A stretch of 64,000 nt of DNA from Candidatus Microgenomates bacterium (GTDB taxonomy: Bacteria; Patescibacteriota; Microgenomatia; UBA1400; UBA12108), in contig QEVC01000001.1 of assembly GCA_003576945.1 (NCBI GenBank), positions 26,129-90,128 of the forward strand, in the 5' to 3' direction. The notes under the pieces were generated by a model that was not told the origin of the DNA, did not search any database, and was given only the letters and a program-made list of their open reading frames with translations. The position numbers were made by a program, and so were the translations under genes. Positions within the stretch are counted from its first letter, which is position 1; each line of letters opens with the position of its first letter. Below are positions 1 to 64,000 of this stretch, one piece after another.

Positions 1-189
1 GACTTGGGCATTAAAAAGCTTGGCAATCTGCCAAAAAGGAATCTTTAAGTGAAGACCTGGGCCATAAACTTGTTTGAGGACGCCTCGCCCGCGATCATAA
101 AGACAAGCAACGTGTCCAGGTGGGACGGAAATAAAGAAGCCGCCTACGACCTCATCAGCTAAAAACGACACGACAAGATTGTCAAACAT
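1..189 (-). CDS. Partial CDS (N-terminus only): SPFH/band-7 family protein (HflK/C-like)
   Basis: Reverse translation from the ATG at 187-189 gives MFDNLVVSFLADEVVGGFFISVPPGHVACLYDRGRGVLKQVYGPGLHLKIPFWQ, the typical N-terminal SPFH motif. The ORF runs off the window edge. Confidence 0.5.
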   Translation of the reverse strand, partial: MFDNLVVSFLADEVVGGFFISVPPGHVACLYDRGRGVLKQVYGPGLHLKIPFWQIAKLFNAQV

Positions 190-201
190 AAGCAAATTGT
201 A

Positions 202-1053
202 TCACGACGTATGAGTTTGCGTGCTTGGAGGGGCGGGTTCGGCGGGTGGTGTGGGTAATTGCTCCTCGGGTCTCCCAGACTGCTTTGCGTCTGGAGACAT
301 TTCTCGGGAGCTCTCGCTCTCGAAGTGCAGTGGCTTAGGAGTTAATCTGGTCATTAATTTGTCTCCCCAGTCTTGGGCTAGGCGAAACGAATTGTAAAGC
401 GCGGAGAAGGCGAGTGAGGTGATGACGAAGAGTTTTTTACCTGAAGGGAGGAACATAAAAATAAGATAGCTGCCGACTGGTAAGACTACCTGCATTAAGA
501 TCTTATCTTTGCGTGAAATGGGGAGGGGTGAGCGCATGGCGATTAAAACCTCGACGACAAAAATCATGATGGACTGGACTAAGTTGAGGTAGGCGTTGGT
601 ATGACTAAGGTCATATTTGCCTAAAAACATTAGGTTAACTGTGTCTGGGTGAGGCATAAAGTCGTAGAGAAGGTGAAAGTCCTTACCTTCTAAGCCGGTT
701 GCAAAAATGCGGTAAAGCATGAAAATAATCGCGAGTTGAATCAGGATGTTGGTAGTGGTGGCTAAGACAGTTCGGATATTACTACGCATGACCAACCTAA
801 TCGCCTCTTTTTGCTTGATTGGCTCGTGGGCATATAATTTTTTGGCTTCCTCAATTTTCTCGATAATTTTTTGCTTTTCTTCTTCACTCCGCTCCCCTGC
901 AATAGTTAGGGGGAAGGTAAGGATACGGACAATGATCGAAAAGATGATAACGGCAATACCCATATCAGCTATGTCGGGTGAGATGGCACCAAGAAGCGAG
1001 TAGAGGCCAACAAGAATATTAAAAAAAGGAGTATAGATATATGTTTCGAACAT
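202..1053 (-). CDS. YidC/Oxa1-family membrane protein insertase (paralogue 1, long hydrophilic Pro-rich C-tail)
   Basis: 283 aa and multi-TM. The N-terminus, FNILVGLYSLLG...GIAVIIFSIIVRILTFPLT, matches the YidC core helix-1 pattern and parallels the second YidC at 23281-24018. Confidence 0.55.
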   Translation of the reverse strand: MFETYIYTPFFNILVGLYSLLGAISPDIADMGIAVIIFSIIVRILTFPLTIAGERSEEEKQKIIEKIEEAKKLYAHEPIKQKEAIRLVMRSNIRTVLATTTNILIQLAIIFMLYRIFATGLEGKDFHLLYDFMPHPDTVNLMFLGKYDLSHTNAYLNLVQSIMIFVVEVLIAMRSPLPISRKDKILMQVVLPVGSYLIFMFLPSGKKLFVITSLAFSALYNSFRLAQDWGDKLMTRLTPKPLHFESESSREMSPDAKQSGRPEEQLPTPPAEPAPPSTQTHTS

Positions 1054-1057
1054 TATG

Positions 1058-1094
1058 AGTTAATCCGTAAATCAGTAATCCCGTAAATCCGTGA
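1058..1094. repeat. 8-nt periodic direct repeats (GTTAATCC GTAAATCA GTAATCCC GTAAATCC) in the leader of yidC paralogue 1
   Basis: Seen directly in the sequence. The same motif family occurs at 1711-1748, 19764-19800, 21811-21843, 24026-24058 and 58655-58704. Confidence 0.6.
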
Positions 1095-1106
1095 CCACCA
1101 AAAGAA

Positions 1107-1571
1107 TTATAACTGATTGATGATATTTGTAGTTGATACTTGGGGATTGTGAGTGTGGACTATTTTGAGCGTGCCACCATACTTTTCGACAAGATTAGCT
1201 TTATTGTCTTGATGGGCAGTATGACTACTGACTGCTAAGTGGGTGGGCTTAACTGCGGCGATTAAACTTTCGAAGGCTTGGGGGTTATTGAAGTCTTTAT
1301 CGAGTGCAAGCAGATAATCCGCGTGGAGAGTGAGTGCTTGTAGCCTGACAGGCTGTGGCTGTACTGGTCTCCCCTCGCCTTTGAGGGCGCGGGCGCGCTC
1401 ATCACTCTCGACGCCAACGATGAGGATGTCGCCTACTTTCTTAGCGGCGCGTAAAAAATTGATATGCTCCGAGTGGAGGAGGTCAAAGAAACCAGTCACA
1501 AGAACAATTGTTTTATTGTCCTGATGAAGCTTGTTAGCCAACGTAGAAATGGTGTTAATGTTATAAATCAT
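1107..1571 (-). CDS. Cytidylyltransferase-like nucleotidyltransferase (RfaE domain II / glycerol-3-P cytidylyltransferase-like)
   Basis: 154 aa. VLVTGFFDLLHSEHINFL is an HxGH-type nucleotidyltransferase motif, and a Rossmann-like layout follows. Confidence 0.5.
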   Translation of the reverse strand: MIYNINTISTLANKLHQDNKTIVLVTGFFDLLHSEHINFLRAAKKVGDILIVGVESDERARALKGEGRPVQPQPVRLQALTLHADYLLALDKDFNNPQAFESLIAAVKPTHLAVSSHTAHQDNKANLVEKYGGTLKIVHTHNPQVSTTNIINQL

Positions 1572-2419
1572 ATTTTTATTTTACTTAATACTCTACTACT
1601 CGGGTTGTTGGGATGAAAAAAGGCGGAGTCTTTTGTGATATATTCGCGCGTAATTCTGCCTTTCATATAGAGATATTGCAAGGTATATAGAAGGTTCTCG
1701 AGTAGTTTTTCGTATAGCCGTAAATCCGTATAGCCGTAAATCCGGGTGGATAATTTGGGGATTTGGTAATTTGGTAAATAGGTATTGATCCAAGAATTAG
1801 AAGAAAGGAGCACAGAGTGGGTATTATTGGGATCGTAGAGCGGGACAGCCTGAATTAATTCGTAGGCAGTGTAGAGCGAGCGGAGGTGAGGTGGAAGTGT
1901 GAATGAATCTGGGGTTAGATAGAGGTTGAGACAGAGTTTTCCCATCACATTTTTGGTATTTCGAGAGCGTCGTAGACCAAGTAGCGTAGTGTAGATTGTG
2001 AGGAGGAAGCGTGTGGTCCAGAGTTTTTTTGACTCGGCAATAATCATTAAATCGATGTCATCATGGCCATCGGTATTTTGCATGGCGAGACTACCGGTCA
2101 GATAAATAGCGCGAATTGAACGAATGCGTGTAAGGATGGGGATGAGTGATTTTGTGTAATCAAAGAGAGGCTTGGACAAGCGTGAATATAGTTTGCGTCT
2201 TCTAACAAGCGATGACTTTTGGGGAAGAAAATAATAGTTAGCTTCTTGCGAGATTGACTTGGACTTAATAAGAGAGTTAATTATTTTACCGAGTAATGAT
2301 TTTGAAACCTGATATTTGATTAGACGAGCGTGGAGCTCTGCGAGGGTTAGAGGGTAGTTAAAATAATCACTATAGGTGAGGGTTTTTTTGATTGCGCTTT
2401 TTAGACCCTGATCGACCAT
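1568..2419 (-). CDS. Hypothetical protein with a Pol-beta-like nucleotidyltransferase motif
   Basis: GSLAMQNTDGHDDIDLMII resembles the GS...D.D nucleotidyltransferase signature. The C-terminal region runs through an octamer repeat and may be over-extended. Confidence 0.35.
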   Translation of the reverse strand: MVDQGLKSAIKKTLTYSDYFNYPLTLAELHARLIKYQVSKSLLGKIINSLIKSKSISQEANYYFLPQKSSLVRRRKLYSRLSKPLFDYTKSLIPILTRIRSIRAIYLTGSLAMQNTDGHDDIDLMIIAESKKLWTTRFLLTIYTTLLGLRRSRNTKNVMGKLCLNLYLTPDSFTLPPHLRSLYTAYELIQAVPLYDPNNTHSVLLSSNSWINTYLPNYQIPKLSTRIYGYTDLRLYEKLLENLLYTLQYLYMKGRITREYITKDSAFFHPNNPSSRVLSKIKI

Positions 2420-2431
2420 AGGGTTTTTATT

Positions 2432-3916
2432 CTACCTTGGTTTAGAGGCGTCAGGGAATTTGGCAAGAACCTGGGCAACGCCGGCATCGAGCGTTTTAAT
2501 TACGGCTTCGACAGTGCTGCCATTGTTAATCGTGTTGACGGCATCTTCGTAGTACTTAATAAGCTGGTCGTTGATACCTTCGTCATAAGTACGACTAGTT
2601 AAGTACCAAGAAACATAATTAGGGCCCTGAGAGACGTAGGGACCAGCGAGTGGATCGGTACTCAGAAGACTTGCCATGTTGGTTAAGGGGTATGGCTCGC
2701 CAATAGTGTGAACCTGAGCGGCACCGGCATAGATTTTTTGGAGTGAGCTTTCACTACTTAAGTACTTAATAAACTTCCAGGCCTCTTCGGCATTTTTACT
2801 GCTCTTGGGGACTGCCTCCATCCAGTAGCTCCCCCAGGCAATTTTGGTGGAGGGAAGAGTCGGCGCGGGGGCGACGCCGAACTTTAGGTCAGGGTTAATG
2901 GCTTTAATTTCGGGAATTTGCCAACTAGGCGCGAGAATCATCGCAACTGTACCGGTCGCAAAAGCATAAACAGAGTTGGGCTGGCTACTGTCCCAAGATT
3001 TGTCTTGCGTACTAAAGATGGTAAAGAAGGTAATGGCGTCTTGAACTGCAGAACTACTGGGCTTGCTGGGGTCACCCGAGTTTTGGAGGACAAGGAGGCC
3101 AAGGATATCGGACCAATGCTCGACATTGTTGGTGGTACCCATCGCCGCACCGGCTCGCTCGATGATTTTGGTTTCGGCGTTTATTTTGGTGAGGTCAAAA
3201 GCAAGTTTGCGGAAACTGTTCCAATCAGAGGGTGGAGTGGCTCCGGCTTCTTTTAACATGTCTTCGTTGTAGAGGAGAGCTAAGCCATCAATGCCGATTG
3301 GAAGAGCATAGGTTTTGCCGACACTGGTTGCGTTCTTTTTGACGATTGGATAGTAAGCATCAAGAGCGCTCACTGGGACTATAGATTCTGGAGCAGGAGT
3401 TAGAGAATTTTTAAACATGGGGAGCCATGTATTGTGGATGCGGGCGATGTCAGGGGCAGTACCTCCAGTAATGGCAGACTGGAGCCTACTGCGGTAGTTC
3501 TTGGGACTCTGCATGGAATATTCGATCTTTACATTAGGATTTTGTGATTCGTAGTCGGCGATCACCGCTTGCATCACTGAGCTTGGTTCCCAGAGCCCCC
3601 AGTAGGTGAGGGCAATGTTTTCGACTTTTTTAGTGAGGCGTGGGATGACGGTAAGTGCGACCACGACTAATACGATAATGACACCTAGCCCTATTAATAG
3701 CGGGATGAGGTTGCGGAAAGGAGAGGGTGAAACATACTGGTCGACAGGAGGAGTGGTGGGAGCGGGGGAAACGGAGGGTGGATCAGCAGGAGCGGGCTCA
3801 GGTTCAGGAGCCTGGTAAACTGGAATTTCTGCTGGCTGGGGGGTGTTGACCACCGGTTTATTTGGATCTACGGGAGTTGCGTCGTAGGTTTTGGTGGGAT
3901 CAGGAAATTTTGACAT
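2432..3916 (-). CDS. Extracellular solute-binding protein (ABC transporter, family 1) with an N-terminal Pro-rich region and a TM anchor
   Basis: 494 aa with a single TM, then LTYWGLWEPSSVMQAVIADYESQNPNVKIEY...TAPDIARIHNTWLPMF, typical of sugar-type SBPs. No cognate permease or ATPase lies adjacent. Confidence 0.6.
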   Translation of the reverse strand: MSKFPDPTKTYDATPVDPNKPVVNTPQPAEIPVYQAPEPEPAPADPPSVSPAPTTPPVDQYVSPSPFRNLIPLLIGLGVIIVLVVVALTVIPRLTKKVENIALTYWGLWEPSSVMQAVIADYESQNPNVKIEYSMQSPKNYRSRLQSAITGGTAPDIARIHNTWLPMFKNSLTPAPESIVPVSALDAYYPIVKKNATSVGKTYALPIGIDGLALLYNEDMLKEAGATPPSDWNSFRKLAFDLTKINAETKIIERAGAAMGTTNNVEHWSDILGLLVLQNSGDPSKPSSSAVQDAITFFTIFSTQDKSWDSSQPNSVYAFATGTVAMILAPSWQIPEIKAINPDLKFGVAPAPTLPSTKIAWGSYWMEAVPKSSKNAEEAWKFIKYLSSESSLQKIYAGAAQVHTIGEPYPLTNMASLLSTDPLAGPYVSQGPNYVSWYLTSRTYDEGINDQLIKYYEDAVNTINNGSTVEAVIKTLDAGVAQVLAKFPDASKPR

Positions 3917-3941
3917 AACTATATTATGATAGCAGAGAGCG

Positions 3942-5696
3942 ATGAAAAAAGTGCAGCAAAAGAATGCTATCTCAAGAGTGATTTTTTACTATTTGTTGGG
4001 GGTTGTGACGGGACTGCTAGGAATTGTTTCGATAATGCGACTGGTTTGGCATAGCAAATTTTACCCCAATGTGATTGTTGCGAATGTAAATGTAGGAGGC
4101 CTACACAGGACTGAGGCAAAGAACTTAATTGAACAAGAAATTGAAAAAACCAAAATCCCTCTTACCTACAACGGCTATAGCTGGAGTTTGCCAGCGAGCG
4201 CGCTTCCTTTAAATATTGAGGAAACCCTAAACCAGGCCTACAGAGTCGGGCGTAGGCTAGATTTGAGAGATTACGGTTTGATTTTTATCGCACAAAAACA
4301 AACTTTTCCTTTGGTAATGGGTGAAGGAGAGACAGAGTCATACTCGAAAATATATGAAGAAATAGCACAAGTCGTTGAGATCTCAGTGGTTTCGGCTGAG
4401 CTTGTTTTAAATAAAGGAAAAATTGTGCTAAATAATGGGAGCGATGGACTCATAATTGACGCTGCAAAATTACAACAAGAATTGGAAGCGAGAATTGTAG
4501 ATCTAAATCAAAATGAAGTGGTTGTTCCAACTAAAATGGTGTCGGCTCAACTAAGAGAGGAAGAGCGATTAGAGATTATTGAAATTGCAGCGAAGTTGAT
4601 CCCTAAATCACTAACTCTCACACTGGATGATGAGCGGGTTAAACTAACTGGCGAGGAACTAGTTGCCCTATTAAGTACGACTCCTGGTGATACAGCAACT
4701 GACCGAGAGAGACTTTTAGAATATATTGAGGGGGTTGCAGAGAGTCTAAATCGAGAAGCAACTGATGCAAAGTTTGGGTACCAGGAAGGGAGAGTAACTG
4801 AGTTTGCTCCAAGCAAGGATGGAATAAAAATAAGTGTCGAAGCCACAAGTAACGAATTTCAAGAAGGAATGAAGCAATTAATAGAGGGTGAAGAGCAAAA
4901 TATTAATATAGAGATTCAGGCTGAGCGAACATCGCCACAAGTGACGATGGATAAAATAAATGAACTAGGGATCAAAGAGAGAATCGGCCGGGGTGAATCA
5001 TACTATGCACATTCGATACCAAACCGGGTATACAATGTCGGACTGGCTGCAGAGCGGATCAATACGGCGCTGGTCCCCCCGGGTGAAGAAGTGAGTTTTA
5101 ATAAACTGGTGGGTGAAGTCTCGGCTGCCACAGGATACCGGAGTGCTTACATAATCTCCCAAGGACGGACAGTGCTCGGGGATGGTGGAGGCTTATGCCA
5201 AGTATCGACTACTCTATTTAGAGCGGCGATGAATGCGGGACTACCAATACTGGAGCGATGGGGTCACTCATACAGAGTGTCGTATTATGAACAAAATAGT
5301 AAACCTGGGATAGATGCTACAGTGATCGCCCCATCTAAAGACTTTAGATTTAAAAATGACACACCAGGACACATATTAATTCAGACTATTAATGACCCCA
5401 AGGAACTACATTTGATAATCGAGATTTATGGGACGAGTGATGGGAGAGTCGCGACAGTGACAGAGCCAAAAGTCTGGGGCATCACTCCCCCACTGCCAAC
5501 TATTTATCAAGATGACCCATCGCTGCCTACTGGCACGATGAAGCAGGTGGACTGGGCGACGGGAGGAGCGAGAACGAGTTTTGAGTATAAGGTAATGAGG
5601 AATGGGGAGACCCTGCAAGATCAGACATTCTCGACAGTTTATCGACCATGGGCAGCGGTGTTTTTGCGTGGAACAGGATCTACCCCAACTCTTTGA
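3942..5696 (+). CDS. VanW-family protein (N-terminal TM plus peptidoglycan-binding-like region)
   Basis: The C-terminal VanW core is present: GYRSAYIISQGRTVLGDGGGLCQVSTTLFRAAMNAGLPILERWGHSY. Confidence 0.7.
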   Translation: MKKVQQKNAISRVIFYYLLGVVTGLLGIVSIMRLVWHSKFYPNVIVANVNVGGLHRTEAKNLIEQEIEKTKIPLTYNGYSWSLPASALPLNIEETLNQAYRVGRRLDLRDYGLIFIAQKQTFPLVMGEGETESYSKIYEEIAQVVEISVVSAELVLNKGKIVLNNGSDGLIIDAAKLQQELEARIVDLNQNEVVVPTKMVSAQLREEERLEIIEIAAKLIPKSLTLTLDDERVKLTGEELVALLSTTPGDTATDRERLLEYIEGVAESLNREATDAKFGYQEGRVTEFAPSKDGIKISVEATSNEFQEGMKQLIEGEEQNINIEIQAERTSPQVTMDKINELGIKERIGRGESYYAHSIPNRVYNVGLAAERINTALVPPGEEVSFNKLVGEVSAATGYRSAYIISQGRTVLGDGGGLCQVSTTLFRAAMNAGLPILERWGHSYRVSYYEQNSKPGIDATVIAPSKDFRFKNDTPGHILIQTINDPKELHLIIEIYGTSDGRVATVTEPKVWGITPPLPTIYQDDPSLPTGTMKQVDWATGGARTSFEYKVMRNGETLQDQTFSTVYRPWAAVFLRGTGSTPTL

Positions 5697-5739
5697 GCTT
5701 CGGACGGATAGGTAAGTAGTCTGGTAAAATATAGCTCAT

Positions 5740-8028
5740 ATGGCAATGGCTAAAAACTTTGACCACAAGAGTGTTGAATCTAGTGTGTATGCACAATGGG
5801 AAAAGTGGGGTGCTTTTGAACCTAACAAGGAAGCGAAGGGCAAGCCCTTTACGATCGTGCTCCCTCCCCCAAACGCGTCAGGAAAAATGCACATGGGAAA
5901 TGTGCTGATGATCGCGATTGAAGATCTGATGATCCGCTATCACAGAATGAAGGGAGATCCAACGCTTTGGATACCTGGAACAGATCATGCAGGATTTGAA
6001 ACTCAAATTACCTACGAACGAGAGCTCAAAAAACAAGGAAAGTCTCGCTTTGACTTTGATCGACAAACCCTATACCAGAATATTTGGGAGTTTGTACAGA
6101 ATAATAAAAACCAAATTGAGGGTCAGATCAAGCAAATGGGGGCGAGCGTGGATTGGAATAGGTATACTTTTACGCTTGATCCACACGTGATTGAAACGGT
6201 TTATACAACATTTGCCAAGATGCACTCGGAGGGGTTGGTTTACCGGGATAATTACATGGTGAACTACTGCCCCAAGTGTGGTACTACCTTTGCAGACTTA
6301 GAAATAATACACGAAGAGAGGGTTGGCAAGCTTTACTACGTCAAGTATTTAATCCAAGGTGAAAGTGATAAATACATCACAGTCGCCACAACAAGACCCG
6401 AGACAATTATGCTCGATACGCATATCGCAGTTAACCCGAAGGACAAGAAGAGGGCGAGCTACATTGGGACAAAAGTGATTAACCCGCTAACAGGCAAAGT
6501 GATGGAAATAATTGGAGATGAATTTGTAGATCCTAAGTTTGGAACTGGTTTTGTTAAACTAACGCCGGCACATGATAAGAATGACTATGAGGTGGGTAAA
6601 AAGCATGGACTCCCCTTCATTGTGGGGATTGGGATGGATGGAAGGATGACTCAAGCTGCGGGCCGCTGGGCGGGAAAGACGGTGTTTACGGCAAGAGACG
6701 ATGTGATTGGAGAACTAAAAGAGATGGGGGTAATTGAGAAGGTGGATGAGAAATATAACCAGAGCGTTTCGGTGTGTTACAAGGGCGGACATGAAATCGA
6801 GCCAATGGTACTCCCCAACTGGTTTGTAAAAGTTGAATCACTCAAGAAACCGGCGCTTGCGGCGGTGACTAGTGGAGCAGTAAAGATCTATCCTAAGTGG
6901 AGAGAGATCACATATACCAAGTGGATGGAAGAAATGCACGACTGGCCAATTAGCAGGCAAGTGGTGTGGGGGATCAGAATACCGGTGTGGTACATGGTCA
7001 GACAACCAGAAAACTCGGAGAGTCAGAATGTCGGAGTGTCAGAAAATCAGAAGATACAAATAACATTTTTGAATAAAGAAAAAAAGGTAGTAAGCGGGAC
7101 GGTGGGCGAGTTGCTTAAGTCGTATACATTTGAGGATATTAGGGATGGGCTGCAAACTCTGATTGCTCCAGCCGGATGTGAAGCAGTAGTAAGTGCAGAG
7201 TCTCCGGGGGAAGGGTACCTACAGGAAACCGATACGTTTGATACCTGGTTCTCCTCGGGCCATTGGCCGCTAGTCACTTTGAAATATCCTGATAGCGATG
7301 ACTTTGCTAAGTTTTATCCGACATCGGTCTTGGAAACTGGGTGGGAAATTATCCGTTTCTGGGTATCGCGCATGATTATGTTTGGGATCTACCTCACGGG
7401 CAAGCCACCCTTTGAGTATGTCTACCTCCATGGACTAGTCCGAGCACTCGACGGGCGGAAAATGAGCAAAAGCTTAGGCAACGTAATTAACCCAGATGAG
7501 TATATGGATCAATATGGGGTGGATGCCTTGCGGATGGGGCTGATCTCAGGAACAGCTAACGGAAAAGATTTTGCGTTTCCAAAAGATAAGATCGTCAGCT
7601 ACCGTAACTTTGCAAACAAATTGTGGAATATGACTCGTTTTTATCACATGATGGTGGAAAAGGAAGAAGTAAAAGTCGAGTGGTATAAACCTGGAATGGA
7701 CGACTTATCAGAGCTAGATTTAGATTTCATCAACAAGTTGAATACAACCATCAAAAAAACCGATGAACTACTCGCAAAATTCCGTTTTGCTGAGGCAGCA
7801 GAGACGATATATCACTTCATGTGGGACGAGGTGGCCGCTGTATACATAGAACAAATCAAAGATCGAGATAACAAAAAAACATCCCTATCCGTATTAAGAC
7901 ACCTACTAATGCAAGGAGTGAAATTACTTCACCCATTCATGCCGTTTGTGACCGAGGCGATCTGGAGTGAGTTTCCTGAGAGGACAGAAGAACAGTTAAT
8001 TAACGCGAGCTGGCCGGAAATTAAATAA
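5740..8028 (+). CDS. valS: Valyl-tRNA synthetase (class I aaRS, compact form)
   Basis: HIGH-type motif PPPNASGKMHMGN, editing-domain TTRPETIM, and KMSKS motif GRKMSKSLGNVINPDE followed by GVDALRMGL. The protein is 762 aa and lacks the long C-terminal coiled coil. Confidence 0.6.
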   Translation: MAMAKNFDHKSVESSVYAQWEKWGAFEPNKEAKGKPFTIVLPPPNASGKMHMGNVLMIAIEDLMIRYHRMKGDPTLWIPGTDHAGFETQITYERELKKQGKSRFDFDRQTLYQNIWEFVQNNKNQIEGQIKQMGASVDWNRYTFTLDPHVIETVYTTFAKMHSEGLVYRDNYMVNYCPKCGTTFADLEIIHEERVGKLYYVKYLIQGESDKYITVATTRPETIMLDTHIAVNPKDKKRASYIGTKVINPLTGKVMEIIGDEFVDPKFGTGFVKLTPAHDKNDYEVGKKHGLPFIVGIGMDGRMTQAAGRWAGKTVFTARDDVIGELKEMGVIEKVDEKYNQSVSVCYKGGHEIEPMVLPNWFVKVESLKKPALAAVTSGAVKIYPKWREITYTKWMEEMHDWPISRQVVWGIRIPVWYMVRQPENSESQNVGVSENQKIQITFLNKEKKVVSGTVGELLKSYTFEDIRDGLQTLIAPAGCEAVVSAESPGEGYLQETDTFDTWFSSGHWPLVTLKYPDSDDFAKFYPTSVLETGWEIIRFWVSRMIMFGIYLTGKPPFEYVYLHGLVRALDGRKMSKSLGNVINPDEYMDQYGVDALRMGLISGTANGKDFAFPKDKIVSYRNFANKLWNMTRFYHMMVEKEEVKVEWYKPGMDDLSELDLDFINKLNTTIKKTDELLAKFRFAEAAETIYHFMWDEVAAVYIEQIKDRDNKKTSLSVLRHLLMQGVKLLHPFMPFVTEAIWSEFPERTEEQLINASWPEIK

Positions 8029-8539
8029 GTTTATAAATTTCAGGGAATAAGTTTTTCGAGACGTGGTGCAAGGCGGCGCCAAATGTTTTCGGGTTGGATT
8101 TGAGAGTTTGCTTGATTTCGTCTACCGAAAACCATTTAAATTCGACTGATTCGTGGTTGAGGATCGGAGAGTCGTCGGTATAGATTTCATAAACAACAAA
8201 GAAATGGTTTTCTTTTCGACCGATGACCTCGCGATTGTAAATGGTAGTTCCGATGAGTTTGTAATCTATTGGAGTGAGGCCACACTCTTCCTGACACTCG
8301 CGGATTAAGGCTTCCTCATCTGTTTCACCAGAGCTAACATGACCACCAACAGGAGAAACAAACTGGCCCGCGTCTTGTTTACTGCTGGATTGGCGGACAA
8401 AACAAAATTCTCCCCGACTATTAATGAGCTCGGCGATCACGGTTTTGTGAAGGAGGCCATCACGGTGAGCGGCAGATTTTGAGAGCGTGCGGATAGTATT
8501 GCCTCGCTCATCTATCACATCAACTTGTTCTTCGATCAT
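8021..8539 (-). CDS. NUDIX hydrolase
   Basis: Nudix box GGHVSSGETDEEALIRECQEECGL. Its 3' end overlaps the valS 3' end convergently. Confidence 0.7.
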   Translation of the reverse strand: MIEEQVDVIDERGNTIRTLSKSAAHRDGLLHKTVIAELINSRGEFCFVRQSSSKQDAGQFVSPVGGHVSSGETDEEALIRECQEECGLTPIDYKLIGTTIYNREVIGRKENHFFVVYEIYTDDSPILNHESVEFKWFSVDEIKQTLKSNPKTFGAALHHVSKNLFPEIYKLI

Positions 8540-8543
8540 AGGT

Positions 8544-9572
8544 TTATCTTACTTTGGCGAGACGATAATATGTAGCGCGACCTGATCCGAGGCGGCGTAA
8601 AATTTGATATTTTACAAGGCGCGACAGCCGCGACTGCGCGGTGCGAAGCGGAACTGAGAGAATATCGCTCACGTCACTACTAGTCACTTTACCAAGTGTC
8701 AAAACAAAATCGATAATTTTGAGATCAGAAGTATCTAGCTTACGATCACGGAGAGAGCCAGTGCCAGCGAGGAGTAAGTTTACTGATTCTTGAAGCTCTA
8801 GTGTTTCGACCCAAAAACCTTGGATAAAGTAGGTAAGCCAAGAGGTTAAGTCGCCCCTACCCTCTTTTAGTGCTTGGTAATAGACGGATCGATTGAGGTT
8901 GTAGTACTCCTCCAGTACTAAGCCCCGACGGAAATCCCACCCGGACTGGTATAGGGATAGTAGGGTTAGGAGGCGACCAACGCGGCCATTGCCATCAGGA
9001 AAAGGGTGAATAGACTCAAACTGGAAGTGTAAAATACCAGCACGGATAACAGGATGAACATTGCTGGCAGAATTGTGCCAAGAAAACAAATTTTTAATAA
9101 GAGTTGGCACCTGAGTTGCAGAGGGAGGAGTATAAACTATTTCATCTGGTCTGCCGGGACGAGTGTTGACTATGTAGACGGGACCCTTACGAAGTACACC
9201 AGTTTTTGCCGAGGGCAATAACCCCTGCATGGTATGACGATGGAGTGAAAGGAGATGTGACAAAGTTATACTAGGCTTGGTAGCGAACTGGTTAACTGTT
9301 TCGAGCGCTTTGAGATAGTTTTCGACTTCGAGTCGATCTTGATTTGGTACTAATAATGGCTGCTTGGCGGCGACTTTTTCAACATCATCTTCGGACAGTG
9401 TGTTGCCTTCAATACTAGTACTACTGTGCGTCATTTTGATAATTGCCCGACGACGCAACATGGTCTCTCGCACGGGGAGAAGCTTGGCATGCGCGATTTT
9501 AGCGTGAATTTCGGCGATATCTGATAGCCAGGCTAACATCTGGTCTGTAATCTGGTATTTTGGATCAAACAT
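8544..9572 (-). CDS. Fic-family protein (AMPylator-type) with a C-terminal winged-helix domain
   Basis: Canonical Fic motif HPFPDGNGRVGRLL. Confidence 0.8.
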   Translation of the reverse strand: MFDPKYQITDQMLAWLSDIAEIHAKIAHAKLLPVRETMLRRRAIIKMTHSSTSIEGNTLSEDDVEKVAAKQPLLVPNQDRLEVENYLKALETVNQFATKPSITLSHLLSLHRHTMQGLLPSAKTGVLRKGPVYIVNTRPGRPDEIVYTPPSATQVPTLIKNLFSWHNSASNVHPVIRAGILHFQFESIHPFPDGNGRVGRLLTLLSLYQSGWDFRRGLVLEEYYNLNRSVYYQALKEGRGDLTSWLTYFIQGFWVETLELQESVNLLLAGTGSLRDRKLDTSDLKIIDFVLTLGKVTSSDVSDILSVPLRTAQSRLSRLVKYQILRRLGSGRATYYRLAKVR

Positions 9573-9658
9573 GAGTTGATTATACCATAATCGCGCAATT
9601 ATCGCGCAACTGACTTGGACTCATGGGTGCCTACAGGACCAGGTCCTGAAGATTTCAC

Positions 9659-9690
9659 TTGACAATTCTCTCTCTCTCTCTCTGTAAAAT
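9659..9690 (+). promoter_or_regulatory. Putative promoter with a (CT)8 dinucleotide tract inside the -35/-10 spacer
   Basis: TTGACA at 9659-9664, (CT)8 at 9668-9683, TAAAAT at 9685-9690. The spacer is 20 nt. Confidence 0.4.
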
Positions 9691-9700
9691 ATGTTATAGG

Positions 9701-10261
9701 ATGAGCAAACGATCGGTAGAAACACGAGTTGAGATGGCAGAGCCGAAAGAACACTCTCCAAGAGAGATGCCAACGGAGCTTTCGTTAGGAGCGTTGGTTG
9801 AGGCGTGGACTAAGTCAGGGAATTTGAGAAAAATCGCTAGTTTTGCTAATAAACACCAATATGACGATCATGGGAGCGTGGTAAGACATTTAGGTGATTT
9901 AGTACAGACTTTGTCGGCAACAAGAATGTCTGTAGATGATGCTACGGTGGGATTGATGAAACAAATGGCTGCGAATCTTGACGATGACATTATGAGAGAG
10001 GTGATGAGCGAACTAAGTGGTAAGCATAAACCACAATCGAGAACAATGGAAATACCTTCACGGTGGGCACAAGGAAACAATACTTTTGTCTGGGGCTTAC
10101 TGCTTGGAAAGCCATACAAAGATAAAGTCGACACAATGAGAGTGATGTTTGGATCTACAGATGGTCAGGCAAGAACTTTTACGTTTTGGCGAAAAGATAA
10201 CGTTTCAAAGGGCGTAATGACTTTTGAGATGCCGGAACTAGAGTTGGATTTTAAGAGTTAG
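9701..10261 (+). CDS. Hypothetical protein
   Basis: ORF (track 9659..10261). The first in-frame ATG downstream of the stop-terminated ATG at 9690 is at 9701 (MSKRSVETRV...). No recognisable domain. Confidence 0.35.
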   Translation: MSKRSVETRVEMAEPKEHSPREMPTELSLGALVEAWTKSGNLRKIASFANKHQYDDHGSVVRHLGDLVQTLSATRMSVDDATVGLMKQMAANLDDDIMREVMSELSGKHKPQSRTMEIPSRWAQGNNTFVWGLLLGKPYKDKVDTMRVMFGSTDGQARTFTFWRKDNVSKGVMTFEMPELELDFKS

Positions 10262-11126
10262 ATTTTTCGGCTTGAAGATAGGGGTTGGGCATCCAAGACT
10301 CAATCATGTCTTTGGTAATGGGCGAGGATATCTTCCAGAGAGCTTGGTGGAGACAGATGAGAGAGGTGGTGAGATTACTGCTTCTTATTTTGATCCCCCA
10401 GACTTCTTTGTCTTTGACTGAGACTATCCAGGTACGATTGCCTTTGAGTCGCACCATGACATTAAAGTTTTGTAGCTCAAAAGGAGGGTAGCGAAACTGG
10501 GCGCGGTCTAGATAATGAGGATTGCGCTCGACCTGGTAGCTTAGGACATGTTTGGTCCAGTCGGTCATTGGGGTTAGATTGTACTCAATCCCCACCCCAC
10601 CCACACGCTTTTTTATGCCCCGATCAACACCTTTGTTCATTTCTTTGCCGCCAGTCGCATCCATCGGGACTTGGTAATCGAAAATATAAGAGTCCTGATC
10701 GACTCCATCGTAATCAAACATGACATAGTTAGCCCCTTCCATACCTGGAAAAAACTGAAAATCAGAATCGGTGGTGTCTTTGAGATATTCTTTTTTGAGC
10801 CAGGGCAAGATCTCGACAATATCAACCTCTTGAGTACTCAGTGATTTTTGTTTGGAGTGAATGATCTCTCTGAGGATGCTGGGGTTTTTGGCTATTACCT
10901 TGGTCTGTTGCTTCATCAGTCCAGTGGCACTCTCTAATTCGACTAATCCCTTCAAGGACAGATCGGTCAAGACAGCATAGACGGTAGTCCGAGCGATCCC
11001 GGTCGCTTTGGAAATTTTGAATGGCGAAGTTTCACCTAACTCCACGGCTTTTTGATAAACAAGTGCTTCGTTGTCGGATAGTCCAAAGTTTTTTAGGACA
11101 TCGATAGTTCTTTTCTGATAATCCAT
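10251..11126 (-). CDS. TrmB-like HTH transcriptional regulator with a C-terminal domain of unknown function
   Basis: The N-terminus FGLSDNEALVYQKAVELGETSPFKISKATGIARTTVYAVLTDLSLKGLV is a TrmB-type HTH. Confidence 0.5.
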   Translation of the reverse strand: MDYQKRTIDVLKNFGLSDNEALVYQKAVELGETSPFKISKATGIARTTVYAVLTDLSLKGLVELESATGLMKQQTKVIAKNPSILREIIHSKQKSLSTQEVDIVEILPWLKKEYLKDTTDSDFQFFPGMEGANYVMFDYDGVDQDSYIFDYQVPMDATGGKEMNKGVDRGIKKRVGGVGIEYNLTPMTDWTKHVLSYQVERNPHYLDRAQFRYPPFELQNFNVMVRLKGNRTWIVSVKDKEVWGIKIRSSNLTTSLICLHQALWKISSPITKDMIESWMPNPYLQAEKSNS

Positions 11127-11153
11127 ACTCGCACCTCCCCTACTGTTATTTAT

Positions 11154-11171
11154 TGACGACAGTGATCGTCA
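11154..11171. promoter_or_regulatory. Inverted repeat TGACGA-N6-TCGTCA in the divergent promoter region (candidate operator)
   Basis: Palindrome seen in the 102-nt gap between the TrmB-like regulator start and the ORF at 11229. TTGAC elements flank it. Confidence 0.35.
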
Positions 11172-11228
11172 CTTTTGACACTAAGTATAGCAGGGGAGTA
11201 TAGTCCGAACAACTAAGGAGGAAGTAAT

Positions 11229-12002
11229 ATGTGTACCCAAGCTGTAAAGAGAGTAAAAAATACATGGTTTCTCATGAAGACTCGTGACCCTGTATCGTGG
11301 ATGCGATATGAGGACGAGATCAAACTCTTTGATTCCCCTACTGATAAGTACCGCAAGTTAATTATCCAGAACCCTATCCCTTACGAGGATGGGTACTATG
11401 GAGGGATAAATGAGGCGGGCGTAGCGTTTATCTCGACTTTTGTGAGGACGAGCGAGGACCAAATATCGTATATCCGCAAGCCATATATCAGGCTAATACT
11501 GAATGCGGGAACTGCTACAGAGGCAGTGGAGATAATTAAATCTTTTAACCCAAAAATTGGTGGGAATATGTTTGTCGCTGACCCGGATAAGTGCTATGGA
11601 ATAGAGGCGACAGCCAGGGAGTATTATGTAGAAGAGATAGTTGATGAAGCAGTAAAGGCGAATCACTTTTGCAGTTTGGCCGATCGCAATATTAATTTTG
11701 ATAATGACTCGGAGTTTGAGGAGTGGAGTAAAACGCACGAGGAGCGCGCCAAGGAGCTGGTTGACAACGTTAATAGTCTTGAAGACTGCGAGAGGTTGCT
11801 CTCGGACCGGAAGAATAGCGACAAGAAGCGAGCAATCTGTACTACCCCAGATGAGGCTCGTGTGTATACCTATTCGGCTTTTGTGTTCGATACCAGCAAC
11901 AAGTTGGTGAGGTACGCACAGGGATGTCCGAGTATAGTTGGGTTTAAAGAGTACACATTTAAGAAACTACCAGGAAATATGAAGACAGAACAAGTTGACT
12001 AG
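11229..12002 (+). CDS. Putative Ntn-hydrolase (peptidase C45 / acyl-CoA:6-APA acyltransferase-like)
   Basis: Starts MCTQAV... (Cys2 could be the nucleophile) and has a later GGINEAGVAFI motif typical of C45/choloylglycine hydrolase-like proteins. Inference only. Confidence 0.35.
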   Translation: MCTQAVKRVKNTWFLMKTRDPVSWMRYEDEIKLFDSPTDKYRKLIIQNPIPYEDGYYGGINEAGVAFISTFVRTSEDQISYIRKPYIRLILNAGTATEAVEIIKSFNPKIGGNMFVADPDKCYGIEATAREYYVEEIVDEAVKANHFCSLADRNINFDNDSEFEEWSKTHEERAKELVDNVNSLEDCERLLSDRKNSDKKRAICTTPDEARVYTYSAFVFDTSNKLVRYAQGCPSIVGFKEYTFKKLPGNMKTEQVD

Positions 12003-12017
12003 ACTAGAATAACCCTC

Positions 12018-13208
12018 ATGACCACGAAGCAGATTGCCCCACGAAACATCAAGATATTTTACTGGACAGAGTTTTGGAGAAGTCTTGTTTTTATCATACC
12101 TGTCTGGATAGCAGTATTAAACGAGAGAATCGGAGTAGCTGGTATTTCGATATATCTAGCCGTGGGATTTGTGACTCAGTTAATACTCGAACTGCCAACC
12201 GGAGCGCTCGCAGACTTAATAGGGAGGAAAAAGACAGTCATCCTAGGACACATTATTGATGCTCTACAGTATTTGGGGATGGCATTTGCAACCACCCTAC
12301 CTCAATTTGCATTACTTTCGGTTTTGTCTGGAACTGCTGAGGCATTAAGGTCTGGATCGCTAGAGGCCATAGTGTATGACAGTCTCAAGCAGGACAAGCG
12401 TGAAAGCGAATATAAAAAGATTATGTCGGCCCAAGGAATAAGGTTTCAAATTGGACTCATGGTTTCAACGGCGCTTGGTGGTTTTATGGGCAACTACTGG
12501 GAACGGCTCCCCTTTATTGCGACTGGATTATTATTATTTATTTCGGCTGGTATCTCAATCTGGTTTATCGAACCAACAATTGATAGTGAGAAGTTTGGAC
12601 TAAGAAACTATTTAAGACAGATCAAATGGGGAGTAATTGAAGCGTTTAAAACAAAAGATCACCGAGACATCTCGCTCTACTACATAGCTGTAGGTGGAAT
12701 CTCGTGGATGTGTGCGACCTATTTTAACGATTCGATGTTGATCGATCTTGGCTTTGCCGCGGAGCAACGGGGAGTGATTGCAGCAGGATTAAGACTGGTT
12801 AATATCATATTGCTTTATAAAGTCTTGACCAACGAGAAAATCTTTAATTTCCGCCGAACCATTATCTTTTTTCCGATACTCATGAGCGTGGCGCTACTAC
12901 CGGGGTGGTGGCTAGATGGATACTGGGGAGTGCCATTTGTCGGGATGGCGATGATGAGCTCGACGGCAAGGTGGATTTTACTTGGGAAATATACAAATGC
13001 TGCTTATTCCTCTAAGTATCGAGCAACAGCGATCTCAACACTATCGATGGCGATAGGTCTGATTTATGCGGTTGGCGTCTTGGTTTCTGGGGTAGTAATG
13101 AAACACTGGGGAGATACTAGGCTGATTTATAGTATGCTCGGGATTATTACAATATTAACTGTGCCCTACTTTAGCTACAGACTGTTACATGCCAAAAATA
13201 CGAACTAA
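12018..13208 (+). CDS. MFS transporter
   Basis: 396 aa, about 12 TM, with MFS loop motif ELPTGALADLIGRKKTVILG. Confidence 0.65.
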   Translation: MTTKQIAPRNIKIFYWTEFWRSLVFIIPVWIAVLNERIGVAGISIYLAVGFVTQLILELPTGALADLIGRKKTVILGHIIDALQYLGMAFATTLPQFALLSVLSGTAEALRSGSLEAIVYDSLKQDKRESEYKKIMSAQGIRFQIGLMVSTALGGFMGNYWERLPFIATGLLLFISAGISIWFIEPTIDSEKFGLRNYLRQIKWGVIEAFKTKDHRDISLYYIAVGGISWMCATYFNDSMLIDLGFAAEQRGVIAAGLRLVNIILLYKVLTNEKIFNFRRTIIFFPILMSVALLPGWWLDGYWGVPFVGMAMMSSTARWILLGKYTNAAYSSKYRATAISTLSMAIGLIYAVGVLVSGVVMKHWGDTRLIYSMLGIITILTVPYFSYRLLHAKNTN

Positions 13209-14376
13209 TCTCAACTTAAGGATTGCGGCACCTTTAGCATTTGCTAGTATGCTGTTTTTCCCTAGCGCGATCTGGATGTTCTTTTATATACAATATTTAA
13301 GCTTTGCCGAGATCGCGGCGATCATGGCGATGGGAGCAATATTCTCGATAATACTAGAAGTTCCGACTGGTGTCTTTGCTGATGTGGTGGGGCGAAAATG
13401 GGCTGTTTTTGCCTCTTATGTTCTATTTGCAATTGCAATGGTGGGAGTGGCAACTTCTACGTCATATTTGTGGTTTTTAATCTGGACTCTGGTTAATGGA
13501 ATGGTGAACGCCCTATACTCTGGTAGTATGGAAGCGCTCGTTTATGACACACTAAAAGAAATTGAAAAAGAGGATGAGTTTGATCACTGGGTAAGTCGAA
13601 TGGAGGCGGCGACATGGGTAGGGCTTTTTATCAGCACCGTTATAGGAGGATATTTGTATACATTAGACCCGAGATTGCCCTACTTTGCTCAAGCTGTATT
13701 TATGGTGATGGCGGCACTCCTCTCATTACTACTTAAAGAGCCTAGGTTTGACTCATATCAATACAGTCTAGTAGATGGGATTAAACAAAACCTGGTGGGG
13801 TTTGGCGAGCTACTGGCAAATGAAAAAAGACGTTATTTAACTATTATCTTTGTCACTATTGGGGTTGGGTACTATATTGCCTCGGATATCCTGGGGATCT
13901 CGCAGGCAAGAGAGTATGGCCTAAAACCAGAAATAGTGGGATGGGTGTTTGGAGCCGGCTACATCATCTCGGCTATTGCCTCGCATTACTATCCCGCGCT
14001 AAGAAAAATAATTGGAGAGATGAGGCTAATTTGGTTAGCGACTGGGATCCTTATTATTAGTTTTGTAATGGCAAAATATGTCGGAGTGTGGATCGGGACC
14101 TTGCTCATAATTATGCGCATTGCCTCCGCGACTACTTTTCGCAATAGTCGGAGCGTCATAATAAATAGGGAAATATCATCTAAGAATAGAGCCACCACCC
14201 TCTCGACCCTCAACCTTCTTGTAATGTTGCCATATGCGCTCTTTGCCAATTTGATTGGGCGCTATATGGATCAAACAAGCCCCAACCAGTTTGCGTGGAT
14301 GTTGGGAATGGGACTAATGGGTGCGCTGGGACTGATCTATGTTGTGCGGGCTGCGTCGATGAGGCTGCGGATATAG
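13189..14376 (+). CDS. MFS transporter (tandem paralogue)
   Basis: 395 aa, with EVPTGVFADVVGRKWAVF. Overlaps the upstream MFS gene by 20 nt. Confidence 0.65.
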   Translation: MPKIRTNLNLRIAAPLAFASMLFFPSAIWMFFYIQYLSFAEIAAIMAMGAIFSIILEVPTGVFADVVGRKWAVFASYVLFAIAMVGVATSTSYLWFLIWTLVNGMVNALYSGSMEALVYDTLKEIEKEDEFDHWVSRMEAATWVGLFISTVIGGYLYTLDPRLPYFAQAVFMVMAALLSLLLKEPRFDSYQYSLVDGIKQNLVGFGELLANEKRRYLTIIFVTIGVGYYIASDILGISQAREYGLKPEIVGWVFGAGYIISAIASHYYPALRKIIGEMRLIWLATGILIISFVMAKYVGVWIGTLLIIMRIASATTFRNSRSVIINREISSKNRATTLSTLNLLVMLPYALFANLIGRYMDQTSPNQFAWMLGMGLMGALGLIYVVRAASMRLRI

Positions 14377-14445
14377 TTGCTTGCTCCACCCCCTGATTGT
14401 TCACCTTTTTGTTTGACGAGCTGTTCTGACAAATTTATGATAAGG

Positions 14446-15336
14446 CTATCCCAACATTATTGCGCCAACTGAGATAAGTAATATTGCAATCCACTGAGAC
14501 TTGGTGGTTTTTGATCTATCCCCTATTGGAAACATTAACAGTAACATCATTACAAAAAGACTCTGTACCCCGTTCATTGCTGACACGTATGCGCCTACCG
14601 GGGCCAGAGCAACGGCAATATTTCCTAGCCAAAAACTACCTTCTGCAAATGCTTCATTAAATAGGCTTAATCCAAGAAACTTCTTTCCCTGATGTTTAAT
14701 ACGATATAAGAATCCTTCTCTATATTTGGTTGCAAATATTAAGATTAGTATGCCGATAAATCCTATCGCGAGTAGTTGGTAAAAGGAAAAGGCTGTAGCA
14801 GAACCATACCTGGCAGCAACTCTCGCCATATATAGTGGAATTGCCGCAGTTGATGTCACGGGTATGCCAATTAGTAGTAATTTAGTAGGAACCTTCCATT
14901 TAAATGTTCCTGCGTCCAATATATATGCACCATACATGAGTAAAATGATGGCAATTAAACCGGTACTACTTATGGTTCCGCCATCTAATAATTCAAATAA
15001 GATTAACCAGACAGAGCTAATTTGGAAAATGGGACCGACTTGATGAACTGGATAAAGCTGTAGGAGGTAGAAATATGATCCATACATTATGACCATTGGA
15101 ACTGCGGATGTAATTGCAAGCATTAGTGGAAATTGTGTTAGGTGGATATCTGCAGTAGTAAAACCAATTAACGCAGCACCCACAAAACTCATTAGAGTTG
15201 ATATTAACAACACGCTTCCAACTTTGGTGTGAATATTCCCTCCTGGCGGTAGTTTATTTGAGGTGGCTAAGTGCTCGTCGGTATACAAAACCAGGGCCAT
15301 TAAAAAGATTGATATTAGTGTATATAAAAACCACAT
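14446..15336 (-). CDS. Polytopic membrane protein, function unknown
   Basis: 296 aa with about 9-10 hydrophobic helices. Confidence 0.4.
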   Translation of the reverse strand: MWFLYTLISIFLMALVLYTDEHLATSNKLPPGGNIHTKVGSVLLISTLMSFVGAALIGFTTADIHLTQFPLMLAITSAVPMVIMYGSYFYLLQLYPVHQVGPIFQISSVWLILFELLDGGTISSTGLIAIILLMYGAYILDAGTFKWKVPTKLLLIGIPVTSTAAIPLYMARVAARYGSATAFSFYQLLAIGFIGILILIFATKYREGFLYRIKHQGKKFLGLSLFNEAFAEGSFWLGNIAVALAPVGAYVSAMNGVQSLFVMMLLLMFPIGDRSKTTKSQWIAILLISVGAIMLG

Positions 15337-15350
15337 GGGGGAATTATATC

Positions 15351-15641
15351 CTAATTAACCTTGTTTATTTGATATGAAAGATAAATGGCTGAGGGGAGCA
15401 CGAGTAAGACCTCTACGACGGCAGAGAGTCCGAAGGTGGTAGCCACACTCCCCTGCTCCATAAGATAACCAATAAATGGGCCGAGCGCGACAACGGTGGT
15501 TAAGGAGTATGGAAGCTGTGGGTGAAGTGTATATAGATAACCCCCCAAGACACTATTAATTGCCATACCGATGGTACACCAAAAGAAGGTGTCGGCTTCG
15601 ACTTTTTGATACTCCTCCTCGCTACGGCCATTTCCTTTCAT
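15351..15641 (-). pseudogene. Remnant of a third MFS transporter paralogue (middle segment only)
   Basis: EEEYQKVEADTFFWCTIGMAINSVLGGYLYTLHPQLPYSL aligns with DEFDHWVSRMEAATWVGLFISTVIGGYLYTLDPRLPYF in the MFS at 13189-14376. It is only 96 aa and lacks the N-terminal half. Confidence 0.45.
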
Positions 15642-15788
15642 AGAGTCAGACAGAAGAGCTGAGAGGGCGCCGGAGAGTAGTTCGAGTAGTAGCTGGACAA
15701 AAAGACTGAGGTTATGAGAAAGGTGTGCGTGTTCTTTTTCCAGTTAGTTTTGGTTATTTGTTAATTATATCCCTGATATACTCGACTA

Positions 15789-16268
15789 ATGAAAGAGGGT
15801 CGTGGTTTTTGGCATAGTTTAGAAAATTACACGTGGAAAATAATTGAGAGACTCTCCCCTGCTCTGCCGTGGCTAGGATTGGGGATTATTGTATTAGTTA
15901 TTGCTACGTCGGCATATGGTACTAGAGCGAGCTTGGTGGGCACACAAGGGCTCAGAGAGGCTGCTCTGCGCGCAGCCAAGGTAGGAGATTATGTAATAGC
16001 ACAGGATTTGTGGGAAAGGATGACGATAAAGGAGGGGGATTCTGTTTTAGGAGTAGAAAGTGAACTTGAGGATAGGATTTATCCAGAACGAGTGGTAGAG
16101 CGCGAGATCGAAAAATATGAAGGGTTGTTGGCTAAATATCCAGGTCATAGAGATATATACCTAATGCTTGCTGGTCTATATGGCCAAATTGGCAAGACAG
16201 AGCAGTCAGAACAATACCTTGAGTTAGCAAGAGAACTAGACCCCAACAATAGTTTCTTTGGCGAGTAA
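15789..16268 (+). CDS. TPR-like repeat protein with an N-terminal TM
   Basis: C-terminal TPR-like helices (YLMLAGLYGQIGKTEQSEQYLELARELDPNN). Confidence 0.4.
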   Translation: MKEGRGFWHSLENYTWKIIERLSPALPWLGLGIIVLVIATSAYGTRASLVGTQGLREAALRAAKVGDYVIAQDLWERMTIKEGDSVLGVESELEDRIYPERVVEREIEKYEGLLAKYPGHRDIYLMLAGLYGQIGKTEQSEQYLELARELDPNNSFFGE

Positions 16269-16269
16269 A

Positions 16270-16926
16270 TTACTCTTTGGATTCTTCAGCTTTTGATGTA
16301 GTACCTGCCTCAGCAGGAGCGGCTGCAGCCTCGCCTTCCGCAGGAGCGGCAGGGGCTACTTCCTCTTCTTTGGCAGGTTCTTGGATGGTTGCGATTACTT
16401 CTTCATCCTCAACCATGAGAGTAACCTTGGAGCGATCGAGTTTGAGATCTTTGGCATGAATGGTACTACCTACTTCGGTTAAGGTTGTAATGTCGACTTC
16501 GATTTCGTTGGGTAGATCGGCAGGTAGTGCCTCTACTTCGATTTCATTGCGTTGGAGAACTAGGACGTTCCCGGCTTTGACTGCCTCGGATTCGCCGGTA
16601 GCCTTAAGAGGTACCATGGCAGTAGTCTTGACGTTTAGATCAACTTCGTGGAAGTCGACGTGGAGTAAGGAACCATCAATTGGGTCTTGAGAGTGGCCAG
16701 CGACCAAAACGGGGTGGGTCTTCTCCCCCTCAACAACAACGTCAATTAAGTTGGTTTCACCAGCTTTTTTGAGAACGTCTTTGAGAGATTTGGCCTCGAC
16801 TTGAATGGCGAGAGATTTAATTTTTTTTCCAAAAATATTGGCGGGTACAACGCCGGTTTTGCGGAGCGCGCGAACTTTTCGACCTAGTGCGGTTCTTTTA
16901 CTTGCTTTGACTGAGTAGTTAGACAT
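16270..16926 (-). CDS. rplY: 50S ribosomal protein L25 / general stress protein Ctc, with an acidic Ala/Glu-rich tail
   Basis: N-terminus KASKRTALGRKVRALRKTGVVPANIFGK, then the L25 beta-barrel. Confidence 0.8.
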   Translation of the reverse strand: MSNYSVKASKRTALGRKVRALRKTGVVPANIFGKKIKSLAIQVEAKSLKDVLKKAGETNLIDVVVEGEKTHPVLVAGHSQDPIDGSLLHVDFHEVDLNVKTTAMVPLKATGESEAVKAGNVLVLQRNEIEVEALPADLPNEIEVDITTLTEVGSTIHAKDLKLDRSKVTLMVEDEEVIATIQEPAKEEEVAPAAPAEGEAAAAPAEAGTTSKAEESKE

Positions 16927-17001
16927 ACTTAACTCCTTGTTTTGACTAATTTTTGTTCTATTGAATCTTGGATATTATAGCAGATTGCTCGGAGAGAACC
17001 T

Positions 17002-19755
17002 CTAAAATTGAATGGAGAGGCGATGATCGGTGTCATTTAAGAAGTCAAAACTGAGTTTTTGTGCTTCGAGTAGACTGGGCTCTGGAGAGAGTTTGAAAGG
17101 CTTGAGGTAGAGAGGAAGATTGTAGCTTACGCTGATTTTGTCGCTAGGGCGTGAGCCAGATTGCCTTTGGAAATAAAGTGTGTAGAGAGAGCCTGAGACA
17201 AGTTTGGTGTTGTTGGTATAGACCACAGTACTCGTGGTTAAGTTGTTGATGGGGACGGTTATGAGATAGGAGAGCACGCGACGCCCATGTTCCTCGGCTA
17301 CGGTATATTCGGTGTTACTAAGAACACTCTCGCCGATCTTGACCTGCTGAATACTTGATGAGGGAGGTAAATATAGTCTTGCATAGTTTTTGTAGGAGCC
17401 GGCAGGCCAAGCGTTGCTGGTTGCGGCGTTTTTCCACGTGGTTTGGAGAGTGTGGGTGGGAAAACCATCTTTACTCAGACTAACATCGAGACTCATCTCC
17501 TTGGTTATGTAAAAGTTGGCTTTGTTAACGCCAAAGTTGCTATCGACACTATAGAGATAGTCATCGTAACAAGGAGTGGTAGGGCACGGCTTACTTTCCA
17601 CTGCCCCATTCCAGCCAAGGGTTTGGAGGATGCGCTCAGAGCTCGCGTTGGTGACGCTAAGTTGAGTGTCGCTGCTTTCGAGGGAGGCAAGTAGAGCGCT
17701 ACTGACGCTTAAGAGAGACTTGGCGTCGGCGGTTTTTAGCTTTGCAAAAAGGGCGTCGGCGACGCTACTTAAAAATTCTTTTTTGGCCGTACTGCCCGGG
17801 AAGAAGTTAACTTCAGCGTGGAATTGGGCACGCTCGGCGAGGTTGCCCTCCGTAATGGTTTCGTTGTAGTCGCTAAGCTCAAGGGGTCCAACTGAGTTGA
17901 GTAGTAGTTTTAAGGTCTCGAGGTTAATACTGATCGTTCCGATAACATCTTGATTCATCGATTTTTTCAGGAACCACTCGGCGCGCCTTGCGCTGGTCGG
18001 AAAATCGGGATCAAAGTTGCTGTCACGCAGATACCAGTTGGCTTCGCCAAGAATATTTTTGATTGGGACGGGTGGCTCAACGTGACCCTTTAGAGCACCG
18101 TCGGCGGTATAGACGTCATAGACCTGAAAGTCATATAACTTGCCCTTTTCAAATGAAAGGATGCCATAACTGCCAATAAACCCACCAGTAGCCCGGAGTT
18201 CCATATTGTTTTGGAAGAGGACGAGATACTTGGCTCGATCATTTAGGCCAATCAAGTCGGGTAAAATACTAAAGACCCCTTTACCTAGAAGAGTATTCTT
18301 TTTGAGAGTGGGCAGAAGGTTTTTTAGCTCTTGGTAGTCCCCTTCTACTTTAGTGAGGAGTTTGGGGGTGGTTGAAGGGAGAGTGCCGTCCAAGAGTGAG
18401 AGTTGTTGGTAGAGGTTCTCGACATCCAGACGAGCGCTAGTGAGAGTCCCGGCTAGATTAATTTCGGCGCCAGTGAGAACGTGAGACGAAATATCTTTGG
18501 CAGAGCGGGCGAGACTAGAAGTGGTGTCGCTAACAATTAATGCTTGTTGGTAAGCATCAAAGAGGAGGGCTGGCTCATCGGCTCCGAGGGCAACCGCGTT
18601 GGTATAGAGATAGCTTGCGGCGAGTTTGGCGATTTGGTTAGAAGAGAGATTTTCGAGGGTACCGCTAAGTATTTGGTGTTTGTAATTGTTTACCGTCACC
18701 CAAGTGATGCCGAAGGAGAGGGCGAGTGAACCAAGATAAAAAATAAAGCCAAATAAGAATCCCCTCCCTGCGATTTTGAGTGTCTTGTTTTTGAGAAAAT
18801 TAGGAAGTTTTAATTTAATCTTTTTACGCTTCGTTTCGCGTGGCACAAACTCGAGATTAGTAAAGTTGTAGGTTTTGGTGGGATGTGCCTTTGGCGGGTC
18901 CTCCCGCACTAGCTTGGGAAGTCGAGTGACAGGAGTGGGTGGGTTTTCAGACAATGGCTTGCTTGGGAGTTTAAGGGGGGTTGCCTGGGATTCTGTTTTG
19001 TCTTGCTGCACCTTGCCTAGAGTATTTAGGTGGTTTAAGAACAAGTCAAGAGTGCTCTCTTTTGGTAAATTTTCAAATAAAGCATGGGTCGAGCGATAGA
19101 AACTGGATGGGACCGGACTCGTGATGCCATTATCTTGATAATCTAACTTTAGCGAGCGTTTACCAACCTCTCCGCAAATCTGTAAGAGGCTCGCCAAGGA
19201 AACTCCATCAACGTTGCCCAAATTAAGCCTAGGAGCTTCGGTTTGACTGACAAGAATGCGCATGAGGGCACTGGTTACATAGTCTTCGCTCATCAAGTGT
19301 AGATTGGTGAGTCCCCCCTCCCCCAGACTACAATGATTGCCTTCAAGTAGAGCGCCGGATAGTCGTTCGAGAGTCGGGGAACCTTGTCCATCTAGGCCCA
19401 GATACTCCCCCAGGAGGATATGGGTCGAGCGGATTGGGAGTTCGAGGGGTAGCTGGGCCCAGGATCGCTCAACTAAGTATAGGTGGGGGTGAGGATAGGT
19501 AGTAAGTGCACTCCACACTCCCCTGCCCGGCCCAATAAAGAAAGTTGCTAGTTCATGATTCAAAAAAATAAGCCAGCTATCGTGAGTAGAAATTTTACCT
19601 AAATTAGACTGGAGTAGTTCATCTGGTAAATACGTGACTAACTCAAGATTGTTTTGCTCAGCTGCCAGCTTAATTTTGGCTGCAAAGACATCGCTGCTTG
19701 TGAGAACGCCAATATTACCATGCACGGCTTCAACCGCAAATCTTGGGGCAGACAT
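17002..19755 (-). CDS. Large membrane-anchored protein: about 320-aa cytoplasmic N-domain, one TM, about 570-aa extracytoplasmic domain (DUF4012-like?)
   Basis: 917 aa with a TM at about 325-350 (LFGFIFYLGSLALSFGITWVTV). No catalytic motif recognised. Confidence 0.45.
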   Translation of the reverse strand: MSAPRFAVEAVHGNIGVLTSSDVFAAKIKLAAEQNNLELVTYLPDELLQSNLGKISTHDSWLIFLNHELATFFIGPGRGVWSALTTYPHPHLYLVERSWAQLPLELPIRSTHILLGEYLGLDGQGSPTLERLSGALLEGNHCSLGEGGLTNLHLMSEDYVTSALMRILVSQTEAPRLNLGNVDGVSLASLLQICGEVGKRSLKLDYQDNGITSPVPSSFYRSTHALFENLPKESTLDLFLNHLNTLGKVQQDKTESQATPLKLPSKPLSENPPTPVTRLPKLVREDPPKAHPTKTYNFTNLEFVPRETKRKKIKLKLPNFLKNKTLKIAGRGFLFGFIFYLGSLALSFGITWVTVNNYKHQILSGTLENLSSNQIAKLAASYLYTNAVALGADEPALLFDAYQQALIVSDTTSSLARSAKDISSHVLTGAEINLAGTLTSARLDVENLYQQLSLLDGTLPSTTPKLLTKVEGDYQELKNLLPTLKKNTLLGKGVFSILPDLIGLNDRAKYLVLFQNNMELRATGGFIGSYGILSFEKGKLYDFQVYDVYTADGALKGHVEPPVPIKNILGEANWYLRDSNFDPDFPTSARRAEWFLKKSMNQDVIGTISINLETLKLLLNSVGPLELSDYNETITEGNLAERAQFHAEVNFFPGSTAKKEFLSSVADALFAKLKTADAKSLLSVSSALLASLESSDTQLSVTNASSERILQTLGWNGAVESKPCPTTPCYDDYLYSVDSNFGVNKANFYITKEMSLDVSLSKDGFPTHTLQTTWKNAATSNAWPAGSYKNYARLYLPPSSSIQQVKIGESVLSNTEYTVAEEHGRRVLSYLITVPINNLTTSTVVYTNNTKLVSGSLYTLYFQRQSGSRPSDKISVSYNLPLYLKPFKLSPEPSLLEAQKLSFDFLNDTDHRLSIQF

Positions 19756-19763
19756 ATATTCAT

Positions 19764-19800
19764 TTTAAATCCTAAATCCCAAATAACAAATCCCAATTAA
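19764..19800. repeat. Octamer-periodic AAATCC repeats immediately upstream of the 917-aa gene start
   Basis: ttttaaatcctaaatcccaaataacaaatccc. Confidence 0.5.
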
Positions 19801-20064
19801 TTAAAGTCTTTTTGGCCCCATAGTTTTATGATGATACACGACTAGTACTGTTCGTACGTTTTTTTGTTCGTTTTTGCTTGCCAATGTCTGGCCTAGTGCT
19901 TTACTCCTTTTTTGTTCTTACTTTTTTTGCACGTTCTTAATCTCTGGATAGATACTTTCTTGTTTTTATAGACTATTGAAAATTTGATATCTTATAGTTT
20001 TTGGATGCCCAAGCGCGCTGAGTTAAGGAAGGGTTAGATTGAGTGGCTTGGAGGTGGATTTTTT

Positions 20065-20478
20065 TTAACGACTATCTAGTGCTTGGTTAACAAGGCTGTC
20101 TGCCAAAGAATTGCCCTCGCGATACGTGTGGGAGATTGTGACAGATGGCAACTTGGCAATTACTACTCTAACAGCCTGGTACTTGGGGAATAAATCTGGA
20201 CTTTTGACCTTATACAAACCTTTAATTTGATTAACAATAAGGAGCGAATCCATCTTGATTTCAACAGTGGCATCTGGGTGATGATTGTAGATCCAAGTTA
20301 GGCCGGCGAGAAGGCCTTCGTACTCCGCCTGATTATTGGTGGTATTACCGAGATAATTACCGCATTTTTCCAGAACAATTGCCGCACCAGAGGTAAGATC
20401 GTAGACGACATAACCATAGGCGGCAGGCCCTGGGTTGCCACGCGAACCACCATCACACTGGAGAAGGAGCTTAGTCAT
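20065..20478 (-). CDS. rnhA: Ribonuclease HI
   Basis: CDGGSRGNPGPAAYGYVV...AEYEGLLAGL are RNase H catalytic-core motifs. Confidence 0.8.
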   Translation of the reverse strand: MTKLLLQCDGGSRGNPGPAAYGYVVYDLTSGAAIVLEKCGNYLGNTTNNQAEYEGLLAGLTWIYNHHPDATVEIKMDSLLIVNQIKGLYKVKSPDLFPKYQAVRVVIAKLPSVTISHTYREGNSLADSLVNQALDSR

Positions 20479-20504
20479 AAAGTACCTAGTTCCTAGTTAT
20501 TAAG

Positions 20505-21701
20505 TCAGAGAACTGATTTTACCCTAAGTGAATAGTACAGGAGTGAGAGGAAAATAAATAGTTCGGTAAGGCCGGTGACAATGGCGGCGGCAGAAGCGCC
20601 GTAGTATGGAATGAGGGCTAGATTAAGGCTTAGATTGAGGATGGTGGAAAGGAGAAAGGTTATTAAGACTTGTCGCTCGCGATTTTTGGCAATGAGGTGC
20701 CACATGAGAGGGGCGGTTAAATAAAAGAGGGGAAGAGACAGAGAGAGGAGACGCAATGACTCGAGCGAGATGGTTAGGCCGGGCTTAATTAGGAGGATTA
20801 GCGGAGCAAGGATATAAGTAGCTGATCCAGCAATTGTGCCGAGTGTACCCAGGGAGAAGAGGGTGGTGTTGAGTAGGTTCTTTTTATTTCTTAACATGAG
20901 AGGATAGAGAGAGTTCATGACGAAGACTGGCAAGACCAAGATAACGTCAAAGATGCGGTAGGCAAAACCATACTCACCAACCTCGCTGCTAGGCCGATAA
21001 ACTCCCAGGAGAATGGTGTCTAGCTTGCTACTAAGCACACTTGCAATAAGGATGGCACCGAGAATGGCGGAACTCTTTAGCGTTAAATAAATATCTCGAA
21101 AATGAACGCGAGGCTTGGGGATTTTTGGTAGGAGCAAAAGGGTGGTCGTGGCACTAATGAAATAGCCGATGGTGGTCGCTGCAACTAAGGATAGTAGGGT
21201 GGGGGAATGCCAAAGAGAATAGAGGGTTAGGACGGTGGTAGTAAAAGCGCCGGCAACTGTAGAAAGAGTGGAGCGCCAATATTCCAGATTAAACTGGAAA
21301 TATACATTGCCAGAAGTAAAAATTCCTTGGAAAAAAATAGCCAAACTGCCGAACCAAAAAATAGACTTAACCTCATGGCTATAGCCACCTGGTAAGGTAA
21401 AAATAAGAAGGTTTAAAAGAATGATTGCCACACCAGCTAGAAACAAACGAGTAATGAGGACGCTGCCAAGCCTCGTCTGTAGTTCTTCTTTGTTGCGCGA
21501 TCTACGAAGCGCGTCAGCGTTAAGGCCAAAGTCAATGGAGGTAAAGCCGAGGGCAACTAAAACAACAACTTTGGTGAGATCACCGTAGAGCTCGAGCCCT
21601 GCGAGGCGAATGGTGTAATAGGTTGTAAGTAGGGTTAGGCCGGCACCAAAAAACTTGGCGACGAGTTGGGCGAGCGTGTTACTGGCGACGGCTTTTAACA
21701 T
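20505..21701 (-). CDS. Polysaccharide/oligosaccharide flippase (Wzx/MOP superfamily)
   Basis: 398 aa, about 12 TM, N-terminus LAQLVAKFFGAGLTLLTTYYTIRLAG typical of Wzx/RfbX. Confidence 0.6.
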   Translation of the reverse strand: MLKAVASNTLAQLVAKFFGAGLTLLTTYYTIRLAGLELYGDLTKVVVLVALGFTSIDFGLNADALRRSRNKEELQTRLGSVLITRLFLAGVAIILLNLLIFTLPGGYSHEVKSIFWFGSLAIFFQGIFTSGNVYFQFNLEYWRSTLSTVAGAFTTTVLTLYSLWHSPTLLSLVAATTIGYFISATTTLLLLPKIPKPRVHFRDIYLTLKSSAILGAILIASVLSSKLDTILLGVYRPSSEVGEYGFAYRIFDVILVLPVFVMNSLYPLMLRNKKNLLNTTLFSLGTLGTIAGSATYILAPLILLIKPGLTISLESLRLLSLSLPLFYLTAPLMWHLIAKNRERQVLITFLLSTILNLSLNLALIPYYGASAAAIVTGLTELFIFLSLLYYSLRVKSVL

Positions 21702-22896
21702 GAGAGTAGTTTACTACTTTAAGGTAGATTAAGAGGATTAGTAGTCCCTGGGGTGAAGTGAGGAGATAGTGGTCGAGAAGGAAGAGGGGAAGAACTGGAA
21801 TTATGTATATCAGTAAAGCCGTAAAGCCGTAAAGCCGTGAAACAAAGAATACTACAACCAAGACACCAACAGCTCCAAACCAGGAGAGAAAGAGGGTAAA
21901 ACTATTATGGTCGGGCTGGAGGAGGCGGTGGGAAGGAGAGAGCATAGGATAGGTCGAAATGCTGGCACTAGCACCGGTTCCAAAAACTGGGTAGTTTTTG
22001 ATTACGTCGAGAGAGAGGGTCTGGAGAGAGAGGCGCTCCCCAATGGATAAATCGGCGCGCGGCGGAAGAAAAAAGGAAAAATAGCTGATTGCCAGGGTAA
22101 ATAGTGCTGCAAAATATAGAAGTCTCAGGCGAAGGTATTTGAGAAAATAGAGCGGGATGATAAGACCAAAAAGAGCGAGAGCAGAAGAGTGGCTCTGGGT
22201 GAGGAAGATGCCAAGAGTAGTTGCGATAGTAAATAGTACATAGTACATAGTTGATGGTTTGAGTCGCATAATGATAAGGAGACTGATCACTAGCCAACCA
22301 GCGAGGATGTTGGGGTGACTAAAGGTACCATAGGCTCTCAATATGACTTGGTCCATAAACGTCGCAAGGGCGACCCCTGGCTGCCCCACAGCAACCATTC
22401 GTTCCCCTAGGTAGTAGAGCGGTCCTTGCAGTGCGTGACCTCGTGCTAATTGGGCAATGGAGAGGATAAGTTGAAATGTGGTGGCAATGAGAAGAGGGAG
22501 CTTGAGCGAGATCAAGTGCTTGATAGAGAGTGATTGAACAAATAGGAAATAGAGTAATAAATGAAGAGACCAGGTGAGAGTGGTCATAGGATTGGTGGAA
22601 AAGATGAGGTTGGTGAGCAAAATTAGAGTAATTCCTTCGACCCTAAAATGGGACAATACAGTCTTAGGAAGGATGGCTAAATAAAATAGAATTAGGATGT
22701 CCAGCAAGTAAAGAGTGGGGGCGAGGTAGTCGACCCTAATCCCGTAAACAAGAGACGAGCTGGGCCAAAAGTGAAACCCAAGCTGAGTGGAGGAGAGGAG
22801 AAAGATGAGAAACAGTAGGATGCGTCTAGCTCTTGGGAGCCAAGATAAGACGACGGTCGATCCCAGTGCCCTCAGAATAGGTGGTAAGACTATCAT
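21679..22896 (-). CDS. O-antigen ligase/polymerase-like (Wzy/WaaL family) membrane protein
   Basis: 405 aa and polytopic. The annotated start overlaps the jag 3' end, so the true start may be internal or non-ATG. Confidence 0.45.
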   Translation of the reverse strand: MIVLPPILRALGSTVVLSWLPRARRILLFLIFLLSSTQLGFHFWPSSSLVYGIRVDYLAPTLYLLDILILFYLAILPKTVLSHFRVEGITLILLTNLIFSTNPMTTLTWSLHLLLYFLFVQSLSIKHLISLKLPLLIATTFQLILSIAQLARGHALQGPLYYLGERMVAVGQPGVALATFMDQVILRAYGTFSHPNILAGWLVISLLIIMRLKPSTMYYVLFTIATTLGIFLTQSHSSALALFGLIIPLYFLKYLRLRLLYFAALFTLAISYFSFFLPPRADLSIGERLSLQTLSLDVIKNYPVFGTGASASISTYPMLSPSHRLLQPDHNSFTLFLSWFGAVGVLVVVFFVSRLYGFTALLIYIIPVLPLFLLDHYLLTSPQGLLILLIYLKVVNYSHVKSRRQ

Positions 22897-23272
22897 GATC
22901 TTGGAAGAGGAGGTGGATGGCGCGGCGATCGGTGGAGCTGAGTGGGGGGAAGGCGTGAGGAGTGTTGGTTTCTAAGACCGCGGTGCTTAGACGCTCAGCC
23001 ATGCTTTCTAAAACACCTTGTCGCTCGGCGCGATAGCCACCAACATCAACAGAAACATGAAGGTGGGTGGTTTTGCCGTTATTAATCATGAGAGAAAGAA
23101 TGAGTTGGAGGGAGTCGAGTGTCTGCGCGTAGCGACCAATAAAACGTCCAGACTCAGTGGCTGGAACGTCGAGAGTGACTGTGAGAATATCTTGATCTTC
23201 AGTAATGTGAATCTGATCGCCAGTGAGACCAAAGTAGCTAAAAAATTGATTAACTAGGTCTTGATGTTGCAT
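22826..23272 (-). CDS. jag: Jag/KhpB-like RNA-binding protein (KH plus R3H)
   Basis: R3H-like LSSTDRRAIHLLFQDH and the conserved position immediately downstream of yidC. Confidence 0.7.
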   Translation of the reverse strand: MQHQDLVNQFFSYFGLTGDQIHITEDQDILTVTLDVPATESGRFIGRYAQTLDSLQLILSLMINNGKTTHLHVSVDVGGYRAERQGVLESMAERLSTAVLETNTPHAFPPLSSTDRRAIHLLFQDHDSLTTYSEGTGIDRRLILAPKS

Positions 23273-23280
23273 ATTTTTCC

Positions 23281-24018
23281 TTATGATTTATTAAACATTT
23301 TACTAATTTTGGCCCAGTAAAGAGCGAGGCCGCCAGGACCAGAGACAATTAATTGTTGAACGAGGGAAAAGGCGGTCGTGATAACCCAGTAGAGGGCTAA
23401 CCCAGAGGGGAATTGGAGTGAGAAAATTATAGTCATAATGGGCATCATAAAAACCATTTGCTGCTGCATAGTCTGGGCCATCTCGGCAACATCTTCTTTT
23501 TGTTCTTTGGTGCCATCTCTTTTGCTTGGCTCGTTCTCGATTGCAGGAAGGAGGGCAACCGAAGTAATTAACTGAAGAACACCGGCAAGTACGGGCAGGA
23601 CATAGGTTGAGTCTTTGACCTTGAGATCCCACCAGAGGAAAAGTGAGTTTATCTCGCCCATTCCATTGCCACCAAGTGTATTCATAAATACTTGATAGAG
23701 GGCGATTAGTACAACAAACTGGGCAATGAAAGGGAGACAGCCGGCAGCGGGATTAATTTTATTTTTTTGATAAAGCTCAAGTGTTTTTTGTTGGAGAAGT
23801 TTGCTGTCGCTACCATGCTTTCGCTTTAGCGCGTCTAGCTCTGGCTTGAGAGCTGCCATTTTTTTGGCTGATTTCATTTGCGGAAGAGTAAAGGGGATTA
23901 AAATTGAGCGAACAAGTAGGGTTAAGACAATGATGGCAAAACCAAGATTGTCGCCCATGACTGAATACAACCACGTAAGGGTATTTAAGATGGGTTGATA
24001 AATCAGTGTTTGATACAT
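23281..24018 (-). CDS. yidC: YidC/Oxa1 membrane protein insertase (paralogue 2, in the canonical rnpA-yidD-yidC-jag context)
   Basis: GFAIIVLTLLVRSILIPFTLPQMKS...NPAAGCLPFIAQFVVLIALYQV are conserved YidC helix motifs. Confidence 0.75.
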   Translation of the reverse strand: MYQTLIYQPILNTLTWLYSVMGDNLGFAIIVLTLLVRSILIPFTLPQMKSAKKMAALKPELDALKRKHGSDSKLLQQKTLELYQKNKINPAAGCLPFIAQFVVLIALYQVFMNTLGGNGMGEINSLFLWWDLKVKDSTYVLPVLAGVLQLITSVALLPAIENEPSKRDGTKEQKEDVAEMAQTMQQQMVFMMPIMTIIFSLQFPSGLALYWVITTAFSLVQQLIVSGPGGLALYWAKISKMFNKS

Positions 24019-24025
24019 ACTTTGT

Positions 24026-24058
24026 GTAAATCCGTATAGCCGTTAATCAGTAAATCGG
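24026..24058. repeat. 8-nt periodic repeats (GTAAATCC GTATAGCC GTTAATCA GTAAATCG) filling the yidD-yidC intergenic leader
   Basis: Same motif family as the leader of yidC paralogue 1 (1058-1094). Confidence 0.6.
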
Positions 24059-24274
24059 TTAGGGGATGGGATCATAGCCACCCTTGCTCCATGGGTGACA
24101 TTTTAACAGTCTAAGCGCAGATAACCAAGCGCCCTTGATCAAACCATGCTTTCGTAACGCTTGCTTAGCATACAACGAGCACGTAGGAACGTAGCGACAA
24201 GTGCCACGTGATAATCCTAGATTGTCGGCGACGGCTTTGAGGTAGGGGGAGAGGCGACGATAGAGGGAGTACAT
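24059..24274 (-). CDS. yidD: Membrane protein insertion efficiency factor YidD
   Basis: 71 aa with [46 protein letters not shown], the YidD signature. Confidence 0.8.
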
Positions 24275-24285
24275 GTATTTAGTAT

Positions 24286-24633
24286 TTAGTATTTAGGGTT
24301 AGTAATATCGGAAAGTGCAGAGCTGAGTTCGGAAATGATTTGTTGTTTGGTGGCGGTGGATTTTTTGAGTGGAAGTGGCTTAAATACCACTACTACATCC
24401 ACTTTTTGATCTTTAATTTGAGACCAGAGAGAATCATAAGCCAGACGCTTAAGATAATTGCGGGTGGTTGCGAGCTTGTTCACTTTTTTGGGGACTACTA
24501 CCGCGAGTCGGCTGGCTCGCGAGGTACGTGGTACATAGTACATGGTGCATAGTGGGGTCACGATTTTTTTGCTTCTTGCGCGAAAGCGCAAAAACTCGGT
24601 ACGGAGGGGAAACTTATCTTGTCTGCGAATCAT
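24286..24633 (-). CDS. rnpA: RNase P protein component
   Basis: 115 aa, basic, RNR-like motif region ([10 protein letters not shown]), located between rpmH and yidD. Confidence 0.8.
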
Positions 24634-24642
24634 TAATTATGA

Positions 24643-24777
24643 TTATACAGTTAGGCTCTTACGACCAGCGGCGCGGCGACGAGAGAGGACGAGCCTCCCC
24701 TTGTGGGTGGCCATACGAGCACGGAAGCCGTGAACCCTGACGCGTTTTTTCTTTTTAGGTTGATAGGTTCTTTTCAT
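24643..24777 (-). CDS. rpmH: 50S ribosomal protein L34
   Basis: Not in the ORF track because it is under 60 aa. Translation is [44 protein letters not shown]. Confidence 0.85.
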
Positions 24778-24856
24778 GATTTCGCTATTATAACGAACGA
24801 GAGGGGATTTGTCACGGAGGGATACACTTTTGGTATATTTTAAATTGTGGAAAAAA

Positions 24857-24865
24857 TGTGGATAA
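24857..24865. promoter_or_regulatory. Perfect DnaA box (TGTGGATAA) in the rpmH/dnaA intergenic region
   Basis: Seen directly. It lies upstream of the dnaA start at 24920. Confidence 0.55.
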
Positions 24866-24919
24866 TAATAGTTATTCTGCCTGATTATATAGAGTGAGCG
24901 TTGAAAGTTTGTAAGACAT

Positions 24920-26266
24920 ATGGATGCTACGACAGTGTGGAAAGCAGTCTTAACAGATCTAGAGCTGTCCCTATCTAAGACTTATTTTGCTGGATATATC
25001 AAGCCACTCTCGCTAATATCGCTTACGGAGACTGAGGGGGGAGTGGTGGCAACCATAATGTGCCCGACCAGGTATCACGTACAAATGATGGAAGAAAAGT
25101 ATGGGAAACATGTAATTAGAGCAATTGAACGCGTGGTGGGGCAAAACTGCACCATTGAATACGAAATTGGAAAAGAGACTAGCTTGGAGATGGGTGGGGG
25201 ACTACCACTATTTCAATCCATACCTAAGCCAGCAACTATTTTGGGGAGTGGGTCACACAACCTAAACCCGCGCCTAACTTTTGATACCTATATCGTTGGC
25301 TCATCCAACAACTTTGCATATGCGGCGGCGCAGGGTGTAGCTAAAAGTCCGGGGACAAGGTATAACCCACTCTTTATCTATGGAGGAGTAGGACTCGGTA
25401 AGACTCACCTGATGCACGCGATTGGCCACGCGGTTTATACGGACCATCCAGACTGGGACATTATGTATATCTCGGCTGAGACTTTTGGGAGCGACTTAAT
25501 CGCGAGCCTGCAAAACAAGAGAACGGCGGCTTTTAAGAAAAAATATCGGGCACCTAACCTATTATTAATCGATGATATCCAATTCATTGCGGGCAAGGAA
25601 TATATTCAGGAAGAGTTTTTTCACACGTTTAATGAACTTTATATGTCTCAGAGACAAATCATCCTTACCTCAGACAGGCCCCCGCAGGAAATTTCTAGAC
25701 TAGAGGAGAGACTATCCTCTCGCTTTATGGGAGGGCTCATGGTAGATGTGCAGGCGCCGGACTTTGAGACAAGAATGGCAATACTGACCCAGAAATGTAT
25801 GGCTTTAGGTCTCGAAGTCTCACCTGACCTAATTTCGCTACTGGCAGAAAAGGCCGTGGGAAATATCCGAGAATTAGAGGGAACACTACAGGCAATCTTA
25901 GCTAAAGCACATTCTGAAAAGAGGCCGATTGACCCCGACTTAATCAGGGAACACTTTGGGGCAGCCTCAGAGCGGCGAAACCATAGGGTAAGACCCCAGG
26001 CAGTGATTAACAAAACGGCGCAGTATTTTAGCTATAAGGTTGCCGAATTAACGGGGAGTAGCCGCAAAGCCCCGCTCACGGCAGCGAGGCATACAGCGAT
26101 GTACCTACTATACGAAGAGCTGTCGCTGCCTTATGTACAAATAGGAGAGTTGTTTGGAGGGAGAGACCACACGACGGTGATTCATGCTGTTGAAAAAATT
26201 AAGGAAGAGTTAAAAAGCAACCCGCGGCTCTCGAAAACTCTTGCAGATATTCGACATGAGCTTTAA
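24920..26266 (+). CDS. dnaA: Chromosomal replication initiator DnaA
   Basis: Walker [20 protein letters not shown]+ sensor motifs, and C-terminal DNA-binding domain [18 protein letters not shown]. Confidence 0.9.
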
Positions 26267-26508
26267 GTTATCCACATTCTTTGTGGATAAGTATGAGGAA
26301 AAGTGCGGGAAAAAATGAGGAAAACTTGAGTAAAAATGAGGATAAGTATGTTATCAACAATTAAATGGAGTTTATCCCCAAGCTTTTCCGGGTTGTTTTC
26401 CACCGCTTCCGCCAGACTTCTATCCACATATCCACAGACCCTAACAACACTATAACTATGTATTAAGCATTTAGTATTTGGTAGTATGTATAAGAAAAGA
26501 GAGGTGTT
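26267..26508. promoter_or_regulatory. Probable oriC: DnaA-box cluster plus three AAAATGAGGAWAA 13-mer-like repeats (candidate unwinding element)
   Basis: TTATCCACA at 26268-26276, TGTGGATAA at 26282-26290, CTATCCACA at about 26420-26428, ATATCCACA at 26429-26437, TTATCCCCA at 26372-26380. Repeats aatgagga(a/t)aa at about 26294, 26314 and 26335, in an AT-rich stretch. Confidence 0.6.
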
Positions 26509-27609
26509 ATGAAAATAGAAATTCTCCAAGAAGAATTGCTTAAAGGGCTTTTAGTTGTGTCGCGTGCAGTTTCAAGCAGGACACAGTTGCCAGTTTTGTC
26601 GGCGGTAAAAATTGAGGCACTGGCAACAGAACTTGTTCTATCAGCGACAGATTTAGAAATTGGGGTAAGGCACATTGTGTCTGCGAAAGTAGATGCACGG
26701 GGAGTGGTTGCGGTACCAGCAAAAACCTTTAGCGAACTACTAACCACACTCGCACCTGGAAAGTTGTCGATTGAGCTAAAAGAGCAAAATCTGATTATTA
26801 AATCTAAAGGCTTCACCGGCAAAATTGCGACAGTAGATGCTTCAGAGTTTCCAACCCTCCCCGAAATGAAAGAATCGCTAATTGGAGTGTCGGCATCTGA
26901 GCTTATGAAAGGGGTTTCAAACGTTGGTTTCGCGAGCGCGAAGGAGTCACTACGCCCTGTGCTTACCGGAGTGCTAATGGAGGTCTCAGAGAGCTTGCGG
27001 GTGGTTGCAACTGATGGGTTTCGACTAGCGGTTTCCACAATTGGAATTAAGGGTGCCACCATCAAGGCGCAGTCTTTGCTAGTCCCTGCACGAGCACTAT
27101 TTGAATGCGGAAAGATTCTTAGAGAGGGAGTTATTAAGATCGGATATCTTCCTGAATCGAAGCAAGTTTTATTTGTGGGAGAGCAAACACAGCTTAGTTC
27201 ACAGATAATTGAAGGAAATTTCCCTGATTACAACAAAATATTACCAAAAGAGTTTGTGACTAGAATGGTTGTCCCAAGAGAAGAGCTGCTTTCAGCGGTT
27301 AAGACAGCACTTGTTTTTGCCAGAGACAACTCAAACATGATGCGCTGGCGGGTGGAGGGTGGAAGACTTATGATTTCATCTAGTTCGAGTGGAAGTGGGG
27401 AAGGATTAGTTGAGGTTATGGTAAAAGCTGAAGGGGAAGAGCCCTTGGAAGTGGTATTTAACGCAAAGTATGTTATCGATTATTTAACTCTTCTGGACAA
27501 TGAGTCGGTGTGGGTTGGGCTTGGCGGAAAGCTGGCTCCAGGAATGATCGCGGAGAGCGAAAATGGCAGGGATAATGCTTTCTACGTGGTAATGCCGATT
27601 AACGCCTAG
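26509..27609 (+). CDS. dnaN: DNA polymerase III beta sliding clamp
   Basis: 366 aa with three-domain clamp architecture. N-terminus MKIEILQEELLKGL... Confidence 0.9.
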   Translation: MKIEILQEELLKGLLVVSRAVSSRTQLPVLSAVKIEALATELVLSATDLEIGVRHIVSAKVDARGVVAVPAKTFSELLTTLAPGKLSIELKEQNLIIKSKGFTGKIATVDASEFPTLPEMKESLIGVSASELMKGVSNVGFASAKESLRPVLTGVLMEVSESLRVVATDGFRLAVSTIGIKGATIKAQSLLVPARALFECGKILREGVIKIGYLPESKQVLFVGEQTQLSSQIIEGNFPDYNKILPKEFVTRMVVPREELLSAVKTALVFARDNSNMMRWRVEGGRLMISSSSSGSGEGLVEVMVKAEGEEPLEVVFNAKYVIDYLTLLDNESVWVGLGGKLAPGMIAESENGRDNAFYVVMPINA

Positions 27610-29540
27610 GAGTTTTGAGTTGTTTTAGGCGATTGACTGATAGGCTCGGTTTTAGTGGGAGGTGCGGCTTGTGCTGGTTGTGCTGGCACAGTGTTTATTT
27701 TTTGAGAAAGGGCCGCCTGAGCTTGTTTAAACTGTTGGGCCTCTGCCTCTTCTTTTTTGCGGAGAGCCTCCCTAGGATCAGTGGTAATTAGAGCATGCTC
27801 CTCGGGGGAGGCCACGACGCGCATGGCAACGTGATTTTGGCCGGCGAAAAAGAGTGATTCACCGACTTCGGCAGTGAGGAGTAGATGTCGTTCTCCTTGG
27901 GAGAGATAGAAAACATTGGCTAGTTTTTCGATGGCACTGGTGCTTTGTTTCATTAAAACCTGAATGCTGGCGTTACTAACGATAGCCTTGCCATGATCAT
28001 CTTTTAAGAAATCTTCAACGTCTTGGGTGATGGTAGTGAGGCCTAAGAAATATTTACGTGCACGTTTGGCGATACCATAGAGAAAGGTGGCGGAGTCTTC
28101 GTTTTTCATAAGATACCAGGCCTCATCAACCACCAAGAGGCGTCGCTTGAGGTCTCTTTTTACTTTGGTCCAGATATAGTCAAGAATAATAAAAATGGCA
28201 GTGGGTCTGAGTTCATCCTGAAGGTTTTTGATGCCAAAAACGGTTAGTTGTTTGCCAAAATCGACATTGCTCTTTTGAGAGAAAATCCCTTGGAAACTAC
28301 CCTTAACATACTTCTCGAGGCGGTCGGCGAGACCGCGAGCCACGGCCTCTTCCATACCAACTAGCGCTTTGTAGAGATCTTCCATGAGGGGTGGCTCGTT
28401 CTTGTGCGTTGTTGGGTCTCGATTGATGCCCTTCATCTGATATGTCATAACGAGCGCTCGATCCAAAAGCGCTTCTTCTTGGGCGGTGACGTCGCCCAGC
28501 ATGATTTTGAGGAGGGAGTGAAGGGAGATGATTTTCATGGCGAGTTCGTTTTCGTCGGGTTCGGCGAGCTGGGGAAGCTCGAAGGGGTTAATACGGTTGG
28601 GGGAGGTAAAACTAAAGTCGATGTAGGTGCCGTTAACGGTCTGGGCCATTTTGCGATATTCGTCTTCGGGATCGATAATAATAACCTCGGTTTCGAAGAG
28701 GAGAGAGCGAAGAATTTCTAGTTTGACCATATAACTTTTACCGGAGCCCGACTTGGCAAAAACTACCATGTTAGCGTTCTCCAGACTAAAGCGATCAAAG
28801 ACAACGAGACTATCATTATGTTCGTTGATGCCATACATAATACCTTCGTTGGCGGTTAGCTCACTACTAGTAAAGGGGAAGGTAGTGGCGAGGCTAGTAG
28901 TGTCCATGTTGCGATTGATTTTTAAGAAATCTTTACCCATGGGGAGAGTGGTTTTAAAACCGTCTTCGATTTGAAGGGTAGCGGTTTTGGCGACGATTAG
29001 GAGAGCACCCAAGGTGGATTTGATGTGGTTGGTGACTTTGTCGAGCACGTCTCTTTTGTCATCACGAATGGTTATATAGAGACCAAACTGAAAAAAACGT
29101 TCGGCGCCTTTGGCAAGCTGCTCTTGTAGACTCCGAGCATCCTCTAGTTTGACCTGGGTATCAATATTAATAATCTTGCCACGCTGAATATCTCCCTGGA
29201 GCTCAGCTTCCATTTCGGCGATTTTGCGCCGCAAGTCCTCGATGACCCCCTTGCCGTCGACGGGATAAATAAACATTGAAATACTAAGAGAGTGGGGAAA
29301 ATTGATTAAGGGTGAGAGCCAGTTGGCGTTAACAAAGCGGGGGTAGCCGGCGACGAATAGAGTGCGGTAGTACGTGTCGTTGATTTTGACGTCAGACCAG
29401 TCGACCTCGATCGCCTCAGGAGCAATAATGTCTTTTACATTGGTGGTACCAGTTGCAAGGATTTGAATGGGGGGAGAGACCGCGGGACCCTGCTCTTCGG
29501 TTTTTTTGTTTTTGCCAGCAAAAGGAAAGGGCAAGTTCAT
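27606..29540 (-). CDS. VirB4/TraC-family T4SS ATPase (Gram-positive PrgJ/ConE-like) with a Pro/Gln-rich C-tail
   Basis: Walker A VVFAKSGSGKSYMV, a Walker B region, and N-terminal IAPEAIEVDWSDVKINDTYYRTLFVAGYPRFVNANWL typical of the VirB4 N-domain. Stop codons overlap dnaN convergently. Confidence 0.7.
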   Translation of the reverse strand: MNLPFPFAGKNKKTEEQGPAVSPPIQILATGTTNVKDIIAPEAIEVDWSDVKINDTYYRTLFVAGYPRFVNANWLSPLINFPHSLSISMFIYPVDGKGVIEDLRRKIAEMEAELQGDIQRGKIINIDTQVKLEDARSLQEQLAKGAERFFQFGLYITIRDDKRDVLDKVTNHIKSTLGALLIVAKTATLQIEDGFKTTLPMGKDFLKINRNMDTTSLATTFPFTSSELTANEGIMYGINEHNDSLVVFDRFSLENANMVVFAKSGSGKSYMVKLEILRSLLFETEVIIIDPEDEYRKMAQTVNGTYIDFSFTSPNRINPFELPQLAEPDENELAMKIISLHSLLKIMLGDVTAQEEALLDRALVMTYQMKGINRDPTTHKNEPPLMEDLYKALVGMEEAVARGLADRLEKYVKGSFQGIFSQKSNVDFGKQLTVFGIKNLQDELRPTAIFIILDYIWTKVKRDLKRRLLVVDEAWYLMKNEDSATFLYGIAKRARKYFLGLTTITQDVEDFLKDDHGKAIVSNASIQVLMKQSTSAIEKLANVFYLSQGERHLLLTAEVGESLFFAGQNHVAMRVVASPEEHALITTDPREALRKKEEAEAQQFKQAQAALSQKINTVPAQPAQAAPPTKTEPISQSPKTTQNS

Positions 29541-29709
29541 ATGGAATTAGTATAACGCAAGTTAAGGGGTTTTTGTTTTTGGTTCGGCGCATTCCACCAG
29601 AAAAAGCGGTCTATCTCCGCCTGGTGGCGGAGCGACCACGCGAATCGGTCTACCCGCCCTGCGCTAAATTTTTCTTTGTGAAATTGCGCCTGCACCATTT
29701 TACAAAAAC
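29541..29709 (-). repeat. Copy 1 of a roughly 120-nt conserved structured element in the 5' leader of the VirB4 gene
   Basis: Shares ggttcggcgcattccaccagaaaaagcggtctatct...gcccgccctgcgctaaatttttctttgtgaaattgcgc with 30349-30501. The internal hairpin CTCCGCC-TGGT-GGCGGAG becomes CTGAGTC-TGGT-GACTCAG in copy 2. Confidence 0.6.
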
Positions 29710-30348
29710 TTACTTGGCGATATTGGGGGCGACAACTGGCGTTTCATAGTCGGCGGCGGTAGTGAATTTTTGTCCCTTAACCGTGCTGTTATAGTAACCA
29801 TGAAAGAGCTTCATGAGGTTTTGGCTGTTTAGCTGTTGGGCGGTGAGACCAATACGGGTTAGCTGTTTAATAATATGGTCTCGTTTAGGTTCGAGATCTG
29901 CCTTGGCACGACTTAACAACTCTTCTGTTATTTCGACTTTGCCTGACAAGGTAACCATTTGGTAGGAAACGATAATATAAAACTTTTTATCGAGGACGTT
30001 TTGCTCCTGGATGGTGGTCTCTATAAAATTCCGGTACTGACTCATGCGTGTTTTCATGGTTTCGTCTTTTAGTTTTTTCTCCTGGGCAACGAGGAGTTCG
30101 AGGTAACTACTAATATCCTTTTTTTCAGACTTGATTACGATTTGAACGGGGAAACTAAGAGAGTTTAATAGACCGGCATAAGCATAGATGGTAGCGTCTT
30201 GCTCTTCCTCAGAGAGGAGGCCAAAGTTGATCGCGGAAGTTTGGATAACAACACTGATTAGGCCACCACGAAGCACAACAACATCGTCTTGAATGGTTTC
30301 TACTTCGAGGTGGTCTTGGGTGGTTGCGACAATAATAGAGTCGGACAT
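29710..30348 (-). CDS. Soluble protein with a VirB4-N-domain-like motif, function unknown
   Basis: VVVLRGGLISVVIQTSAINFGLLSEEEQDATIYAYAGLLNSLSFPVQIVIKS resembles the N-terminal module of Gram-positive VirB4 proteins. Inference only. Confidence 0.4.
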   Translation of the reverse strand: MSDSIIVATTQDHLEVETIQDDVVVLRGGLISVVIQTSAINFGLLSEEEQDATIYAYAGLLNSLSFPVQIVIKSEKKDISSYLELLVAQEKKLKDETMKTRMSQYRNFIETTIQEQNVLDKKFYIIVSYQMVTLSGKVEITEELLSRAKADLEPKRDHIIKQLTRIGLTAQQLNSQNLMKLFHGYYNSTVKGQKFTTAADYETPVVAPNIAK

Positions 30349-30501
30349 GATATTAGTATAACAGTTAGGGTTCGGCGCATTCCACCAGAAAAAGCGGTCT
30401 ATCTGAGTCTGGTGACTCAGCGACCTCGAGCTCGGGCTGCCCGCCCTGCGCTAAATTTTTCTTTGTGAAATTGCGCTTCACCCCTTTGTTAAGTTAACAA
30501 A
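30349..30501 (-). repeat. Copy 2 of the roughly 120-nt structured element in the 5' leader of the 212-aa gene
   Basis: See 29541-29709. There are compensatory substitutions in the hairpin. Confidence 0.6.
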
Positions 30502-31533
30502 CTAGGAGTTTGCCTGAATTTCAAATGGTTGGATAATTTGGTTTTGGACTATGAGTTGTTGGGCGGGAAAGGTGTGTCCATCCGCTTCAACCTCAATCCG
30601 GTACGTGCCGGGGGAGAGGGGCGTGCTGGTCGCAAATTGACCGAGAGCATTGGTTTTCATGGCTCGGGCGGGTACGCCGGTTCCATCTAGTACTTGAACA
30701 ATCGCGCCCTCGATAAGCTTGCCATCTTTACTAGTGGTGATCCCAACTATTAGGTTGGGACTACGGGGTGGGACGGGGAGGTTGATGGATTTTAGTTTGG
30801 TATTTGCGGCTGACTGTGGGGCGACCGCAACTGGTTTGGGGGATGCAGAAAAGATGAGGTTGTTGGGAACTGTAGCCTCTTGGGGTTTTTCGACTCTTGA
30901 TTTTGAGTCTACCACGGTAGTCGGTTGAACCTTAGGAACGACGATTGGCTTGGGAGGACTGACTGGAGGTGGAACTGTTTTTTCGGCGGCCTTTAATTTG
31001 CGGACAGTGATCGCCGGCTTGTCAAAAACGATGTCGGTTTGAGGTTTAGGGTCGGTAGTTGAGGTTATGGGCGCTGGGGCATTTGAAAAAAGAGTATTAA
31101 GCGATTTTACTTGAGAGTTTTCTGCATCACTGAGATCGGAGTCGGTGGCGAGAGAGACTTTTTGAGTAGGTGCCTTGATCGTTTTGGTGATAGTGTTAGT
31201 TGCGGCGATGGGATGGGCAGTAAAAGTAAAAATACTCGGAACCTTGTTGGTTTTTTTCCAGGTAAAGCGCGTGGGTTTGTAGATCGCATTTACAAAGTTA
31301 ATGATCCATTGGTCAAGGGGCCTGTCTTCGATGGGGAAAAATGCGAGGGCGATACCAAAGAAAACTGAAAGGAGAATCAAGGGAGCTTTAAAAATAAAAA
31401 GGAGATTACTACTATAGAAAAGGACGGCGAGGAGTAGGCCGGCGGCTAGTTCGAGAAACTGTTTGAGAGTCATGTCGCCCACGAGGCGGAACTGGTACTG
31501 GGTGACGTTTTGAGGGACAGGGTGCTGGTTCAT
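30502..31533 (-). CDS. Two-TM N-terminal (VirB3/PrgI-like?) membrane protein with a Pro-rich linker and a C-terminal beta-sandwich-like domain
   Basis: Start taken at ATG 31531-33 (MNQHPVPQNVTQYQFRLVGDMTLKQFLELAAGLLLAV...); the track used an upstream TTG. Two hydrophobic helices precede a PPVSPPKP linker. Confidence 0.4.
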   Translation of the reverse strand: MNQHPVPQNVTQYQFRLVGDMTLKQFLELAAGLLLAVLFYSSNLLFIFKAPLILLSVFFGIALAFFPIEDRPLDQWIINFVNAIYKPTRFTWKKTNKVPSIFTFTAHPIAATNTITKTIKAPTQKVSLATDSDLSDAENSQVKSLNTLFSNAPAPITSTTDPKPQTDIVFDKPAITVRKLKAAEKTVPPPVSPPKPIVVPKVQPTTVVDSKSRVEKPQEATVPNNLIFSASPKPVAVAPQSAANTKLKSINLPVPPRSPNLIVGITTSKDGKLIEGAIVQVLDGTGVPARAMKTNALGQFATSTPLSPGTYRIEVEADGHTFPAQQLIVQNQIIQPFEIQANS

Positions 31534-31580
31534 GAATATAGTATAAAGTACCAAGTAAAAAGTACCTAGTGTATGGGATT

Positions 31581-32189
31581 TTAGTTGGAGAAGGTGTAGG
31601 TGTGGCTGTCGGGGTCGAGACCATTTTCTTTGACCCAGTCGCGGACGGCGTTTATTATTTCACCGCGTTCTTCTACTCCAACTTTGAGGGTAATTTCGAG
31701 GTGCTTTGGACTTTTGTAGAGAATGGTAAAGCCAGGCGCCTCATATGGGATTTTGTTGGCCAAAGGATAATCACGCTTGATCTCGTCGACTACTTCTTGA
31801 TTGGCGCGGGGCTCGCTCTGTTGAGGAATAGTGGTAAAAGTGAGAGTTTTGAGGGGTTGATTGTTGTAGAAAATATTAAGCGTATATTCAGTATTTACGA
31901 ACAGGTATTTTTTTGACTGGAGCTTAACAATGTTGTTGGGAGCAGAGGTAATGTCCCAAGATTCTTCGGGGATAGAGGTAACTGACAAGAGATTGGGGTC
32001 GACGGCGGTAGCAAATTTAAGCTGAATAGGCTCGAGATAACTGACTTTGGTGGCGTAATCAGAAGGGATGGTGGCGAGAAGGGTGGGGAGGGGCGTGGGT
32101 GGAGTGATAAAGAACGAGAAGATTAATAAGCCGAGAGAGATAATAGCGAGAGCAATGAGAAAGGGTTTTTTGGTTAAGAAATGGAACAT
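31581..32189 (-). CDS. N-terminally anchored extracytoplasmic protein (possible VirB8-like role)
   Basis: 202 aa with a TM at residues about 9-30. Functional assignment is inference. Confidence 0.35.
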   Translation of the reverse strand: MFHFLTKKPFLIALAIISLGLLIFSFFITPPTPLPTLLATIPSDYATKVSYLEPIQLKFATAVDPNLLSVTSIPEESWDITSAPNNIVKLQSKKYLFVNTEYTLNIFYNNQPLKTLTFTTIPQQSEPRANQEVVDEIKRDYPLANKIPYEAPGFTILYKSPKHLEITLKVGVEERGEIINAVRDWVKENGLDPDSHTYTFSN

Positions 32190-32198
32190 AGGGTTAGT

Positions 32199-35087
32199 TT
32201 AGATTTTTTTAAGACAACCAGCAACCCGACTACTAAGCCAGGTACAACCATCGGGTCCGCGGACAACCCCGTTACCACCACCATTAGCGTCGGCACAGCG
32301 GATAGTGGCGCCGCCATTGTCAATAAACACGCCGACGTGGCCATAACCACCAGTAGTCGTATCGACAAAGAAATCTCCTGGACTACAACTACCGATGCCG
32401 AGGACGGGCTTGTAGCCGGTGGGTGGGCTCGCAAGCAGAGTTTTGGCGTCGCCAAAACCAGAACCAGCACCACCATTGGCGACGTCGATCGCGCGGACAA
32501 AACCTACACATTGGAGGTAGGTGTAATTGGTGGCCGACTCTTTTAAGACAGCAATAGCGCTTTGAGCGAGAGTGCTGGCGAGGACGCACTGCCAACTATT
32601 GCCGTTTGCGTTGCTGGAGGTGAGAGGGTTAATGCCACACTTGCTTAGTATCTCAACGATACAGGCGGCAGTCTGGATGCGTGAGTTATTTTTGCCCCCA
32701 CCTTCGCCACTATCACAGAGGAGACTACCTATAAATTGACCTGCGCCGGAGTCGAGACTGAGGTTGACGTCGAGACGAGTAGTAACATCTAGATCAGAAA
32801 GGTTAGTAATATTTACAAAACTCATTACCCCAATAATTATGAGAGCGAGCATAAGCGACCCTAGAGTCAATGTAAAAACTCCACCGAGAAATATTCCCAG
32901 GCCCGTAAATATGCCAGCAAACAATCTCCCAATATTAAGGGTTGCAAGGAAGGCAGATATTGCGAGTCCCCAACCCACAACAGTTTCTCGAAACCTGCCA
33001 TCTTTAAAGAATTTTTTGAGAAAACTCCAACCCGCAGAGATTAAGTCCAGGGCAAGACTACCCACAAAGAGTACTGTGCCGATAATAGTACCAGATGAGG
33101 CGATGGCACCAATCAGCTTAGCCCCAGTTTTGGCTAAAGCCTTACCCCCAATTTTGATTAAAAAGCGGGTAGTGGCGCGGCCTGCTTGGATCCCTACGTA
33201 TTTACCAACATCTGATAGTCCGACCTTAGCAAGACTCCACTTAATGGCTTTACCCCACTGCCTACTGGCAAAAGCCGTAGTGGCTCCACCAACTGTGTGT
33301 CCGCCTAGCTCAAAATATTTGAGACCCCAGTTGATGACTGGTCTGGCAGGCTCTAGGACAACTTTCCACCCTTTATACTTGCCTGCTCCTTCTGCTAGCC
33401 ACCTAGTCGTGGTGACTTTTTTCCATTCGTCTAAGCGATCTTGGATCCAGGGGGCAATGCGAAAGAGGGGGATTTTGGTACCAGGAATTGTGACGTGTTC
33501 GGCGATTTCGTCCCATTTATCAAAAGCTCTGTGGAGAAGTTTTTTGCCTGTGATGGTTTCTTCAAAATCGATCCAGGAGTCAAGAATTTTGGTTTGAGCT
33601 TCATAAAGGCGAGATCTAGCATCAAGTACGCGGCGACCCCAGTGTGCACGGGAGATTTCGCGACGTTCAATGGGAGTTAGGCTAGTATAATAACTAAGGT
33701 CAGCATTAAGATGTCGGGCATTAATAATAAAATCAACATCGATGTTTTTGCCAGGCTTATTACTTTCTGCCTGGTAGGCATCGTAGAGGTTGTCAAATTT
33801 TGTATTATTTTTTGTGTTGTAGGCGAGGAGGAGCTGATCCTTTTTGGTACTAAGCCTCGCTTCGGTTTTGAGATATTGATGTTCATCGCGGAGAAAGAGA
33901 GTGGGATTAATACCTTTTTGAACTAGACTCCATTCGCGGCGCGTAAGACGATAGTTGTTAAGAGTTTCGACTTTTTGATTTTGGATGTACTCGAGTGAGA
34001 CGTCAAACCCTTGATTTTTGATACTGCTGCCTAGGTCGGTGAGAATAGAGGGTGAAATACTTAACTGCTGGCCAGTAAGAGTCATTAATTCATCAAAACT
34101 GCGTTTTTCGGTAGCACTACTAGTGGTAGTTTTGAGGAGAGTGGTAACAAGACGCGTTCGATCCGTTTCATTTAGGTTAGGGAGCGCGGAGGAGAGGCGA
34201 GACTTTAGCTCTGTTTCGTTTAAGAGCTGAGAGGAGAGCGAGCGAGCCGCCTCGAGGCGACGCGTTTCGTAGGTTTCGACAAACTCATTACCACCAAACT
34301 CTTTGACTATATTGTTAACAAGTTCTCTGGTTTGACGACTAGTCTTTTCTTCTTTGACGTAGGTGAGGAGGTCGGAACTTTCGGGGTAGGACTGTTTAAT
34401 GAGATCAGTTAGTTTGGAAGCTACAGCAAAATCTTTAACTTGATCACTCCCACCAGTACTCCCGGCGGCATGGAGGTCGCTTAAGTTGGCGGTTATGATG
34501 CGGGCAAACTGGGCGCGGAGGGCGGCTTCGCTAATACTGGTTCTACCTGGGGGGAGAATATCTCTAATTAATTTTTGGGGAACGACACCAGTATTTGCAT
34601 ATTTGAGGGCCTCAAAATACATTTTTGTATAGAGGTCGTACTGCTTGCCGGGGTCGTAGGAGGATGTTTTGACGATCGCCACGTCGAGTTTTTTGGCACG
34701 GAGAGCAGCGATGTTTTCGATACGCGCGGCAGTTAAGAGTTTGTTGGGATCTTGGACTTCTTTGGCAAAAATGAGAGAGGCACTACGAGCAAACTCTTCT
34801 TCACTCTTAATTCTACCCAGCTTTTCTTGATCCTCTTTGTTAATGCCCTTGACGTAGATTAAGTAGTCGAGGACGAGCTGTTTTGCTTCGGTAATGCTAA
34901 TGTATTCGGGTTCTTGCCCATTATCGACTGGGAGAGATACACCGCGGCTACCACCGACTATTTCTGCCTGGGAGGAGAGCTGCTCTAGGAGCCATTCTTG
35001 GATGAATTGGCGATTGGCGCCTTCTGACAACCCTCGGTTGTTTTTATAAAAAGTGGATTGTTGGTAGGTGATGAGTCGACGAGCCAT
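32199..35087 (-). CDS. Large membrane-spanning protein with a C-terminal CHAP-domain peptidoglycan hydrolase (VirB1/PrgK-like role)
   Basis: 962 aa: an about 650-aa N-domain without a signal peptide, 3-4 TM helices (about 660-760), and C-terminal YLQCVGFVRAI...GDFFVD...GYGHVGVFID, the Cys/His CHAP catalytic pattern. Confidence 0.6.
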   Translation of the reverse strand: MARRLITYQQSTFYKNNRGLSEGANRQFIQEWLLEQLSSQAEIVGGSRGVSLPVDNGQEPEYISITEAKQLVLDYLIYVKGINKEDQEKLGRIKSEEEFARSASLIFAKEVQDPNKLLTAARIENIAALRAKKLDVAIVKTSSYDPGKQYDLYTKMYFEALKYANTGVVPQKLIRDILPPGRTSISEAALRAQFARIITANLSDLHAAGSTGGSDQVKDFAVASKLTDLIKQSYPESSDLLTYVKEEKTSRQTRELVNNIVKEFGGNEFVETYETRRLEAARSLSSQLLNETELKSRLSSALPNLNETDRTRLVTTLLKTTTSSATEKRSFDELMTLTGQQLSISPSILTDLGSSIKNQGFDVSLEYIQNQKVETLNNYRLTRREWSLVQKGINPTLFLRDEHQYLKTEARLSTKKDQLLLAYNTKNNTKFDNLYDAYQAESNKPGKNIDVDFIINARHLNADLSYYTSLTPIERREISRAHWGRRVLDARSRLYEAQTKILDSWIDFEETITGKKLLHRAFDKWDEIAEHVTIPGTKIPLFRIAPWIQDRLDEWKKVTTTRWLAEGAGKYKGWKVVLEPARPVINWGLKYFELGGHTVGGATTAFASRQWGKAIKWSLAKVGLSDVGKYVGIQAGRATTRFLIKIGGKALAKTGAKLIGAIASSGTIIGTVLFVGSLALDLISAGWSFLKKFFKDGRFRETVVGWGLAISAFLATLNIGRLFAGIFTGLGIFLGGVFTLTLGSLMLALIIIGVMSFVNITNLSDLDVTTRLDVNLSLDSGAGQFIGSLLCDSGEGGGKNNSRIQTAACIVEILSKCGINPLTSSNANGNSWQCVLASTLAQSAIAVLKESATNYTYLQCVGFVRAIDVANGGAGSGFGDAKTLLASPPTGYKPVLGIGSCSPGDFFVDTTTGGYGHVGVFIDNGGATIRCADANGGGNGVVRGPDGCTWLSSRVAGCLKKI

Positions 35088-35135
35088 AGGCTAATTGTAA
35101 CATTGCATCTGGTGTGGTGTGGTAGAATTGGAAGA

Positions 35136-38100
35136 ATGAACAGTGGTGAGCAAGAAAGCAACAAGAAGAATAAAAAAGAGGCGGAAAAAAAGAGCCCGAA
35201 TGCCGTTGAAAGCAAGGTTTCGATCGAGGAATTGTTGTTGGTAGTATTTGCGAGAAGAAGTGTAGAACAGTTAAAGGTAACTCTTGAGAGTGGCCAAAAA
35301 ATTAGTGACGAGGCGATGAAGATGATTGTTAAAAGGGTGTCGGGAGAGATTGATAACCAGGAGCAGAAGGATTTGCTTGGATTAATTGTTAAGCAGGTTG
35401 AGGGTAAAAAAGATGAGAGAGATATGGCTCGAGACAACCTTGCAAAACTACTGCAATTGCAGGATGAGAACTTGGTGGGCAAGAAAAAAACTAGCAAAAA
35501 GAAAAATGCCAAAAGTGAAAAACCTAGTAAAGGACAAGAGACTGACGCCGAAAAACTGATTTCTTTTGTAACTAAGGACAAGAAAGACATTAATCGTGAA
35601 GGTATAAGCACAATTTGGGCTGATACCGCAAAGGAACTTGGGAGGTTAAAAGAGAAGAGTGGGGGTGATCAAATTCGTGCAATTGAGAGCGCTATACACT
35701 CTTCGATGGTGAATACCAAGAATTCAATCGAAAAAGGACTAAATGAGCCAATGTCAAAAGAGAACAAGGAAGATATCCTTAAAGAAACTAAAAATCTTTA
35801 TGACAAATACGCAGAGAAAAATCAGCGCAGAAATATTGCTAAGTTGGGGTGGAGAGAGAGACAAGATTTAAAACGTGACAATATTGTCATCGGTCGAGGA
35901 ATGAAGATAGTTAATGATTTTGTCGAAATTGCTGGAGACGAAAAGAAGGTTAAAGATCTATTCAAAAAAAAGACACAAAAAGATTATCTGGAGCTATTCG
36001 CATTTATGGATCTAATGGAAGAAAAAGCTGACACGGAAAATTTTGCGGAACTATATGAAGTTTCAAGGCGGATACAGGAATCTTGGGATCAGAATATCGT
36101 AGAGGAAACTAGGGAAAGTTCTAGGAAACTTACAGATGAAGATAGACAGGAAGTTAAGAAGCGCGTGAAGAAGCAGGAAATACCAGAGCTTGAACGAGTA
36201 GAAGACATGGTGAACTGGTTAATCGACAACAACGTTTTAAATGACGAGATGGCTAGTAGGATGAGTGAGGAGCAGATCCTAGACTTTTATCGGAACCTAA
36301 AAGATACTTTAGAGATGCGGGCTAGCGGATACTCGATTGGTGGCGGCGCTGAGCGATATCGCAATGTCGATTATGCAAAATATTTGCCAGAGCTTAATGA
36401 GGCAATAAAAAAGAAATGGCGCGAAGCAGGTCTTGATGTTGGTAAGTTGGGAGAGGCAATTCCCGACATAGAGGCAATATTGAACGGGTCGAAAGATGCG
36501 TTTGTAAATACGAATTTACCACTAGAGGCTAAAAAAATACTTGAGGATGTAATATTTCAGGAACTTTTACAGGGGGCCAGGGTTTTGGTTAGTGAGTCAG
36601 TTGATCGAAACATGATGTATTACGATAATCGGGCGACGAAATACCTCACCCTCTTAGCTTTGAGAGGACTAGATACTACCCTAAAAGATACGGTCACTAA
36701 CCACATGATATTACAGCAGTTATCTTTTGCGTGGCGCAATGGCTACGTGGATGAAGAATTGTATGGGAAAGTAATGGATTTTTGGTCGAGACAAGGACCA
36801 GAGTACCGTTTATTTGAAGAGATGAAGCGGAATGAAACGGTATTGATTAAAGACAAAGAAGGTAAAGAGGTCTTAGTTTCGCTAGAGTTAAACATGCACG
36901 ATTTTGAGGGGACAATGGCTCAGAATGTGGCAGATGAGGATAAAGAAGCGGTGGGAATGCCATTAGATATAGATAGATCCTGGGGAACTGTCGCCGCGCG
37001 GAAAACAGAAAAAGAATCAATGAAGTCTGATCGAAGAGTCCTTACTCGACGAGCCCTGATTAATAAATATGGAATAGACGAATATAATCGGTTGGCAAAG
37101 AAAGCTGGTGGAGAGGAAAACCTAGTAGGTCAAATCGTTGACAACTACGGAGATTATATAAACAGGGTATATCTTTACTGGATTGGTACAGGACGACTTG
37201 GCGAGATAGTGGGTAACGCATCGTTTGATAACAACAAGTTTGATTTACCACAAGGCATTCCAGAGTATTATATGAAACGTGATCCAAGATTGTTAGTTTG
37301 GTTTTTGTGGAAGTACACACCAGTACGAGTGCCAGAGGCGCTTTTTGGTTTAGCTCGGATGGGACTTCCCTCGTTCCATGCCGCAAACAAGGGCGAGAGT
37401 GCAGCACATTTTATAGGTACTAGAGACACAACAGAGGGCGGAGCTGGGTCACGTCGAGCGTTTTACGACAACAATAGCGATAAGTTTACCAGCGTCCAAC
37501 TAGATAAGTTTTCGGAGAAGTTTGCAAAAGTATTTAAAAAAGCATTGTATAACGATGACGAGTTTACATATAGTGAGAAGAATCCCTATTTTAAAGCGAT
37601 TTCTCACTTGCAATCGGATAAGTATAACCCCCGACGAAACAATACTGAGACTATAGATATACTATTGGGCTTTGAGGCTACTGAAAAAGATGATAACTTC
37701 TTTGAGGCAATATCTTGGGAATGGGCTAAATTACATTATTCCCACGACAAACAGCTTGTTAATTTCTTAAATTCCAAAGCTAGTGGTCGCGATAAATTTA
37801 AGTTTTTTGCTAAACGATTTAATGACGGATTCTTCTTAACGACTGCGCTTAAGGCTAAGCGGGGAGATGATGCCAAGAAATATAGATTCAACTATCAGGG
37901 CGAGGACATGAAAGCGGTTATTGAATACGCCAATAACCCCGAGCCTGAGAACTTAATGAAGATATTGTCAATTGTGGCGAGTATTGTAGGGGACGAAATT
38001 GGTGAGGCGCGTGACGCTAATCTAGAGATAGCGTATGAAATACTTAAGGAGCGGGAGGTTGGAGAGGCATTAGATGTTATTAAATATAATGGGGGGTCGG

Positions 38101-38588
38101 TGGCATTTAGTAATAAAGATTATGTCGGGGCAAATAAGGGCGAGTTCCCATTACCAGAAATGACGAAAGTTCCACATAACCCGCTTGACAAAGACATTCC
38201 CACTCATAGTACGGCGGCATATCGTGGACTAGAGCATAAAGTGTATGAGGGGGAAATGTTAATGAAGGTATTAATGCGCAATGCGAGGGCGGCTAATCTA
38301 TATAGAGACGACCATGAATATCGAGAAAAGCGAAAAGAAGCAAAATTGGAATACTTTAAGGAATCTTTACCACGACTTCATTGGGATAACAAGATTGCGT
38401 GGTACTGGAATGTTCTGAATAACGGAAAGCATTTATGGGATGTAGTGACCTTTAAGAAACTTACAAACTATATCGCGATAGAGATATTCCAATTACCACC
38501 CCACTTATTCTGGGAGTGGCTTTTTGAAAATAGTGAAAAATCATGGGAAACTACCATGAAAGTTTTTGCAGGACACGGTGGTCACTAA
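35136..38588 (+). CDS. Giant hydrophilic protein of unknown function (about 1150 aa, Lys/Glu-rich N-terminus)
   Basis: Uninterrupted ORF. The start is moved to ATG 35136 (MNSGEQESNKK). No TM, Walker or nuclease motifs recognised. Divergently transcribed from the CHAP-protein operon. Confidence 0.45.
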   Translation: MNSGEQESNKKNKKEAEKKSPNAVESKVSIEELLLVVFARRSVEQLKVTLESGQKISDEAMKMIVKRVSGEIDNQEQKDLLGLIVKQVEGKKDERDMARDNLAKLLQLQDENLVGKKKTSKKKNAKSEKPSKGQETDAEKLISFVTKDKKDINREGISTIWADTAKELGRLKEKSGGDQIRAIESAIHSSMVNTKNSIEKGLNEPMSKENKEDILKETKNLYDKYAEKNQRRNIAKLGWRERQDLKRDNIVIGRGMKIVNDFVEIAGDEKKVKDLFKKKTQKDYLELFAFMDLMEEKADTENFAELYEVSRRIQESWDQNIVEETRESSRKLTDEDRQEVKKRVKKQEIPELERVEDMVNWLIDNNVLNDEMASRMSEEQILDFYRNLKDTLEMRASGYSIGGGAERYRNVDYAKYLPELNEAIKKKWREAGLDVGKLGEAIPDIEAILNGSKDAFVNTNLPLEAKKILEDVIFQELLQGARVLVSESVDRNMMYYDNRATKYLTLLALRGLDTTLKDTVTNHMILQQLSFAWRNGYVDEELYGKVMDFWSRQGPEYRLFEEMKRNETVLIKDKEGKEVLVSLELNMHDFEGTMAQNVADEDKEAVGMPLDIDRSWGTVAARKTEKESMKSDRRVLTRRALINKYGIDEYNRLAKKAGGEENLVGQIVDNYGDYINRVYLYWIGTGRLGEIVGNASFDNNKFDLPQGIPEYYMKRDPRLLVWFLWKYTPVRVPEALFGLARMGLPSFHAANKGESAAHFIGTRDTTEGGAGSRRAFYDNNSDKFTSVQLDKFSEKFAKVFKKALYNDDEFTYSEKNPYFKAISHLQSDKYNPRRNNTETIDILLGFEATEKDDNFFEAISWEWAKLHYSHDKQLVNFLNSKASGRDKFKFFAKRFNDGFFLTTALKAKRGDDAKKYRFNYQGEDMKAVIEYANNPEPENLMKILSIVASIVGDEIGEARDANLEIAYEILKEREVGEALDVIKYNGGSVAFSNKDYVGANKGEFPLPEMTKVPHNPLDKDIPTHSTAAYRGLEHKVYEGEMLMKVLMRNARAANLYRDDHEYREKRKEAKLEYFKESLPRLHWDNKIAWYWNVLNNGKHLWDVVTFKKLTNYIAIEIFQLPPHLFWEWLFENSEKSWETTMKVFAGHGGH

Positions 38589-38618
38589 TAGTTTTCTAAA
38601 GGTTAAATTGTGAGAAGA

Positions 38619-40127
38619 CTATTTTTTACTAGCAAGATCTTTTATTCCTGCCGCCATTTGTTTTTGGTAATCGAGCTGTCTTGTTGCTTCGCGTTGGTGT
38701 TCTAGGCTTGTCTTCCAGCCATAGGCTGTCTTACCTAGTGCCATGGCTCCACCTAAGCCAGCGCCGATCTCGCTGGTGTATGGAGATTCTTTGACCTGGA
38801 GCCAGTCCATCGCCATCTTGGCAGCGGCGGGGGTCATGGTAAAGATAAAGAATCCGATTAGTCCCATTAGATCGTTGGCTTGGAGATCAGTACCAGTAAG
38901 GGTGAAGGGTGGGAGCCACATCGCGCCATCGTCTCCTGTTTGAGCATAGAAAGAACTACTACTATCGATACCAAATGGATTACCATCGACACCAAAAGCG
39001 CCGGTGTTCCAGAGCGTGGATTTGGAGGGATCACCGACAAGTATGGCGGCAAAAATAAACATAGCGGCGACTACTGGGAAGGGGAGGAGATAGCTAGCAG
39101 TTTTTTTGAGCCATTCGGAGAAGGCTTTGCTACCAGGCATGGCGTTCATGAGGATTTGGATCGGAGCGGTTACTGTCTGGATAATTAACATTACATAAGC
39201 TTTGACTAAGACAAAGAGCAGCTTAATCATTGTGACTCCGAGCCAGACTGCGGCGATAAGGGCGGAGGGGGAGAAGATGGCGACCCCTTTGCCAATAAAT
39301 CCAGTTAGGCCATCACCAACACCTGAGAGGAGCCTGTCAGAGGCAGCGGCGACTGCCCAGATGACACTATTACGGCCAGAAAAGATTACACTCCACGCTG
39401 ATCCACCCAAGAGACGACTAATTGCGTCGACGGGAGTTCCAATAATACCAATAGTGCTGAGTAGATAAACCAGGAAATAGATCAGAAAATACATGATGTC
39501 GATCATAAAGCCGACTATGGCATAGCTAAAAGTGATAAGAAGGAGAGTGATTAGGAGGTTGGGGAGTGCGGCTTGGATAGTGATGACAGTCTGAGCATTA
39601 ATTTTGGTTCTGAGCATGATCATGATACCTACCACCACAAACATTACGATATAAAGTGCGTAGGCGACGTTGCGAAAACCTTTCCAGAATTCGAGAAACG
39701 GTCCCATGGCGGCATACCCAGTACCTTGAGCGTAGGCGCGTGGAGCCAGAGTGGGGAGACCAATATTGTTGGCAATGTCAGCTAGATATTGTTGACTAGT
39801 GATCCCGTTTTGAAACAGAGAAGCCACCATTTTTCCCGACTGTGGTAGGAGTGCTGCAGTATTACAATTTTTACCGCTCGCATCTTGTAATCCACCAATC
39901 ATAAGAACTGGGGTAGCGATAAGAGTAATGGGTTGGCGCCCTGGTTTGTAGTCACTCTCACCACCATCTGTTTCATATTCACTGAGATCACAGTTGCCAA
40001 CACTACCAAATTCGTATTTAAAAAGATTGTTTGGTGTATTACCAGATACATCAGAAATTGATGCATGTGTGGATTGTGGTATAGCTAAAGTAAGTATTAC
40101 ATAAGCCAGAAGGAGAAATTTTTTCAT
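38619..40127 (-). CDS. Polytopic membrane protein with signal peptide (VirB6/TrbL-like candidate)
   Basis: 502 aa with signal peptide MKKFLLLAYVILTLAIPQSTHA and at least 6 TM helices. The assignment is by position. Confidence 0.45.
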   Translation of the reverse strand: MKKFLLLAYVILTLAIPQSTHASISDVSGNTPNNLFKYEFGSVGNCDLSEYETDGGESDYKPGRQPITLIATPVLMIGGLQDASGKNCNTAALLPQSGKMVASLFQNGITSQQYLADIANNIGLPTLAPRAYAQGTGYAAMGPFLEFWKGFRNVAYALYIVMFVVVGIMIMLRTKINAQTVITIQAALPNLLITLLLITFSYAIVGFMIDIMYFLIYFLVYLLSTIGIIGTPVDAISRLLGGSAWSVIFSGRNSVIWAVAAASDRLLSGVGDGLTGFIGKGVAIFSPSALIAAVWLGVTMIKLLFVLVKAYVMLIIQTVTAPIQILMNAMPGSKAFSEWLKKTASYLLPFPVVAAMFIFAAILVGDPSKSTLWNTGAFGVDGNPFGIDSSSSFYAQTGDDGAMWLPPFTLTGTDLQANDLMGLIGFFIFTMTPAAAKMAMDWLQVKESPYTSEIGAGLGGAMALGKTAYGWKTSLEHQREATRQLDYQKQMAAGIKDLASKK

Positions 40128-40141
40128 AGATTAGTGCGATT

Positions 40142-40687
40142 TTAGCGCAGTAGGCCAAGTTTATCTACCCATTCGTTGGCGGTGACGCGGACGTAATCAG
40201 CTTGACCGTAATCAAATAGGAGTTGTTTGGGTTCGATGCCGGACTCGCGGAGGAGCTGGAGAGCTTTGGTAAAGGTCTCTTGAAAAGCCTGGAGATTAGG
40301 ATTTTTCTCGGGATCGAGCTCGTCTTTGTTGAGATAGGAGAGGCCAGTAATGTCGAGGCGCGTGAGAGAGGGCTCGGTCGGGTGAAGAGTGATGTCGATA
40401 CTAGTATCGATACCCACGGAGGTTTTGAAATTGCGCATCCTGATCGGGAGGCGATCTGCGATAAGAGTGCGGTAACTGATGGCGTTATTTACTTTTTCCT
40501 CGGTGAGATTGGTAAAGTCGGAGAAGGGGTTATTGTTTGAGGATTGTTCTTGTGGGGTGCTAACTGGCGTGGGATTAGGGGTGCGTGAACTAAAGATTAA
40601 AACTAAAAAAAGAATAATGATCGAAATAGAAACGGCGGTTAGGAGAAATTTGTTGGTAAAGAGACGTTTGGTGAGTTGTTGTAGCAT
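40142..40687 (-). CDS. N-terminally anchored small protein, paralogue of 41914-42432
   Basis: Start moved to MLQQLTKRLF... so it matches the paralogue. The shared block is NLTEEKVNNAISYRTLIADRLPIRMRNFKTSVGIDTSIDI...LSYLNKDELDPEKNPN. Confidence 0.45.
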   Translation of the reverse strand: MLQQLTKRLFTNKFLLTAVSISIIILFLVLIFSSRTPNPTPVSTPQEQSSNNNPFSDFTNLTEEKVNNAISYRTLIADRLPIRMRNFKTSVGIDTSIDITLHPTEPSLTRLDITGLSYLNKDELDPEKNPNLQAFQETFTKALQLLRESGIEPKQLLFDYGQADYVRVTANEWVDKLGLLR

Positions 40688-40704
40688 AAGATTTAGTATA
40701 CAGA

Positions 40705-41841
40705 CTAACTGAGTAGTTGTGGGAGTGTCTGGAGGGCTTGTTTGATGGGTAATATCTGAATGTTTTCGATTTTTCTTTCCCGTTCTCCGCCATAAAAGAC
40801 AAAACACTTGGCAGATGGATATTCGGAGTAAAAAGTTTTGAGACCACGTATATCTTTTAGACTCACTTTATCCGAGTGTTTGACCTCGATGGCTATTAAA
40901 CCTGAGTTGCCATATAGAATAAAGTCTACTTCTACTCCATGAGTAGTACGCCAAAAGAATACGTTGTAATCAAGCTCCAAATTTGAGACGATTGCATTTA
41001 AGTTTTGCCAGACTAAACTTTCCCAGGCTATTCCTTCGATTTCATGGGGACTGTTAAGTGGGCCACTCGGCCTAAGAGTTTGGTAGATTCCAACATCGAA
41101 GAAGTAAAATTTGTTGTGAGAAACGAGTTTTCTTTTTGATTTGTGGGTAAAGACTGGGAGACGAGATGCAACGAGCAAATCTTCGAGAATACTAAGGTAG
41201 TTTTCGACAACCTTTCGCTCGATCATTGCTTCGCGAGCGATCTCTGAGGTGTTAATCAGCGAACCCTGAGAGTAGCTTATTGTTTCGAGAAATCTTGCAA
41301 AAGCACCAATGTTGCGAGTTAATCCTTCCTGCTTTACTTCCTGGGTGAGATAGGTGTTGACATAGCTCTCGAGATATTTCTTTGGATATTTGGTTGTTTG
41401 AGTGGTGGGTAACAGTCCATATTTTACTGCCTTTTTAAAGTCAAAATCTTTGCCTAGTTCGACTGCGCTTAAGGGTAGTAGATTATAGGTGAGCGCGCGA
41501 CCTGCAAGAAGATTAACACCACTTTTTCGTAATTTGCGTGCACTACTACCAGTTAAAACAAATTGATAGTGATGTGATTCGATTAGGCGATGTACTTCGT
41601 GCAGCAATTCGGGGATGCGTTGAATTTCGTCGAGAATAACTGGACTTTTGTTGTTGAAAGGAATTATCTCATCTAGTCTGCTAGGATTGGCTACTAATTC
41701 GTTGTAAACCCTAGCCTCTAGAAGATCCAAATATAGAGCATTGGGATATTTCTGACGCACTAAAGTAGTTTTTCCTGCCCCGCGAGGCCCAAGTAGGAAG
41801 ATGCTTTCATCGCGAGGTAAAACGATATTTCTGGAATACAT
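40705..41841 (-). CDS. AAA+ ATPase, DUF4143 family
   Basis: Walker A LLGPRGAGKTTLV, plus a C-terminal domain typical of DUF4143 proteins. Confidence 0.7.
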   Translation of the reverse strand: MYSRNIVLPRDESIFLLGPRGAGKTTLVRQKYPNALYLDLLEARVYNELVANPSRLDEIIPFNNKSPVILDEIQRIPELLHEVHRLIESHHYQFVLTGSSARKLRKSGVNLLAGRALTYNLLPLSAVELGKDFDFKKAVKYGLLPTTQTTKYPKKYLESYVNTYLTQEVKQEGLTRNIGAFARFLETISYSQGSLINTSEIAREAMIERKVVENYLSILEDLLVASRLPVFTHKSKRKLVSHNKFYFFDVGIYQTLRPSGPLNSPHEIEGIAWESLVWQNLNAIVSNLELDYNVFFWRTTHGVEVDFILYGNSGLIAIEVKHSDKVSLKDIRGLKTFYSEYPSAKCFVFYGGERERKIENIQILPIKQALQTLPQLLS

Positions 41842-41913
41842 AACTCCATTTTAACCAAATATTTGGAGTTGTCAACTCCAAATATTTGCTTGTTAGTACA
41901 AATAGAACTCGAG

Positions 41914-42432
41914 TTAGCGAAGAAGGTCTAGTTGTTCTACCCAGTAGGTGGCGGTGGTGTGTATATCTGTTCGGTCGCCATAACTAAAAATGAATTGGGT
42001 AGGATCGGCACCAGACTCACGAATGAGGGATAGCGCGCGGGCGTAGCTCTCGGCAAAGGCGATGATATTGGGGTTCTTTTTAGGGTCGAGTTCATCTTTG
42101 TGAAGGTAACTTAGACCGTAGATCTCGAGACGCATGAGGGAGGGATCGTCGTCACTGAGTGAGTAAATGTTAATAGTCGTGGTGATGCCAACGCTGGTTT
42201 TGAAGTCTTTGAGATAGATTGGGAAGCGATCCTGGACGAGCTTGCGGTAGTTTATGGCATTTTTTACTTTTTCCTCTGTGAGGTTAGTTAGTTCGGCGCG
42301 GAGCTGCGTGGTCGTGGGTTCGGGTGGGGGAGAAGAGAGAGGCGGGGTGGTCTTTCGTGGGGAGATGATAAGTATGAGTATTAGGATGAAAATTGAGATC
42401 GAGAAAGCGATGATAAAGAATTTTTTATTCAT
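41914..42432 (-). CDS. N-terminally anchored small protein, paralogue of 40142-40687
   Basis: RAELTNLTEEKVKNAINYRKLVQDRFPIYLKDFKTSVGITTTINI...LSYLHKDELDPKKNPN. Confidence 0.45.
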   Translation of the reverse strand: MNKKFFIIAFSISIFILILILIISPRKTTPPLSSPPPEPTTTQLRAELTNLTEEKVKNAINYRKLVQDRFPIYLKDFKTSVGITTTINIYSLSDDDPSLMRLEIYGLSYLHKDELDPKKNPNIIAFAESYARALSLIRESGADPTQFIFSYGDRTDIHTTATYWVEQLDLLR

Positions 42433-42433
42433 A

Positions 42434-45312
<2,879 letters not shown>

Positions 45313-45316
<4 letters not shown>

Positions 45317-45600
45317 GATTGGAAGCCAAAGTTGAATTGAGTAACTGGAGCGCCGGTTAGGTTTTCGATGAGGAGGAGAATGAGCCAGGAGATAATCGCG
45401 AGGGCGAGGCCGCCGACAGCGAGACCAATAGTTTGTTTACCACCTTGTAATCCCTTGGGATCACCACCGCTCGTTAGGATTTTGAAGCCACCGACTAAGA
45501 TCATAATAAAAGCAATCATGCCAATTAAAGGGATTATGGCTGATAAAACATTGCCAAAGTAGTCTGGTAGTTGATCGAGGCGTGCGGCGTCTGAGTCCAT
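45313..45600 (-). CDS. Small two-TM VirB2/TrbC-like (pilin-like) protein, array member 1
   Basis: 95 aa: hydrophobic helix, FKILTSGGDPKG loop, second helix LAVGGLALAIISWLILLLIENLTG. The 4-nt overlap (ATGA) with the upstream gene suggests translational coupling. Confidence 0.5.
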
Positions 45601-45614
45601 GTTTGTAATTATAG

Positions 45615-45646
45615 TACAAAAACCCCGCTTACGCGGGGTTTATTGC
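45615..45646 (-). terminator. Rho-independent terminator inside the pilin-like array
   Basis: CCCCGC-TTAC-GCGGGG hairpin. On the minus strand it is followed by TTTTTG. Confidence 0.5.
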
Positions 45647-45666
45647 ATTGTTTGTAACAAAAAGTC

Positions 45667-46020
45667 TTAGTAAGCAGTTGGAGGAGTGATGTTGTCGTTG
45701 AGGATCGAGATACCAAAGAAGTATTGGATGATCAACATGACGGCCCAGGCGGAGGCGACGACGGCGAGACCGACGAGTGCAGCGGTGATACGATCGCGCG
45801 CTTCTTGGGTTTTACCTTTATCTCCACCACTAGTGATCCATTGAATACCACCCCAGATGAGGTACATAAAGACGAGGAGCGCAGAGACGAGGAGAGCGCC
45901 TTGGACGGCACCTTTGATCAACGTTCCAATATTGGTGATTGCGACGTTATCTGGCTTGCCGATTGAGAGATCTGGAGCAGCTGGTGCAGCCATAACTTTT
46001 TCAACGATTGAGAATGACAT
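45667..46020 (-). CDS. Small two-TM pilin-like protein, array member 2
   Basis: ...YLIWGGIQWITSGGDKGKTQEARDRITAALVGLAVVASAWAVMLIIQYFFGI. Confidence 0.5.
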   Translation of the reverse strand: MSFSIVEKVMAAPAAPDLSIGKPDNVAITNIGTLIKGAVQGALLVSALLVFMYLIWGGIQWITSGGDKGKTQEARDRITAALVGLAVVASAWAVMLIIQYFFGISILNDNITPPTAY

Positions 46021-46040
46021 ATTTATCTCCTTATGTATTA

Positions 46041-46069
46041 GTACTTAGTACATAGTACATGGTACATGG
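46041..46069. repeat. GTACATAG-type 8-nt periodic repeat immediately upstream of array member 2
   Basis: gtacttagtacatagtacatggtacatgg. Related copies at 22235-22250, 46811-46833 and 53188-53216. Confidence 0.5.
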
Positions 46070-46109
46070 TTATAATTCTAGTATTTCTGATTATAGCAAT
46101 AATATTAAG

Positions 46110-46454
46110 TTATTTGGTAATCCCAATACCAAAGAAGTAATCGACGAGCAGATAGACTGCCCAAGCTGAGGCGACGATGGCGAGACCAACAATTGCCTGA
46201 GTGATTTTGTTCCTGGCCTCCTCGAGCTTGCCTTTGTCGCCACCGGCAGTGATCCAGTTGATCCCGCCGTAGACGAGATACATAAACGTGGCTAGACCTG
46301 CAACCAAGATCACTGCTGAGAAACTACGTGAGACAAAGGTTCCTAGATCTTCATTAATTGCTACCCTAGACTTAACCTGATCGTCGACGTTGATCGCAAA
46401 ACTACCACCTTGGGCGGATGCAGTTTTGATTAGTTTTAAAGTTGTAAAGTCCAT
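46110..46454 (-). CDS. Small two-TM pilin-like protein, array member 3
   Basis: ...YLVYGGINWITAGGDKGKLEEARNKITQAIVGLAIVASAWAVYLLVDYFFGI. Confidence 0.5.
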   Translation of the reverse strand: MDFTTLKLIKTASAQGGSFAINVDDQVKSRVAINEDLGTFVSRSFSAVILVAGLATFMYLVYGGINWITAGGDKGKLEEARNKITQAIVGLAIVASAWAVYLLVDYFFGIGITK

Positions 46455-46467
46455 AAAGTTTTTGAAG

Positions 46468-46863
46468 CTACCCTGCGGTAGGCCAGATAATATTTAATAA
46501 ATCAAGTCCGATGGCAGACTCGATAAACTTAACTACGACGTAGCTGGCTGCTAGGACAGCTAGACCAATTAATCCCTGGGTGATTTTGGCTCTACTCTCG
46601 TCAAGTTTACCCTTGTCGCCACCAGCAAGGATCCAGTTGAGTCCACCCCAAAGAAAGTAGAGAAGGAAGGCTAGTCCACCAACAATTATAATGGTTTGCC
46701 AGAGAGTGGCCATGGTAATTGCGAATTGTTGGGGCGCACTGTCGGGTGATTCTCCACCTGGAATTGCAGTGTTGGTGATCGCGGCGCGCGCGAGAGGGGC
46801 ACGAGAAGATAGTACATAGTACGTGGTACATAGCTGGAGGAAAATGATCTGTTTAAGTTTCAT
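46468..46863 (-). CDS. Small two-TM pilin-like protein, array member 4 (with signal peptide)
   Basis: MKLKQIIFLQLCTTYYVLSS... then YFLWGGLNWILAGGDKGKLDESRAKITQGLIGLAVLAASYVVV. Confidence 0.5.
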   Translation of the reverse strand: MKLKQIIFLQLCTTYYVLSSRAPLARAAITNTAIPGGESPDSAPQQFAITMATLWQTIIIVGGLAFLLYFLWGGLNWILAGGDKGKLDESRAKITQGLIGLAVLAASYVVVKFIESAIGLDLLNIIWPTAG

Positions 46864-46865
46864 AT

Positions 46866-47228
46866 TTAATTAAAGGTTAGTCCTTGAATAAGCACGCCGG
46901 GCTCGAGGATGTTAAGACCGAGGGCGGCACTCACGATCCAGGTGATGGAGTAGGAGAGAACGATAATAATTAAACCAATGGCGCCGCCAGTCATCATGCC
47001 TTTGGCCTTGTCAATTTTGCCTTTGTCACCACCGGCAGTAATCCAGTTAAGACCTCCCAAAAGAAAGTAGAGAACAAATGCGATTCCCGCAATAACAGTT
47101 AAAACTACAAGAGTGTTACTGATTAGTTTTTCGACAGCACTAGTACTACCATCGATGCCACCACCAGGTTGATAGCCGCCGGGAGTGGTGATGGTTTGAA
47201 AATCTAAGGCTTTGACTTTGGTAATCAT
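46866..47228 (-). CDS. Small two-TM pilin-like protein, array member 5
   Basis: ...YFLLGGLNWITAGGDKGKIDKAKGMMTGGAIGLIIIVLSY. Confidence 0.5.
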   Translation of the reverse strand: MITKVKALDFQTITTPGGYQPGGGIDGSTSAVEKLISNTLVVLTVIAGIAFVLYFLLGGLNWITAGGDKGKIDKAKGMMTGGAIGLIIIVLSYSITWIVSAALGLNILEPGVLIQGLTFN

Positions 47229-47234
47229 AGGTTA

Positions 47235-47570
47235 TTAAAGACTCCCGGGGCCAGTAATACTAGGTGTTAGGATGGCACCAGCGTTGTTGAATAATAGAAA
47301 AGAGACGACACCAGTGACTGCGGCAGCGCCCACCATAATAATTAGACCAAGGAGAGACATATTGATTGAGTACATGGCCGCTTGAATTTTTTTCTCGTCA
47401 CCACCCGCGGTAATGTAGGTAAAACCAGCGATCATGAGATTGAAGAAAGCATAAAGTCCGGCGGCGGCAAAGATGACGGTAATAACATTACTCACAAAAC
47501 TGGGAAGACCGGTGTCGACGTTGCCGTAGCCGGTGATGGGACTATCGATGCTACCAAAGACGCCTGCCAT
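47235..47570 (-). CDS. Small two-TM pilin-like protein, array member 6 (divergent)
   Basis: ...FNLMIAGFTYITAGGDEKKIQAAMYSINMSLLGLIIMVGAAAV. Confidence 0.45.
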   Translation of the reverse strand: MAGVFGSIDSPITGYGNVDTGLPSFVSNVITVIFAAAGLYAFFNLMIAGFTYITAGGDEKKIQAAMYSINMSLLGLIIMVGAAAVTGVVSFLLFNNAGAILTPSITGPGSL

Positions 47571-47574
47571 AATT

Positions 47575-47877
47575 TTATAAAATCTCTAGTCCGGTGACGA
47601 TTTGGATAATTTGAATTATCCAATACGACCCGAAGACAACTAATAAACCCATTATAGCAAAAGTAATAGTTTTTTTACCCTCCTCCATCTTGTGAGCATC
47701 GCTTGCACCGCTAATTACATTAAAGCCGCCAAGAATAAACATAAAAAAAAGTACTAGTCCGGCGGCAACATAAACATTAGGAAGAATGGCGTTAATTAAG
47801 TCGCTCGCACTGCTGTAGGTGGAATCAGCACCACTACCTTGGAAAATTAGCTTTTCACCCAGATTAAAGCCAGCCAT
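47575..47877 (-). CDS. Small two-TM pilin-like protein, array member 7 (divergent), first gene of the array
   Basis: ...FMFILGGFNVISGASDAHKMEEGKKTITFAIMGLLVVFGSYWIIQIIQ. Confidence 0.45.
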   Translation of the reverse strand: MAGFNLGEKLIFQGSGADSTYSSASDLINAILPNVYVAAGLVLFFMFILGGFNVISGASDAHKMEEGKKTITFAIMGLLVVFGSYWIIQIIQIVTGLEIL

Positions 47878-47914
47878 GAAGTTAGTATAGCGTATACAGT
47901 ATAATGAATAAAGT

Positions 47915-48454
47915 ATGGATCATCTGGTAGAACAGGTATTATCAGGGCAAAAGGGAGCGGCGACGCGGTTTTACCATAAATATAGTCCGATGTTGCGGAG
48001 GTTTTTAAATGCCAAATTGCCGAGCCCGGCAGATGCCGAGGAATTGCTTCAAGACACATTTTTGTCTGTTTTTGATTCTCTGCCTCTTTATCGAGGAGAG
48101 TGTAGTGTTATTTCTTGGATTTATTCGATCGCGAGACATGAAGTGGCGGATTTTTATCGCAAGCGGTATGTACGAGAACTAGTGGAAAAAACCAACCCCT
48201 TGTTTGAAGAGCTCTTGGAGACAGTTGAAACCCCAGAAAAAGTTTGGGATAAGACTAAGGTGCGAGCAAGATTTTTTGGGGCGTACAAAAGCCTTAATCA
48301 ATCATACCAAGATGTGTTGTCGTACCGGTACGAATTATCACTGTCTGTTAAGGAGATTGCAGTGAAAATGAGACTTACTTTTAAAGCGACAGAATCACTG
48401 CTTTATCGGGCGCGAGTCGCATTTAGCCTCGCTTATAACAATTATGCAGAGTGA
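47915..48454 (+). CDS. ECF-type sigma-70 family RNA polymerase sigma factor
   Basis: Region 2 is ELLQDTFLSVFDSLPLYRGECSVISWIYSIARHEVADFYRKRY. Region 4 is YQDVLSYRYELSLSVKEIAVKMRLTFKATESLLYRARVAF. A TATAAT sits 12 nt upstream of the start. Confidence 0.7.
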   Translation: MDHLVEQVLSGQKGAATRFYHKYSPMLRRFLNAKLPSPADAEELLQDTFLSVFDSLPLYRGECSVISWIYSIARHEVADFYRKRYVRELVEKTNPLFEELLETVETPEKVWDKTKVRARFFGAYKSLNQSYQDVLSYRYELSLSVKEIAVKMRLTFKATESLLYRARVAFSLAYNNYAE

Positions 48455-48674
48455 AGCCGAATTTTTGAAAGTAATTGAGAAAAAATCTAAAGAAGAGAAA
48501 AGAGTTCTTGATACTGAGCTGATGCCTAGTTGGGCTAAGGGGATGGGGGAGTGGCTCGTGGTCAACCCGTGGCGGGTAATGGTGCCTATGGCAGGTATTT
48601 TGTATTTAGGGCTAAGAATAGTGTATGGGCAAAATTTTAGAGAGCTAATTTTGGGGTTATTTGGAGGATTTTAG
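48444..48674 (+). CDS. Small single-TM protein (possible anti-sigma factor)
   Basis: 76 aa with a TM (VVNPWRVMVPMAGILYLGLRIV). It overlaps the sigma gene by 11 nt. Inference by position. Confidence 0.3.
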   Translation: MQSEAEFLKVIEKKSKEEKRVLDTELMPSWAKGMGEWLVVNPWRVMVPMAGILYLGLRIVYGQNFRELILGLFGGF

Positions 48675-48675
48675 T

Positions 48676-48987
48676 ATGAAGAAGTCGGTTTTAGTTCTTT
48701 GGATGAGTTATGTCTGGGGGACGACGCTCGCAGGTTTGGCAATTCATCCATATCAGTCGATCAGGAGAATTGTATTAACCAAGCGAATATTATTACCAGT
48801 TACCTTGTCACCAGTACTGGGGTTAGTTGTTTTATTTGTGGTTGGGAGAGTGGGGAGCTACGTGTTTACACTTGGAGCGTGGGGAAGAGAGATGATGGCT
48901 TTGGTTTTGGGGAGCACGCTCATTGGGTTGTTGATGTGGCAAGGGTTACTACTCCTATTGGTGTGGCGTTTTTGGCGTGTGCGTTAG
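48676..48987 (+). CDS. Small polytopic membrane protein
   Basis: Start moved to MKKSVLVLW. Three hydrophobic helices. Confidence 0.3.
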   Translation: MKKSVLVLWMSYVWGTTLAGLAIHPYQSIRRIVLTKRILLPVTLSPVLGLVVLFVVGRVGSYVFTLGAWGREMMALVLGSTLIGLLMWQGLLLLLVWRFWRVR

Positions 48988-49346
48988 AGGTGATCGACGA
49001 TGGCGGTTTCGCCAAAGTATCCCAATTTCAGTAGTAGCTTGTCTCGTGTGAGAAAATATTGACATTTTCCCTGGGTTGCGGAGTGAAGTTGAATGTTGTC
49101 TTCTAGATCATTGGTTGGACCAACAAGAGCACGTTGGAGGATGATATTAGACAAATTTACGACACCTATGTTTTTTAGAAGTATGTCGATTTCCATGGAA
49201 GGGACGTTGGTTTTTGTTGCGTAACATAAGATGTGGCAAGAGAGAGGGGAGATGTATAGCTTGTGGTCTGTAAGTTCTGTTATTTTGCCCGTATCGCGCC
49301 TAAATAGGTCGATCAGGATGTTGGTGTCAAGATATATGCTTGCCAT
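48984..49346 (-). CDS. PIN-domain toxin (VapC-like)
   Basis: MASIYLDTNILIDLF...LTRDKLLL match conserved PIN acidic-residue positions. Confidence 0.65.
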   Translation of the reverse strand: MASIYLDTNILIDLFRRDTGKITELTDHKLYISPLSCHILCYATKTNVPSMEIDILLKNIGVVNLSNIILQRALVGPTNDLEDNIQLHSATQGKCQYFLTRDKLLLKLGYFGETAIVDHL

Positions 49347-49593
49347 ATTTTTTTTGGATATAGTCGTCGTAGTTCTTCTTTCTTTGTGCGTCAGAAATTT
49401 TGTTAGTTTTGAGATTTTTGGTGAGTTCTAGATATTTTTTACCATCAAAAGGCCGAGCAGGCTTATCTTCTGGAGGAGAGATAACGCCAAGGACTTGGGA
49501 GCGATGAATCAACTGGACAGAGTGGCCTGCCATGAGTGCATCAACCAGGACGGTAGTATTAGTTCTAAGCTGGGTAGTGGTTATGAAGTTCAT
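49327..49593 (-). CDS. Phd/YefM-type antitoxin
   Basis: MNFITTTQLRTNTTVLVDALMAGHSVQLIHRSQVLGVISP fits the Phd/YefM N-terminal pattern. Overlaps the PIN gene by 20 nt. Confidence 0.5.
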   Translation of the reverse strand: MNFITTTQLRTNTTVLVDALMAGHSVQLIHRSQVLGVISPPEDKPARPFDGKKYLELTKNLKTNKISDAQRKKNYDDYIQKKYGKHIS

Positions 49594-49672
49594 ATACACT
49601 TAAATATACATTTAAATGTATATTTGTCAAGTTGGGCGAATGGTTTTGGTGTAAGTAGGCGACTAATAGGGT

Positions 49673-49894
49673 ATGAGTGGATGGGAAATTCCAAGACATT
49701 GGAGATTAAAGAAACAAAGATATTCTTTGGTGGGGAAAGTCTGTCCACACTGTGACCACAAAATATTCCCCCCAAGGGATGTGTGTCCAAACTGTGGAGC
49801 GGAGGCACATGTGACTATCGCGACAGTTGCTGCAGACGAAAAAGGAGACACAACCCTAGCGCTTGCTTTGAGACAAAACGTAGTCCCCGAATGA
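49673..49894 (+). CDS. Small zinc-ribbon protein (CPHC...CPNC)
   Basis: KVCPHCDHKIFPPRDVCPNCGAEAHV, a four-Cys ribbon. Immediately upstream of idi. Confidence 0.35.
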   Translation: MSGWEIPRHWRLKKQRYSLVGKVCPHCDHKIFPPRDVCPNCGAEAHVTIATVAADEKGDTTLALALRQNVVPE

Positions 49895-49923
49895 TTTTAT
49901 TTAATTTAGCGACTTAACTTTTT

Positions 49924-50517
49924 ATGCAGAACGTAGACTACAGCGTATATGAAGGGAGAAGAGTCGTTTTGGTGGACGAAAACGATAACGAGATTGGAAC
50001 AGAGGATATTTTGATAGCTCATCAGGGGAGTGGCAAGAAACATAGGGCATTGTCAGTGATACTTTATCGAAAAGTTGATGGGAAGATTGAGATCCTGATG
50101 CAGAAGAGATCTGGAGGTAAACCCGTTTTTCGACATTTATGGAGCAATACTTGTTGTACCAACCTGAGTCCTGGTGACACCTATATCGAGCGAGCGGTGT
50201 CACGACTAAAGGAGGAGATGGGAATAGAAATTAGACCAGATAGCTTGAAGACTTTGTATAGATTTAGCTACGAGGCGTTGGACCCCACCAACCCAGGTTG
50301 GTGCGAGAACGAGGTGGATACGATGATAGTGGGCGAATGGGATCCTTCGACAAGCTCAGGACAAGTTGGAATGAAATTAAATCCAGCAGAGGCTGAGGAT
50401 GCTAGGTGGATGGAGATAGAAGAAATGAGAGCGGATATGGAGCGAAACCCTGAGACTTATTCGCCTTGGCATAAATTAATTATTAATGATCCACGATTTG
50501 TGGAGGAGGTAGTATGA
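49924..50517 (+). CDS. idi: Isopentenyl-diphosphate delta-isomerase, type 1 (Nudix fold)
   Basis: HRALSVILYRK...LWSNTCCTNLSPGD...WCENEVDTMIVGEW matches the type-1 IDI signatures (TNTCCSHP / WGEHE-like). Confidence 0.65.
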   Translation: MQNVDYSVYEGRRVVLVDENDNEIGTEDILIAHQGSGKKHRALSVILYRKVDGKIEILMQKRSGGKPVFRHLWSNTCCTNLSPGDTYIERAVSRLKEEMGIEIRPDSLKTLYRFSYEALDPTNPGWCENEVDTMIVGEWDPSTSSGQVGMKLNPAEAEDARWMEIEEMRADMERNPETYSPWHKLIINDPRFVEEVV

Positions 50518-50765
50518 GCGGCAGAACTTTTGCTGAAGCACTTAGAGAATTTAATTTAGACATAACTATAAATGCGGCGGTGCGACCTTTTAACCTATTT
50601 GTGGAAAGTGAGCAGGGTTCAATTTTGGTAACTCGAAAGGAAGTAGGAGGTCCATATGTGGCATATATAGATGGGAGAGAGTTCCCTGCTGTGTCTGATG
50701 GTGGGAAAGGTGTTGGCGTTGATGGTGTTTTTCATTTTTCATTGGAAGATAATCCACTAGGCTAA
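50514..50765 (+). CDS. Hypothetical small protein
   Basis: ORF only. Start overlaps the idi stop. Confidence 0.3.
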   Translation: MSGRTFAEALREFNLDITINAAVRPFNLFVESEQGSILVTRKEVGGPYVAYIDGREFPAVSDGGKGVGVDGVFHFSLEDNPLG

Positions 50766-50766
50766 T

Positions 50767-51048
50767 ATGTATAAACATATTGAAGGTGTGGTGGCGGTTC
50801 CAGTGACTAGAGATGGAAAAATCTTGATCATTAAGGATGGTGAAAACACAGGAAAGTCTGAGAAACTAGGATGGGATAGGGTTGGAGAGAGGAAGTCGAT
50901 TGAAGGATTAATGCAGTTTGTTGGTGGAGTTTGCGAAACTGACGATTTAATTGGAGAGCTAGTTAGAGAGGGATTTGAAGAGACCCAAATTCAATTTGCT
51001 CAAACTGATTTTGTTGAGTCGGGAGTTGGCACACTAAATAGACCATAA
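50767..51048 (+). CDS. Hypothetical small protein
   Basis: ORF only. Starts 2 nt after the previous stop. Confidence 0.3.
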   Translation: MYKHIEGVVAVPVTRDGKILIIKDGENTGKSEKLGWDRVGERKSIEGLMQFVGGVCETDDLIGELVREGFEETQIQFAQTDFVESGVGTLNRP

Positions 51049-51252
51049 GAGGGCAAATGGTGAGGTTATGATGGTAGGAGTAAGTATATATTGGTTGTTG
51101 TTAAGTGAAGAAACGGAAAGATTATTAGTGGGGAATGGGGCAGTTAAAATGACGGACGAACTACAGTTAAGAGAACGAGATATGATCATATATGGTTTGG
51201 TGAAAGATAAAGTTTCGGAAGTTATACTAGTTGAAAACTAATAGGAAATTAT

Positions 51253-52047
51253 ATGAAACGACTAATAATGGTGAAGCTAGGAGGCGGAGTAATCACAGAT
51301 AAGAACGTGCACTATGGATTGCGGGAGGATGTGTTATCCAGACTAGCTAGGGAGATAGCGGAAGGGTATCGAGAACTAGGGGAGACTAAACTAATTATTG
51401 GGAACGGGGCGGGGAGTTTTGCCCATTTTTCGGCGCATAAATACCGGACGACCGAAGGATTTGTAGATGAGAACTCGCGTATTGGGATGGGGTGGGTGCG
51501 ACACGATGCGGTTAAACTCAACCAAATAGTATGTGAACAATTATTGTCAGCTAATGTCCCGGTTTTCTCCTATTCACCATCATCTTTAATGAGCATAGAT
51601 CAGCGAAAAACGAAGAAAATATTTATTGATCCAGTGGTAGATGGTTTAGCGATGGGGATAGTGCCATTAGTTTATGGGGATGTAATGGTAGACGAGACTC
51701 GTGGATGTGATGTGTATTCGACTGAACGAGTGTTTGACGAGCTAGCGACTGTTTTTGCCAAAGATTATCGGGTACGAGTAATCCATGTGAGCGCAGAGGA
51801 GGGGGTTTATAAAACTGGACAAGCAAGCATTTTTGATGTTATTGATGCCGGTAATTTTAATGAGGTTAAGCAACACCTGGGAGGTTCGAAAGGAGTAGAT
51901 GTATCTGGGGGGATGTTGCACAAAGTAGAGGAGTGTCTGGCTTTAACAAAACTAGGAGTCGAGAGTTTAATAGTGAGTGGGATGATTGAGGGTAGAGTAA
52001 GGGATAGTATATTAGGAAAAACAGTTGAGGGGACAAAAATATGTTAG
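51253..52047 (+). CDS. Isopentenyl phosphate kinase (amino-acid-kinase fold)
   Basis: MVKLGGGVITDKNVHYGL...LIIGNGAGSFAHFSAHKY is the amino-acid-kinase-family glycine-rich loop in an IPK-like arrangement. Confidence 0.6.
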   Translation: MKRLIMVKLGGGVITDKNVHYGLREDVLSRLAREIAEGYRELGETKLIIGNGAGSFAHFSAHKYRTTEGFVDENSRIGMGWVRHDAVKLNQIVCEQLLSANVPVFSYSPSSLMSIDQRKTKKIFIDPVVDGLAMGIVPLVYGDVMVDETRGCDVYSTERVFDELATVFAKDYRVRVIHVSAEEGVYKTGQASIFDVIDAGNFNEVKQHLGGSKGVDVSGGMLHKVEECLALTKLGVESLIVSGMIEGRVRDSILGKTVEGTKIC

Positions 52048-52706
52048 ACCAAGCCAATATTCCAAATCATATTGCCATAATAATGGATGGAAATAGAAGA
52101 TGGGCTAAGGCCAAGGGCCTGCCAGTTATTGCAGGGCATGCCTACGCGGTAGAGAAGACCGTTGAAGAGTTGATAGAGCGCACGGGTGAGCTGGGAGTAG
52201 AGTATCTGACACTCTGGGCATTTTCGACTGAGAACTGGGGGAGAGCGAAAGATGAGGTGGCGGGCTTGATGAACCTGTTTAGGAAAGCGTTGGAAACTAA
52301 GGTAGGCAAGTTTATTGAGAAGGGGGCGAGACTTAAATTAATCGGGGATATGAGCAGGTTTAGTCAGGATATCCAGGAAGGGATGATGAGAGTGATGGAA
52401 AAGAGCAAGCAGAATACTAAAATTACTGTGAGTTTTGCCCTTAATTATGGGGGGAGAGATGAGATAAAGCGGGCAGTGGAAGTTGGGGGAGTAGATTTTG
52501 AGAAACATCTGGATACTTACGCTATGCCGGAGCCAGATCTGATTATTAGAACAGGAGGGGAGCAGAGAACGAGTGGGTTTTTGATGTGGAGTGGGGCGTA
52601 TGCGGAGTGGTATTTTACTGACCTACTATTCCCTGACTTTACACCACAAAAATTAGATTTGGCGATCGAGGAGTATCAAAAGAGGCAGAGGCGGTTTGGG
52701 AAGTGA
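52041..52706 (+). CDS. uppS: Undecaprenyl-diphosphate synthase (cis-prenyltransferase)
   Basis: HIAIIMDGNRRWAKAKGL...LTLWAFSTENWGRAKDEV...RTGGEQRTSGFLMW. Confidence 0.85.
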   Translation: MLDQANIPNHIAIIMDGNRRWAKAKGLPVIAGHAYAVEKTVEELIERTGELGVEYLTLWAFSTENWGRAKDEVAGLMNLFRKALETKVGKFIEKGARLKLIGDMSRFSQDIQEGMMRVMEKSKQNTKITVSFALNYGGRDEIKRAVEVGGVDFEKHLDTYAMPEPDLIIRTGGEQRTSGFLMWSGAYAEWYFTDLLFPDFTPQKLDLAIEEYQKRQRRFGK

Positions 52707-52856
52707 GGGGTAAATTGCTCACTAAATTAAGTTCGTCGCACCGTCACACAAAAAACCGATCATAAATTTCTGCTGAAATTTTGATCTATGTCTCGTCCTA
52801 CACGGACTGCGAATATTTTTTTGTTGTGAGATACGACTGCACTTAATGTTCGCAAT

Positions 52857-53249
52857 TTACCCAACAATGTCAATTTTGAAGACAACCTGGAGGATCTGGG
52901 CGATCCAGAAGGCGAGAAAGATTACGGCAAAACCAATGAGGGCGCTAGTAATAGTTTTTTTACCTTTTTCCTGGGCTTCTTTATCAGCCGCACCAGCGAG
53001 CATAGTAAAGCCGCCAGAGACGAGCATGCCAAAGAGAATAATCCCAGCGAGGGTTAGGAGCGTGGGGAGAATAGAGCTAATAATACTCCCTAGATTTCTG
53101 GTGTCGACAGATCCACCCCCAAGACCAAGGGCATTTTCGTAGGCACCGTAGTCAGCAAAGTCGGCTGCTCGTGCTTGAGGAACGAGAGTACATAGTACAT
53201 AGTACATAGTACATAGTTGAAAAGAGATATTTTTTAATTTTTTATTCAT
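52857..53249 (-). CDS. Small two-TM pilin-like protein (eighth paralogue, with signal peptide)
   Basis: MNKKLKNISFQLCTMYYVLCTLVPQARA... then MLVSGGFTMLAGAADKEAQEKGKKTITSALIGFAVIFLAFWIAQILQ. Confidence 0.5.
   Translation of the reverse strand: MNKKLKNISFQLCTMYYVLCTLVPQARAADFADYGAYENALGLGGGSVDTRNLGSIISSILPTLLTLAGIILFGMLVSGGFTMLAGAADKEAQEKGKKTITSALIGFAVIFLAFWIAQILQVVFKIDIVG
53188..53216. repeat. (GTACATAG)x3.5 tandem repeat encoding the signal-peptide core LCTMYYVLC
   Basis: Seen directly. Confidence 0.55.
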
Positions 53250-53251
53250 GA

Positions 53252-53668
53252 TCAGTTAAATCCTGGTAATTGAATGATATCACCCGCCACAATCCGAAGC
53301 AGGGTGACTGAGAAGATGATAAAGAGAAGTCCGGTAATCGCGCTAGTAAAGAGTTCTTTGCCTTTTTTTACCTGTTCGGCGTTATCGCCACCTGTCATAA
53401 TCTGGATGGTGGCAATGAGCATAATAACGAGCGAGATGGCGCCGGCGGTACCGGCGAGGAACTTGAGGAGCGAGACAGTAAAACCTTTAGTTTCAACGCT
53501 TAAACACCCAAGCGCAGTATCAACTGCGGTGTCGCCACAATCACCGTTTGGATTGATGGCGTGAGCGGGTGAGGAAAGAGCGGAAAAGGAGATTAAGACC
53601 GAAGCTAAGATGGTCGCGAGATATGTTAGGATAGAGACATGGTTTCTCTCTGGAAAAAGCTTTTTCAT
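53252..53668 (-). CDS. Secreted two-TM protein ending in IIQLPGFN (LPGF module; VirB2/TrbC-like candidate)
   Basis: Signal peptide, two Cys, then LLKFLAGTAGAISLVIMLIATIQIMTGGDNAEQVKKGKELFTSAITGLLFIIFSVTLLRIVAGDIIQLPGFN. This is homologous to the C-terminus of the 960-aa protein. Confidence 0.5.
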   Translation of the reverse strand: MKKLFPERNHVSILTYLATILASVLISFSALSSPAHAINPNGDCGDTAVDTALGCLSVETKGFTVSLLKFLAGTAGAISLVIMLIATIQIMTGGDNAEQVKKGKELFTSAITGLLFIIFSVTLLRIVAGDIIQLPGFN

Positions 53669-55348
53669 AGAATAGTGTTTTTGCTGTTTCTTATCCTGAT
53701 AATTGTATCACACCAGATCGTGAGGAACGTAAGCGCAGAGAGTCTGGAAGAAATTGAGAAACAAATTGCGGATTTGACTAACCAGTTACAACTATCACAA
53801 GCAGCAACAACACCGCTTGAAGCAGAGGTTTCTAAGCTGCAAAAGCAGATAACAAACATACAAAGCCAAATTAAGCAGTATGAAGGTGAAATCCAAGAAC
53901 TAGGCAAGAATATCGAGAATAGAGAAGACAAAATAAAAACACAGTATTTAATATTGGGGGCTAAGGTGCGAGATTATTATAAGAAAACGAGATTCTACTC
54001 ACCACTATTAACCTTGCTGTCTTCACAAAGTGCGGGGGAATTAACCAGAGAGCTCACATATAAGGAGGCGACAGCAGACGAAGACAAAGAGATGATTGTT
54101 GCGATTACCAGAGAAATAATTCAGTTGGAGGCGGACAAAAAGAAACTAGAGTCAGATAAGGTAAGGCTCGCCGCCCTGCAGCAGAAGATTGACGCTCAGA
54201 AGGCATTTTTTGAGAAAGAGATCGCTGGAGCGAAGAAGTGGCAACAAGAGTTGTCGGGAAAGATCGCGACATTGACGGCGAAACAGCAAGCGATTTTGTC
54301 GGAGAAATCAGGAACATTTCAAACTACGGTAGGAGATGTGCCGCTCGCAGATGATCCAGCATCGAGACCAGACTATAATCCTGGTTTCTCGCCAGCGTTC
54401 GCGGCCTTCTCATTTGGGGCACCCCATTTTAAGGGGATGAGTCAGTATGGAGCATATGGTCGAGCTAAGCAGGGGCAAAACTACGAAACGATTTTGAAAG
54501 CATATTATGGCAACGGCATAGAGATTAAGGATCATAACCCCGATGCACAAATTGTGGTGGAAGGATATGGAAGCTTTAGTCTCGAAGAGTACGCCAAGCG
54601 AATTTATGAGATGCCGGGCTCGTGGGGCGACGAAGGAGGAATGGAAGCACTAAAGGCACAAGCAATTGCGGCCCGTAGCTACGCGCTCGCACGTGGAGGG
54701 ACAATCTGTGCGACTGAATCATGTCAGGTGTTTAAACCTAGTCCAAAAGGCGGTAGGTGGGAAGAGGCGGTTAATGCAACGAGAGGCAAAGTGGTATATG
54801 CGAATGGCAGCCCACTTTCGACTTGGTATGCGTCGACATCTGGGGGATACCAAGAGAGTTATAGTAGTAATGGGTATAGTACCCCAGGTTTTTGGGATAC
54901 TAGTAATGGTCAAGCTGGCTGGACCGCACAGGCATACGAAAAGATTGCAGGGTCACCATGGTTTTATAAAGCATGGTACAAGACGAGATCGGGTGACTCT
55001 TGTGGACGGAGCAATCCCTGGCTTACTAGTGAAGAGATGGCGGACATCCTGAACGCGTGGGTGGTGTTGTATCAAGGTGGTGGAGAGGCGGGGAGAGTAA
55101 CCCCAGAGTCGAGTTGTTGGGGAGGGAGCCCGTATAGCAAGAGTGATTTGGCGAGCATTGGCGGATACACTAGCGTGAATGATATCCGGGTGACGTATAG
55201 TGGGAATGGGGCGACCGCGAACGTGATTGCGACGACTAACCGGGGGAGTGTGACGATTGCTGGGAGCGAATTTTATAAGGCATTTAATCTGCGTGCGCCA
55301 GCACGGATCTCACTAAAGTCAGGGCTATTTAATATTGAGCGCAAGTAA
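53639..55348 (+). CDS. SpoIID/LytB-domain protein with N-terminal TM and coiled coil
   Basis: MSQYGAYGRAKQGQNYETILKAYYGNG...ALKAQAIAARSYAL is the SpoIID/LytB signature. Residues 30-230 are a long heptad-rich coiled coil. Confidence 0.65.
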   Translation: MVSLWKKLFHRIVFLLFLILIIVSHQIVRNVSAESLEEIEKQIADLTNQLQLSQAATTPLEAEVSKLQKQITNIQSQIKQYEGEIQELGKNIENREDKIKTQYLILGAKVRDYYKKTRFYSPLLTLLSSQSAGELTRELTYKEATADEDKEMIVAITREIIQLEADKKKLESDKVRLAALQQKIDAQKAFFEKEIAGAKKWQQELSGKIATLTAKQQAILSEKSGTFQTTVGDVPLADDPASRPDYNPGFSPAFAAFSFGAPHFKGMSQYGAYGRAKQGQNYETILKAYYGNGIEIKDHNPDAQIVVEGYGSFSLEEYAKRIYEMPGSWGDEGGMEALKAQAIAARSYALARGGTICATESCQVFKPSPKGGRWEEAVNATRGKVVYANGSPLSTWYASTSGGYQESYSSNGYSTPGFWDTSNGQAGWTAQAYEKIAGSPWFYKAWYKTRSGDSCGRSNPWLTSEEMADILNAWVVLYQGGGEAGRVTPESSCWGGSPYSKSDLASIGGYTSVNDIRVTYSGNGATANVIATTNRGSVTIAGSEFYKAFNLRAPARISLKSGLFNIERK

Positions 55349-55366
55349 TTGTGATACCATATACTT

Positions 55367-56035
55367 ATGCCAGATGTGTATGTTGCACAAAAGCCTGAAG
55401 AAAAAAAGAGCATGGAAAAACAAACAGAGCGAAAGTCGGTGACACAGTTGAAAACAATGGTGGAGAAGATGGGAGGGGACACTCTGTTCACTTCGTTTGC
55501 GTCATTCCCCAAACATATATGTTTTCAGACACAAGAAGACGAAGAAGTAATTGTGCTATTTATGCGTCAGCACTTTTTGGTGAATATTCCATGGATAGTA
55601 TTGTCGATATTTATGTTAACGCTTCCTTCGGTATTTGCCTTCTTCCCCCCATATGCTGCACTAAGCACGAGTTTTCAGTTTGTGGTCTCGTTAGGCTGGT
55701 ATTTATTTGTTTCTGGTTATACACTTGCGAAGTTGATGGGATGGTTTTTTAACATTTATATAGTGACAGATGAGCGAATAGTGGATGTCGACTTTAAAAA
55801 CATTTTCTTTAGAAAGATTTCGACAGCCAAGATAGAGGAGATCCAGGATATTAATGTGCAAGCCTCTGGTTCCTTTGAGACCTTTTTTGGGTATGGGAGT
55901 GTGTTTATTCAAACCGCAGCAGAGGTTCCAGAATTTGAATTTGTTGCTATTCCACATCCAGATCGTGTGGGAAAAATCCTCAACCAACTAATTGATCATG
56001 AGGAACAAGAGAAGATTGAGGGGAGGGTCAAATAA
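55367..56035 (+). CDS. Membrane protein with a bacterial PH (bPH_2/YdbT-like) domain
   Basis: Two TM helices, then YIVTDERIVDVDFKNIFFRKISTAKIEEIQDINVQ, a bPH pattern. Confidence 0.45.
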   Translation: MPDVYVAQKPEEKKSMEKQTERKSVTQLKTMVEKMGGDTLFTSFASFPKHICFQTQEDEEVIVLFMRQHFLVNIPWIVLSIFMLTLPSVFAFFPPYAALSTSFQFVVSLGWYLFVSGYTLAKLMGWFFNIYIVTDERIVDVDFKNIFFRKISTAKIEEIQDINVQASGSFETFFGYGSVFIQTAAEVPEFEFVAIPHPDRVGKILNQLIDHEEQEKIEGRVK

Positions 56036-56036
56036 A

Positions 56037-56267
56037 ATGGAAACACTCGCATTTTTGGATGGTTTGAGTTTAATGTTATTTGTGAAGTTTTTGCTTGTCA
56101 CACTCCTAGCGATTTATGCGATTTTTGCGCTACTAATGATGAAGCAAATTAATGCGATGACAAGAGCGGTTACAATGCAAGATGACTATATTATTCGTGG
56201 TTTGGGAGCGCTGCATTTTGGGTTTGCAGTCATGGTGTGGATACTATCTTTGCTCCCAGCCGCATAG
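56037..56267 (+). CDS. Small two-TM membrane protein
   Basis: METLAFLDGLSLMLFVKFLLVTLLAIYAIF... Start chosen at the internal ATG. Confidence 0.3.
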   Translation: METLAFLDGLSLMLFVKFLLVTLLAIYAIFALLMMKQINAMTRAVTMQDDYIIRGLGALHFGFAVMVWILSLLPAA

Positions 56268-56284
56268 ACAAGAGTGTTATAAAA

Positions 56285-58069
56285 ATGATAACCACAAATG
56301 CCCATAGTTTGGTTGGAAGCTCGACGAAAAACTCTTGGTCTCAAGCGCAGAGTCTAACAAATAATCATCAAACAGTTTCATTAGTTATTAACTTGAAGAT
56401 TTTGGGAGAGGAGGGGGTAATCGACTTGGCATCGATTGGTGGAGCTATTTTTGAAAAATTTCACGAGCAGGGCAAGATGTATCGGACACCAGTGGAGTGG
56501 CAAGAATTTCTCGAGAGTGAACTGGGTGATGTGACCCACGAGGTAGAAGTTTCGGTTGTAGTTGTTTGTATTTATGACGAGACTGTATGGCTTTGGGGGA
56601 AGGGCAAAACTGGGGCAAGACTATATCGTGAGGGTCGCTTTATCACACTAGTAGAGGGAGATAAATGGGAAGAGGGATTAGCGGGCACAATTACACATAA
56701 TGACATTCTAATTATAGGGACAGAGAAGGGGATAGAGACCAGTACAGAACCTCATTTAATGGAAACGATTAAGAGTGGGGTCTTAAACTATATCGAAACA
56801 TTGGCACCCTTGATTCACTTACGCCCAGAACAAGCAGAAATGGCAATGGTAATGCTCGAATGCATTGCTGATAGTGATAGTGACGGCCGCGAATTGTTGC
56901 ATGAGGCTAAGAATCCAAATATATTAACCAAGAAAAAATTCCCAGAGATTGTGGTTAGAAGAATGAGAGAAGAACCAAGAAAGTTTAACCTTCTACTTGG
57001 TTCGATGTTGGGAGTGATACTGATAATCCTAATCATCACCGGTGCATATGTGAGGATTGAGAAAAAGGCAAAAAGTGAGTATGAAACAGCTGTGAGTCGC
57101 TCAGAAAATATGATTAGAGAAGCTGAGGATGTGGCGGAGAGCAACCCAGAGCGTTCCAAGATACTAATCTCACAGAGCATAGAAGTCCTAGAACTATACC
57201 TTGCCACCAGACCTAAGTCTAATTATGAAGCAGCAGCGAAGAGTGGTCTCGAAAGGATTAGGAATAAGGAGCAGGAAATTTTGAAAGTAAGAGGAACAAC
57301 ACTTTCGCCAACAATCGAACTTTCACTCTTATCAGAGAATTTAAAAAGTGATCAAATCGTGGATGATGGCAGTGGGTCTATGTACTTTTGGGACGACAGT
57401 AGCCGAAGTATTGTGGGTGTTTCGGTAAAAGATCTTTCGAAAGTGACTTTTAATGTAGAGAACGAAAGGTTTGTGAGACCATTTAGCACAAGAGATGGGG
57501 TATATACTGGCTTTTCGGCGGGAGGGATTTGGAGTGGGAGTAAGAGTGAACAAAAAGTTGTAGTTCCTACGGATTCTGAGTGGGGGGAGATATCGCAAGT
57601 TGCGACTTTTGGGAACAACATTTATTTATTAGACAGAGGGTTGGGTGAGATCTGGAAATATGCCGCGACTGATACGGGCTACGCTGAGAGAAAGAGGTGG
57701 TTTGGCAAGGGGATAGTGCTTGATCTATCGAGGGTGGTCGACTGGGTGGTAGATGGCGATATCTGGCTACTGACTAGTAGTGGAAAACTGGAAAAGTATT
57801 CGAGGGGAGTTCCAGCCAACTTTGTCCTTACCGGGTTTCCGAGTGAGAGCGAGACGGGTGGGTTGGTTGACCCAATCGCACTGAGCATAGTGGATGACAA
57901 GATTTATGTCCTCGAAAGGGGAGCTAAGCGAGTAGTGACGTTTGGACTGGATGGCAAGTATGTGGAGCAGTATGTGTCAGAAGATTTTGGGAGAGCGAGC
58001 GACTTGATGGTGTACGAGGGTAAGGGCTACGCACTAGTGGACAATGTGATAAAGGAGTGGGAGCTGTAG
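56285..58069 (+). CDS. Hypothetical protein with a central TM (cytoplasmic N-domain, extracytoplasmic beta-rich C-domain)
   Basis: About 595 aa with a TM at LLLGSMLGVILIILIITGAYV. No motif recognised. Confidence 0.35.
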   Translation: MITTNAHSLVGSSTKNSWSQAQSLTNNHQTVSLVINLKILGEEGVIDLASIGGAIFEKFHEQGKMYRTPVEWQEFLESELGDVTHEVEVSVVVVCIYDETVWLWGKGKTGARLYREGRFITLVEGDKWEEGLAGTITHNDILIIGTEKGIETSTEPHLMETIKSGVLNYIETLAPLIHLRPEQAEMAMVMLECIADSDSDGRELLHEAKNPNILTKKKFPEIVVRRMREEPRKFNLLLGSMLGVILIILIITGAYVRIEKKAKSEYETAVSRSENMIREAEDVAESNPERSKILISQSIEVLELYLATRPKSNYEAAAKSGLERIRNKEQEILKVRGTTLSPTIELSLLSENLKSDQIVDDGSGSMYFWDDSSRSIVGVSVKDLSKVTFNVENERFVRPFSTRDGVYTGFSAGGIWSGSKSEQKVVVPTDSEWGEISQVATFGNNIYLLDRGLGEIWKYAATDTGYAERKRWFGKGIVLDLSRVVDWVVDGDIWLLTSSGKLEKYSRGVPANFVLTGFPSESETGGLVDPIALSIVDDKIYVLERGAKRVVTFGLDGKYVEQYVSEDFGRASDLMVYEGKGYALVDNVIKEWEL

Positions 58070-58216
58070 GAACTGTCAGTCTGCAATGCAATTTGTTACT
58101 CCGGATTGCGCGTCAGTCAGGAAAAATTTCCTCAATTGCTACGCGCTTCGTCGATTTTTCTTGAACAGATGCTCGTATGTCGTACAAATTGATCCCAGGC
58201 TGACATGGGGTAGAAT

Positions 58217-58654
58217 ATGGTTATGATAGTTAACAAATTGGCCAAAAGAGATTACAGCATTACTGACACGTGGGTGGCGGGAGTGGTGCTCACGGGTGCG
58301 GAGGTAAAGAGCCTGCGTGGGGAGCGAGGAAGCCTGAGAGATGGGTACGTAAAGATAATTAACGGTGAATTGTTTTTGATAGGAGCAGATATTCCGATGT
58401 ATGGCCACTTTTCCGGCCAGAACTACGATGCCAAAAGATCAAGAAAACTACTACTCAAGGCAACAGAGATTGAGAAGATTGTGATGAAGATAGAGGGAAA
58501 GAACCTGACACTCGTGCCACTGAGATTATTTTTTAAAGGACGATGGGTAAAGTGCGAGATAGGATTAGGTAAGGGCAAGAAAGAGTGGGAGAAGCGAGCG
58601 GATATTAAGAAGCGGGATGTGGAGAGGGAGTTGGCGAAGGCAATGAAGAATTAG
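58217..58654 (+). CDS. smpB: SsrA-binding protein
   Basis: DYSITDTWVAGVVLTGAEVKSLRGERGSLRDGYVKIINGELFLIGADIPMY and a basic C-tail. Confidence 0.8.
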   Translation: MVMIVNKLAKRDYSITDTWVAGVVLTGAEVKSLRGERGSLRDGYVKIINGELFLIGADIPMYGHFSGQNYDAKRSRKLLLKATEIEKIVMKIEGKNLTLVPLRLFFKGRWVKCEIGLGKGKKEWEKRADIKKRDVERELAKAMKN

Positions 58655-58701
58655 TCGTAAATCCGTAGAGCAGTATATCCGTTTATCTGTGTATCTCTGT
58701 G

Positions 58702-59112
58702 TGGAGACGGAGGGCAGTGAGCCCTCGTCCGGAGCGAGCTTTTAACATCATCTACATACTTGTTTAGTGTTTAAGAGTTTTACCTCTCTAAATATAGGAA
58801 ACTAACAACCAACTATTTAGCGAGGGTAGTCGTTTGTTTGGGTCTGAGCGACTAGTTCAGACTTACGGCTCATGTTTGTTTCCGCCTGTTATTTTCCCAT
58901 GAGCGAGTAGATAACGAGACGCAGAATAATTAAGCAGTGTATGCGTAATTAGCTGAACCAAAGATGGCATTTTCCATTGCTAGAAAAGCATTTTTGGCTG
59001 TCTGTACAAAAGATTTGACAGATATTTTTTGACTCTGTTTTACGACTTCTCTAGTCAAAGTCGGTATGCAGATGTTAAAGAGCGATTCGCCTCGTCAAAG
59101 CAAGACGTCCCC
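58702..59112 (-). ncRNA. ssrA: Candidate tmRNA (ssrA), convergent with smpB
   Basis: The minus strand starts GGGGACGTCTTGCTTTGACGAGGCGAAUCG (compare E. coli GGGGCUGAUUCUGGAUUCGACGGGAUU). It ends GGAC-GAGGG-CTCACTG-CCCTC-CGTCTCC-A, a T-arm plus a 7-nt acceptor 3' strand that pairs with the 5' GGGGACG, then the discriminator. About 411 nt. An open frame at nt 40-183 ends ...FGSANYAYTA-TAA and could be the tag. Confidence 0.5.
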
Positions 59113-59135
59113 AATACGCTATATTATAACATAGG

Positions 59136-59696
59136 ATGGCAATATTAGATTGGATATATCCTAAAAAATGCCTAGGATGTGGGGTTTGGGGGAGTTATAT
59201 TTGCCTGAGTTGTCAGAGGAGCATCAAACGTCGTGGCGATGGCCTGCGGTATGAGGGAGTAATCCGCCAGGCTATTAAGGAGATTAAGTATCGAGGGACG
59301 TATGATCTGGTGGCCGAGTTGGTGTCAATCTGGAACCCACAAAAGCCATCTGGAGAGATTTTGGTTACAGCAGTGCCAATGTGGGCGGGTAAGGAGCGAA
59401 AAAGAGGTTATAACCAGGCCGAGTTAATCGCGCGATGTGTAGCGCGACGGTGGTCTAAGCCGTACGCGGAACTACTAACACGAGTGCGGGAAACCAGGCC
59501 TATGTATGGGCTGAGCAAAGTTGAGAGAAAGGAGAATGTGTGGCGAGCTTTTAGAGTTAACAACCAGAAGCCGCAAATAGGCAAGGTAATTCTGATAGAT
59601 GATGTCTGGACGAGTGGGGCGACGATGCGGGAGTGTACGACAGAACTGAAGAAGGCTGGGTGGGGAGTGGTGGAAGGTATGGCACTTGCCAGTTAG
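59136..59696 (+). CDS. comF: ComF-family protein (double zinc ribbon plus phosphoribosyltransferase domain)
   Basis: CLGCGVWGSYICLSCQ ribbon and the PRTase motif VILIDDVWTSGATMRE. Confidence 0.7.
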   Translation: MAILDWIYPKKCLGCGVWGSYICLSCQRSIKRRGDGLRYEGVIRQAIKEIKYRGTYDLVAELVSIWNPQKPSGEILVTAVPMWAGKERKRGYNQAELIARCVARRWSKPYAELLTRVRETRPMYGLSKVERKENVWRAFRVNNQKPQIGKVILIDDVWTSGATMRECTTELKKAGWGVVEGMALAS

Positions 59697-59699
59697 AGA

Positions 59700-60341
59700 C
59701 TACTCTTCACTTGGCATGGTGGCACCGTATTTTTTGGCCATTTCCTCTAGGGCTTTCATATCATATTCACCATTTGCGTTGGGAGAGGGGATAGCCTTGG
59801 TCATCTCTGAGAGATCGGTGAATTTGACTGATTGTGGTGGGACAAAGTCGGAGTCGCTGGCAGTGGCACCATCACATTTAATGGTGTATCCTTCATTTTT
59901 TAAGTTGTCAAAACCAGATTCGGAGTCAAAAGTTGGTGTGTCTGGCATGTTACTACTGTATTCTTTAGCAGAATCAGTCATTTTCTTAGTTTCATCTTCA
60001 GTGGGAATAGTCATTTTGGTGCCAACATCCTTACCGTCCTCCCACATGTAGAGGTATTTTTCGTCGTTGAGCATGTATGAAGTCATTTTTTTGGATTCGA
60101 CCATTGTCACCATGGTGGCTTTCATCTTTTTACCCTTAATTAGGTAATCCATTTTTTCTTCTCCTTTGGTCATGGTACAAAGGGTGGGGCGGCCAGAGGC
60201 TATCGCAGCTGCCCACTCTGTGGCTTCTTTGACCTGCTGGACTTTCGATTGTGGGACATCAATCTTTTTGTTGTTCATGTAGAAATATCCACCTACGGTG
60301 ACGAGGGTGAGAGCTAGGGCGAGCGGAATGAGTTTTTTCAT
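59700..60341 (-). CDS. Secreted protein or lipoprotein, function unknown
   Basis: Signal peptide MKKLIPLALALTLVTVGGYFYM, then a hydrophilic Lys/Glu/Met-rich body. Confidence 0.4.
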   Translation of the reverse strand: MKKLIPLALALTLVTVGGYFYMNNKKIDVPQSKVQQVKEATEWAAAIASGRPTLCTMTKGEEKMDYLIKGKKMKATMVTMVESKKMTSYMLNDEKYLYMWEDGKDVGTKMTIPTEDETKKMTDSAKEYSSNMPDTPTFDSESGFDNLKNEGYTIKCDGATASDSDFVPPQSVKFTDLSEMTKAIPSPNANGEYDMKALEEMAKKYGATMPSEE

Positions 60342-60382
60342 AAACTACCTCCAATGTTTAACTGACTTTACTATAGCAAATT

Positions 60383-60859
60383 CTAGTAAGCCTTGGGAGG
60401 GGGGAGACGTTTACCTAGTGGCGAGAGCGTCAGCTTACAAGCGTCCGCATAAATCGCGGCAATTTTTGATTGAAGGGATGCGATATCAACCCCCTTTTTG
60501 GCAAGACTAGACAAGACTTCGACGATGCCCGCATCGTAGTCGTTCTTGTGTTTGGTCATGATATCTTTCCAGATTATGTTGCTTAGTGGAGATAAGAGTG
60601 TGGGGTCATATTTGAGATCACCGCGGAGCATAAGTAGGGCGAGCATAGGGTAACTTACACTATGTGTGTAATACGCTGTATTATCATTGCTCATGATTTG
60701 GTTGGTTTTGGGGTCGTAGGTGACTGTGTAGTATTTGCCGCGACTACTGCTGTAAATTTTTAATTCGGTATCACTAACTAGTTCAAATCTATTATCAGCA
60801 ATGGCAGTTAGGGCTTCGTAGACTTTGCTTAGATGTGGCGGAGAGTAGGGTTTTGACAT
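60383..60859 (-). CDS. Hypothetical protein
   Basis: 158-aa ORF with no motif. Confidence 0.3.
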   Translation of the reverse strand: MSKPYSPPHLSKVYEALTAIADNRFELVSDTELKIYSSSRGKYYTVTYDPKTNQIMSNDNTAYYTHSVSYPMLALLMLRGDLKYDPTLLSPLSNIIWKDIMTKHKNDYDAGIVEVLSSLAKKGVDIASLQSKIAAIYADACKLTLSPLGKRLPPPKAY

Positions 60860-60926
60860 ATGGATATAATAACCTGAGAGAACCGAGAAATGAAGAATAA
60901 CAAATCTAAATTATCGCTAACAACAT

Positions 60927-61265
60927 CTAACCAAATAGAGGAAAAATTATATATAAAAATGATGCGATCAAAGACGTCATTGCAATTACATTTCCCACCA
61001 TACCCACCACAGGCACCCAAAAGGCCGTCTGTCCAGCTTTTATTTTTCTCACCGATACGACAAGCGAGTAAATGAAGGAAGATAAAACTATAAATAAAGC
61101 TAACGCCAAAAATCCATACATCAAAGTAGTGAGGGTGCTGGAGCAATTGTTATCACACGCCATCGTTGTTATGAGGCTGATATTAAAGACAACATAGTTA
61201 AAAGGAATCATTACCAAGAGAAACAGAATTGTGAAAACTCGGTCTAGTTTTTGTAAGGCGGTCAT
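60927..61265 (-). CDS. Small polytopic membrane protein
   Basis: 112 aa with three hydrophobic helices. Confidence 0.3.
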   Translation of the reverse strand: MTALQKLDRVFTILFLLVMIPFNYVVFNISLITTMACDNNCSSTLTTLMYGFLALALFIVLSSFIYSLVVSVRKIKAGQTAFWVPVVGMVGNVIAMTSLIASFLYIIFPLFG

Positions 61266-61269
61266 ATGT

Positions 61270-62628
61270 TTATGGTACCTTTTTGCAAAAACTCACAAAC
61301 TCCTCTTTCGTCAAAGTTTTTTCTATACCCAAAACAAACTGGAATATACGCCAGCTATCATCACGCAAAATAGGTAAATAGAAGATTTGATTGGTGAGTT
61401 TAGAAGCTTGTTTATACGCTTTTTTCAATTCTTCTAGCTTTGTTTTATAGATATTATTATCAAATCCTCCCGTCATACCGGATGAAATATTGACGCTTTT
61501 TACTTCAAAAATATGTACCCGATCAAAACTATCCTTCATCACAAAGTCGGGATAAGAAGAATGCACCGCACCGAGATAATACTCAAATTTTATCGGCGAG
61601 TTAGCTACATAATTTTTCCCCCACAAATACACCTGTTTCTCTTCTAAAAGTGCCGACTCTTCTTTGCCGAATATATTAGTTGCTCCCGCCTTTGGATTCT
61701 TTTTGCCAACTGTTACTCTTTTGCCAACTCGTCCATCACCAACCGCCAAATCATCTTTTGCCAAATCTTTTAGTACTTCCGTCCACTCCCGCTCTGCCTC
61801 ACTATCAAAAGCAAATTTGTCTTTCCCGTCGTTTCGCTTCCACACCCAGTCGCCGATATTCACATAATTGCCGTTATCCGTATAGTGAGAAGTTGGCGCA
61901 AAAGACACTTCTACCTCTTGTCCTCTTTCATCTTTCACCACCTCCATACTCTTTTCGTAGTCGTTCACATATTTACTGCTTTCACTCGCCACCGCTTCTA
62001 TGTTTTCCGCACAGACACGCCAAGTATCATAATTATCCGCATATACCACCGCCATTTCTCGTACGCCATTTTCAACTTTTGCCATATCACGCCATAACGT
62101 AAAAATAGAACTGGGCGCAGATACAGCAGGTTGCTCCTTCAAGAATGCTGCCAAGTTAAAGTCCGCTTTTTTTGTTAACGGCTTTAGCCGTGTCGTTTTA
62201 ATCTTGATCTCATCGGTAATAGCCTTGCTCTCCTGCCAGAGCTTCACTCCAAAAGTCTTTTGTATCTCTTGCGGTACAATACCCCACACCCACGCTGTCA
62301 TAGCAAGTTGTTGCGCTTCTTCAGAAAGCGTTTCAAAATCCAAAAGCCGAGGGTTGCGCCTTACACGCCCCATCACTTGTTCGTCAAGTTGCTTACTCTT
62401 ACTATCGCGCATCTGATAGAGCATGCAGGCGCGCGGAATATCCCAGCCTTCAGTAATCACCATTTTGAAAATGATGATATCAATGGTACTAGATTTGGCA
62501 TAGTCCTTCCATTTGCTCACCGGCAGTTTTTTTGCCTTGAAAGTATCGTTAGTGTCGCATTCTTTATCATTGTTTACGATGAGCATCCATTTCAAATTCG
62601 TGTGTTCAGCCTTCGATACTTGACCCAT
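61270..62628 (-). pseudogene. Truncated type III restriction enzyme Res subunit (C-terminal half: helicase motifs V-VI plus PD-ExK nuclease domain)
   Basis: VITEGWDIPRACMLY (motif V) and GRVRRNP (motif VI) sit near the N-terminus of the ORF, with no motifs I-IV upstream. The C-terminal HIFEVKS is an ExK-type nuclease motif. The 5' end abuts the IS200/IS605 left end. Confidence 0.5.
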
Positions 62629-63170
62629 CCGACCGTTAGGTCGAGTGAGGGAGTTACCCCTGTTTCGGCGGGAGTCGTACCAAAGCTAGTAGAATAGGGA
62701 GGTATGGAATTTACCCACCTATCCCATTGCCTCTACCACTGCGAATACCACATAGTTATCACCACCAAGTTTCGGAAGAAAATCTTTAACGAGGGAATTT
62801 TTGCCTACTTTGATATTAAGTTGGCGGAAATAACCGAGCACTATCCTTTGATCAGGTTCCGAAAAGTGAACCATGATCGTGATCACATCCACCTTCTAGT
62901 CTCCATTCCGCCAACAATGAACGTGGGGAGAGCAGTAGGGATCATTAAACAGAATACCGCTCGGAATCTCAAACAAAAATTCCCGTTTCTCAAAGACGTG
63001 TACTGGGGGACTGAAGCAGTGTGGTCGGAAGGCTACTTTGCTAGTACCGTGGGAGCTAACGAGTCAATCATCAAACGCTATATAGAAAATCAGGGTAAGC
63101 AAGAAACAGGGCAAGCTACGCTTGAACTAAATTAACCCCGCGACCGTAAGGTAGTCGGTGATTTAGCGTC
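62629..63170 (+). mobile_element. IS200/IS605-family insertion sequence (tnpA only) with subterminal hairpins
   Basis: Left hairpin CGACC-GTTA-GGTCG at 62633-62646, right imperfect hairpin CGAC-cgtaaggta-GTCG at about 63143-63159, flanking the tnpA ORF. Confidence 0.6.
62704..63135 (+). CDS. tnpA: IS200/IS605 Y1 (HuH) transposase TnpA
   Basis: YHCEYHIVITTKFRK...HDRDHIHLLVSIPP (HuH motif) ...YWGTEAVWSEGYFASTVG (catalytic Tyr region). Confidence 0.85.
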   Translation: MEFTHLSHCLYHCEYHIVITTKFRKKIFNEGIFAYFDIKLAEITEHYPLIRFRKVNHDRDHIHLLVSIPPTMNVGRAVGIIKQNTARNLKQKFPFLKDVYWGTEAVWSEGYFASTVGANESIIKRYIENQGKQETGQATLELN

Positions 63171-63199
63171 AACTCTACTCAAGAAAGCTTCATAAAATA

Positions 63200-63436
63200 T
63201 TAATCTGTAGGGTCTATATGGTTTAGTAGCCTTAATAAATCTTGAGTTGTGCTCTTTAAATCTTTTTTGCAAATCAGTTGTGTAGCCGATATAAAAAAAC
63301 TATTCTTTAGACTCCTAAGTATATAAACATAGTAGAACATAGAAAGCGGTGACGTAAGAGCGTTAATTTTCTCTGAAAATTTCTCGCTCAACGTCCCAGC
63401 AGTGTTAAACGTAAGACTTACTTCTTTGGAAATCAA
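63200..63436 (-). pseudogene. Possible truncated GIY-YIG nuclease-domain fragment
   Basis: FYYVYILRSLKNSFFISAT...DLLRLLNH resembles GIY...YIG...R..H, but the ORF ends 5 aa later. Weak. Confidence 0.25.
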
Positions 63437-63769
63437 CGTTTTTACGCTGCGGTCTCTTTACGAAAAAATTCGAACTATATTTCAAAGGTAGCGCGACGAG
63501 CGCATGAAAGCCTCGCAACGGGAAAAACTCAAGGCGGCGGCCGAAAAGATAAGAAGTAAAAGAAAACGCAAAAATTTAAAAGAACAAAAACTTAAATGGC
63601 GCAACAGGTGGACTCAATCAGGAATCTCTTCCAATTGTCCGATTGCGCCATTAAAAAAGAGATCAGAAAATTGAGTCCAAATTAAATATCCAACAATCAA
63701 AGAGGAAAAACAGTGCTTTTTTTGATATGATATAATCTAAGTATCATTTACTAGAGTAGTAACCAGACA

Positions 63770-64000
63770 ATGAGTGAACCATTATCACAAGCAACAGGTT
63801 GGGGAAAAGAAGATAGATCGCCAATAAAAGATTTAGTAAACGGTCAAGGAGTAAGTCAACAGGAAATACTACGATGGAAAGCTGTCGCTCGAAGATTCGA
63901 TGTTTATGGCTATCAAAATCCTGACAAACTTGACCTTTATACTTTTCCTCGACCGCAGAGAACTAAAGATTTTTTAAAAGGAGAATCAGAATATAGTTAC
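63770..64000 (+). CDS. Partial CDS running off the window end, function unknown
   Basis: ATG at 63770, then MSEPLSQATGWGKEDRSPIKDLVNGQGVSQQEILRWKAVARRFDVYGY... with no stop before 64000. Confidence 0.3.
   Translation, partial: MSEPLSQATGWGKEDRSPIKDLVNGQGVSQQEILRWKAVARRFDVYGYQNPDKLDLYTFPRPQRTKDFLKGESEYSY

Follow-up and report, generated by a model that had tools for sequence, protein, structure and literature searches.

Patescibacteria carry T4SS gene clusters of an MPF-FATA-like kind (Quinonero-Coronel et al. 2025, PMC12102498). In S. epibionticum the cluster comprises SEML1_0006-0019 (Wang et al. 2023, PMC10633639), and in the sole genetically tractable Patescibacteria the T4SS is essential for epibiotic growth (PMC10633639). 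These systems are without a relaxase and are thought to export proteins or to serve another role (PMC10633639, PMC12102498). Homologues of the coupling protein (T4CP) are usually encoded far from virB4 (PMC12102498).

We examined a T4SS locus in a stretch of 64,000 nucleotides from a Microgenomatia contig, hereafter the window, whose coordinates are used throughout. Like the described clusters, it has a monoderm-type VirB4, an adjacent TrsD, PrgI/VirB3 and a polytopic protein at the VirB6 position. Likewise, it holds a cell-wall hydrolase and an array of VirB2-like pilins, lies next to dnaA/dnaN and has no relaxase or coupling protein nearby. Unlike them, it contains a large soluble gene on the opposite strand. 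Neither study describes such a gene (PMC12102498, PMC10633639), and S. epibionticum genes 0006-0013 all lie on one strand, the large proteins there being hydrolases or membrane proteins. We refer to the product of this gene as the slot protein.

The T4SS locus and its divergent promoters

The locus comprises the following features.

24920-27609: dnaA and dnaN, beside the T4SS cluster
27606-32189, minus strand: core T4SS genes, namely VirB4, TrsD-like, PrgI/VirB3-like and bitopic Big_5
27606-29540, minus strand: VirB4 (NCBIfam NF045971 conju_CD1110, 401.8 bits, cut-off 325; Pfam P-loop_TraG, E 1.7e-28)
29710-30348, minus strand: TrsD-like protein (NF041427, E 5.6e-6)
30502-31554, minus strand: PrgI/VirB3-like protein (Pfam PrgI PF12666, 30 bits, cut-off 27)
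31581-32189, minus strand: Big5, a bitopic Big_5 protein
32199-35087, minus strand: CHAP protein, 962 aa, first gene of the VirB4-side operon (Pfam CHAP, E 1.4e-5)
35136-38588, plus strand: slot gene, encoding 1150 aa, soluble, Lys/Glu-rich, Cys-free, sequence class 0
38619-40127, minus strand: mem500, polytopic membrane protein of 502 aa, convergent with the slot gene across a 30-bp gap
40142-47877, minus strand: rest of the right-hand T4SS operon (p181, an insertion, p955, pilin array)
40142-40687, minus strand: p181, in the right-hand T4SS operon
42434-45316, minus strand: p955, with a signal peptide, 24 Cys and a pilin-like C-terminus
45667-47877, minus strand: six VirB2-like pilin paralogues, in the right-hand operon

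Judged by its family matches, VirB4 is of the monoderm conjugation type. The CHAP protein joins a long N-terminal domain without TM segment or signal peptide to a TM region at about aa 657-766 and a C-terminal CHAP domain (VirB1-like hydrolase), a layout drawn from Pfam, hydropathy and mosaic conservation. The protein mem500, which has no Pfam match, probably occupies the VirB6 position. The T4SS_pilin domain PF18895 was found in three of the small pilin paralogues tested, in two of them above the cut-off.

A preliminary description of this DNA had paired the slot gene with a T4SS-like operon. The gene is indeed divergent from the CHAP operon, but it does not stand at the edge of the system: it lies between two minus-strand T4SS operons, VirB4-TrsD-PrgI-Big5-CHAP on the left and mem500-p181-p955-pilin array on the right. 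Pfam searches of about 29 larger ORFs of the 64-kb window and of the T4SS-cluster genes revealed no coupling protein (VirD4/TcpA), and no dedicated chaperone or adaptor gene was found in the locus. The slot protein itself shows no Walker A motif, no membrane anchor or TM segment and no P-loop family match that would mark a VirD4-type coupling protein.

The gap between the slot gene and the CHAP gene is exactly 48 bp (35088-35135), in agreement with the divergent promoter region proposed earlier, and the spacer measures 42-52 bp in most relatives' loci. It holds two elements.

35120-35128, plus strand: extended -10 element TGgTAGAAT, ending 7 nt upstream of the slot-gene ATG
35094-35102, minus strand: extended -10 element TGTTACAAT of the CHAP-protein operon, ending 6 nt before the ATG (35087)

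The slot gene's element is conserved in six loci whose slot proteins share only 23-43% identity. Since there is no room for a Shine-Dalgarno sequence, its mRNA is probably leaderless. The same layout recurs genome-wide: 25 of 52 genes have a TAnnnT that starts between -15 and -12, compared with an expectation of 6.1. A scan for consensus promoters and terminators, which misses -35-less promoters, gave chance-level counts. Standing back to back, the two promoters would thus allow the slot gene and the CHAP-VirB4 operon to be expressed together.

Coding evidence, fold and relatives of the slot protein

The reading frame runs uninterrupted from the ATG at 35136 to the end of the stop codon at 38588. 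A longer frame with a TTG start, from 35058, is disfavored because it would overlap both the start of the divergent gene and the conserved promoter, and because the N-termini of homologues agree with the ATG. The composition bears out the description of a Lys/Glu-rich protein (K 10.7%, E 10.2%, GRAVY -0.74). A Kyte-Doolittle maximum of only 1.19 in a 19-residue window shows that it has no TM segment, as claimed, and Walker A, HExxH, CxxC or similar enzymatic motifs were likewise not found. No signal peptide, internal repeats or heptad coiled coil were detected in the sequence. The protein contains no cysteine and its family 0-2 per ~1100 aa, compared with 0.59% in the window proteome (P for 0 Cys in 1150 aa, 1e-3), which is weak evidence because VirB4 likewise has 0 Cys.

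The slot gene is a genuine gene. At least 17 contigs, drawn from many samples, encode the identical protein. Compared with a 91%-identical variant, its dN is 0.071 while synonymous sites are saturated, and dN in the same comparison is higher for the neighbors mem500 (0.115) and p181 (0.151). These values indicate strong purifying selection within one allele type. That the frame is spurious or decaying, as its biased composition and lack of a database family might suggest, is therefore refuted by dN with saturated dS and, given the recurrence across contigs, the confident fold described below and the conserved start and promoter, is vanishingly improbable.

Two regions can be distinguished in the protein.

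35136-36452, plus strand: N-terminal region, aa 1-439, Lys/Glu-rich and predicted all-helical (by DSSP on a low-confidence model only; single-sequence AlphaFold, pLDDT 37)
36453-38585, plus strand: conserved C-terminal module, aa 440-1150, globular, mostly alpha with two small beta-sheets

In relatives the N-terminal region spans ~340-550 aa and is barely alignable, with 12% mean pairwise identity. AlphaFold2 modeled the C-terminal 711 aa with a mean pLDDT of 83.8 and a pTM of 0.83. The family conservation profile of this module peaks at aa 476-525, 676-725 and 876-925. Its best-conserved windows carry the motifs RATxYxTL, VGNAS/PxGxPE and AKRGDDxxKY, and its terminal tail reads WKYFNG(G/H). 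Sixteen residues, mostly polar, are invariant in the alignment columns of the module and form a putative binding or catalytic site. Comparison of the model with PDB and BFVD returned no significant structural match. The module, modeled for one slot class, is predicted to adopt a new fold without known relative.

We considered the extreme C-terminus as the best-conserved part of the protein and rejected it: the notion rested on a 10-residue block and fails family-wide, the last 60 aa being 25% identical compared with 24% for the whole module. Across nine family members the last 30 aa are aromatic-rich with a net charge of 0 to -2.

Sequence searches gave no match for the slot protein in Pfam, NCBIfam, PHROGs or PADLOC, nor in PDB sequences, whether it was searched as a protein or as a profile. 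Word-indexed searches, whether started from the whole protein or from the whole alignment, recovered nothing but the protein itself; saturation of the candidate list by Lys/Glu-rich words is the probable reason. When 1.84 billion representatives were scanned exhaustively with phmmer, 13 relatives emerged, and a profile of the C-terminal module added three more. In all, the exhaustive HMMER scan places about 20 relatives in a family that shares the C-terminal ~700 aa. The preliminary description had called the protein an orphan; this holds for word-indexed and domain searches, which show no known family, but not for the exhaustive scan. A housekeeping homologue, which would have spoken against the earlier proposal, was not found.

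The slot across Microgenomatia and its hypervariable island

In each of the 10 full-length relatives whose flanking DNA is long enough, the gene occupies the identical slot, with the CHAP/VirB4 operon on one side and the mem500/pilin operon on the other, next to dnaA/dnaN. No stretch of the slot protein is conserved enough to retrieve further loci, and these were found with the conserved neighbor TrsD as anchor. Among 30 loci with mem500, each from one GTDB species of Microgenomatia, 28 have a large opposite-strand ORF that ends at mem500, its stop within -4 to +123 bp of the mem500 stop. The link to the T4SS claimed in the preliminary description is thus strongly supported. The occupant is a single gene in one copy per locus, with the same orientation and similar size and composition (729-1328 aa, mostly TM-free, K+E 15-23%). 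A second cluster of large opposite-strand ORFs, beside PrgI in Gottesmanbacteria loci, was taken for slot proteins at one point and proved to be ClpB/ClpC, and the slot was therefore redefined by adjacency to mem500.

The slot ORFs fall into at least nine mutually unrecognizable BLAST clusters, and eight further slot-class representatives match nothing in Pfam, NCBIfam or PDB. Iterated HMM searches found no link between other slot proteins and the family studied here. By hhalign, class 3 alone could be linked to class 0; the match covers the C-terminal ~250 aa, with E-values of 5e-5 and 1e-4. Classes 0, 3 and 5 are interleaved on a tree of VirB4 and TrsD. That all slot proteins serve a single function is assumed, since for most classes homology to class 0 could not be found. 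The preliminary description was to be refuted by absence of the gene from orthologous loci. By sequence it is absent in many close relatives, for example in locus L022, whose TrsD is 98% identical, but the slot is still filled by an analogous protein. Absence by sequence thus reflects hypervariability, not dispensability. The orphan status of the protein is then a consequence of hypervariability, and position is the sole reliable way to find the gene. Both traits, a slot protein and its extreme variability, were found here in Microgenomatia loci.

Mean pairwise identity is 82% for VirB4, 77% for TrsD and 56% for DnaN, compared with 25% for the slot protein. Between the window and locus L019, DnaN is 90%, VirB4 94% and TrsD 100% identical, and the slot protein 23%. 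For each of the other genes of the locus, identity correlates with that of DnaN at a Spearman coefficient of 0.72-0.91, as opposed to 0.17 (p = 0.45) for the slot gene. By these measures, divergence of the slot protein is uncorrelated with genome divergence. Steady fast drift was discarded as its cause, dN within an allele type being below that of the neighboring genes.

The variation is concentrated in an island, which lies within a longer exchanged block.

32780-39050, no strand: hypervariable island, ~6.3 kb, slot gene at its center
31581-42432, no strand: exchanged block, ~11 kb, from Big5 through p172 and including the slot gene, with zero nucleotide differences from strains L001-L005

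The island takes in roughly the first 770 aa of the CHAP protein, the spacer, the entire slot gene and roughly the last 145 aa of mem500. Similarity to the DNA of close relatives breaks off and resumes at reproducible ends, as seen by blastn against L022, L040, L019 and L013 and by block-wise protein identities. In L013, L017 and L019 the slot protein is 27-36% identical while the CHAP protein and mem500 keep 65-80%. Outside the exchanged block, TrsD, VirB4 and dnaN DNA differs by 8-13% between L001-L005 and the window (VirB4 ~12%), and the identity of the block therefore marks a recent recombination between strains. Its junction is the same in contigs of five independent sequencing runs.

Candidate role of the slot protein

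A fixed slot whose occupant differs beyond recognition among nearly identical genomes would be expected of a secreted host-interaction factor, not of a machine part. To our knowledge, where secretion machines and phages have hypervariable parts in a fixed position (effectors, tips, adhesins, rulers, tail fibers), these are exported or contact the target. The preliminary description had named a substrate or effector and a cytoplasmic scaffold side by side. Its tie to the T4SS stands, and the evolutionary evidence favors, short of proof, a role as substrate or at the host interface, because divergence is independent of phylogeny beside VirB4 and TrsD conserved at 94-100%, allele classes are discrete and cassettes have been exchanged recently. 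We tentatively put at a little under an even chance that the slot protein is a dedicated, diversifying T4SS substrate.

As such a substrate, the protein, lacking both signal peptide and TM segment, would be synthesized in the cytoplasm from a leaderless mRNA driven by an extended -10 promoter back to back with that of the CHAP-VirB4 operon. It would be the dedicated substrate of a T4SS without relaxase and without a coupling protein nearby. We infer that its export may lead to the surface of the epibiont or into the host bacterium, and that conflict there with the host's targets or defenses would maintain many deeply divergent allele classes. Alleles would cross strains by homologous recombination, for which conserved stretches of the flanking CHAP-protein and mem500 genes would provide the homology arms. 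The earlier proposal to look for C-terminal secretion signals brought no canonical T4SS signal to light: the C-terminus is neither Arg-rich as in the VirB/D4 type nor Glu-rich as in the Dot/Icm type, and Pfam shows no BID or XVIPCD match. This result speaks against a substrate, as does a locus devoid of coupling protein, chaperone and adaptor genes. The island also spans the mem500 tail and the probably cytoplasmic CHAP N-terminal domain, which would fit a co-evolving cytoplasmic complex.

Several known proteins share some of these traits. CagA of the Helicobacter pylori cag T4SS is a hydrophilic dedicated substrate of ~1200 aa with its own fold and marked allelic diversity, and we know of no homologues outside its lineage. 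The slot protein is likewise large, hydrophilic, lineage-bound and allelically diverse, with its own predicted fold and a separate transcription unit in a T4SS island, but the two have no sequence or fold similarity. CagA, which acts in eukaryotic cells, bears a basic signal at its C-terminus and is served by a chaperone of its own, CagF; neither is seen for the slot protein. Variable effectors encoded beside conserved secretion genes include the LXG/EsaD toxins of T7SS ess loci, T6SS cargo effectors and the X-Tfe/XVIPCD T4SS toxins of Xanthomonas. There too, the gene for a large protein that varies from strain to strain stands among conserved machine genes, recombination exchanges discrete allele classes, and variable parts are combined with a conserved one for recognition. 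Those effectors carry trafficking domains (LXG, PAAR/MIX, XVIPCD), toxin domains and adjacent immunity genes, whereas the slot protein has no such domain in Pfam or NCBIfam and its slot, a single gene with gaps of 48 bp and 30 bp, leaves no room for an immunity gene. The marks of a polymorphic toxin system are likewise missing, with no toxin or N-terminal trafficking domain in the slot protein or eight other slot-class representatives (Pfam, NCBIfam, PDB). C-terminal extensions of the VirB6 family, such as the F-plasmid TraG C-domain, thought to reach the recipient cell and set specificity, and those of the Rickettsiales Rvh VirB6 paralogues, are fused to VirB6 and membrane-anchored. They resemble the slot protein in being large, hydrophilic, fast-evolving and coupled to VirB6, but the latter has a gene of its own, convergent with the one at the VirB6 position, and homology was not detected. 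The primases Sog and TraC1 and ArdC, large soluble proteins co-transferred with DNA by conjugative T4SS, share a length above 1000 aa, cytoplasmic synthesis and a gene in or beside the transfer genes. They are T4SS-exported and have primase, helicase or anti-restriction domains, whereas the slot protein has no such motif and its T4SS no relaxase.

The slot protein might instead never leave the cell and serve the machine from the cytoplasm as an accessory, for example as adaptor, gate or substrate receptor in place of a coupling protein, docking on the long N-terminal domain of the CHAP protein and the C-terminal tail of mem500. A protein without signal peptide, TM segment or canonical C-terminal secretion signal, in a cluster without VirD4-type coupling protein, would fit this, as would exactly one slot gene per locus, co-transcribable with the machine through the conserved divergent promoter. 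The island, which unites the slot gene with the adjoining CHAP N-domain and mem500 tail, is also what co-adapted interacting parts would produce. This co-variation is not tight, however, because the slot protein falls to 27-36% where the other two hold 65-80%. Docking on a machine with VirB4 and TrsD conserved at 94-100% would not predict 23% identity, replacement by unrecognizable classes in near-identical genomes would be unexpected, and the protein lacks Walker motifs. We regard this accessory as rather unlikely, though a serious candidate. It is improbable that the protein is an exported assembly factor, secreted early as a ruler or tape measure or as the tip or adhesin of a VirB2-like pilus. 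T3SS rulers and phage tape-measure proteins are positionally conserved and diverge rapidly, which the fixed slot with its hypervariable occupant recalls, and a long, helical, Lys/Glu-rich N-region of varying length would suit a ruler, as would a cluster with a pilin array and a large pilin-like protein. Yet two thirds of the slot protein form a compact globular module (aa 440-1150, pTM 0.83), not an extended helix, heptad coiled coil and repeats are absent, and the sole tape-measure matches are non-significant (E above 2).

Very improbable, in our view, is cargo unrelated to the T4SS, that is, a selfish, defense or anti-defense gene at a recombination hot spot inside the cluster. The locus demonstrably recombines and has taken an unrelated AAA_14/DUF4143 insertion that matches PDC-S01. 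But the slot is filled in 28 of 30 loci across a whole bacterial class by a single gene of constant orientation and similar size and composition, no integrase, transposase or repeats lie at its borders, and its conserved promoter is shared with the machine operon. Neither PADLOC nor PHROG matched the slot protein, and its candidacy as a defense system was dropped for want of PADLOC support.

The slot protein gives Microgenomatia a concrete candidate for a transported protein: a single, class-wide, positionally fixed gene that is the most variable element of a highly conserved machine, is under purifying selection within allele types and is exchanged between strains. The question of CPR T4SS cargo and host specificity would become testable through the slot protein and through slot alleles compared with hosts. 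A bolder version, in which each genome of Microgenomatia, and possibly of other CPR classes, has one T4SS-delivered protein whose ancient, new-fold, strain-shuffled alleles decide which hosts can be exploited, seems doubtful to us; were it true, host range or compatibility in CPR episymbiosis would be set at this slot.

The right-hand operon carries the inserted AAA_14/DUF4143 gene together with a p181 paralogue. The inserted gene matches the defense candidate PDC-S01 with an E-value of 4e-60, and locus L020 has a 29%-identical version at the same site.

Position and properties of the slot protein gene

The preliminary description had set a large Lys/Glu-rich ORF, whose product we call the slot protein, beside one T4SS operon; instead, two minus-strand T4SS operons enclose it. 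The left-hand genes encode VirB4 (NCBIfam conju_CD1110, 401.8 bits), a TrsD-like protein, PrgI/VirB3, a bitopic Big_5 protein (Big5) and a CHAP protein; dnaN and dnaA come immediately before them. The right-hand genes encode a polytopic membrane protein (mem500) in a putative VirB6 position, a bitopic protein (p181), a secreted, Cys-rich protein with a pilin-like C-terminus (p955) and six VirB2-like pilin paralogues, followed by an ECF-type sigma factor gene.

Genes around the slot.
31581-32189 (-), Big5
32199-35087 (-), CHAP protein, 962 aa, divergent to the slot gene, CHAP domain C-terminal
35136-38588 (+), slot protein
38619-40127 (-), mem500, 502 aa
40142-40687 (-), p181, 181 aa
40705-41841 (-), AAA_14/DUF4143 ATPase
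41914-42432 (-), p172
42434-45316 (-), p955, 960 aa

The same slot was found in ten loci, namely those of all full-length relatives for which sufficient flanking DNA was available, at slot protein identities down to 19-25%. The order is dnaA and dnaN; VirB4, TrsD, PrgI, Big5 and a ~950-aa CHAP protein; the slot gene; a ~500-aa membrane protein, a ~181-aa protein, a ~955-aa protein and the pilin array; and the sigma factor. Together the data show that the slot gene belongs to the T4SS cluster by its conserved position. The system is MPF-FATA-like, relaxase-less and origin-proximal, as reported for Patescibacteria (PMC12102498), in which the T4SS is essential for epibiotic growth of Southlakia epibionticum (PMC10633639). 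The Southlakia cluster has another arrangement and no large soluble gene on the opposite strand, whereas the window locus has one.

The ATPase gene is inserted in the right-hand operon between two paralogues of the ~181-aa gene, p181 and p172 (65.7% nucleotide identity). In PADLOC it hits the defence candidate PDC-S01 (E 4e-60), and it is missing from the loci of other relatives except one, L020, which carries a 29% identical version at the same site. With 24 Cys, the 960-aa protein reaches 2.5% (window proteome 0.59%); it has a signal peptide and, towards the C-terminus, two pilin-like TM segments. Its identity to the counterpart in the related locus L019 is 73-100% over the N-terminal ~600 aa and only 30-60% over the C-terminal third, the reverse of what is expected for an exposed adhesin. 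In several Microgenomatia species (L026:10722-14330, L071:10669-14307, L087:1970-5611, L099:1233-4895) the VirB4 ORF spans ~1200 aa versus the usual ~630 aa, suggesting an insertion (intein or extra domain) or a fusion.

Other features of the ORF stood as first described. It runs from an ATG at 35136 to a stop codon ending at 38588 (1150 aa; K 10.7%, E 10.2%, GRAVY -0.74), has no TM segment (19-residue hydropathy maximum 1.19) and no Walker, HExxH, CxxC or similar enzymatic motif, and lies exactly 48 bp from the divergent CHAP protein gene. The protein has neither internal repeats nor a heptad-type coiled coil. It contains no cysteine, and Cys is scarce throughout the family (0-2 per ~1100 aa versus 0.59% in the window proteome). 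Searches gave no match in Pfam, NCBIfam, PHROGs or PADLOC, nor among PDB sequences queried with the protein and with a profile.

The divergent spacer measures 42-52 bp in all loci but one and holds two conserved back-to-back extended -10 elements, each ending 6-7 nt before its own start codon. Since this leaves no space for a Shine-Dalgarno sequence, we infer that the slot protein and CHAP protein mRNAs are both leaderless. Such a layout prevails throughout the genome: 25 of the 52 window genes are preceded by a TAnnnT box starting at -15 to -12, versus 6.1 expected. As a rule the boxes occur without a Shine-Dalgarno sequence, and fifteen of them start exactly at -12; examples lie upstream of genes 8544-9572, 14446-15336, 27606-29540, 29710-30348 and 47575-47877, and VirB4, TrsD and Big5 each have an individual box. 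The slot gene is co-transcribable with the T4SS machine. Within the last 50 nt of its coding sequence lies a palindromic hairpin (38541-38559, TCATGGGAAACTACCATGA) with T-runs after it on either strand. Located ~60 nt past the mem500 stop, it may terminate transcription of the convergent mem500 operon; terminator-like sites are not above chance in number.

Hypervariability and exchange of slot alleles

Over seven syntenic loci, mean pairwise identity was 82% for VirB4, 77% for TrsD, 56% for DnaN, 55% for PrgI, 53% for mem500, 47% for p955, 44% for p181, 34% for the CHAP protein, 30% for Big5 and 25% for the slot protein. Among four close genomes (DnaN 73-90%, VirB4 94-97%, TrsD 97-100%), slot protein identity was just 23-36%. 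The identities of all other genes follow that of DnaN (Spearman 0.72-0.91), whereas those of the slot protein do not (0.17, p = 0.45). No other element of the T4SS cluster comes close to it in sequence variability. DNA similarity to close relatives stops at ~32,753-32,785, in the CHAP gene at the edge of its N-terminal ~770-aa domain, and resumes at ~39,028-39,058 in mem500, thus delimiting a ~6.3-kb island centred on the slot gene.

Compared with the 91% identical L020 allele, synonymous sites are saturated and dN is 0.071, below that of mem500 (0.115) and p181 (0.151), indicating strong constraint within an allele type. This low dN rules out drift as the cause of divergence; the gene is real and constrained, and the large differences fall between discrete, old allele types. 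Five related strains from independent sequencing runs (L001-L005) encode the identical slot protein. From Big5 through p172 (31581-42432) not one nucleotide separates them from the window, and in dnaA-dnaN-VirB4-TrsD their DNA differs by 8-13%, which shows that a block of ~11 kb was recently exchanged. The allele classes are discrete and exchangeable. A recombination breakpoint lies at ~30,350-31,580, in the TrsD-Big5 interval, where the PrgI gene is mosaic.

The protein had been called an orphan. This holds for word-indexed searches, which return the identical protein only (carried by a MAG labelled 'bacterium', DPW11_01015, and by 17 or more contigs that stem from many sequencing runs), but not for exhaustive scans: phmmer against 1.84 billion representatives yielded 13 relatives and a C-module profile three more. 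One of the relatives comes from a MAG labelled Candidatus Microgenomates. Alignment to every relative is confined to residues ~440-1150; the N-terminal 340-550 aa of family members are Lys/Glu-rich and essentially unalignable (mean pairwise identity 12% versus 24% for the C-module). The C-module carries the motifs RATxYxTL, GPEY, VGNAS, PxGxPE, AKRGDDxxKY, GExPxP, PPxxFxEW and terminal WKYFNG(G/H), and 16 invariant, mostly polar residues (R482, K517, E567, D589, Y671, Y681, N694, P705, E710, K714, K887, K908, D911, K915, Y916, S1025). Folding the single sequence gave a useless model (pLDDT 37); residues 440-1150 with an 18-sequence alignment gave a confident predicted fold (mean pLDDT 83.8, pTM 0.83), largely alpha with two small beta-sheets.

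The slot across Microgenomatia

With TrsD as anchor, 80 species loci were retrieved from GTDB genomes; all named lineages among them are Microgenomatia (Woese-, Gottesman-, Collier-, Beckwith-, Ames- and Chisholmbacteria). In 28 of the 30 mem500-bearing loci an opposite-strand ORF of 729-1328 aa, mostly TM-free, low in Cys and with 15-23% K+E, ends -4 to +123 bp from the mem500 stop; in the other two it is broken by masked bases. The slot protein family HMM detects just two of the 28, and iterating it recognised no further slot ORFs. BLAST clustering gave at least nine classes, whose representatives match nothing in Pfam or PDB sequences. Class 3 alone is linked to class 0, that of the window, through the C-terminal ~250 aa reaching both C-termini (hhalign E 5e-5, 1e-4). 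Class 5, from genomes with TrsD 97-98% identical to that of the window, has no detectable similarity to the window's slot protein. Classes 0, 3 and 5 are interleaved in the VirB4+TrsD tree. Among most slot classes no homology could be demonstrated.

An apparent class in Gottesmanbacteria loci was excluded as ClpB. In loci of this type (L045-L049, L052, L054, L059, L067) the large opposite-strand gene by PrgI is ClpB/ClpC, no mem500 was detected nearby, and the cluster is split or differently arranged. Among loci L025-L101, many contig titles read 'uncultured Pseudomonadales bacterium', 'Gammaproteobacteria' or 'Spirochaetia', and are probably wrong for contigs with Microgenomatia-type T4SS.

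Possible role of the slot protein and minor features of the window

In secretion systems and phages, elements so fixed in place yet variable in sequence exit the cell or contact the target (effectors, tips, adhesins, rulers, tail fibres). Given this behaviour, the fixed slot and the hypervariability lead us to favour, tentatively, a dedicated T4SS substrate, whose site of action would be the surface or the host. Two findings speak against it: no canonical C-terminal secretion signal was found in the family, whose tails are aromatic with a net charge of 0 to -2, and no coupling protein or chaperone gene was seen among the ~29 larger window ORFs and T4SS-cluster genes compared with Pfam. A cytoplasmic adaptor or receptor co-evolving with the CHAP protein N-domain and the mem500 tail ranks second and is less likely. 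A ruler or tip-like assembly factor, a kind of element also seen to be fixed yet variable, is improbable, and a recombination hot spot with cargo unrelated to the T4SS is slightly more so.

The T4SS type is already known, and we regard the window cluster as one that carries a variable, substrate-like gene within a set of secretion genes. PMC10633639 and PMC12102498 are both silent on the slot protein, the conservation of its position throughout the class, its hypervariability, cassette exchange and the class 0 fold, and a full-text literature search on Patescibacteria T4SS effectors surfaced no other relevant paper. The slot gene is of interest as a concrete candidate, both for a host-specificity locus and, through its product, for what is handled by the CPR T4SS.

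On either side of dnaA/dnaN (24.9-27.6 kb) the GC skew is positive, and its only sign change lies near 60 kb; thus the usual switch at a dnaA-linked origin is not seen in the window. ARAGORN reported no tRNA or tmRNA gene over the 64 kb; Rfam places a tmRNA gene at 58699-59112 (-), with 88.5 bits.

Follow-up and report, generated by a model that had tools for sequence, protein, structure and literature searches.

In the ultra-small Patescibacteria, tandem arrays of pilin-like genes are common within T4SS loci. Quinonero-Coronel et al. (PMC12102498) report 441 arrays of 2-11 pilin genes in 383 Patescibacteria assemblies, especially from Microgenomatia, with a mean within-array identity of 25% and a maximum of 54%. 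An array is there defined as at least two pilin genes, in tandem or one non-pilin gene apart, in a VirB4-encoding Patescibacteria genome, and the Microgenomatia T4SS loci with such 2-11-gene arrays are placed near dnaA, dnaN and rnpA. In Southlakia epibionticum, the one genetically tractable Patescibacterium, both the pilin array and the T4SS are indispensable for epibiotic life (PMC10633639, PMC12857230). Several divergent tandem pilin genes in a T4SS locus are also found among the virB2 paralogues of Bartonella and Anaplasma phagocytophilum; these, to go by the text of PMC12102498, on which our comparison draws, are PF04956-type pilins of diderms with a presumed role in varying antigens or host-receptor binding.

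The stretch of DNA analyzed here (the window, 64,000 nucleotides) comes from Candidatus Microgenomates bacterium CPR3 (Microgenomates, Patescibacteria) and encodes ten pilin-like modules. Arrays of this kind are already published for Patescibacteria, and the set is therefore an ordinary, already described kind of locus, with nothing new in type. The original prediction had called such amplification unusual for T4SS loci; this fails for a lineage in which arrays of 2-11 genes are recorded in 383 assemblies (PMC12102498; see also PMC10633639 and PMC12857230). Seven tandem genes, an adjacent pair and a VirB4-like ATPase (27606-29540) correspond to the array definition in PMC12102498, and the pairwise identity of 15-51% corresponds to the high divergence described there. 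With the arrays of S. epibionticum ML1 (in the T4SS cluster SEML1_0006-0019), Nanosynbacter lyticus TM7x and Quinonero-Coronel et al. 2025, the locus shares PF18895, a monoderm-type T4SS (VirB4, TrsD, PrgI) near dnaA and dnaN, and the 2-11-gene organization with similar divergence; its class, Microgenomatia, is one where arrays are reported to be abundant. It differs in its composition: seven tandem genes, a separate p9-p8 pair and a 960-aa protein with a pilin module at its C-terminus. The accessions of this genome do not appear in the portion of the supplementary text of PMC12102498 available to us.

The T4SS locus is chromosomal, origin-proximal (dnaA/dnaN) and of monoderm type, and its layout agrees with the Microgenomatia T4SS loci described in PMC12102498. 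The features surrounding the pilin-like genes are:

23281-24018: yidC (YidC)
24920-26266, plus strand: dnaA (TIGR00362 DnaA, 465 bits)
26509-27609, plus strand: dnaN, assigned by eye from the ORF translation
27606-35087, minus strand: the whole T4SS core block
27606-29540, minus strand: VirB4-like ATPase (Pfam/NCBIfam)
29710-30348, minus strand: TrsD-like protein (NCBIfam)
30502-31554, minus strand: PrgI/VirB3-like protein, probable true start 31533 (Pfam)
31581-32189, minus strand: Big_5 protein (Pfam/NCBIfam)
32199-35087, minus strand: 962-aa polytopic CHAP-domain protein (Pfam)
38619-40127: 502-aa polytopic protein, possible VirB6-type channel
47915-48454, plus strand: ECF-type sigma factor (Sigma70_r2 and r4_2), divergent from the array
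47915-48674, plus strand: span of the sigma factor gene together with an overlapping 76-aa ORF, also divergent from the array

FATA-type components occur together in the window, namely PrgI, TrsD and matches to the Mycoplasma/CD1110-type VirB4 N-terminus, as would suit a VirB4 of the MPF-FATA-related Patescibacteria clade to which PMC12102498 assigns such arrays. The divergent arrangement of the ECF sigma factor gene recurs in two other species (L001 and L024) and in contigs of the same species.

The array itself consists of seven back-to-back minus-strand ORFs of 95-131 aa running from 47877 to 45313 (ORF listing). We name them p7 to p1 in transcription order, so that copy 1 of the original prediction is p1, the copy transcribed last. 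With the three modules located elsewhere, they are:

47575-47877, minus strand: p7, first gene of the array, 100 aa, pilin-like two-helix protein (PF18895 31.2 bits)
47235-47570, minus strand: p6, 111 aa, pilin-like (PF18895 24.1 bits, under the cut-off, sole match)
46866-47228, minus strand: p5, 120 aa, pilin-like (PF18895 30.4 bits)
46468-46863, minus strand: p4, 131 aa, pilin-like, extended at the N-terminus (PF18895 21.2 bits)
46110-46454, minus strand: p3, 114 aa, pilin-like, the AF2-modelled copy (PF18895 36.6 bits)
45667-46020, minus strand: p2, 117 aa, pilin-like (PF18895 34.9 bits)
45313-45600, minus strand: p1, 95 aa, final gene of the array (PF18895 23.8 bits; NF045849 E = 9e-6)
52857-53249, minus strand: p8, 130 aa, distant copy (PF18895 40.4 bits, highest of all copies)
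53252-53668, minus strand: p9, 138 aa, Cys...Cys / LPGF-type pilin module (PF18895 21.3 bits)
42434-45316, minus strand: 960-aa secreted protein with a C-terminal pilin module (PF18895 14.6 bits)

PF18895 (T4SS_pilin) is the best Pfam match for all ten modules. Five exceed its gathering score of 26.6 bits (p2, p3, p5, p7 and p8, thus four of the seven array genes); the other five, at 14.6-24.1 bits, still have it as best or sole match, and it is matched by all 51 aligned relatives. The sequence of p4 is identical to P0003, also from Candidatus Microgenomates bacterium CPR3, and that of p5 to P0012. Every copy has two hydrophobic segments. Copies p2-p5 have the motif GG(I/L)(N/Q)WI(T/L)(A/S)GGDKGK. 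Only a degenerate form of it occurs in p1, p6 (where it reads AGFTYITAGGDEKK) and p7, the three copies that had been described as divergent. In the AF2 model of p3, a helix (24-69) and a second helix (74-108) are joined by a turn at GGDK, with pLDDT > 90 over residues 41-100. These results place all ten modules in one family and show each as a two-helix hairpin whose GGD-K/R-rich turn is conserved. The ORFs, the PF18895 matches and the hydrophobic segments thus confirm the predicted run of seven consecutive two-helix paralogues. No unrelated family was matched with confidence, and the hairpin is predicted. The claim that copies 3-5 are near-identical in the loop holds for the loop motif and does not extend beyond it, given the pairwise identities quoted above and a best DNA repeat of 161 nt at 70%.

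The eighth copy of the original prediction, p8, is real and has the top Pfam score; the total of eight is too low, as p9 and the C-terminus of the 960-aa ORF add two modules. A profile of our own built without these two recovers p9 at E = 5e-7 and the 960-aa module at 2e-9, and detects no further module in a six-frame translation of the window. The 960-aa protein is composed of a signal peptide, a large ectodomain that gave no significant match in searches, a Cys...Cys motif and the pilin module, which takes up the C-terminal ~75 residues (about 42437-42670) and ends in LPGF. The protein and p9 share 51% identity over 94 aa, AF2 predicts a C-terminal hairpin (H883-915 and H920-954), and 28 of 36 homologues of the protein match PF18895 (best E = 3.6e-7). 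Signal peptides had been noted in some copies. That of p9 is a true hydrophobic one; p4 and p8 have signal peptides of weak hydrophobicity, encoded by 7-nt tandem repeats. The p8 orthologues in L001 and L024 are without the N-terminal extension and begin at the mature N-terminus.

The original prediction also assigned these proteins to the VirB2/TrbC pilins. One part of this stands: a T4SS-associated two-helix hairpin, backed by PF18895, the AF2 model and the neighboring VirB4, TrsD, PrgI and CHAP genes. Membership of PF04956 does not, as none of the ten window proteins matches that family at E <= 0.1 and none of the 51 family members at E <= 1. The profile check against VirB2 went against the claim too, hhalign of A2 with a 30-sequence Agrobacterium-type VirB2 alignment giving a probability of 1%; that alignment was shallow (52-78% identity to the seed), so a distant relationship may have escaped it. 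Homology to classical VirB2/TrbC could not be shown, and the likeness would be one of topology only. Like VirB2/TrbC (PF04956) and TraA of F, the window proteins are small, have two hydrophobic helices and a short charged loop, lie in a T4SS cluster with a VirB4 ATPase, and in some copies carry cleavable-looking leaders ending in AxA. Unlike them, they show no detectable sequence or profile similarity to that family, belong to a monoderm, mostly have no true signal peptide and are encoded by many paralogues rather than one gene; the systems also differ in that no VirB5, VirB7, VirB9, VirB10, relaxase or coupling protein is present among the window ORFs scanned. A type IV pilus pilin was considered and rejected: the modules have two helices, not one, their N-termini are without a prepilin-like leader, and no N_methyl or pilin Pfam match of the T4P kind occurs among the window proteins.

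Seven of the ten modules weakly match (E 1.4e-7 to 0.01) the profile of the Mbov_0395 pilin-like conjugal transfer protein, NF045849, over nearly its full 80 positions. The best score, 31.1 bits for p8, lies under the curated 40-bit cut-off, which makes the window proteins relatives of this family and not equivalog members. Mbov_0395 and MMCAP2_0565 of Mycoplasma ICEs are likewise encoded beside VirB4 in a monoderm MPF-FATA-type element; they differ in being single genes on a mobile element, as against a chromosomal array.

Each paralogue in the window has a one-to-one positional orthologue in L001 and L024, and the gene order is kept. Orthologue identity is 59-87% on the diagonal, as against 14-57% off it: 64% (L001) and 59% (L024) for p7, 74% and 69% for p6, 66% and 70% for p9, and 87% and 82% for p2, the most conserved copy. 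dN/dS is at most 0.22 where computable, a rough value because dS is saturated. The whole set is old, retained gene for gene in the same order in three species under apparently purifying selection on every copy. Strict cross-species one-to-one orthology of this kind is not mentioned in the accessible parts of PMC12102498, PMC10633639 and PMC12857230.

These data bear on the suggestion of antigenic variation, made in the original prediction and also raised by Quinonero-Coronel et al. (PMC12102498), under which the paralogues would be alternative pilins, displayed singly or in shifting combinations so as to vary the surface or to suit different host strains. The paralogues are indeed very divergent, most of all in their presumably exposed N-terminal parts, and the virB2 paralogues of Bartonella and Anaplasma offer a precedent (PMC12102498). 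The window set differs from these in being fixed, with orthologues from species to species. A search for conversion or recombination tracts between copies found none, and no invertible element or silent cassettes were seen at the array, whose genes lie 2-13 nt apart in one direction, as in one operon; the array is identical in ten contigs of the same species from different samples. Fixed one-to-one orthologues without conversion tracts, together with the gene fusions described below, argue against antigenic variation, which we consider improbable, and for co-assembled subunits.

The fusions join neighbors. Modules resembling p5 and p4 are naturally fused in P0326 and P0329, and a p9-like module is fused to a p8-like one in P0001 and P0002, in each case keeping the gene order of the array. 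Polyproteins with 2-16 modules per chain also exist. Such fusions argue for co-assembly of neighboring paralogues; the portions of PMC12102498, PMC10633639 and PMC12857230 available to us make no mention of them. Taken with the fixed orthologous set, they make the heteropolymeric filament, one of the original suggestions, the reading that fits the evidence best.

It is likely, in our assessment, that the ten modules are the pilin-like subunit set of an origin-proximal monoderm-type T4SS, co-assembled into a heteromer and employed in host interaction. The hairpins would be lodged in the cytoplasmic membrane, the charged turn facing the cytoplasm and the two ends the exterior; a YidC is encoded at 23281-24018. 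Driven by the VirB4 ATPase, the modules would then co-assemble into one heteromeric filament or tube crossing the wall towards a host cell, the paralogues being used together and not as alternatives. By analogy with S. epibionticum, interaction with a host, and not conjugation, is the probable function of the system.

Other features of the polyproteins sit less easily with a pilus. Chains of 6-16 modules without obvious inter-module cleavage sites are hard to square with subunit-by-subunit extraction from the membrane, the name 'pilin' rests on topology and context, and we know of no pilus or filament seen for any Patescibacteria T4SS. The hairpins could instead form a membrane hetero-oligomer of fixed stoichiometry, for example as a T4SS ring, channel wall or stalk, with no extracellular pilus. 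The gene order kept in fusions and the lack of demonstrable VirB2/TrbC homology would suit this, as would the scarcity of VirB6 homologues in Microgenomatia reported in PMC12102498. We nevertheless regard it as unlikely. The 502-aa polytopic protein could be a VirB6-type channel, curators of both Pfam and NCBIfam class the family as pilin-like, and an AxA-type site lies between modules in some fusions (...PRAYA-Q in P0001), so that polyproteins may be processed. A related, tentative idea, to which we give somewhat more room while still doubting it, is that the ten modules, far from being interchangeable pilins, each have a set place in a single hetero-oligomeric tube or ring with a defined stoichiometry, which other Patescibacteria make as one polyprotein of up to 16 hairpins. 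If this were true, the T4SS 'pilus' of Patescibacteria would be a pre-patterned, membrane-rooted conduit, different in kind from the homopolymeric, lipid-bound VirB2 or TraA pili.

Within the co-assembled filament or tube favored above, expression signals suggest different roles for the subunits. Those read from the sequence are:

47884-47889, minus strand: -10-like box TATACT, a leaderless-type promoter signature, 6 nt before the p7 ATG
46090-46098, minus strand: extended -10-like TGCTATAAT in the p3-p2 spacer
45618-45641, minus strand: intrinsic terminator-like hairpin CCCCGC-GTAA-GCGGGG followed by a T-run, in the p2/p1 spacer
45608-45613, minus strand: TATAAT box, 7 nt ahead of the p1 ATG

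The arrangement CGCTATACT-N6-ATG upstream of p7 is conserved in three species, and a -10-like box is likewise kept upstream of the p1 orthologues. Boxes 6-7 nt from the ATG are frequent in this genome, with TANNNT so placed at 15 of 53 gene starts in the window. Transcription would run from a leaderless promoter at p7 through p2, with TGCTATAAT as a possible internal promoter for p2; p1 would open a second leaderless unit, which the conserved neighboring ECF sigma factor may control. The intra-array terminator claimed for 45615-45646 is real and follows the sixth of the seven genes (the 66-nt p2-p1 spacer folds at -21.8 kcal/mol, z = -5.3); L001 and L024 have longer spacers here, without such a terminator. 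Only p2 among the array genes has a canonical Shine-Dalgarno sequence (AAGGAG), and the spacers on both sides of it are conserved in architecture in three species. Its high conservation, its own Shine-Dalgarno, the spacers around it and the terminator directly behind it make p2 a candidate major subunit, and the others would be minor or structural. The stop codon of p1 overlaps the start of the 960-aa gene (ATGA); p1 would be translationally coupled to that protein, whose pilin module would anchor the large ectodomain in the assembly. The locus adds no new kind of system and offers testable points instead: a fixed orthologous set, a p2 resembling a major subunit, an anchoring pilin module in the 960-aa protein, and fusions that point to co-assembly. 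Structural and genetic studies of how monoderms build a T4SS-associated filament or conduit could start from these points.

A separate observation concerns the leaders: several genes of the pilin family have the core of their signal peptide encoded in 7-nt tandem repeats. The repeats are:

53187-53217, minus strand: ATGTACT x4.4, h-region of the p8 leader (TRF and translation)
46809-46833, minus strand: decayed 7-nt repeat, part of the p4 N-terminal extension (TRF and translation)
46039-46070, minus strand: ATGTACT repeat, decayed and non-coding, between p3 and p2
45259-45291, minus strand: TTCTACT x4.7, signal-peptide h-region in the 960-aa protein (TRF, 100% match)

The N-terminal extension of p8 is encoded by (ATGTACT)x4. 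In p8, p4 and the 960-aa gene, the repeat lies in the 5' coding region and its unit is not a multiple of three; slippage could accordingly be imagined to switch these genes on and off, or between forms with and without a signal peptide. The (CTCTT)n repeats of Neisseria opa are a precedent (PMC3960869), being likewise short, pyrimidine-rich, not a multiple of three and coding for the hydrophobic core of a surface-protein leader peptide. Period-7/8 repeats are in clear excess (5 observed, 0 in simulations), and L001 has different repeat units at the orthologous positions. The window tracts differ from opa in having 3-5 units and no copy-number polymorphism in the contigs examined. In consensus assemblies, all 11 other contigs compared have a p8 tract of 28 nt, a T-to-C substitution being the sole change; the 960-aa gene has a 33-nt tract in all three other assemblies, and the p4 tract is identical in 10 of 10 other contigs. 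This invariance and the shortness of the tracts make phase-variable leaders highly improbable. Leaders encoded by 7-nt repeats are not mentioned in the available portions of PMC12102498, PMC10633639 and PMC12857230. A leader of the LSTFYFLLS type recurs, with point changes, in homologues of the 960-aa protein at 50-76% identity, which looks like slow decay and not rapid slippage, and similar repeats are also found within rnpA and a Wzy-like gene.

The seven consecutive open reading frames from 47877 to 45313 are all located on the minus strand and encode paralogous proteins. Their alignment shows an N-terminus that differs between copies, then a hydrophobic first helix joined by a charged turn to a second one. 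In the order of transcription they are:

47575-47877, minus strand: p7, 100 aa
47235-47570, minus strand: p6, 111 aa
46866-47228, minus strand: p5, 120 aa
46468-46863, minus strand: p4, 131 aa
46110-46454, minus strand: p3, 114 aa
45667-46020, minus strand: p2, 117 aa
45313-45600, minus strand: p1, 95 aa

The motif ending the first helix (GG-x-x-W/Y-I-T-A/S-GGDKGK) is clear in p2-p5 and degenerate in p1, p6 and p7, while hydropathy places two hydrophobic segments in every copy. ORF listing, alignment and hydropathy agree that the originally predicted array is real, as is the distant copy p8 (52857-53249), but the predicted total of eight falls short. Two further pilin modules had been overlooked: p9, a 138-aa ORF directly upstream of p8 (53252-53668), and the final ~75 residues of the 960-aa ORF at 42434-45316. 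These two are 51% identical; both contain the motif Cys...ALGC(L/I)P and, at the C-terminus, LPGF. A profile built without either sequence recovers both (E = 5e-7 and 2e-9) and gives no match beyond these modules in a six-frame translation of the window; the modules therefore number ten, and the array is larger than first described.

The best Pfam match of all ten modules is PF18895 (T4SS_pilin), with five exceeding its gathering cut-off, and the same family is matched by all 51 aligned relatives. When 1.84 billion cluster representatives were searched with a profile, 76,950 relatives scored E <= 1e-3, and the family is therefore very large. The AlphaFold2 model of p3, based on the 51-sequence alignment, is a helical hairpin (helices at residues 24-69 and 74-108, turn at GGDK) with pLDDT >90 across residues 41-100. 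PF18895 and the topology thus uphold the reading of these proteins as pilin-like and T4SS-linked, but not as classical VirB2/TrbC members: the 51 relatives have no match to PF04956 even at E <= 1, the family profile finds no match among PDB sequences, and hhalign against VirB2 of Agrobacterium pTiC58, as a single sequence and as a 30-sequence alignment, gives a probability of 1%. From sequence comparison, a link between PF18895-type modules and the classical conjugative pilins cannot be made here. Seven of the ten modules match NCBIfam NF045849 over almost the whole profile (best E = 1.4e-7), all scoring below the curated cut-off. This family is Mbov_0395, a pilin-like conjugal transfer protein encoded by Mycoplasma ICEs, and the matches point to a connection with monoderm MPF-FATA-type elements.

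Antigenic variation and a heteropolymeric filament had both been proposed as reasons for the amplification. Paralogue pairs are 15-51% identical, and the longest and best DNA-level repeat among the copies (161 nt at 70%) rules out recent gene conversion between them. Two other species, GCA_964527065.1 (L001) and a 964-kb JGI contig (L024), both hold the same sigma factor, seven pilins, a ~900-aa protein and a separate p9-p8 pair. Each paralogue in the window has one clear positional orthologue in these species at 59-87% identity, with other pairs at 14-57%. The dN/dS values do not exceed 0.22, though they are rough owing to saturated dS, and gene lengths are identical across ten same-species contigs from different samples. 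Some family members found in database searches are two-module fusions, either p5-like with p4-like (P0326, P0329) or p9-like with p8-like (P0001, P0002), and the module order in both types corresponds to the gene order in the window. Polyproteins with 2-16 tandem pilin modules per chain are also common (P0322, P0324, P0358, P0409 and others; one 552-aa chain holds 6 modules and a 1775-aa chain holds 16), and obvious inter-module cleavage sites are missing from most of them. Together, the orthology, dN/dS, same-species identity, fusions and polyproteins argue against a variation repertoire, making antigenic variation by the array unlikely, and favour a fixed set of pilin-like subunits working jointly. 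A co-assembled heteromeric structure is accordingly the best-supported mechanism, in line with the heteropolymer proposal.

The array had also been considered unusual for T4SS loci, a premise that fails for this lineage in view of the published Patescibacteria arrays. Quinonero-Coronel et al. (Microb Genom 2025, PMC12102498) describe a Patescibacteria T4SS that is encoded on the chromosome, frequently close to dnaA, dnaN and rnpA, and is related to monoderm systems of the MPF-FATA class. They count 441 arrays, each with 2-11 VirB2-like genes, across 383 assemblies; Microgenomatia and Saccharimonadia are particularly rich in them, and identity averages 25% and reaches at most 54%. Array amplification is thus a published, common feature of Patescibacteria and not a new one. 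In Southlakia epibionticum, the T4SS and a series of predicted pilins are reported as essential (Wang et al., Cell 2023, PMC10633639), and a 2025 review singles out this system as the one monoderm T4SS with pilins (PMC12857230). Identical p4 and p5 proteins occur in the MAG Candidatus Microgenomates bacterium CPR3; a search of the supplementary text of PMC12102498 did not turn up any assembly accession of this species. The locus in the window fits the description given in that paper:

23281-24018: yidC
24286-24633: rnpA-like ORF, from reading of the ORF translation
24920-26266: dnaA
26509-27609: dnaN, from reading of the ORF translation
27606-29540: VirB4-like ATPase
29710-30348: TrsD-like protein
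30502-31554: PrgI/VirB3-like protein
32199-35087: polytopic CHAP protein, 962 aa
38619-40127: polytopic protein, 502 aa
42434-45316: 960-aa protein
45313-47877: seven-gene array
47915-48454: ECF sigma factor, divergent

Among the ORFs scanned in the window, none was identified as a relaxase or a coupling protein. The ECF-type sigma factor opens a divergent block (47915-48987) that also comprises a 76-aa ORF overlapping it and a membrane ORF of 108 aa; the block begins 37 nt from p7, an arrangement kept in L001, L024 and all same-species contigs. The sigma factor is a candidate for a regulator specific to the array.

The genes from p7 to p3 are separated by spacers of 2-13 nt. The 89-nt spacer before p2 holds the only canonical Shine-Dalgarno sequence (AAGGAG) together with a TGCTATAAT box, and the 66-nt spacer after p2 holds a hairpin with a T-run at 45618-45641 (-21.8 kcal/mol, z = -5.3), which was missed by a consensus terminator scan and confirmed by folding. 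The predicted intra-array terminator is thereby substantiated in the window, but has no counterpart in L001 or L024. A TATAAT box lies 7 nt upstream of the p1 ATG within the p2-p1 spacer, and the p1 stop overlaps the start of the 960-aa gene. The tight-loose-loose-tight spacing and the p2 Shine-Dalgarno sequence are kept in both other species, and all three share CGCTATACT-N6-ATG upstream of p7. Of the 53 gene starts in the window, 15 lack a Shine-Dalgarno sequence and have a TANNNT-type box whose end lies 6 nt upstream of the ATG (21 of 53 when shifts of one or two bases are allowed), against ~1 expected from our own rough base-composition estimate; leaderless transcripts therefore seem frequent in this genome. 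Examples are found at 47884-47889, 45608-45613 and in the region of 29355-29360. On this architecture, a first transcription unit would start at p7 and end after p2, whose expression would be boosted before termination, and a second would begin at p1. The strongest candidate for the major subunit would be p2, which is also the most conserved copy. The spacer upstream of the p2 orthologue in L024 (10659-10718) carries (CTTGATAAA)x3, and the same spacer in the window carries a decayed 7-nt repeat; tandem repeats recur there with unrelated units.

The N-terminal stretches of p4 and p8 that had been taken for signal peptides are weakly hydrophobic; their h-regions, like that of the 960-aa protein, are encoded by 7-nt tandem repeats:

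53187-53217: (ATGTACT)x4.4, p8 leader
46809-46833: decayed repeat copy, p4 leader
45259-45291: (TTCTACT)x4.7, 960-aa leader
46039-46070: non-coding remnant repeat

Repeats of period 7/8 are clearly in excess, with 5 in the window versus 0 in 30 simulations, and none of period 5, 6 or 9-11 was found in the window. The L001 orthologues carry other 7-nt units (CTCTATA, ATACTCT, TTTCCTC, TTCCTAT), and some orthologues lack the leader: L024 p3 begins with MAGSF, and p8 of L001 and L024 with M(P/A)EF. Gain and loss of such leaders thus takes place over short evolutionary times. In design, these repeats resemble the CTCTT repeats in the leaders of Neisseria opa (PMC3960869). Tract length is nevertheless invariant in 11/11, 10/10 and 3/3 contigs examined, same-species contigs and pattern scans of metagenome and genome collections revealed no repeat-number polymorphism, and an LSTFYFLLS-type leader is kept, with point changes, in distant homologues; phase variation by these repeats is therefore not supported. 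Several Logan contigs stop at the 33-nt tract, most likely because assembly broke off within the repeat. Further 7-/8-nt repeats are located at 22226-22251, 24524-24553, 24275-24296, 21813-21838, 24026-24056, 1062-1092, 1711-1777, 19766-19800 and 31540-31570. Repeats with such units in the window have 3-5.6 copies each; hydrophobic stretches are encoded by several of them, including, besides the leader cores above, a TM-like stretch in a Wzy_C-type ORF and part of rnpA, and others sit just 5' of start codons.

Homologues of the 960-aa protein number 81 at E <= 1e-5; those with a named source belong to Microgenomates/Woesebacteria bacteria, and the PF18895 module is present in 28 of the 36 that were sampled. 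At its C-terminus, the AlphaFold2 model of the protein (mean pLDDT 70.5) forms the same hairpin as p3. The large ectodomain has no Pfam or PDB sequence match and no significant fold match; Foldseek gives weak hints of g-type lysozyme, SltB1 and MltE at E = 2-7, and a wall-hydrolase role is therefore not claimed. The L001 orthologue (11640-11960) has an in-frame TAG, at a Tyr codon in the window, between the repeat-encoded signal peptide and the conserved body, which could represent a pseudogene, a sequencing error or read-through.

Elsewhere in the window, an Rfam scan identified a single family, the tmRNA gene at 58699-59112 on the minus strand (RF00023, 88.5 bits). A lysine-/glutamate-rich 1176-aa ORF (35058-38588, plus strand) is placed midway through the T4SS cluster in the opposite orientation; it has no Pfam or NCBIfam match, and its L001 and L024 counterparts of 1093-1097 aa occupy the same position. 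Within 40142-42468, an AAA_14/DUF4143 ATPase gene (40705-41841) is flanked by a pair of roughly similar paralogues, at 41914-42468 and 40142-40807; both have a single TM segment and share a conserved C-terminal domain. In L001 and L024 there is only one copy of this gene type and no ATPase, and the region looks like an insertion combined with an old duplication within the T4SS cluster.

Follow-up and report, generated by a model that had tools for sequence, protein, structure and literature searches.

A predicted late-step isoprenoid operon in a Candidatus Microgenomates bacterium, with a variable cassette between the isomerase and isopentenyl phosphate kinase genes

The alternative mevalonate pathway I is present in haloarchaea. 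This route, composed of mevalonate kinase (MVK), phosphomevalonate decarboxylase and isopentenyl phosphate kinase (IPK), has also been inferred for Chloroflexi (Dellas et al., 2013, as cited in PMC6107057). In CPR bacteria, IPK is syntenic with type-1 isopentenyl-diphosphate isomerase (IDI-I) and a cis-prenyltransferase (cis-IPPS), even in species without most mevalonate (MVA) genes, and the CPR IPK homologues have been called 'enigmatic' (Hoshino and Gaucher, 2018; PMC6107057). The core arrangement of IDI-1, IPK and cis-prenyltransferase was already published in 2018 (PMC6107057), and the cluster described here is an ordinary example of it.

This cluster occupies positions 49673-52706 on the plus strand of a 64-kb stretch of DNA (the window) from a Candidatus Microgenomates (CPR) bacterium, and forms a tightly packed operon with the gene order DUF35-type ribbon ORF, type-1 IPP isomerase, 83-aa ORF, broken Nudix-fold gene, IPK and UppS. 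The ORFs named in the first-pass annotation are all present where it placed them, on the plus strand and with family matches far beyond chance. Its "two tiny ORFs" between idi and IPK are actually three (83, 93 and 57 aa), the last two being the halves of one Nudix-fold gene. The features are as follows.

49673..49894, plus strand: DUF35-type stand-alone protein, 73 aa (PF12172, PDB 6esq_E match, synteny)
49924..50517, plus strand: type-1 isopentenyl-diphosphate isomerase (IDI, Nudix fold), 197 aa (NF002995, TIGR02150, PDB)
50514..50765, plus strand: orphan ORF o83, 83 aa, first cassette gene (counterparts in relatives)
50767..51241, plus strand: Nudix-fold gene, frameshifted (ORFs 50767-51048, 93 aa, o93, and 51068-51241, 57 aa)
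51036..51038, plus strand: 1-nt insertion site in an A-run (CTAAATA here, CT-AATA in relatives)
51253..52047, plus strand: isopentenyl phosphate kinase, 264 aa (NF040647, PDB profile search, invariant residues)
52041..52706, plus strand: cis-prenyltransferase (UppS family), 221 aa (PF01255, TIGR00055)

The packing is operon-like: IDI runs 4 nt into o83, the o83 stop is 1 nt away from the o93 start, and IPK runs 7 nt into UppS. Judged by its sequence, the cluster is a genuine operon. A scan of the operon for promoters and terminators returned nothing dependable above background. The dN/dS values of IDI, IPK and UppS are ~0.04-0.09 in the only comparisons with estimable dS, synonymous sites being saturated elsewhere. 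Upstream of the ribbon ORF lie a sigma factor, small membrane proteins and a PIN/antitoxin pair. The IPK is 100% identical to a protein of a Candidatus Microgenomates bacterium. The 64-kb window displays CPR hallmarks (T4SS-pilin arrays and sparse gene content), and on its right side an IS200 element marks where the assemblies end.

In our main reading, to which we assign a probability of about 0.7, the locus is a late-step isoprenoid operon typical of Microgenomates, composed of a DUF35 remnant, IDI-1, a variable cassette, IPK and UppS. IPK would phosphorylate isopentenyl phosphate (IP) to IPP, IDI-1 would equilibrate IPP and DMAPP, and UppS would extend an allylic primer, supplied by an unlinked trans-prenyltransferase, to a long cis-polyprenyl diphosphate, from which the lipid carrier required in wall and glycan synthesis would be made. 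We assign these steps on the basis of family membership and conserved catalytic residues. The operon thus most likely converts isopentenyl phosphate to IPP/DMAPP for the polyprenyl lipid carrier. Against this model stand the IDI scores, which fall under the NCBIfam equivalog cutoffs, the Asn found at the His69 metal-ligand position of IDI, and the missing trans-prenyltransferase, which is not encoded within the 64-kb window.

The two genes that frame the central kinase in this scheme are assigned with different margins. The 197-aa protein scores 110.8 bits with NF002995 (curated cutoff 127) and 88.9 bits with TIGR02150 (cutoff 105.8); type-1 IPP isomerase models are by far its top NCBIfam matches, though below the equivalog cutoffs, and 13 of its 13 PDB sequence matches are IDI-1. 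Alignment with 1i9a and 3hyq shows that the equivalents of E. coli Cys67, Glu87, Tyr104, Glu114, Glu116, Trp161, His25 and His32 are kept, and that His69 is replaced by Asn (NTCCTN), as in other CPR IDI sequences. The E. coli enzyme uses Cys67 and Glu116 as catalytic residues together with Tyr104 and Trp161, and binds its metal through His25, His32, His69, Glu114 and Glu116. UppS matches PF01255 over residues 14-220 with 236.5 bits and TIGR00055 with 229.8 bits (cutoff 109.55). UppS adjoins IPK in ~47 of 80 related loci, and IDI is present in ~35 of 80.

The ribbon ORF that heads the operon had been guessed to be related to DUF35, which is borne out by Pfam, PDB and synteny. In the 73-aa protein, an N-terminal helix motif (PRHWRLKKQRYSLVG) precedes a Cys4 zinc ribbon (CPHC...CPNC), and the last 27 aa form a variable tail. 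The protein matches PF12172 (DUF35/ChsH2 zinc ribbon; 42.3 bits, E 6.5e-11, cutoff 23.2). Its top PDB match (E 3.5e-7) is the chain labelled 'Pfam DUF35' in the archaeal thiolase/HMGS complex, 6esq_E/6et9; residues 3-42 of the 130 in 6esq_E align with residues 7-46 of the protein. A C-terminal OB fold is missing, since Pfam gives no PF01796 match and the protein ends 27 residues past the ribbon. The ribbon ORF is kept in the related loci L005, L006, L010, L085, L086 and L088, and its pN of 0.19-0.32 against a saturated pS of ~0.7 indicates that it is under purifying selection. In L065 the gene order is HMGR, archaeal-type HMGS, thiolase, DUF35(OB), IDI, (Nudix), IPK and UppS, and the order in L045, L046 and L072 is similar; in all four the DUF35 gene immediately precedes IDI and immediately follows HMGR, HMGS and thiolase. 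The ribbon ORF holds the DUF35 position of these HMGR-HMGS-thiolase-DUF35-IDI loci, and at the window locus thiolase and HMG-CoA synthase are absent next to it. The 73-aa protein is the N-terminal half of the mevalonate-type DUF35 scaffold, stranded without those neighbours. The purifying selection on the ribbon hints that a thiolase/HMGS partner may persist.

The cassette between IDI and IPK is made up of o83 and the broken Nudix-fold gene. The o83 product has no Pfam or NCBIfam match. An 81-aa ORF at the corresponding position of L008 shares 54% identity with it (pN 0.29 vs pS 0.82), counterparts of 78 aa are annotated in L086 and L088, and only ~5 small relatives and weak repeats turned up when 1.8 billion representatives were searched exhaustively. 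The Nudix-fold gene matches the Pfam NUDIX family (PF00293) weakly, with 18.5 bits and thus below the cutoff of 21.1. The REx2EE core of the Nudix box is retained in the broken gene (GGVCETDDLIGELVREGFEETQI); compared with the consensus GX5EX7REUXEEXGU, the G, RE and EE are kept, D replaces E, and Q replaces G. Orthologues are intact in L008, L086 and L088 (154-157 aa), and the frame-repaired translation is 85% identical to that of L086. The AlphaFold model of an intact orthologue (pLDDT 83.6) matched 113 PDB Nudix structures at E<=1e-3, and this fold search favoured no subfamily, RppH, MutT, ADPRase and GDPMH matching equally. The slot family counts 19 proteins with 15-26% identity between subgroups and is tiny and fast-evolving. 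Its iterative HMM drifted into IDI at round 2 and the drift-free first rounds were used; the drift shows shared superfamily membership and nothing more. The 1-nt insertion at ~51036 is the only indel relative to L086 across the gene, is shared by four further assemblies of this species (L001-L004), and leaves a truncated 93-aa product that is recorded on 20 contigs. The gene has been broken recently by this insertion. A programmed frameshift at 51036 was also considered; no slippery motif was seen by eye, and the site was read as a simple insertion of 1 nt into an A-run.

An additional layer of variation is provided by sister species. In L006, L010 and L085, c81 and an MVD-like gene (232-235 bits with TIGR01240) lie exactly between IDI and IPK, and DNA homology between the window and L010/L085 is restricted to 49688-50510 and 51252-52704. 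A decayed MVD gene in the window slot is ruled out, as tblastn of the MVD-like protein and c81 gives noise only, with no MVD remnant detected in the slot by the MVD-like protein (E>2). The slot is best described from these alignments as a swappable cassette, in which unrelated orphan and Nudix genes stand cleanly in the place of an MVD-family decarboxylase. This decarboxylase is the presumptive IP-forming enzyme of the sister species. It matches the generic DPMD model TIGR01240, scores 150 bits with the haloarchaeal MvaD model (cutoff 475), and the NCBIfam models do not separate phospho- from diphosphomevalonate decarboxylase for it. Proteins of the window organism occur on ~20 contigs in the database (21 for IPK, 20 for o93). 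None of the best 120 MVD-like matches, which reach down to 43% identity in a set of 5.8 billion proteins, is on more than 6 contigs, and no MVD-like gene of the window organism is traceable by this indirect test among these best 120 matches to the sister decarboxylase. Tracing to species covered the four best NCBI-sourced matches: P0123 lies in its own syntenic IDI-MVD-IPK-UppS locus (L085), whose IPK is ~78% identical to that of the window, P0121 is the L010 query itself, and P0131 and P0151 come from other species. Clade-wide, 28 MVD-like clusters at at least 64% identity compare with 75 IPK clusters at at least 65%.

The first-pass annotation had proposed that this bacterium makes IPP via isopentenyl phosphate. 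The part of this proposal that concerns the identity of IPK stands; what it lacks is a source of IP, as no IP-forming gene (phosphomevalonate decarboxylase, bisphosphomevalonate decarboxylase or AcnX/UbiD pair) or MVA gene occurs in ~74 kb (the window and 10 kb beyond its left end) and the decarboxylase slot is replaced. MVK, decarboxylase, HMGS, HMGR and thiolase are all missing from these ~74 kb, and so are the MEP genes. The window locus itself encodes no IP source. In other CPR loci (L025, L028, L040, L042, L051 and L064), MVK, MVD-like gene and IPK follow each other in that order. In the sister species with the MVD-like gene, MVK does not occur within 10 kb; therefore, the upstream mevalonate genes are unlinked in this clade and could exist in the window species. 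Just beyond the left end of the window lie ATP-citrate-lyase-like genes, which suggest that acetyl-CoA may be produced.

How the operon is fed, and whether its kinase acts on IP, can be read in several ways. The 264-aa protein scores 175.4 bits with the NCBIfam IPK model NF040647 (cutoff 120), compared with 48.8 for FosC (cutoff 350), 42.2 for FomA (cutoff 550) and ~15 for ProB and ArgB. In a PDB profile search the IPK structures 8u0k, 3ll9, 7lnt and 3k4o are found at E 1e-52 to 1e-55, well ahead of FomA (5e-21) and NAGK (1e-6), which upholds the first-pass call of an IPK and leaves no amino-acid-kinase subfamily closer to the protein. K8, G10, G11, G54-S55-F56, H58, G142-D143, D216-V217, G219, G220 and K224 do not vary among 24 homologues and line up with the IPK structure 8u0k. 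These residues cover the N-terminal KxGG, GSF(A/G)H, GD and DVTGG..K motifs, to which catalytic (the His of GSF(A/G)H) and nucleotide-binding roles are assigned from the IPK structures of M. jannaschii and T. acidophilum. That the protein is not an IP kinase in vivo, being instead a FomA-like resistance kinase or a kinase of longer prenyl phosphates in a cluster left over from a decaying pathway, is very improbable. Such a reading could draw on the secondary matches to FosC and FomA and on the decay of the neighbours (the Nudix frameshift and the DUF35 truncation), but it has to face an IPK model above its curated cutoff with FomA and FosC far under theirs, top PDB matches that are by far IPK structures, invariant catalytic residues, and strong purifying selection (dN/dS ~0.04-0.08 vs sister species) coupled to a conserved linkage to IDI and UppS. 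A second alternative, which we regard as improbable, assigns the Nudix protein a part in the process: IPK and a Nudix hydrolase would balance IP and IPP between them, as they do in plants, with the Nudix protein hydrolysing IPP/DMAPP or longer prenyl diphosphates to monophosphates that IPK re-phosphorylates, and with the Nudix half just inactivated here. A non-IDI Nudix-fold gene is present within the IPK cluster in 13 of 80 related loci, plus the window, L086 and L088; the catalytic core of the Nudix box is retained and the intact orthologue does have the Nudix fold; and in plants the IP:IPP ratio is set by IPK together with Nudix hydrolases (Henry et al., 2015, 2018, as cited in PMC8248349). 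However, the fold search favours no subfamily, the family is small and evolves fast, and IPK has stayed conserved in the present genome although the Nudix gene is disrupted, so that the function of IPK does not depend on the latter.

The origin of IP is the other point on which readings diverge. A complete alternative mevalonate pathway (thiolase/HMGS/DUF35, HMGR, MVK, phosphomevalonate decarboxylase and IPK), with the remaining genes elsewhere in the genome, is conceivable though rather unlikely. MVA enzymes occur in most Microgenomates (PMC6107057), other CPR loci join IPK to MVK and MVD-like genes or to HMGR, HMGS, thiolase and DUF35, the DUF35 ribbon is under selection, ATP-citrate-lyase-like genes are nearby, and MVK is already unlinked in the sister species that carry the MVD-like gene. 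Against it speak the replaced decarboxylase slot, the lack of any MVA gene in ~74 kb, and the contig count of ~20 expected for the organism, which none of the best 120 MVD-family matches has. We lean, at about even odds, to the view that the decarboxylase has been lost in the window species and that IPK and IDI salvage or recycle C5 monophosphates, obtained from a host or from IPP/DMAPP hydrolysis. Weighing against salvage, no transporter or kinase for isoprenol/IP uptake was identified, the selection on the DUF35 ribbon hints at a remaining thiolase/HMGS partner, and the ATP-citrate-lyase-like genes suggest acetyl-CoA production. A bolder version, which we hold to be doubtful, is that the decarboxylase was exchanged for the orphan and the Nudix-fold enzyme, that DUF35 stub, IDI, IPK and UppS constitute an entry point for C5 prenyl monophosphate salvage in an episymbiont no longer making mevalonate-derived IP, and that the Nudix/IPK pair is the bacterial equivalent of the IP/IPP rheostat of plants. 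The late-step operon reading preferred here holds the steps from IP onwards. The window and its close relatives represent a natural comparison, with near-identical operons whose slot carries either an MVD-family decarboxylase or the orphan-plus-Nudix cassette. If the Nudix-type species lack any IP-forming enzyme, this would argue for isoprenoid-precursor salvage in CPR episymbionts, and, if true, salvage bears on the use of CPR IPK to reconstruct ancestral mevalonate pathways.

Compared with known systems, the archaeal thiolase/HMGS/DUF35 complex (6esq, 6et9) shares with this locus the helix and Cys4 ribbon, which match DUF35 residues 3-42; the archaeal DUF35 protein, however, is 130 aa long, carries an OB fold at its C-terminus and is encoded alongside thiolase and HMGS, whereas OB fold, thiolase and HMGS are all absent at the window locus. 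The plant IPK/Nudix module (Henry et al., 2015, 2018, as cited in PMC8248349) likewise associates IPK with a Nudix-fold protein in isoprenoid metabolism, and here the two are even neighbours in a single operon; the Nudix gene is, however, frameshifted in this genome, and the Nudix proteins need not be orthologous. Alternative mevalonate pathway I also has IPK as its last enzyme, and MVK, MVD-like gene and IPK are adjacent in related CPR loci, while the window has neither MVK nor decarboxylase. Relative to the CPR clusters of PMC6107057, the window locus is without any upstream MVA gene, has a ribbon-only DUF35 stub, and carries an orphan ORF and a broken Nudix gene at the place of the sister species' MVD-family decarboxylase; these traits (stub, missing upstream MVA genes, and orphan and broken-Nudix cassette) were not found in the text of that paper. 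In other respects these clusters resemble it: they come from the same taxon and raise the same question about the function of IPK in CPR bacteria, their IPK is syntenic with IDI-I and cis-IPPS (UppS), and related genomes show the archaeal-type thiolase/HMGS association.

The isoprenoid genes form a compact cluster of seven ORFs at 49673-52706 (+), with operon-like packing in which starts and stops abut or overlap (by 4 nt between IDI and o83, by 7 nt between IPK and UppS).

Genes of the isoprenoid operon (coordinates, strand, product, profile match)
49673-49894, +, DUF35-type zinc ribbon, 73 aa; PF12172 (DUF35/ChsH2 zinc ribbon), E 6.5e-11
49924-50517, +, type-1 IPP isomerase (IDI), 197 aa; NUDIX fold; best NCBIfam match 110.8 bits
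50514-50765, +, orphan ORF o83, 83 aa
50767-51048, +, Nudix-fold gene, 5' half, 93 aa
51068-51241, +, Nudix-fold gene, 3' half, 57 aa
51253-52047, +, isopentenyl phosphate kinase (IPK), 264 aa; NF040647, 175.4 bits (cutoff 120)
52041-52706, +, UppS, 221 aa; TIGR00055, 229.8 bits (cutoff 109.55)

The ORF positions and profile matches (PF12172, type-1 IDI, NF040647 and TIGR00055) bear out the ribbon-idi-IPK-uppS cluster described in the first-pass annotation, except that idi and IPK are separated by three tiny ORFs rather than two, and two of the three are the halves of one broken gene. The IPK shares 100% identity with a 'Candidatus Microgenomates bacterium' protein. The locus is also present in several independent assemblies, among them GCA_021404865.1 and the Logan assemblies of SRR8109493, SRR8109491 and ERR10655382. 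Judged from sequence, the operon is plainly predicted to encode the conversion of isopentenyl phosphate (IP) to IPP by IPK, that of IPP to DMAPP by IDI and polyprenyl-PP synthesis by UppS; it is without a gene for the source of IP.

The 264-aa protein was compared with other amino-acid-kinase subfamilies in the PDB, none of which aligns better: a profile of 24 homologues matches the IPK structures 8u0k, 3ll9, 7lnt and 3k4o at E 1e-52 to 1e-55, FomA at 5e-21 and acetylglutamate kinases at ~1e-6. The KxGG loop, GSFAH (H58), GD (D143) and DV(S/T)GG..K (K224) are invariant across homologues, H58 of GSFAH being presumably the catalytic His, and dN/dS versus sister species is ~0.04-0.08 where dS is estimable, synonymous sites being saturated in other comparisons. 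For the 197-aa protein, type-1 IPP isomerase is far ahead among NCBIfam matches, although the score lies a little below the equivalog cutoff of 127, and all 13 PDB sequence matches are type-1 IDI. Alignment to the E. coli and Salmonella enzymes, in which we assume the E. coli residue numbering for catalytic and metal-ligand positions, shows that Cys, Glu, Tyr and Trp are retained at the catalytic positions and that Asn replaces the metal ligand His69 (motif NTCCTN). This Asn is common to other CPR IDI sequences, with His kept in locus L062.

The small ORF immediately 5' of IDI is a decay series across CPR loci. In one state it encodes a helix and an OB fold, beside thiolase and HMGS; in another, that of the window and its clade, a helix and a Cys4 ribbon; and in another a helix alone (L027, L030, L031, L071, L032 and L009). 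Among solved structures, the 73-aa protein is closest to 6esq/6et9 chain E, whose deposited name is 'Pfam DUF35' and which we take to be the scaffold subunit of the thiolase/HMG-CoA synthase complex of archaea; the match pairs residues 7-46 with 3-42 of the 130-aa 6esq_E (E 3.5e-7). Whereas the DUF35 protein of the archaeal complex has 130 aa, the window protein has 73 aa and none of the OB-fold half. The related CPR loci L045, L046, L065 and L072 carry HMGR, archaeal-type HMGS (TIGR00748, 401 bits), thiolase, DUF35 (97 aa, OB fold present, cysteines absent), IDI, an optional Nudix gene, IPK and UppS, in that order. The DUF35 likeness that had been suspected from the cysteines is thus upheld by PF12172, the 6esq/6et9 match and this synteny. 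The ribbon ORF is retained in the window clade (L005, L006, L010, L085, L086 and L088), and its pN of 0.19-0.32, versus a saturated pS of ~0.7, indicates a real, constrained gene and not a dead remnant.

The region between IDI and IPK varies among relatives. Scanning 185,579 species genomes yielded 80 related loci, whose ORFs were called and clustered; IPK and UppS are adjacent in ~47 of them and IDI is present in ~35. Among the closest relatives of the window, a narrow clade with IPK identity of 71-93%, this slot takes three forms. L006, L010 and L085 have a 53-87-aa ORF and a 328-aa MVD-family decarboxylase (PF22700, PF18376 and TIGR01240, 232-235 bits), the presumptive IP-forming enzyme. 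The window, L086, L088, L008 and L005 have a 78-83-aa orphan and a 148-166-aa Nudix-fold protein, L009 having the Nudix gene alone, and in L007 the slot is empty. At the DNA level the window matches L010/L085 over 49688-50510 and 51252-52704, the homology breaking at the IDI stop and restarting at the IPK start, and comparison of the window slot with the sister MVD found no trace of the latter. These observations amount to cassette replacement, not to decay of an MVD gene. In more distant CPR loci (L025, L028, L040, L042, L051 and L064), MVK, MVD-like and IPK genes are adjacent, and in archaeal loci IPK occurs with AcnX, UbiD and UbiX. Many Nostoc/Scytonema genomes also contain IPK homologues (39-40% identity), in one case on a plasmid (L053, L054, L058, L061, L066, L067, L070, L073, L075, L078, L080, L081, L083 and L084); these have surroundings that differ from the CPR operon, with a DNA methyltransferase-like gene and a DnaB-like helicase, and most are without adjacent IDI or UppS.

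The Nudix-fold gene is interrupted at ~51036 by a single additional A (CTAAATA in the window versus CT-AATA in L086, L088 and L008), the sole indel across the gene. Four further assemblies of the species share the extra A, and 20 contigs are on record with the truncated 93-aa product, so the frameshift is genuine and recent. Once the frame is repaired, the translation shares 85% identity with the L086 protein (157 aa, intact), whose AlphaFold model (pLDDT 83.6, pTM 0.81) matches 113 Nudix structures in the PDB at E<=1e-3, with no subfamily preferred among the RppH, MutT, ADP-ribose pyrophosphatase and GDP-mannose hydrolase matches. The gene keeps the REx2EE core of the Nudix box and belongs to a very small family of 19 proteins; o83 has only ~5 relatives, all small, among 1.8 billion representatives. 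Elsewhere, at 8021-8539 (-), the window encodes a canonical Nudix hydrolase (172 aa, PF00293 63.7 bits) beside a Fic-domain protein (8544-9572, -); this second Nudix gene has no relationship to the cassette of the operon.

The rest of the window has CPR-like gene content: dnaA, dnaN, two YidC, LeuRS, a VirB4/TraG-like ATPase, PrgI, T4SS-pilin-like arrays, SpoIID, SmpB and an IS200 transposase. Arrays of T4SS-pilin-like (PF18895) membrane proteins of 100-138 aa lie on both sides of the operon (45667-47877 and 52857-53668, -), a flanking kept in many CPR loci, and the VirB4/TraG-like ATPase (27606-29540) and PrgI-like protein (30502-31554) lie farther upstream. A 120-aa PIN-domain toxin and an overlapping 90-aa putative antitoxin (48984-49599, -) separate the ribbon ORF from a small membrane-protein gene; this pair looks like a recent insertion because it is absent there in L086 and L088 (IPK 93% and 90% identical) and in the strain variants L003 and L004. 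Five large ORFs of 452-1176 aa (35058-38588, +; 42434-45316, -; 38619-40127, -; 56237-58069, +; 61270-62628, -) have no Pfam match at all. Cumulative GC skew changes sign at ~60 kb, with dnaA/dnaN at 24920-27609, and several independent assemblies of the species end, on the right side, at the IS200-type Y1 transposase (62704-63135).

Among the scanned ORFs of the 64-kb window there is no thiolase, HMGS, HMGR, MVK, decarboxylase, trans-prenyltransferase or MEP enzyme, and the 10 kb to its left in the same species hold no MVA or MEP genes; what lies there is a set of ATP-citrate-lyase-like genes together with GroES/EL, a UMP-kinase-like gene and GAPDH. The set stands immediately left of position 1 (L089:11427-14291) as three adjacent genes with ATP-citrate-lyase/citryl-CoA-type domains (Citrate_synth_N + Citrate_bind; Ligase_CoA; Citrate_synt), after which come GroES/EL, a second AA_kinase (238 aa) and GAPDH; the trio might supply acetyl-CoA in a small CPR genome. 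Proteins of this organism sit on ~20 database contigs, and by this yardstick none of the best 120 MVD-family matches (down to 43% identity) is found on >6 contigs. Three of the best four NCBI-sourced matches can be assigned to other species, and the match P0123 comes from L085, which is a distinct syntenic locus with an IPK ~78% identical to that of the window. Clade-wide, there are 28 MVD-like clusters (>=64% identity) versus 75 IPK clusters (>=65%). Contig counts, traced matches and cluster counts argue that the species is without the sister-type decarboxylase, and evidence at the locus suggests that the operon has lost its IP-forming step. The first-pass interpretation is partly supported: its gene identities and DUF35 link are right, but its proposal that IPP is made via isopentenyl phosphate stays a hypothesis, with no MVA gene in ~74 kb and the slot decarboxylase replaced.

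Most likely, the operon would act as a module for the late isoprenoid steps that starts from IP and supplies lipid-carrier synthesis. Most Microgenomates have MVA enzymes with an archaeal-type thiolase (Hoshino & Gaucher 2018, PMC6107057), and a divergent or non-homologous IP-forming enzyme may be encoded elsewhere in the genome. An unlinked endogenous mevalonate route appears less likely than salvage or recycling of IP in this species, to which we lean modestly (probability about 0.5).

IPK has been reported in CPR bacteria, chiefly Microgenomates; in CPR, synteny of MVA genes with cis-IPPS is typical, IPK keeps its synteny with IDI-I and cis-IPPS even where a species is missing most MVA genes, and IPK function is described as uncharacterised (Hoshino & Gaucher 2018, PMC6107057). 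In the text of that paper we found no ribbon-only DUF35 stub, no alternation of MVD and Nudix cassettes among close relatives and no frameshift; since it already reports such synteny, the core operon is a further example of a published arrangement. Of the 80 related loci, 13 have a Nudix-fold gene other than IDI within the IPK cluster. The IP:IPP ratio in plants is set jointly by IPK and Nudix hydrolases (PMC8248349), a known analogue of an IPK-Nudix pairing that does not prove the function of the pair in the CPR operon.

Follow-up and report, generated by a model that had tools for sequence, protein, structure and literature searches.

Heptanucleotide repeats as the probable source of signal-peptide cores in VirB2-like pilins of a Candidatus Microgenomates bacterium

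Eukaryotic signal peptides can contain single-amino-acid repeats, poly-Leu, encoded by CTG or CTC. In bacteria, translational phase variation of the Neisseria opa genes is brought about by CTCTT pentanucleotides repeated within the part that codes for the signal peptide (PMC4534519). In Haemophilus influenzae, the heptanucleotide repeat (ATCTTTC)n lies between the promoters P2 and P1 of hmw1A and hmw2A in 13-24 units, a number that varies between isolates and produces graded expression (PMC8262952). Arrays of VirB2-like pilin genes and their divergence in Patescibacteria, as well as an “essential pilin array” in one Saccharibacterium, are described in parts of PMC12102498. Such arrays are thought to be central to the dealings of CPR bacteria with their hosts. 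The passages of that paper on VirB2 and pilins describe no leader repeats, and it nowhere uses the term “signal peptide”.

The window analysed here, a 64,000-nucleotide stretch of DNA from Candidatus Microgenomates bacterium CPR3, contained short heptamer arrays at the 5' ends of pilin-like genes. In the reading we prefer, with a probability of about 60%, heptanucleotide microsatellites (CTATGTA and its sister CTACTTT) form the h-regions of VirB2-like T4SS pilins, whose leaders are dispensable, and that of a 960-aa protein, and these arrays evolve in concert.

Heptamer arrays and the predicted leaders that they encode

The arrays were located at the following positions.

53187-53217, minus strand: array in the h-region of pilin 8, perfect (CTATGTA)4.4, encoding LCTMYYVLCT (gene 52857-53249)
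46809-46833, minus strand: array in the leader of pilin 4, imperfect, 3.6 units (CTATGTA CCACGTA CTATGTA CTATCTT), encoding LCTTYYVLS (gene 46468-46863)
46039-46070, minus strand: non-coding 5' leader array (CCATGTA CCATGTA CTATGTA CTAAGTA), upstream of the pilin gene 45667-46020
45259-45291, minus strand: sister array in the leader of the 960-aa gene, perfect (CTACTTT)4.7, which is (AGTAGAA)4.7 on the plus strand, encoding LLSTFYFLLS (gene 42434-45316)
22226-22251, minus strand: array in the middle of the Wzy_C gene, 3.7 units (CTATGTA CTATGTA CTATTTA), encoding the hydrophobic segment STMYYVLFT (gene 21679-22896, O-antigen-ligase-like)
24524-24553, minus strand: imperfect array in rnpA (CTATGCA CCATGTA CTATGTA CCACGTA), encoding 11 residues (gene 24286-24633, cytoplasmic RNase P protein)

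The plus strand at 53187-53217 consisted of AGTACAT repeated 4.4 times with 100% matches and a period of 7, which is (CTATGTA)4 on the gene strand. The initial annotation had placed four GTACATA sites and the (AGTAGAA) site correctly and had translated them correctly, although its eight-letter unit was wrong, the true period being 7 (GTACATA; CTATGTA on the gene strand). Every site that it listed was real, but the rnpA site at 24524-24553 was missing from its list. The leader arrays were all within the 5' coding region, at codons 12-21 of pilin 8, 10-18 of pilin 4 and 10-20 of the 960-aa gene, with a unit that is not divisible by 3. Array lengths were 3.6-4.7 units; two arrays were perfect, three of the five CTATGTA arrays were impure, and most of the unit variants were A-to-G changes on the plus strand. 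Retroelement-style adenine mutagenesis was rejected as the source of these variants, for which a genome-wide G-rich plus-strand bias, with one-signed GC skew, was the better fit; one-signed GC skew has been reported for related Microgenomates UBA1400 genomes (PMC7143001). The GC skew of the window was positive throughout 1-60000, in agreement with those genomes, despite two adjacent DnaA-box-like TATCCACA motifs at 26421-26436 between dnaA and dnaN.

A search with the two-unit GTACATA-type pattern (at most 2 mismatches) yielded 14 matches, all on the plus strand and at five places (the leaders of pilin 8 and pilin 4, the 5'UTR, Wzy_C and rnpA), and 0 of 100 shuffles reached 14. The expected number was 0.06, which argues against chance. 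The same sequence was present in independent NCBI MAGs and in many Logan, ENA and JGI assemblies, which argues against an assembly artefact. Gene callers sometimes start pilin 8 at an internal ATG and report 116 aa, as would be expected if the start codon were mis-annotated and the repeat not truly coding; however, the frame was open in three alleles and no in-frame start was found downstream of the array in the gene of the window, and therefore the leader of pilin 8 must be translated. Chance, artefact or a wrong start is thus scarcely credible as an explanation.

The gene and the leader of pilin 8 were as follows.

52857-53249, minus strand: pilin 8, 130-aa VirB2-like T4SS pilin (RIK52236.1 / DPW11_02530)
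53166-53249, minus strand: leader segment of pilin 8, MNKKLKN / ISFQLCTMYYVLCTLV / PQARA, with predicted cleavage before ADFADY

Pilin 8 matched the Pfam family PF18895 (T4SS_pilin) with an E-value of 3.2e-10 and 40.4 bits (gathering cut-off 26.6), and 172 homologues of it were found. The gathering score was also passed by array members 2 and 3, with pilin 4 (21.2), a 138-aa protein (21.3) and a 95-aa protein (23.8) below the cut-off of 26.6; phmmer found 6327 relatives of pilin 4. The repeat-bearing genes belonged to an array of seven tandem PF18895 genes with two more nearby, in a region with a VirB4-like ATPase near dnaA. The ATPase gene (27606-29540, minus strand; DUF87/AAA_10/TraG P-loop) was located beside dnaN and dnaA, and elsewhere in the window, at 58699-59112 on the minus strand, a tmRNA gene adjoined smpB and a Y1 (IS200/IS605-type) transposase gene was found at 62704-63135 on the plus strand. 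The 960-aa protein was a putative secreted protein with a pilin-like C-terminus; a search with its N-terminus gave 4 matches, too few for statistics.

The three repeat-bearing N-termini had the n-h-c layout of signal peptides (a hyphen marks the predicted cleavage point): MNKKLKN/ISFQLCTMYYVLCTLV/PQARA-AD in pilin 8, MKLKQ/IIFLQLCTTYYVLSS/RAPLARA-AI in pilin 4 and MRVVK/IISVLLSTFYFLLSI/PLPVRA-DD in the 960-aa protein. By this layout, the claim in the initial annotation that DNA repeats build the hydrophobic cores of leaders was borne out. Judged by layout, each contained what a Sec-type leader for signal peptidase I requires: a positively charged n-region, a hydrophobic h-region of 7-16 residues and a c-region with small residues at -3 and -1. 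The leaderless orthologues of pilin 8 began with M-ADFADY, which is precisely the predicted cleavage point of pilin 8 in the window and thus supports the interpretation of its N-terminus as a leader. From their sequences, the repeat-built leaders would be exported by the Sec pathway and cleaved. A lipoprotein signal was rejected on inspection of the sequences, because no lipobox preceded the Cys residues.

The array at 46039-46070 was located between a promoter-like site (46126-46099), the score of which was not above the shuffle expectation, and the AAGGAG ribosome-binding site of the gene 45667-46020. A single TAT-to-TAA change separated the ATG within the array from the reading frame of this gene. 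When the array is read as a decayed leader and the TAA is undone, the restored peptide is a poor leader. Array members 2 and 3 (45667-46454, minus strand) retained the cleavage region alone as a mini-leader, MSFSIVEKVMA-AP and MDFTTLKLIKTASAQ-GG.

Period-7 arrays in related species and outside exported proteins

Tandem arrays with three or more units and a self-match of 86% or higher were counted and compared with shuffles. The window had five arrays of period 7 and two of period 8, where 0 were expected, and none of period 6 or 9-12. In 133 kb from 25 loci of related species, seven period-7 arrays were found against 0.2 expected, with none of period 6 or 8-12 and a single one of period 5 against 2.6 expected. 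Six of these seven were in the leaders of pilin-like proteins: pilin 8 in L161 and L187, the 138-aa orthologue in L162, L164 and L165, and the member-3 orthologue in L020. The seventh, judged by position, was in a variable stretch of UppS. Since leader regions made up less than 1% of this DNA by a rough estimate, the association of repeats with leaders was real and clade-wide, and the observation of the initial annotation thus generalises beyond the window. The N-termini of 150 diverse PF18895 representatives showed no excess of lag-7 residue periodicity, which indicates that repeat-built leaders are a trait of the sub-clade and not of the whole family. The clade-wide excess of coding repeats of 7 bases (in the window also of 8), with none of 6, 9 or 12, points to an unusual mutational process.

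An enumeration of heptamers revealed that in 146 of the 2340 cyclic classes (6%) every encoded residue is hydrophobic or small. These classes include CTATGTA, CTACTTT and CTTTCTG, which explains why an array of about four units gives a workable h-region with the first two; the reverse strands of CTATGTA and CTACTTT contain stop codons. A 7-base unit read over three frames gives one 7-residue peptide in any phase, LCTMYYV for CTATGTA and LLSTFYF for CTACTTT. Because all frames yield the same seven residues, the 7-base periodicity within the 21-base period of the peptide cannot be a product of selection at the peptide level. All twelve arrays of the window were located in or before minus-strand genes, which accounted for 60% of the coding DNA.

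The repeats might instead act as DNA or RNA elements in cis, the GTAC-containing heptamers binding a regulator, an RNA-binding protein, an sRNA or a methylase that co-regulates envelope genes, with the coding function secondary. Such a role is consistent with the recurrence of the CTATGTA unit at five places in one genome, one of them a non-coding 5'UTR, with the single orientation of all arrays in minus-strand operons and with a second family of repeats, (CGGATTTA)n, close before several start codons. However, the sites were not conserved between orthologues, relatives having other units or none, and those in wzy and rnpA were in the middle of the gene. The arrays had no stable RNA structure (z-scores -0.9 to +0.9) and no Rfam match, the complementary copy was absent from the rest of the window, and no candidate factor was identified, so a cis-acting function is improbable.

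The repeat was not restricted to export signals. One CTATGTA array was in the cytoplasmic RnpA, and related 7- or 8-base arrays were found in UppS and in a nucleotidyltransferase-like protein, in which no export signal was seen. The rnpA array occupied a variable stretch, where relatives carried PHLIIYHAKNNQRS or PHLTFFYLQHTQ... (PHLTFFYLQHT...) and no repeat. Nearby, (CTAAATA)3 at 24275-24296 extended across the rnpA stop codon and ended at the start codon of yidD. The nucleotidyltransferase-like protein (1568-2419, minus strand; motif DIDLMII) and its homologue in a distant species (L050, 1350-2300) had 7- or 8-base arrays in the same variable C-terminal stretch with unrelated units, (TTACCAAA) and (CGGATTTA/CGGCTATA) in the window and (AGTACAA) and (CTATGTA)3 in L050.

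The second family in the window had a period of 8, (CGGATTTA)n or (CGGCTTTA)n, in 3-4 imperfect units. It was found at 1062-1092, 19766-19800 and 24026-24056, 8-10 bases upstream of the starts of both YidC paralogues and upstream of a 917-aa gene, and also at 1711-1777 inside the ORF 1568-2419 and at 21813-21838 in the C-terminus of Wzy (RLYGFTAL). Similar repeats with different spacing were present upstream of yidC in relatives (L186).

Most matches of a metagenome scan for (CTATGTA)3 looked like non-coding simple repeats, and many of the contigs were not bacterial-looking. The few coding cases (an IleRS-like helix, an epimerase, a membrane protein and one other CPR-type signal peptide, in L042) did not add up to a family. 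No long coding (LCTMYYV)n array was found among 5.8 billion proteins, and a search with (YVLCTMY)6 returned 31 short spurious ORFs only.

In the preferred reading, in which microsatellites form the cores of dispensable leaders, the copies in Wzy, RnpA and the 5'UTR would be CTATGTA repeats that landed in other permissive places. Independent slippage does not account for the occurrence of this unit at five unlinked places in one genome, which counts against the reading as it stands; ectopic conversion would be a likely route to the copies in Wzy, RnpA and the 5'UTR. Taken by locus, three of the five CTATGTA arrays could plausibly have arisen by conversion between paralogous leaders, and an origin of the rnpA or wzy copies by gene conversion is conjecture; the flanks of the array loci, including that of rnpA, had weak similarity to each other. 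A further difficulty is that the arrays were far more enriched in leaders than in the much commoner transmembrane segments, which makes a pure filter for permissive sites insufficient.

Copy number and reading frame

Pilin 8 is in frame with 1, 4 or 7 units alone, which would give h-regions of about 9, 16 and 23 residues, and 2, 3, 5, 6 or 8 units lead to truncated products of 27-57 aa. The initial annotation had proposed that slippage changes the length of the signal peptide in frame and thereby tunes the efficiency of export. In-frame states at 1, 4 and 7 units do exist, but one 7-base unit more or fewer shifts the frame of the gene instead of lengthening the leader, and jumps of exactly three units would be needed. 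Single-unit slips are the usual slippage event. About four units were kept in all aligned leaders, and the 90%-identity cluster of pilin 8 (15 members) had lengths of 130, 116, 103 and 102 only, without the 109-, 123- or 137-aa variants. Graded leader length is therefore mechanically unlikely, and as an explanation of the arrays we consider it very improbable; the relevant model is an ON/OFF frameshift like that of opa.

Contigs were fetched with repeat-independent anchors, the neighbouring proteins, from NCBI MAGs and many Logan runs that covered many independent samples. In these consensus assemblies, in which minority length variants are invisible, no length variants were found in 25 contigs for pilin 8 (two alleles, both of 28 bases and one T-to-C change apart), in 8 contigs for pilin 4, in 8 for the 5'UTR array or in 4 for the 960-aa array, with one allele for each of the last three. 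Three further loci from a second look-up (24 contigs, 21 of them collapsed without a sequence check) had unchanged 960-aa and 5'UTR arrays. Seven more contigs of this species had identical rnpA and yidD/yidC arrays, and those that reached the Wzy site had an identical array there. A third allele of pilin 8, known from the protein alone (P0126), had the sequence LFTMYYALCT, which implies two changed units and still four units in total. The three alleles, with point changes and no change of length, indicate that point mutations inside the array have outpaced length changes.

Two kinds of shorter protein were considered as switched alleles and rejected. The 116-aa proteins beginning with MYYVLCT were not frameshift alleles, since their DNA had the same 4 units and the gene caller had used an internal ATG, and the 103-aa proteins beginning with MADFADY were not OFF alleles, since their DNA showed a clean absence of the leader with its own ATG. 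No out-of-frame allele was found in any contig or orthologue examined. Two Logan contigs (L026 and L033) ended inside arrays, not at the branch point that a longer allele would create, and they are at best a weak hint of length variants. Position 52812, beside a T7 run in the intergenic region of pilin 8 and uppS, was the common end point of many independent Logan contigs of the species and may mark a homopolymer of variable length or a breakpoint between strains.

These results bear on the possibility that the arrays are contingency loci of the opa type, in which slipped-strand mispairing changes the reading frame of pilin genes (ON with 1, 4 or 7 units), so that an epibiotic CPR bacterium would express its surface pilins stochastically and in varying combinations. 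Several features fit such a system: the unit is non-triplet and lies in leader-coding 5' sequence, the genes form a surface-protein family with several paralogues, and the arrays are strongly concentrated in pilin leaders; the CTCTT repeats in the signal-peptide coding region of opa are a precedent (PMC4534519). The perfect arrays, a frame arithmetic suited to ON/OFF switching, units homogenised by lineage as a trace of past slippage and the contig ends of L026 and L033 also favour it. Against it, besides the constant lengths in the 25, 8, 8 and 4 contigs, the four units kept by three pilin-8 alleles despite point changes and the lack of out-of-frame orthologues, three of the five CTATGTA arrays were already impure and the repeat was also found in the housekeeping gene rnpA. 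Array length argues in the same direction, since 3.6-4.7 units is far from the 13-24 units of the hmw heptamer tracts (PMC8262952). Taken together, this makes the contingency model, which is the main rival of the preferred reading, doubtful. Other known contingency loci also have unit counts above those found here.

The version of this model that extends to the whole Microgenomates clade, with heptamer arrays in VirB2-like pilin leaders as a contingency system (1, 4 and 7 units ON, intermediate numbers OFF) whose turnover would also re-create and destroy signal peptides, is tentative and on balance unlikely. If true, it would to our knowledge be the first case of phase variation by simple repeats known from the Candidate Phyla Radiation. 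Length variants in reads would make opa-like phase variation testable in an uncultured phylum. The initial annotation had asked for repeat-number polymorphism in metagenomic reads or related strains, and neither the 25, 8, 8 and 4 contigs nor the three alleles of pilin 8 differed in copy number. It had named constant copy number and repeats in non-exported proteins as signs against its export switch, and both were largely what was found. According to the best explanation, the arrays of the present population would be fixed at in-frame counts and decaying by point mutation, and would not constitute an active high-frequency switch.

Turnover and loss of the leaders, and comparison with known systems

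Eight leaders could be aligned in register: pilin 8 from four species, pilin 4 from two, one member 3 and the 960-aa protein. They shared an A-rich start, about four heptamer units in common columns (consensus (CTTTCTA)n) and a CTCGCG...GCGCC cleavage region. The units were identical or nearly so inside one gene and different between orthologues. For pilin 8, the window had (CTATGTA)4, L187 had a perfect (CTGCGTA)3 and L190 had (CTTTCTA)2 with decayed units; the member-3 orthologue of L020 (16575-17369) had a full leader on (CTTTCTG)4, whereas member 3 of the window had no h-region. Because two identical substitutions in every unit cannot arise independently, the arrays must have evolved in concert, by contraction and expansion or by conversion within the array. 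The slippage suggested by the initial annotation is thus evident over evolutionary time, as remodelling recorded in lineage-specific units and in-register leaders. Two arrays were still perfect, which means that homogenisation is recent or ongoing and counts against the preferred reading. In the L020 orthologue of the 960-aa protein, the start of the leader was shared and the h-region was an ordinary one without a repeat (MRLLKSLAKIAILLLIISVTPKSLVFA), which indicates that the array of the 960-aa protein took the place of the core in a leader that already existed.

Loss of the leader was common. About 113 of 132 homologues of pilin 8 were of leaderless or mini-leader length, and 14 had a full leader. 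In the DNA of leaderless orthologues, ATG-GCA-GAT followed straight after the stop codon of the upstream gene. Mini-leaders such as MFVSKVRAQ-D and MQLIPRAFA-ID, which keep the cleavage region alone, were found in other orthologues, and the form M.LI.KA.AQ-D recurred in pilin-8 orthologues from many species. Judged from these sequences, the leader appears dispensable in most orthologues, which would explain the free remodelling of its core.

In the pilin-8 orthologue of L161 (2440-2520), the leader consisted of two adjacent heptamer arrays, (AGATTCC)4 followed by (CTAGYAT)4.5. The first encoded the non-hydrophobic RFQIPDSRFQ, and the second had a TGG codon in place of the TAG stop that the pure unit would give.

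The preferred reading can then be put as follows. The leader would be a module common to the pilin paralogues, with a Lys/Asn-rich start, about four units and a cleavage region of the R-A-P-L-A-R-A type. Slippage or gene conversion would have shortened, lengthened and homogenised its arrays time and again, so that each lineage or gene received its own unit. With the leader dispensable, and lost wholly or down to the cleavage region by most orthologues, the h-region would be weakly constrained and would tolerate turnover. We infer slippage as the mechanism, and neutrality. On this basis, a non-triplet microsatellite can supply the h-regions of leaders, so that simple-sequence DNA makes a functional protein module, and whole signal peptides may arise, be rebuilt and vanish between close relatives.

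Among the described systems, opa is similar in that the genes of a multi-copy surface-protein family have a non-triplet repeat at the 5' end, where it itself encodes residues of the leader and a change of one unit shifts the frame. The unit of opa has 5 bases, whereas here it has 7, in about 4 copies, and no copy-number polymorphism or OFF alleles were found; CTCTT is kept in opa, whereas here the unit differs between orthologues and the leader is dispensable in most of them, in an uncultured CPR bacterium. The hmw genes, which are of the adhesin type, also have a heptanucleotide repeat upstream of the gene, in the 5'UTR of one hmw transcript, which the array at 46039-46070 resembles by position; unlike the hmw tracts, this array consists of 4 impure units and was identical in 8 contigs. 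The repeat-bearing genes of the window form a tandem VirB2-like array of the kind described in parts of PMC12102498, near a VirB4-like ATPase and dnaA. The poly-Leu repeats of eukaryotic signal peptides consist of triplets and change length in frame, whereas the unit here is non-triplet and encodes a mixed peptide of 7 residues. In both cases, simple-sequence DNA supplies the h-region and is tolerated since hydrophobicity and length suffice.
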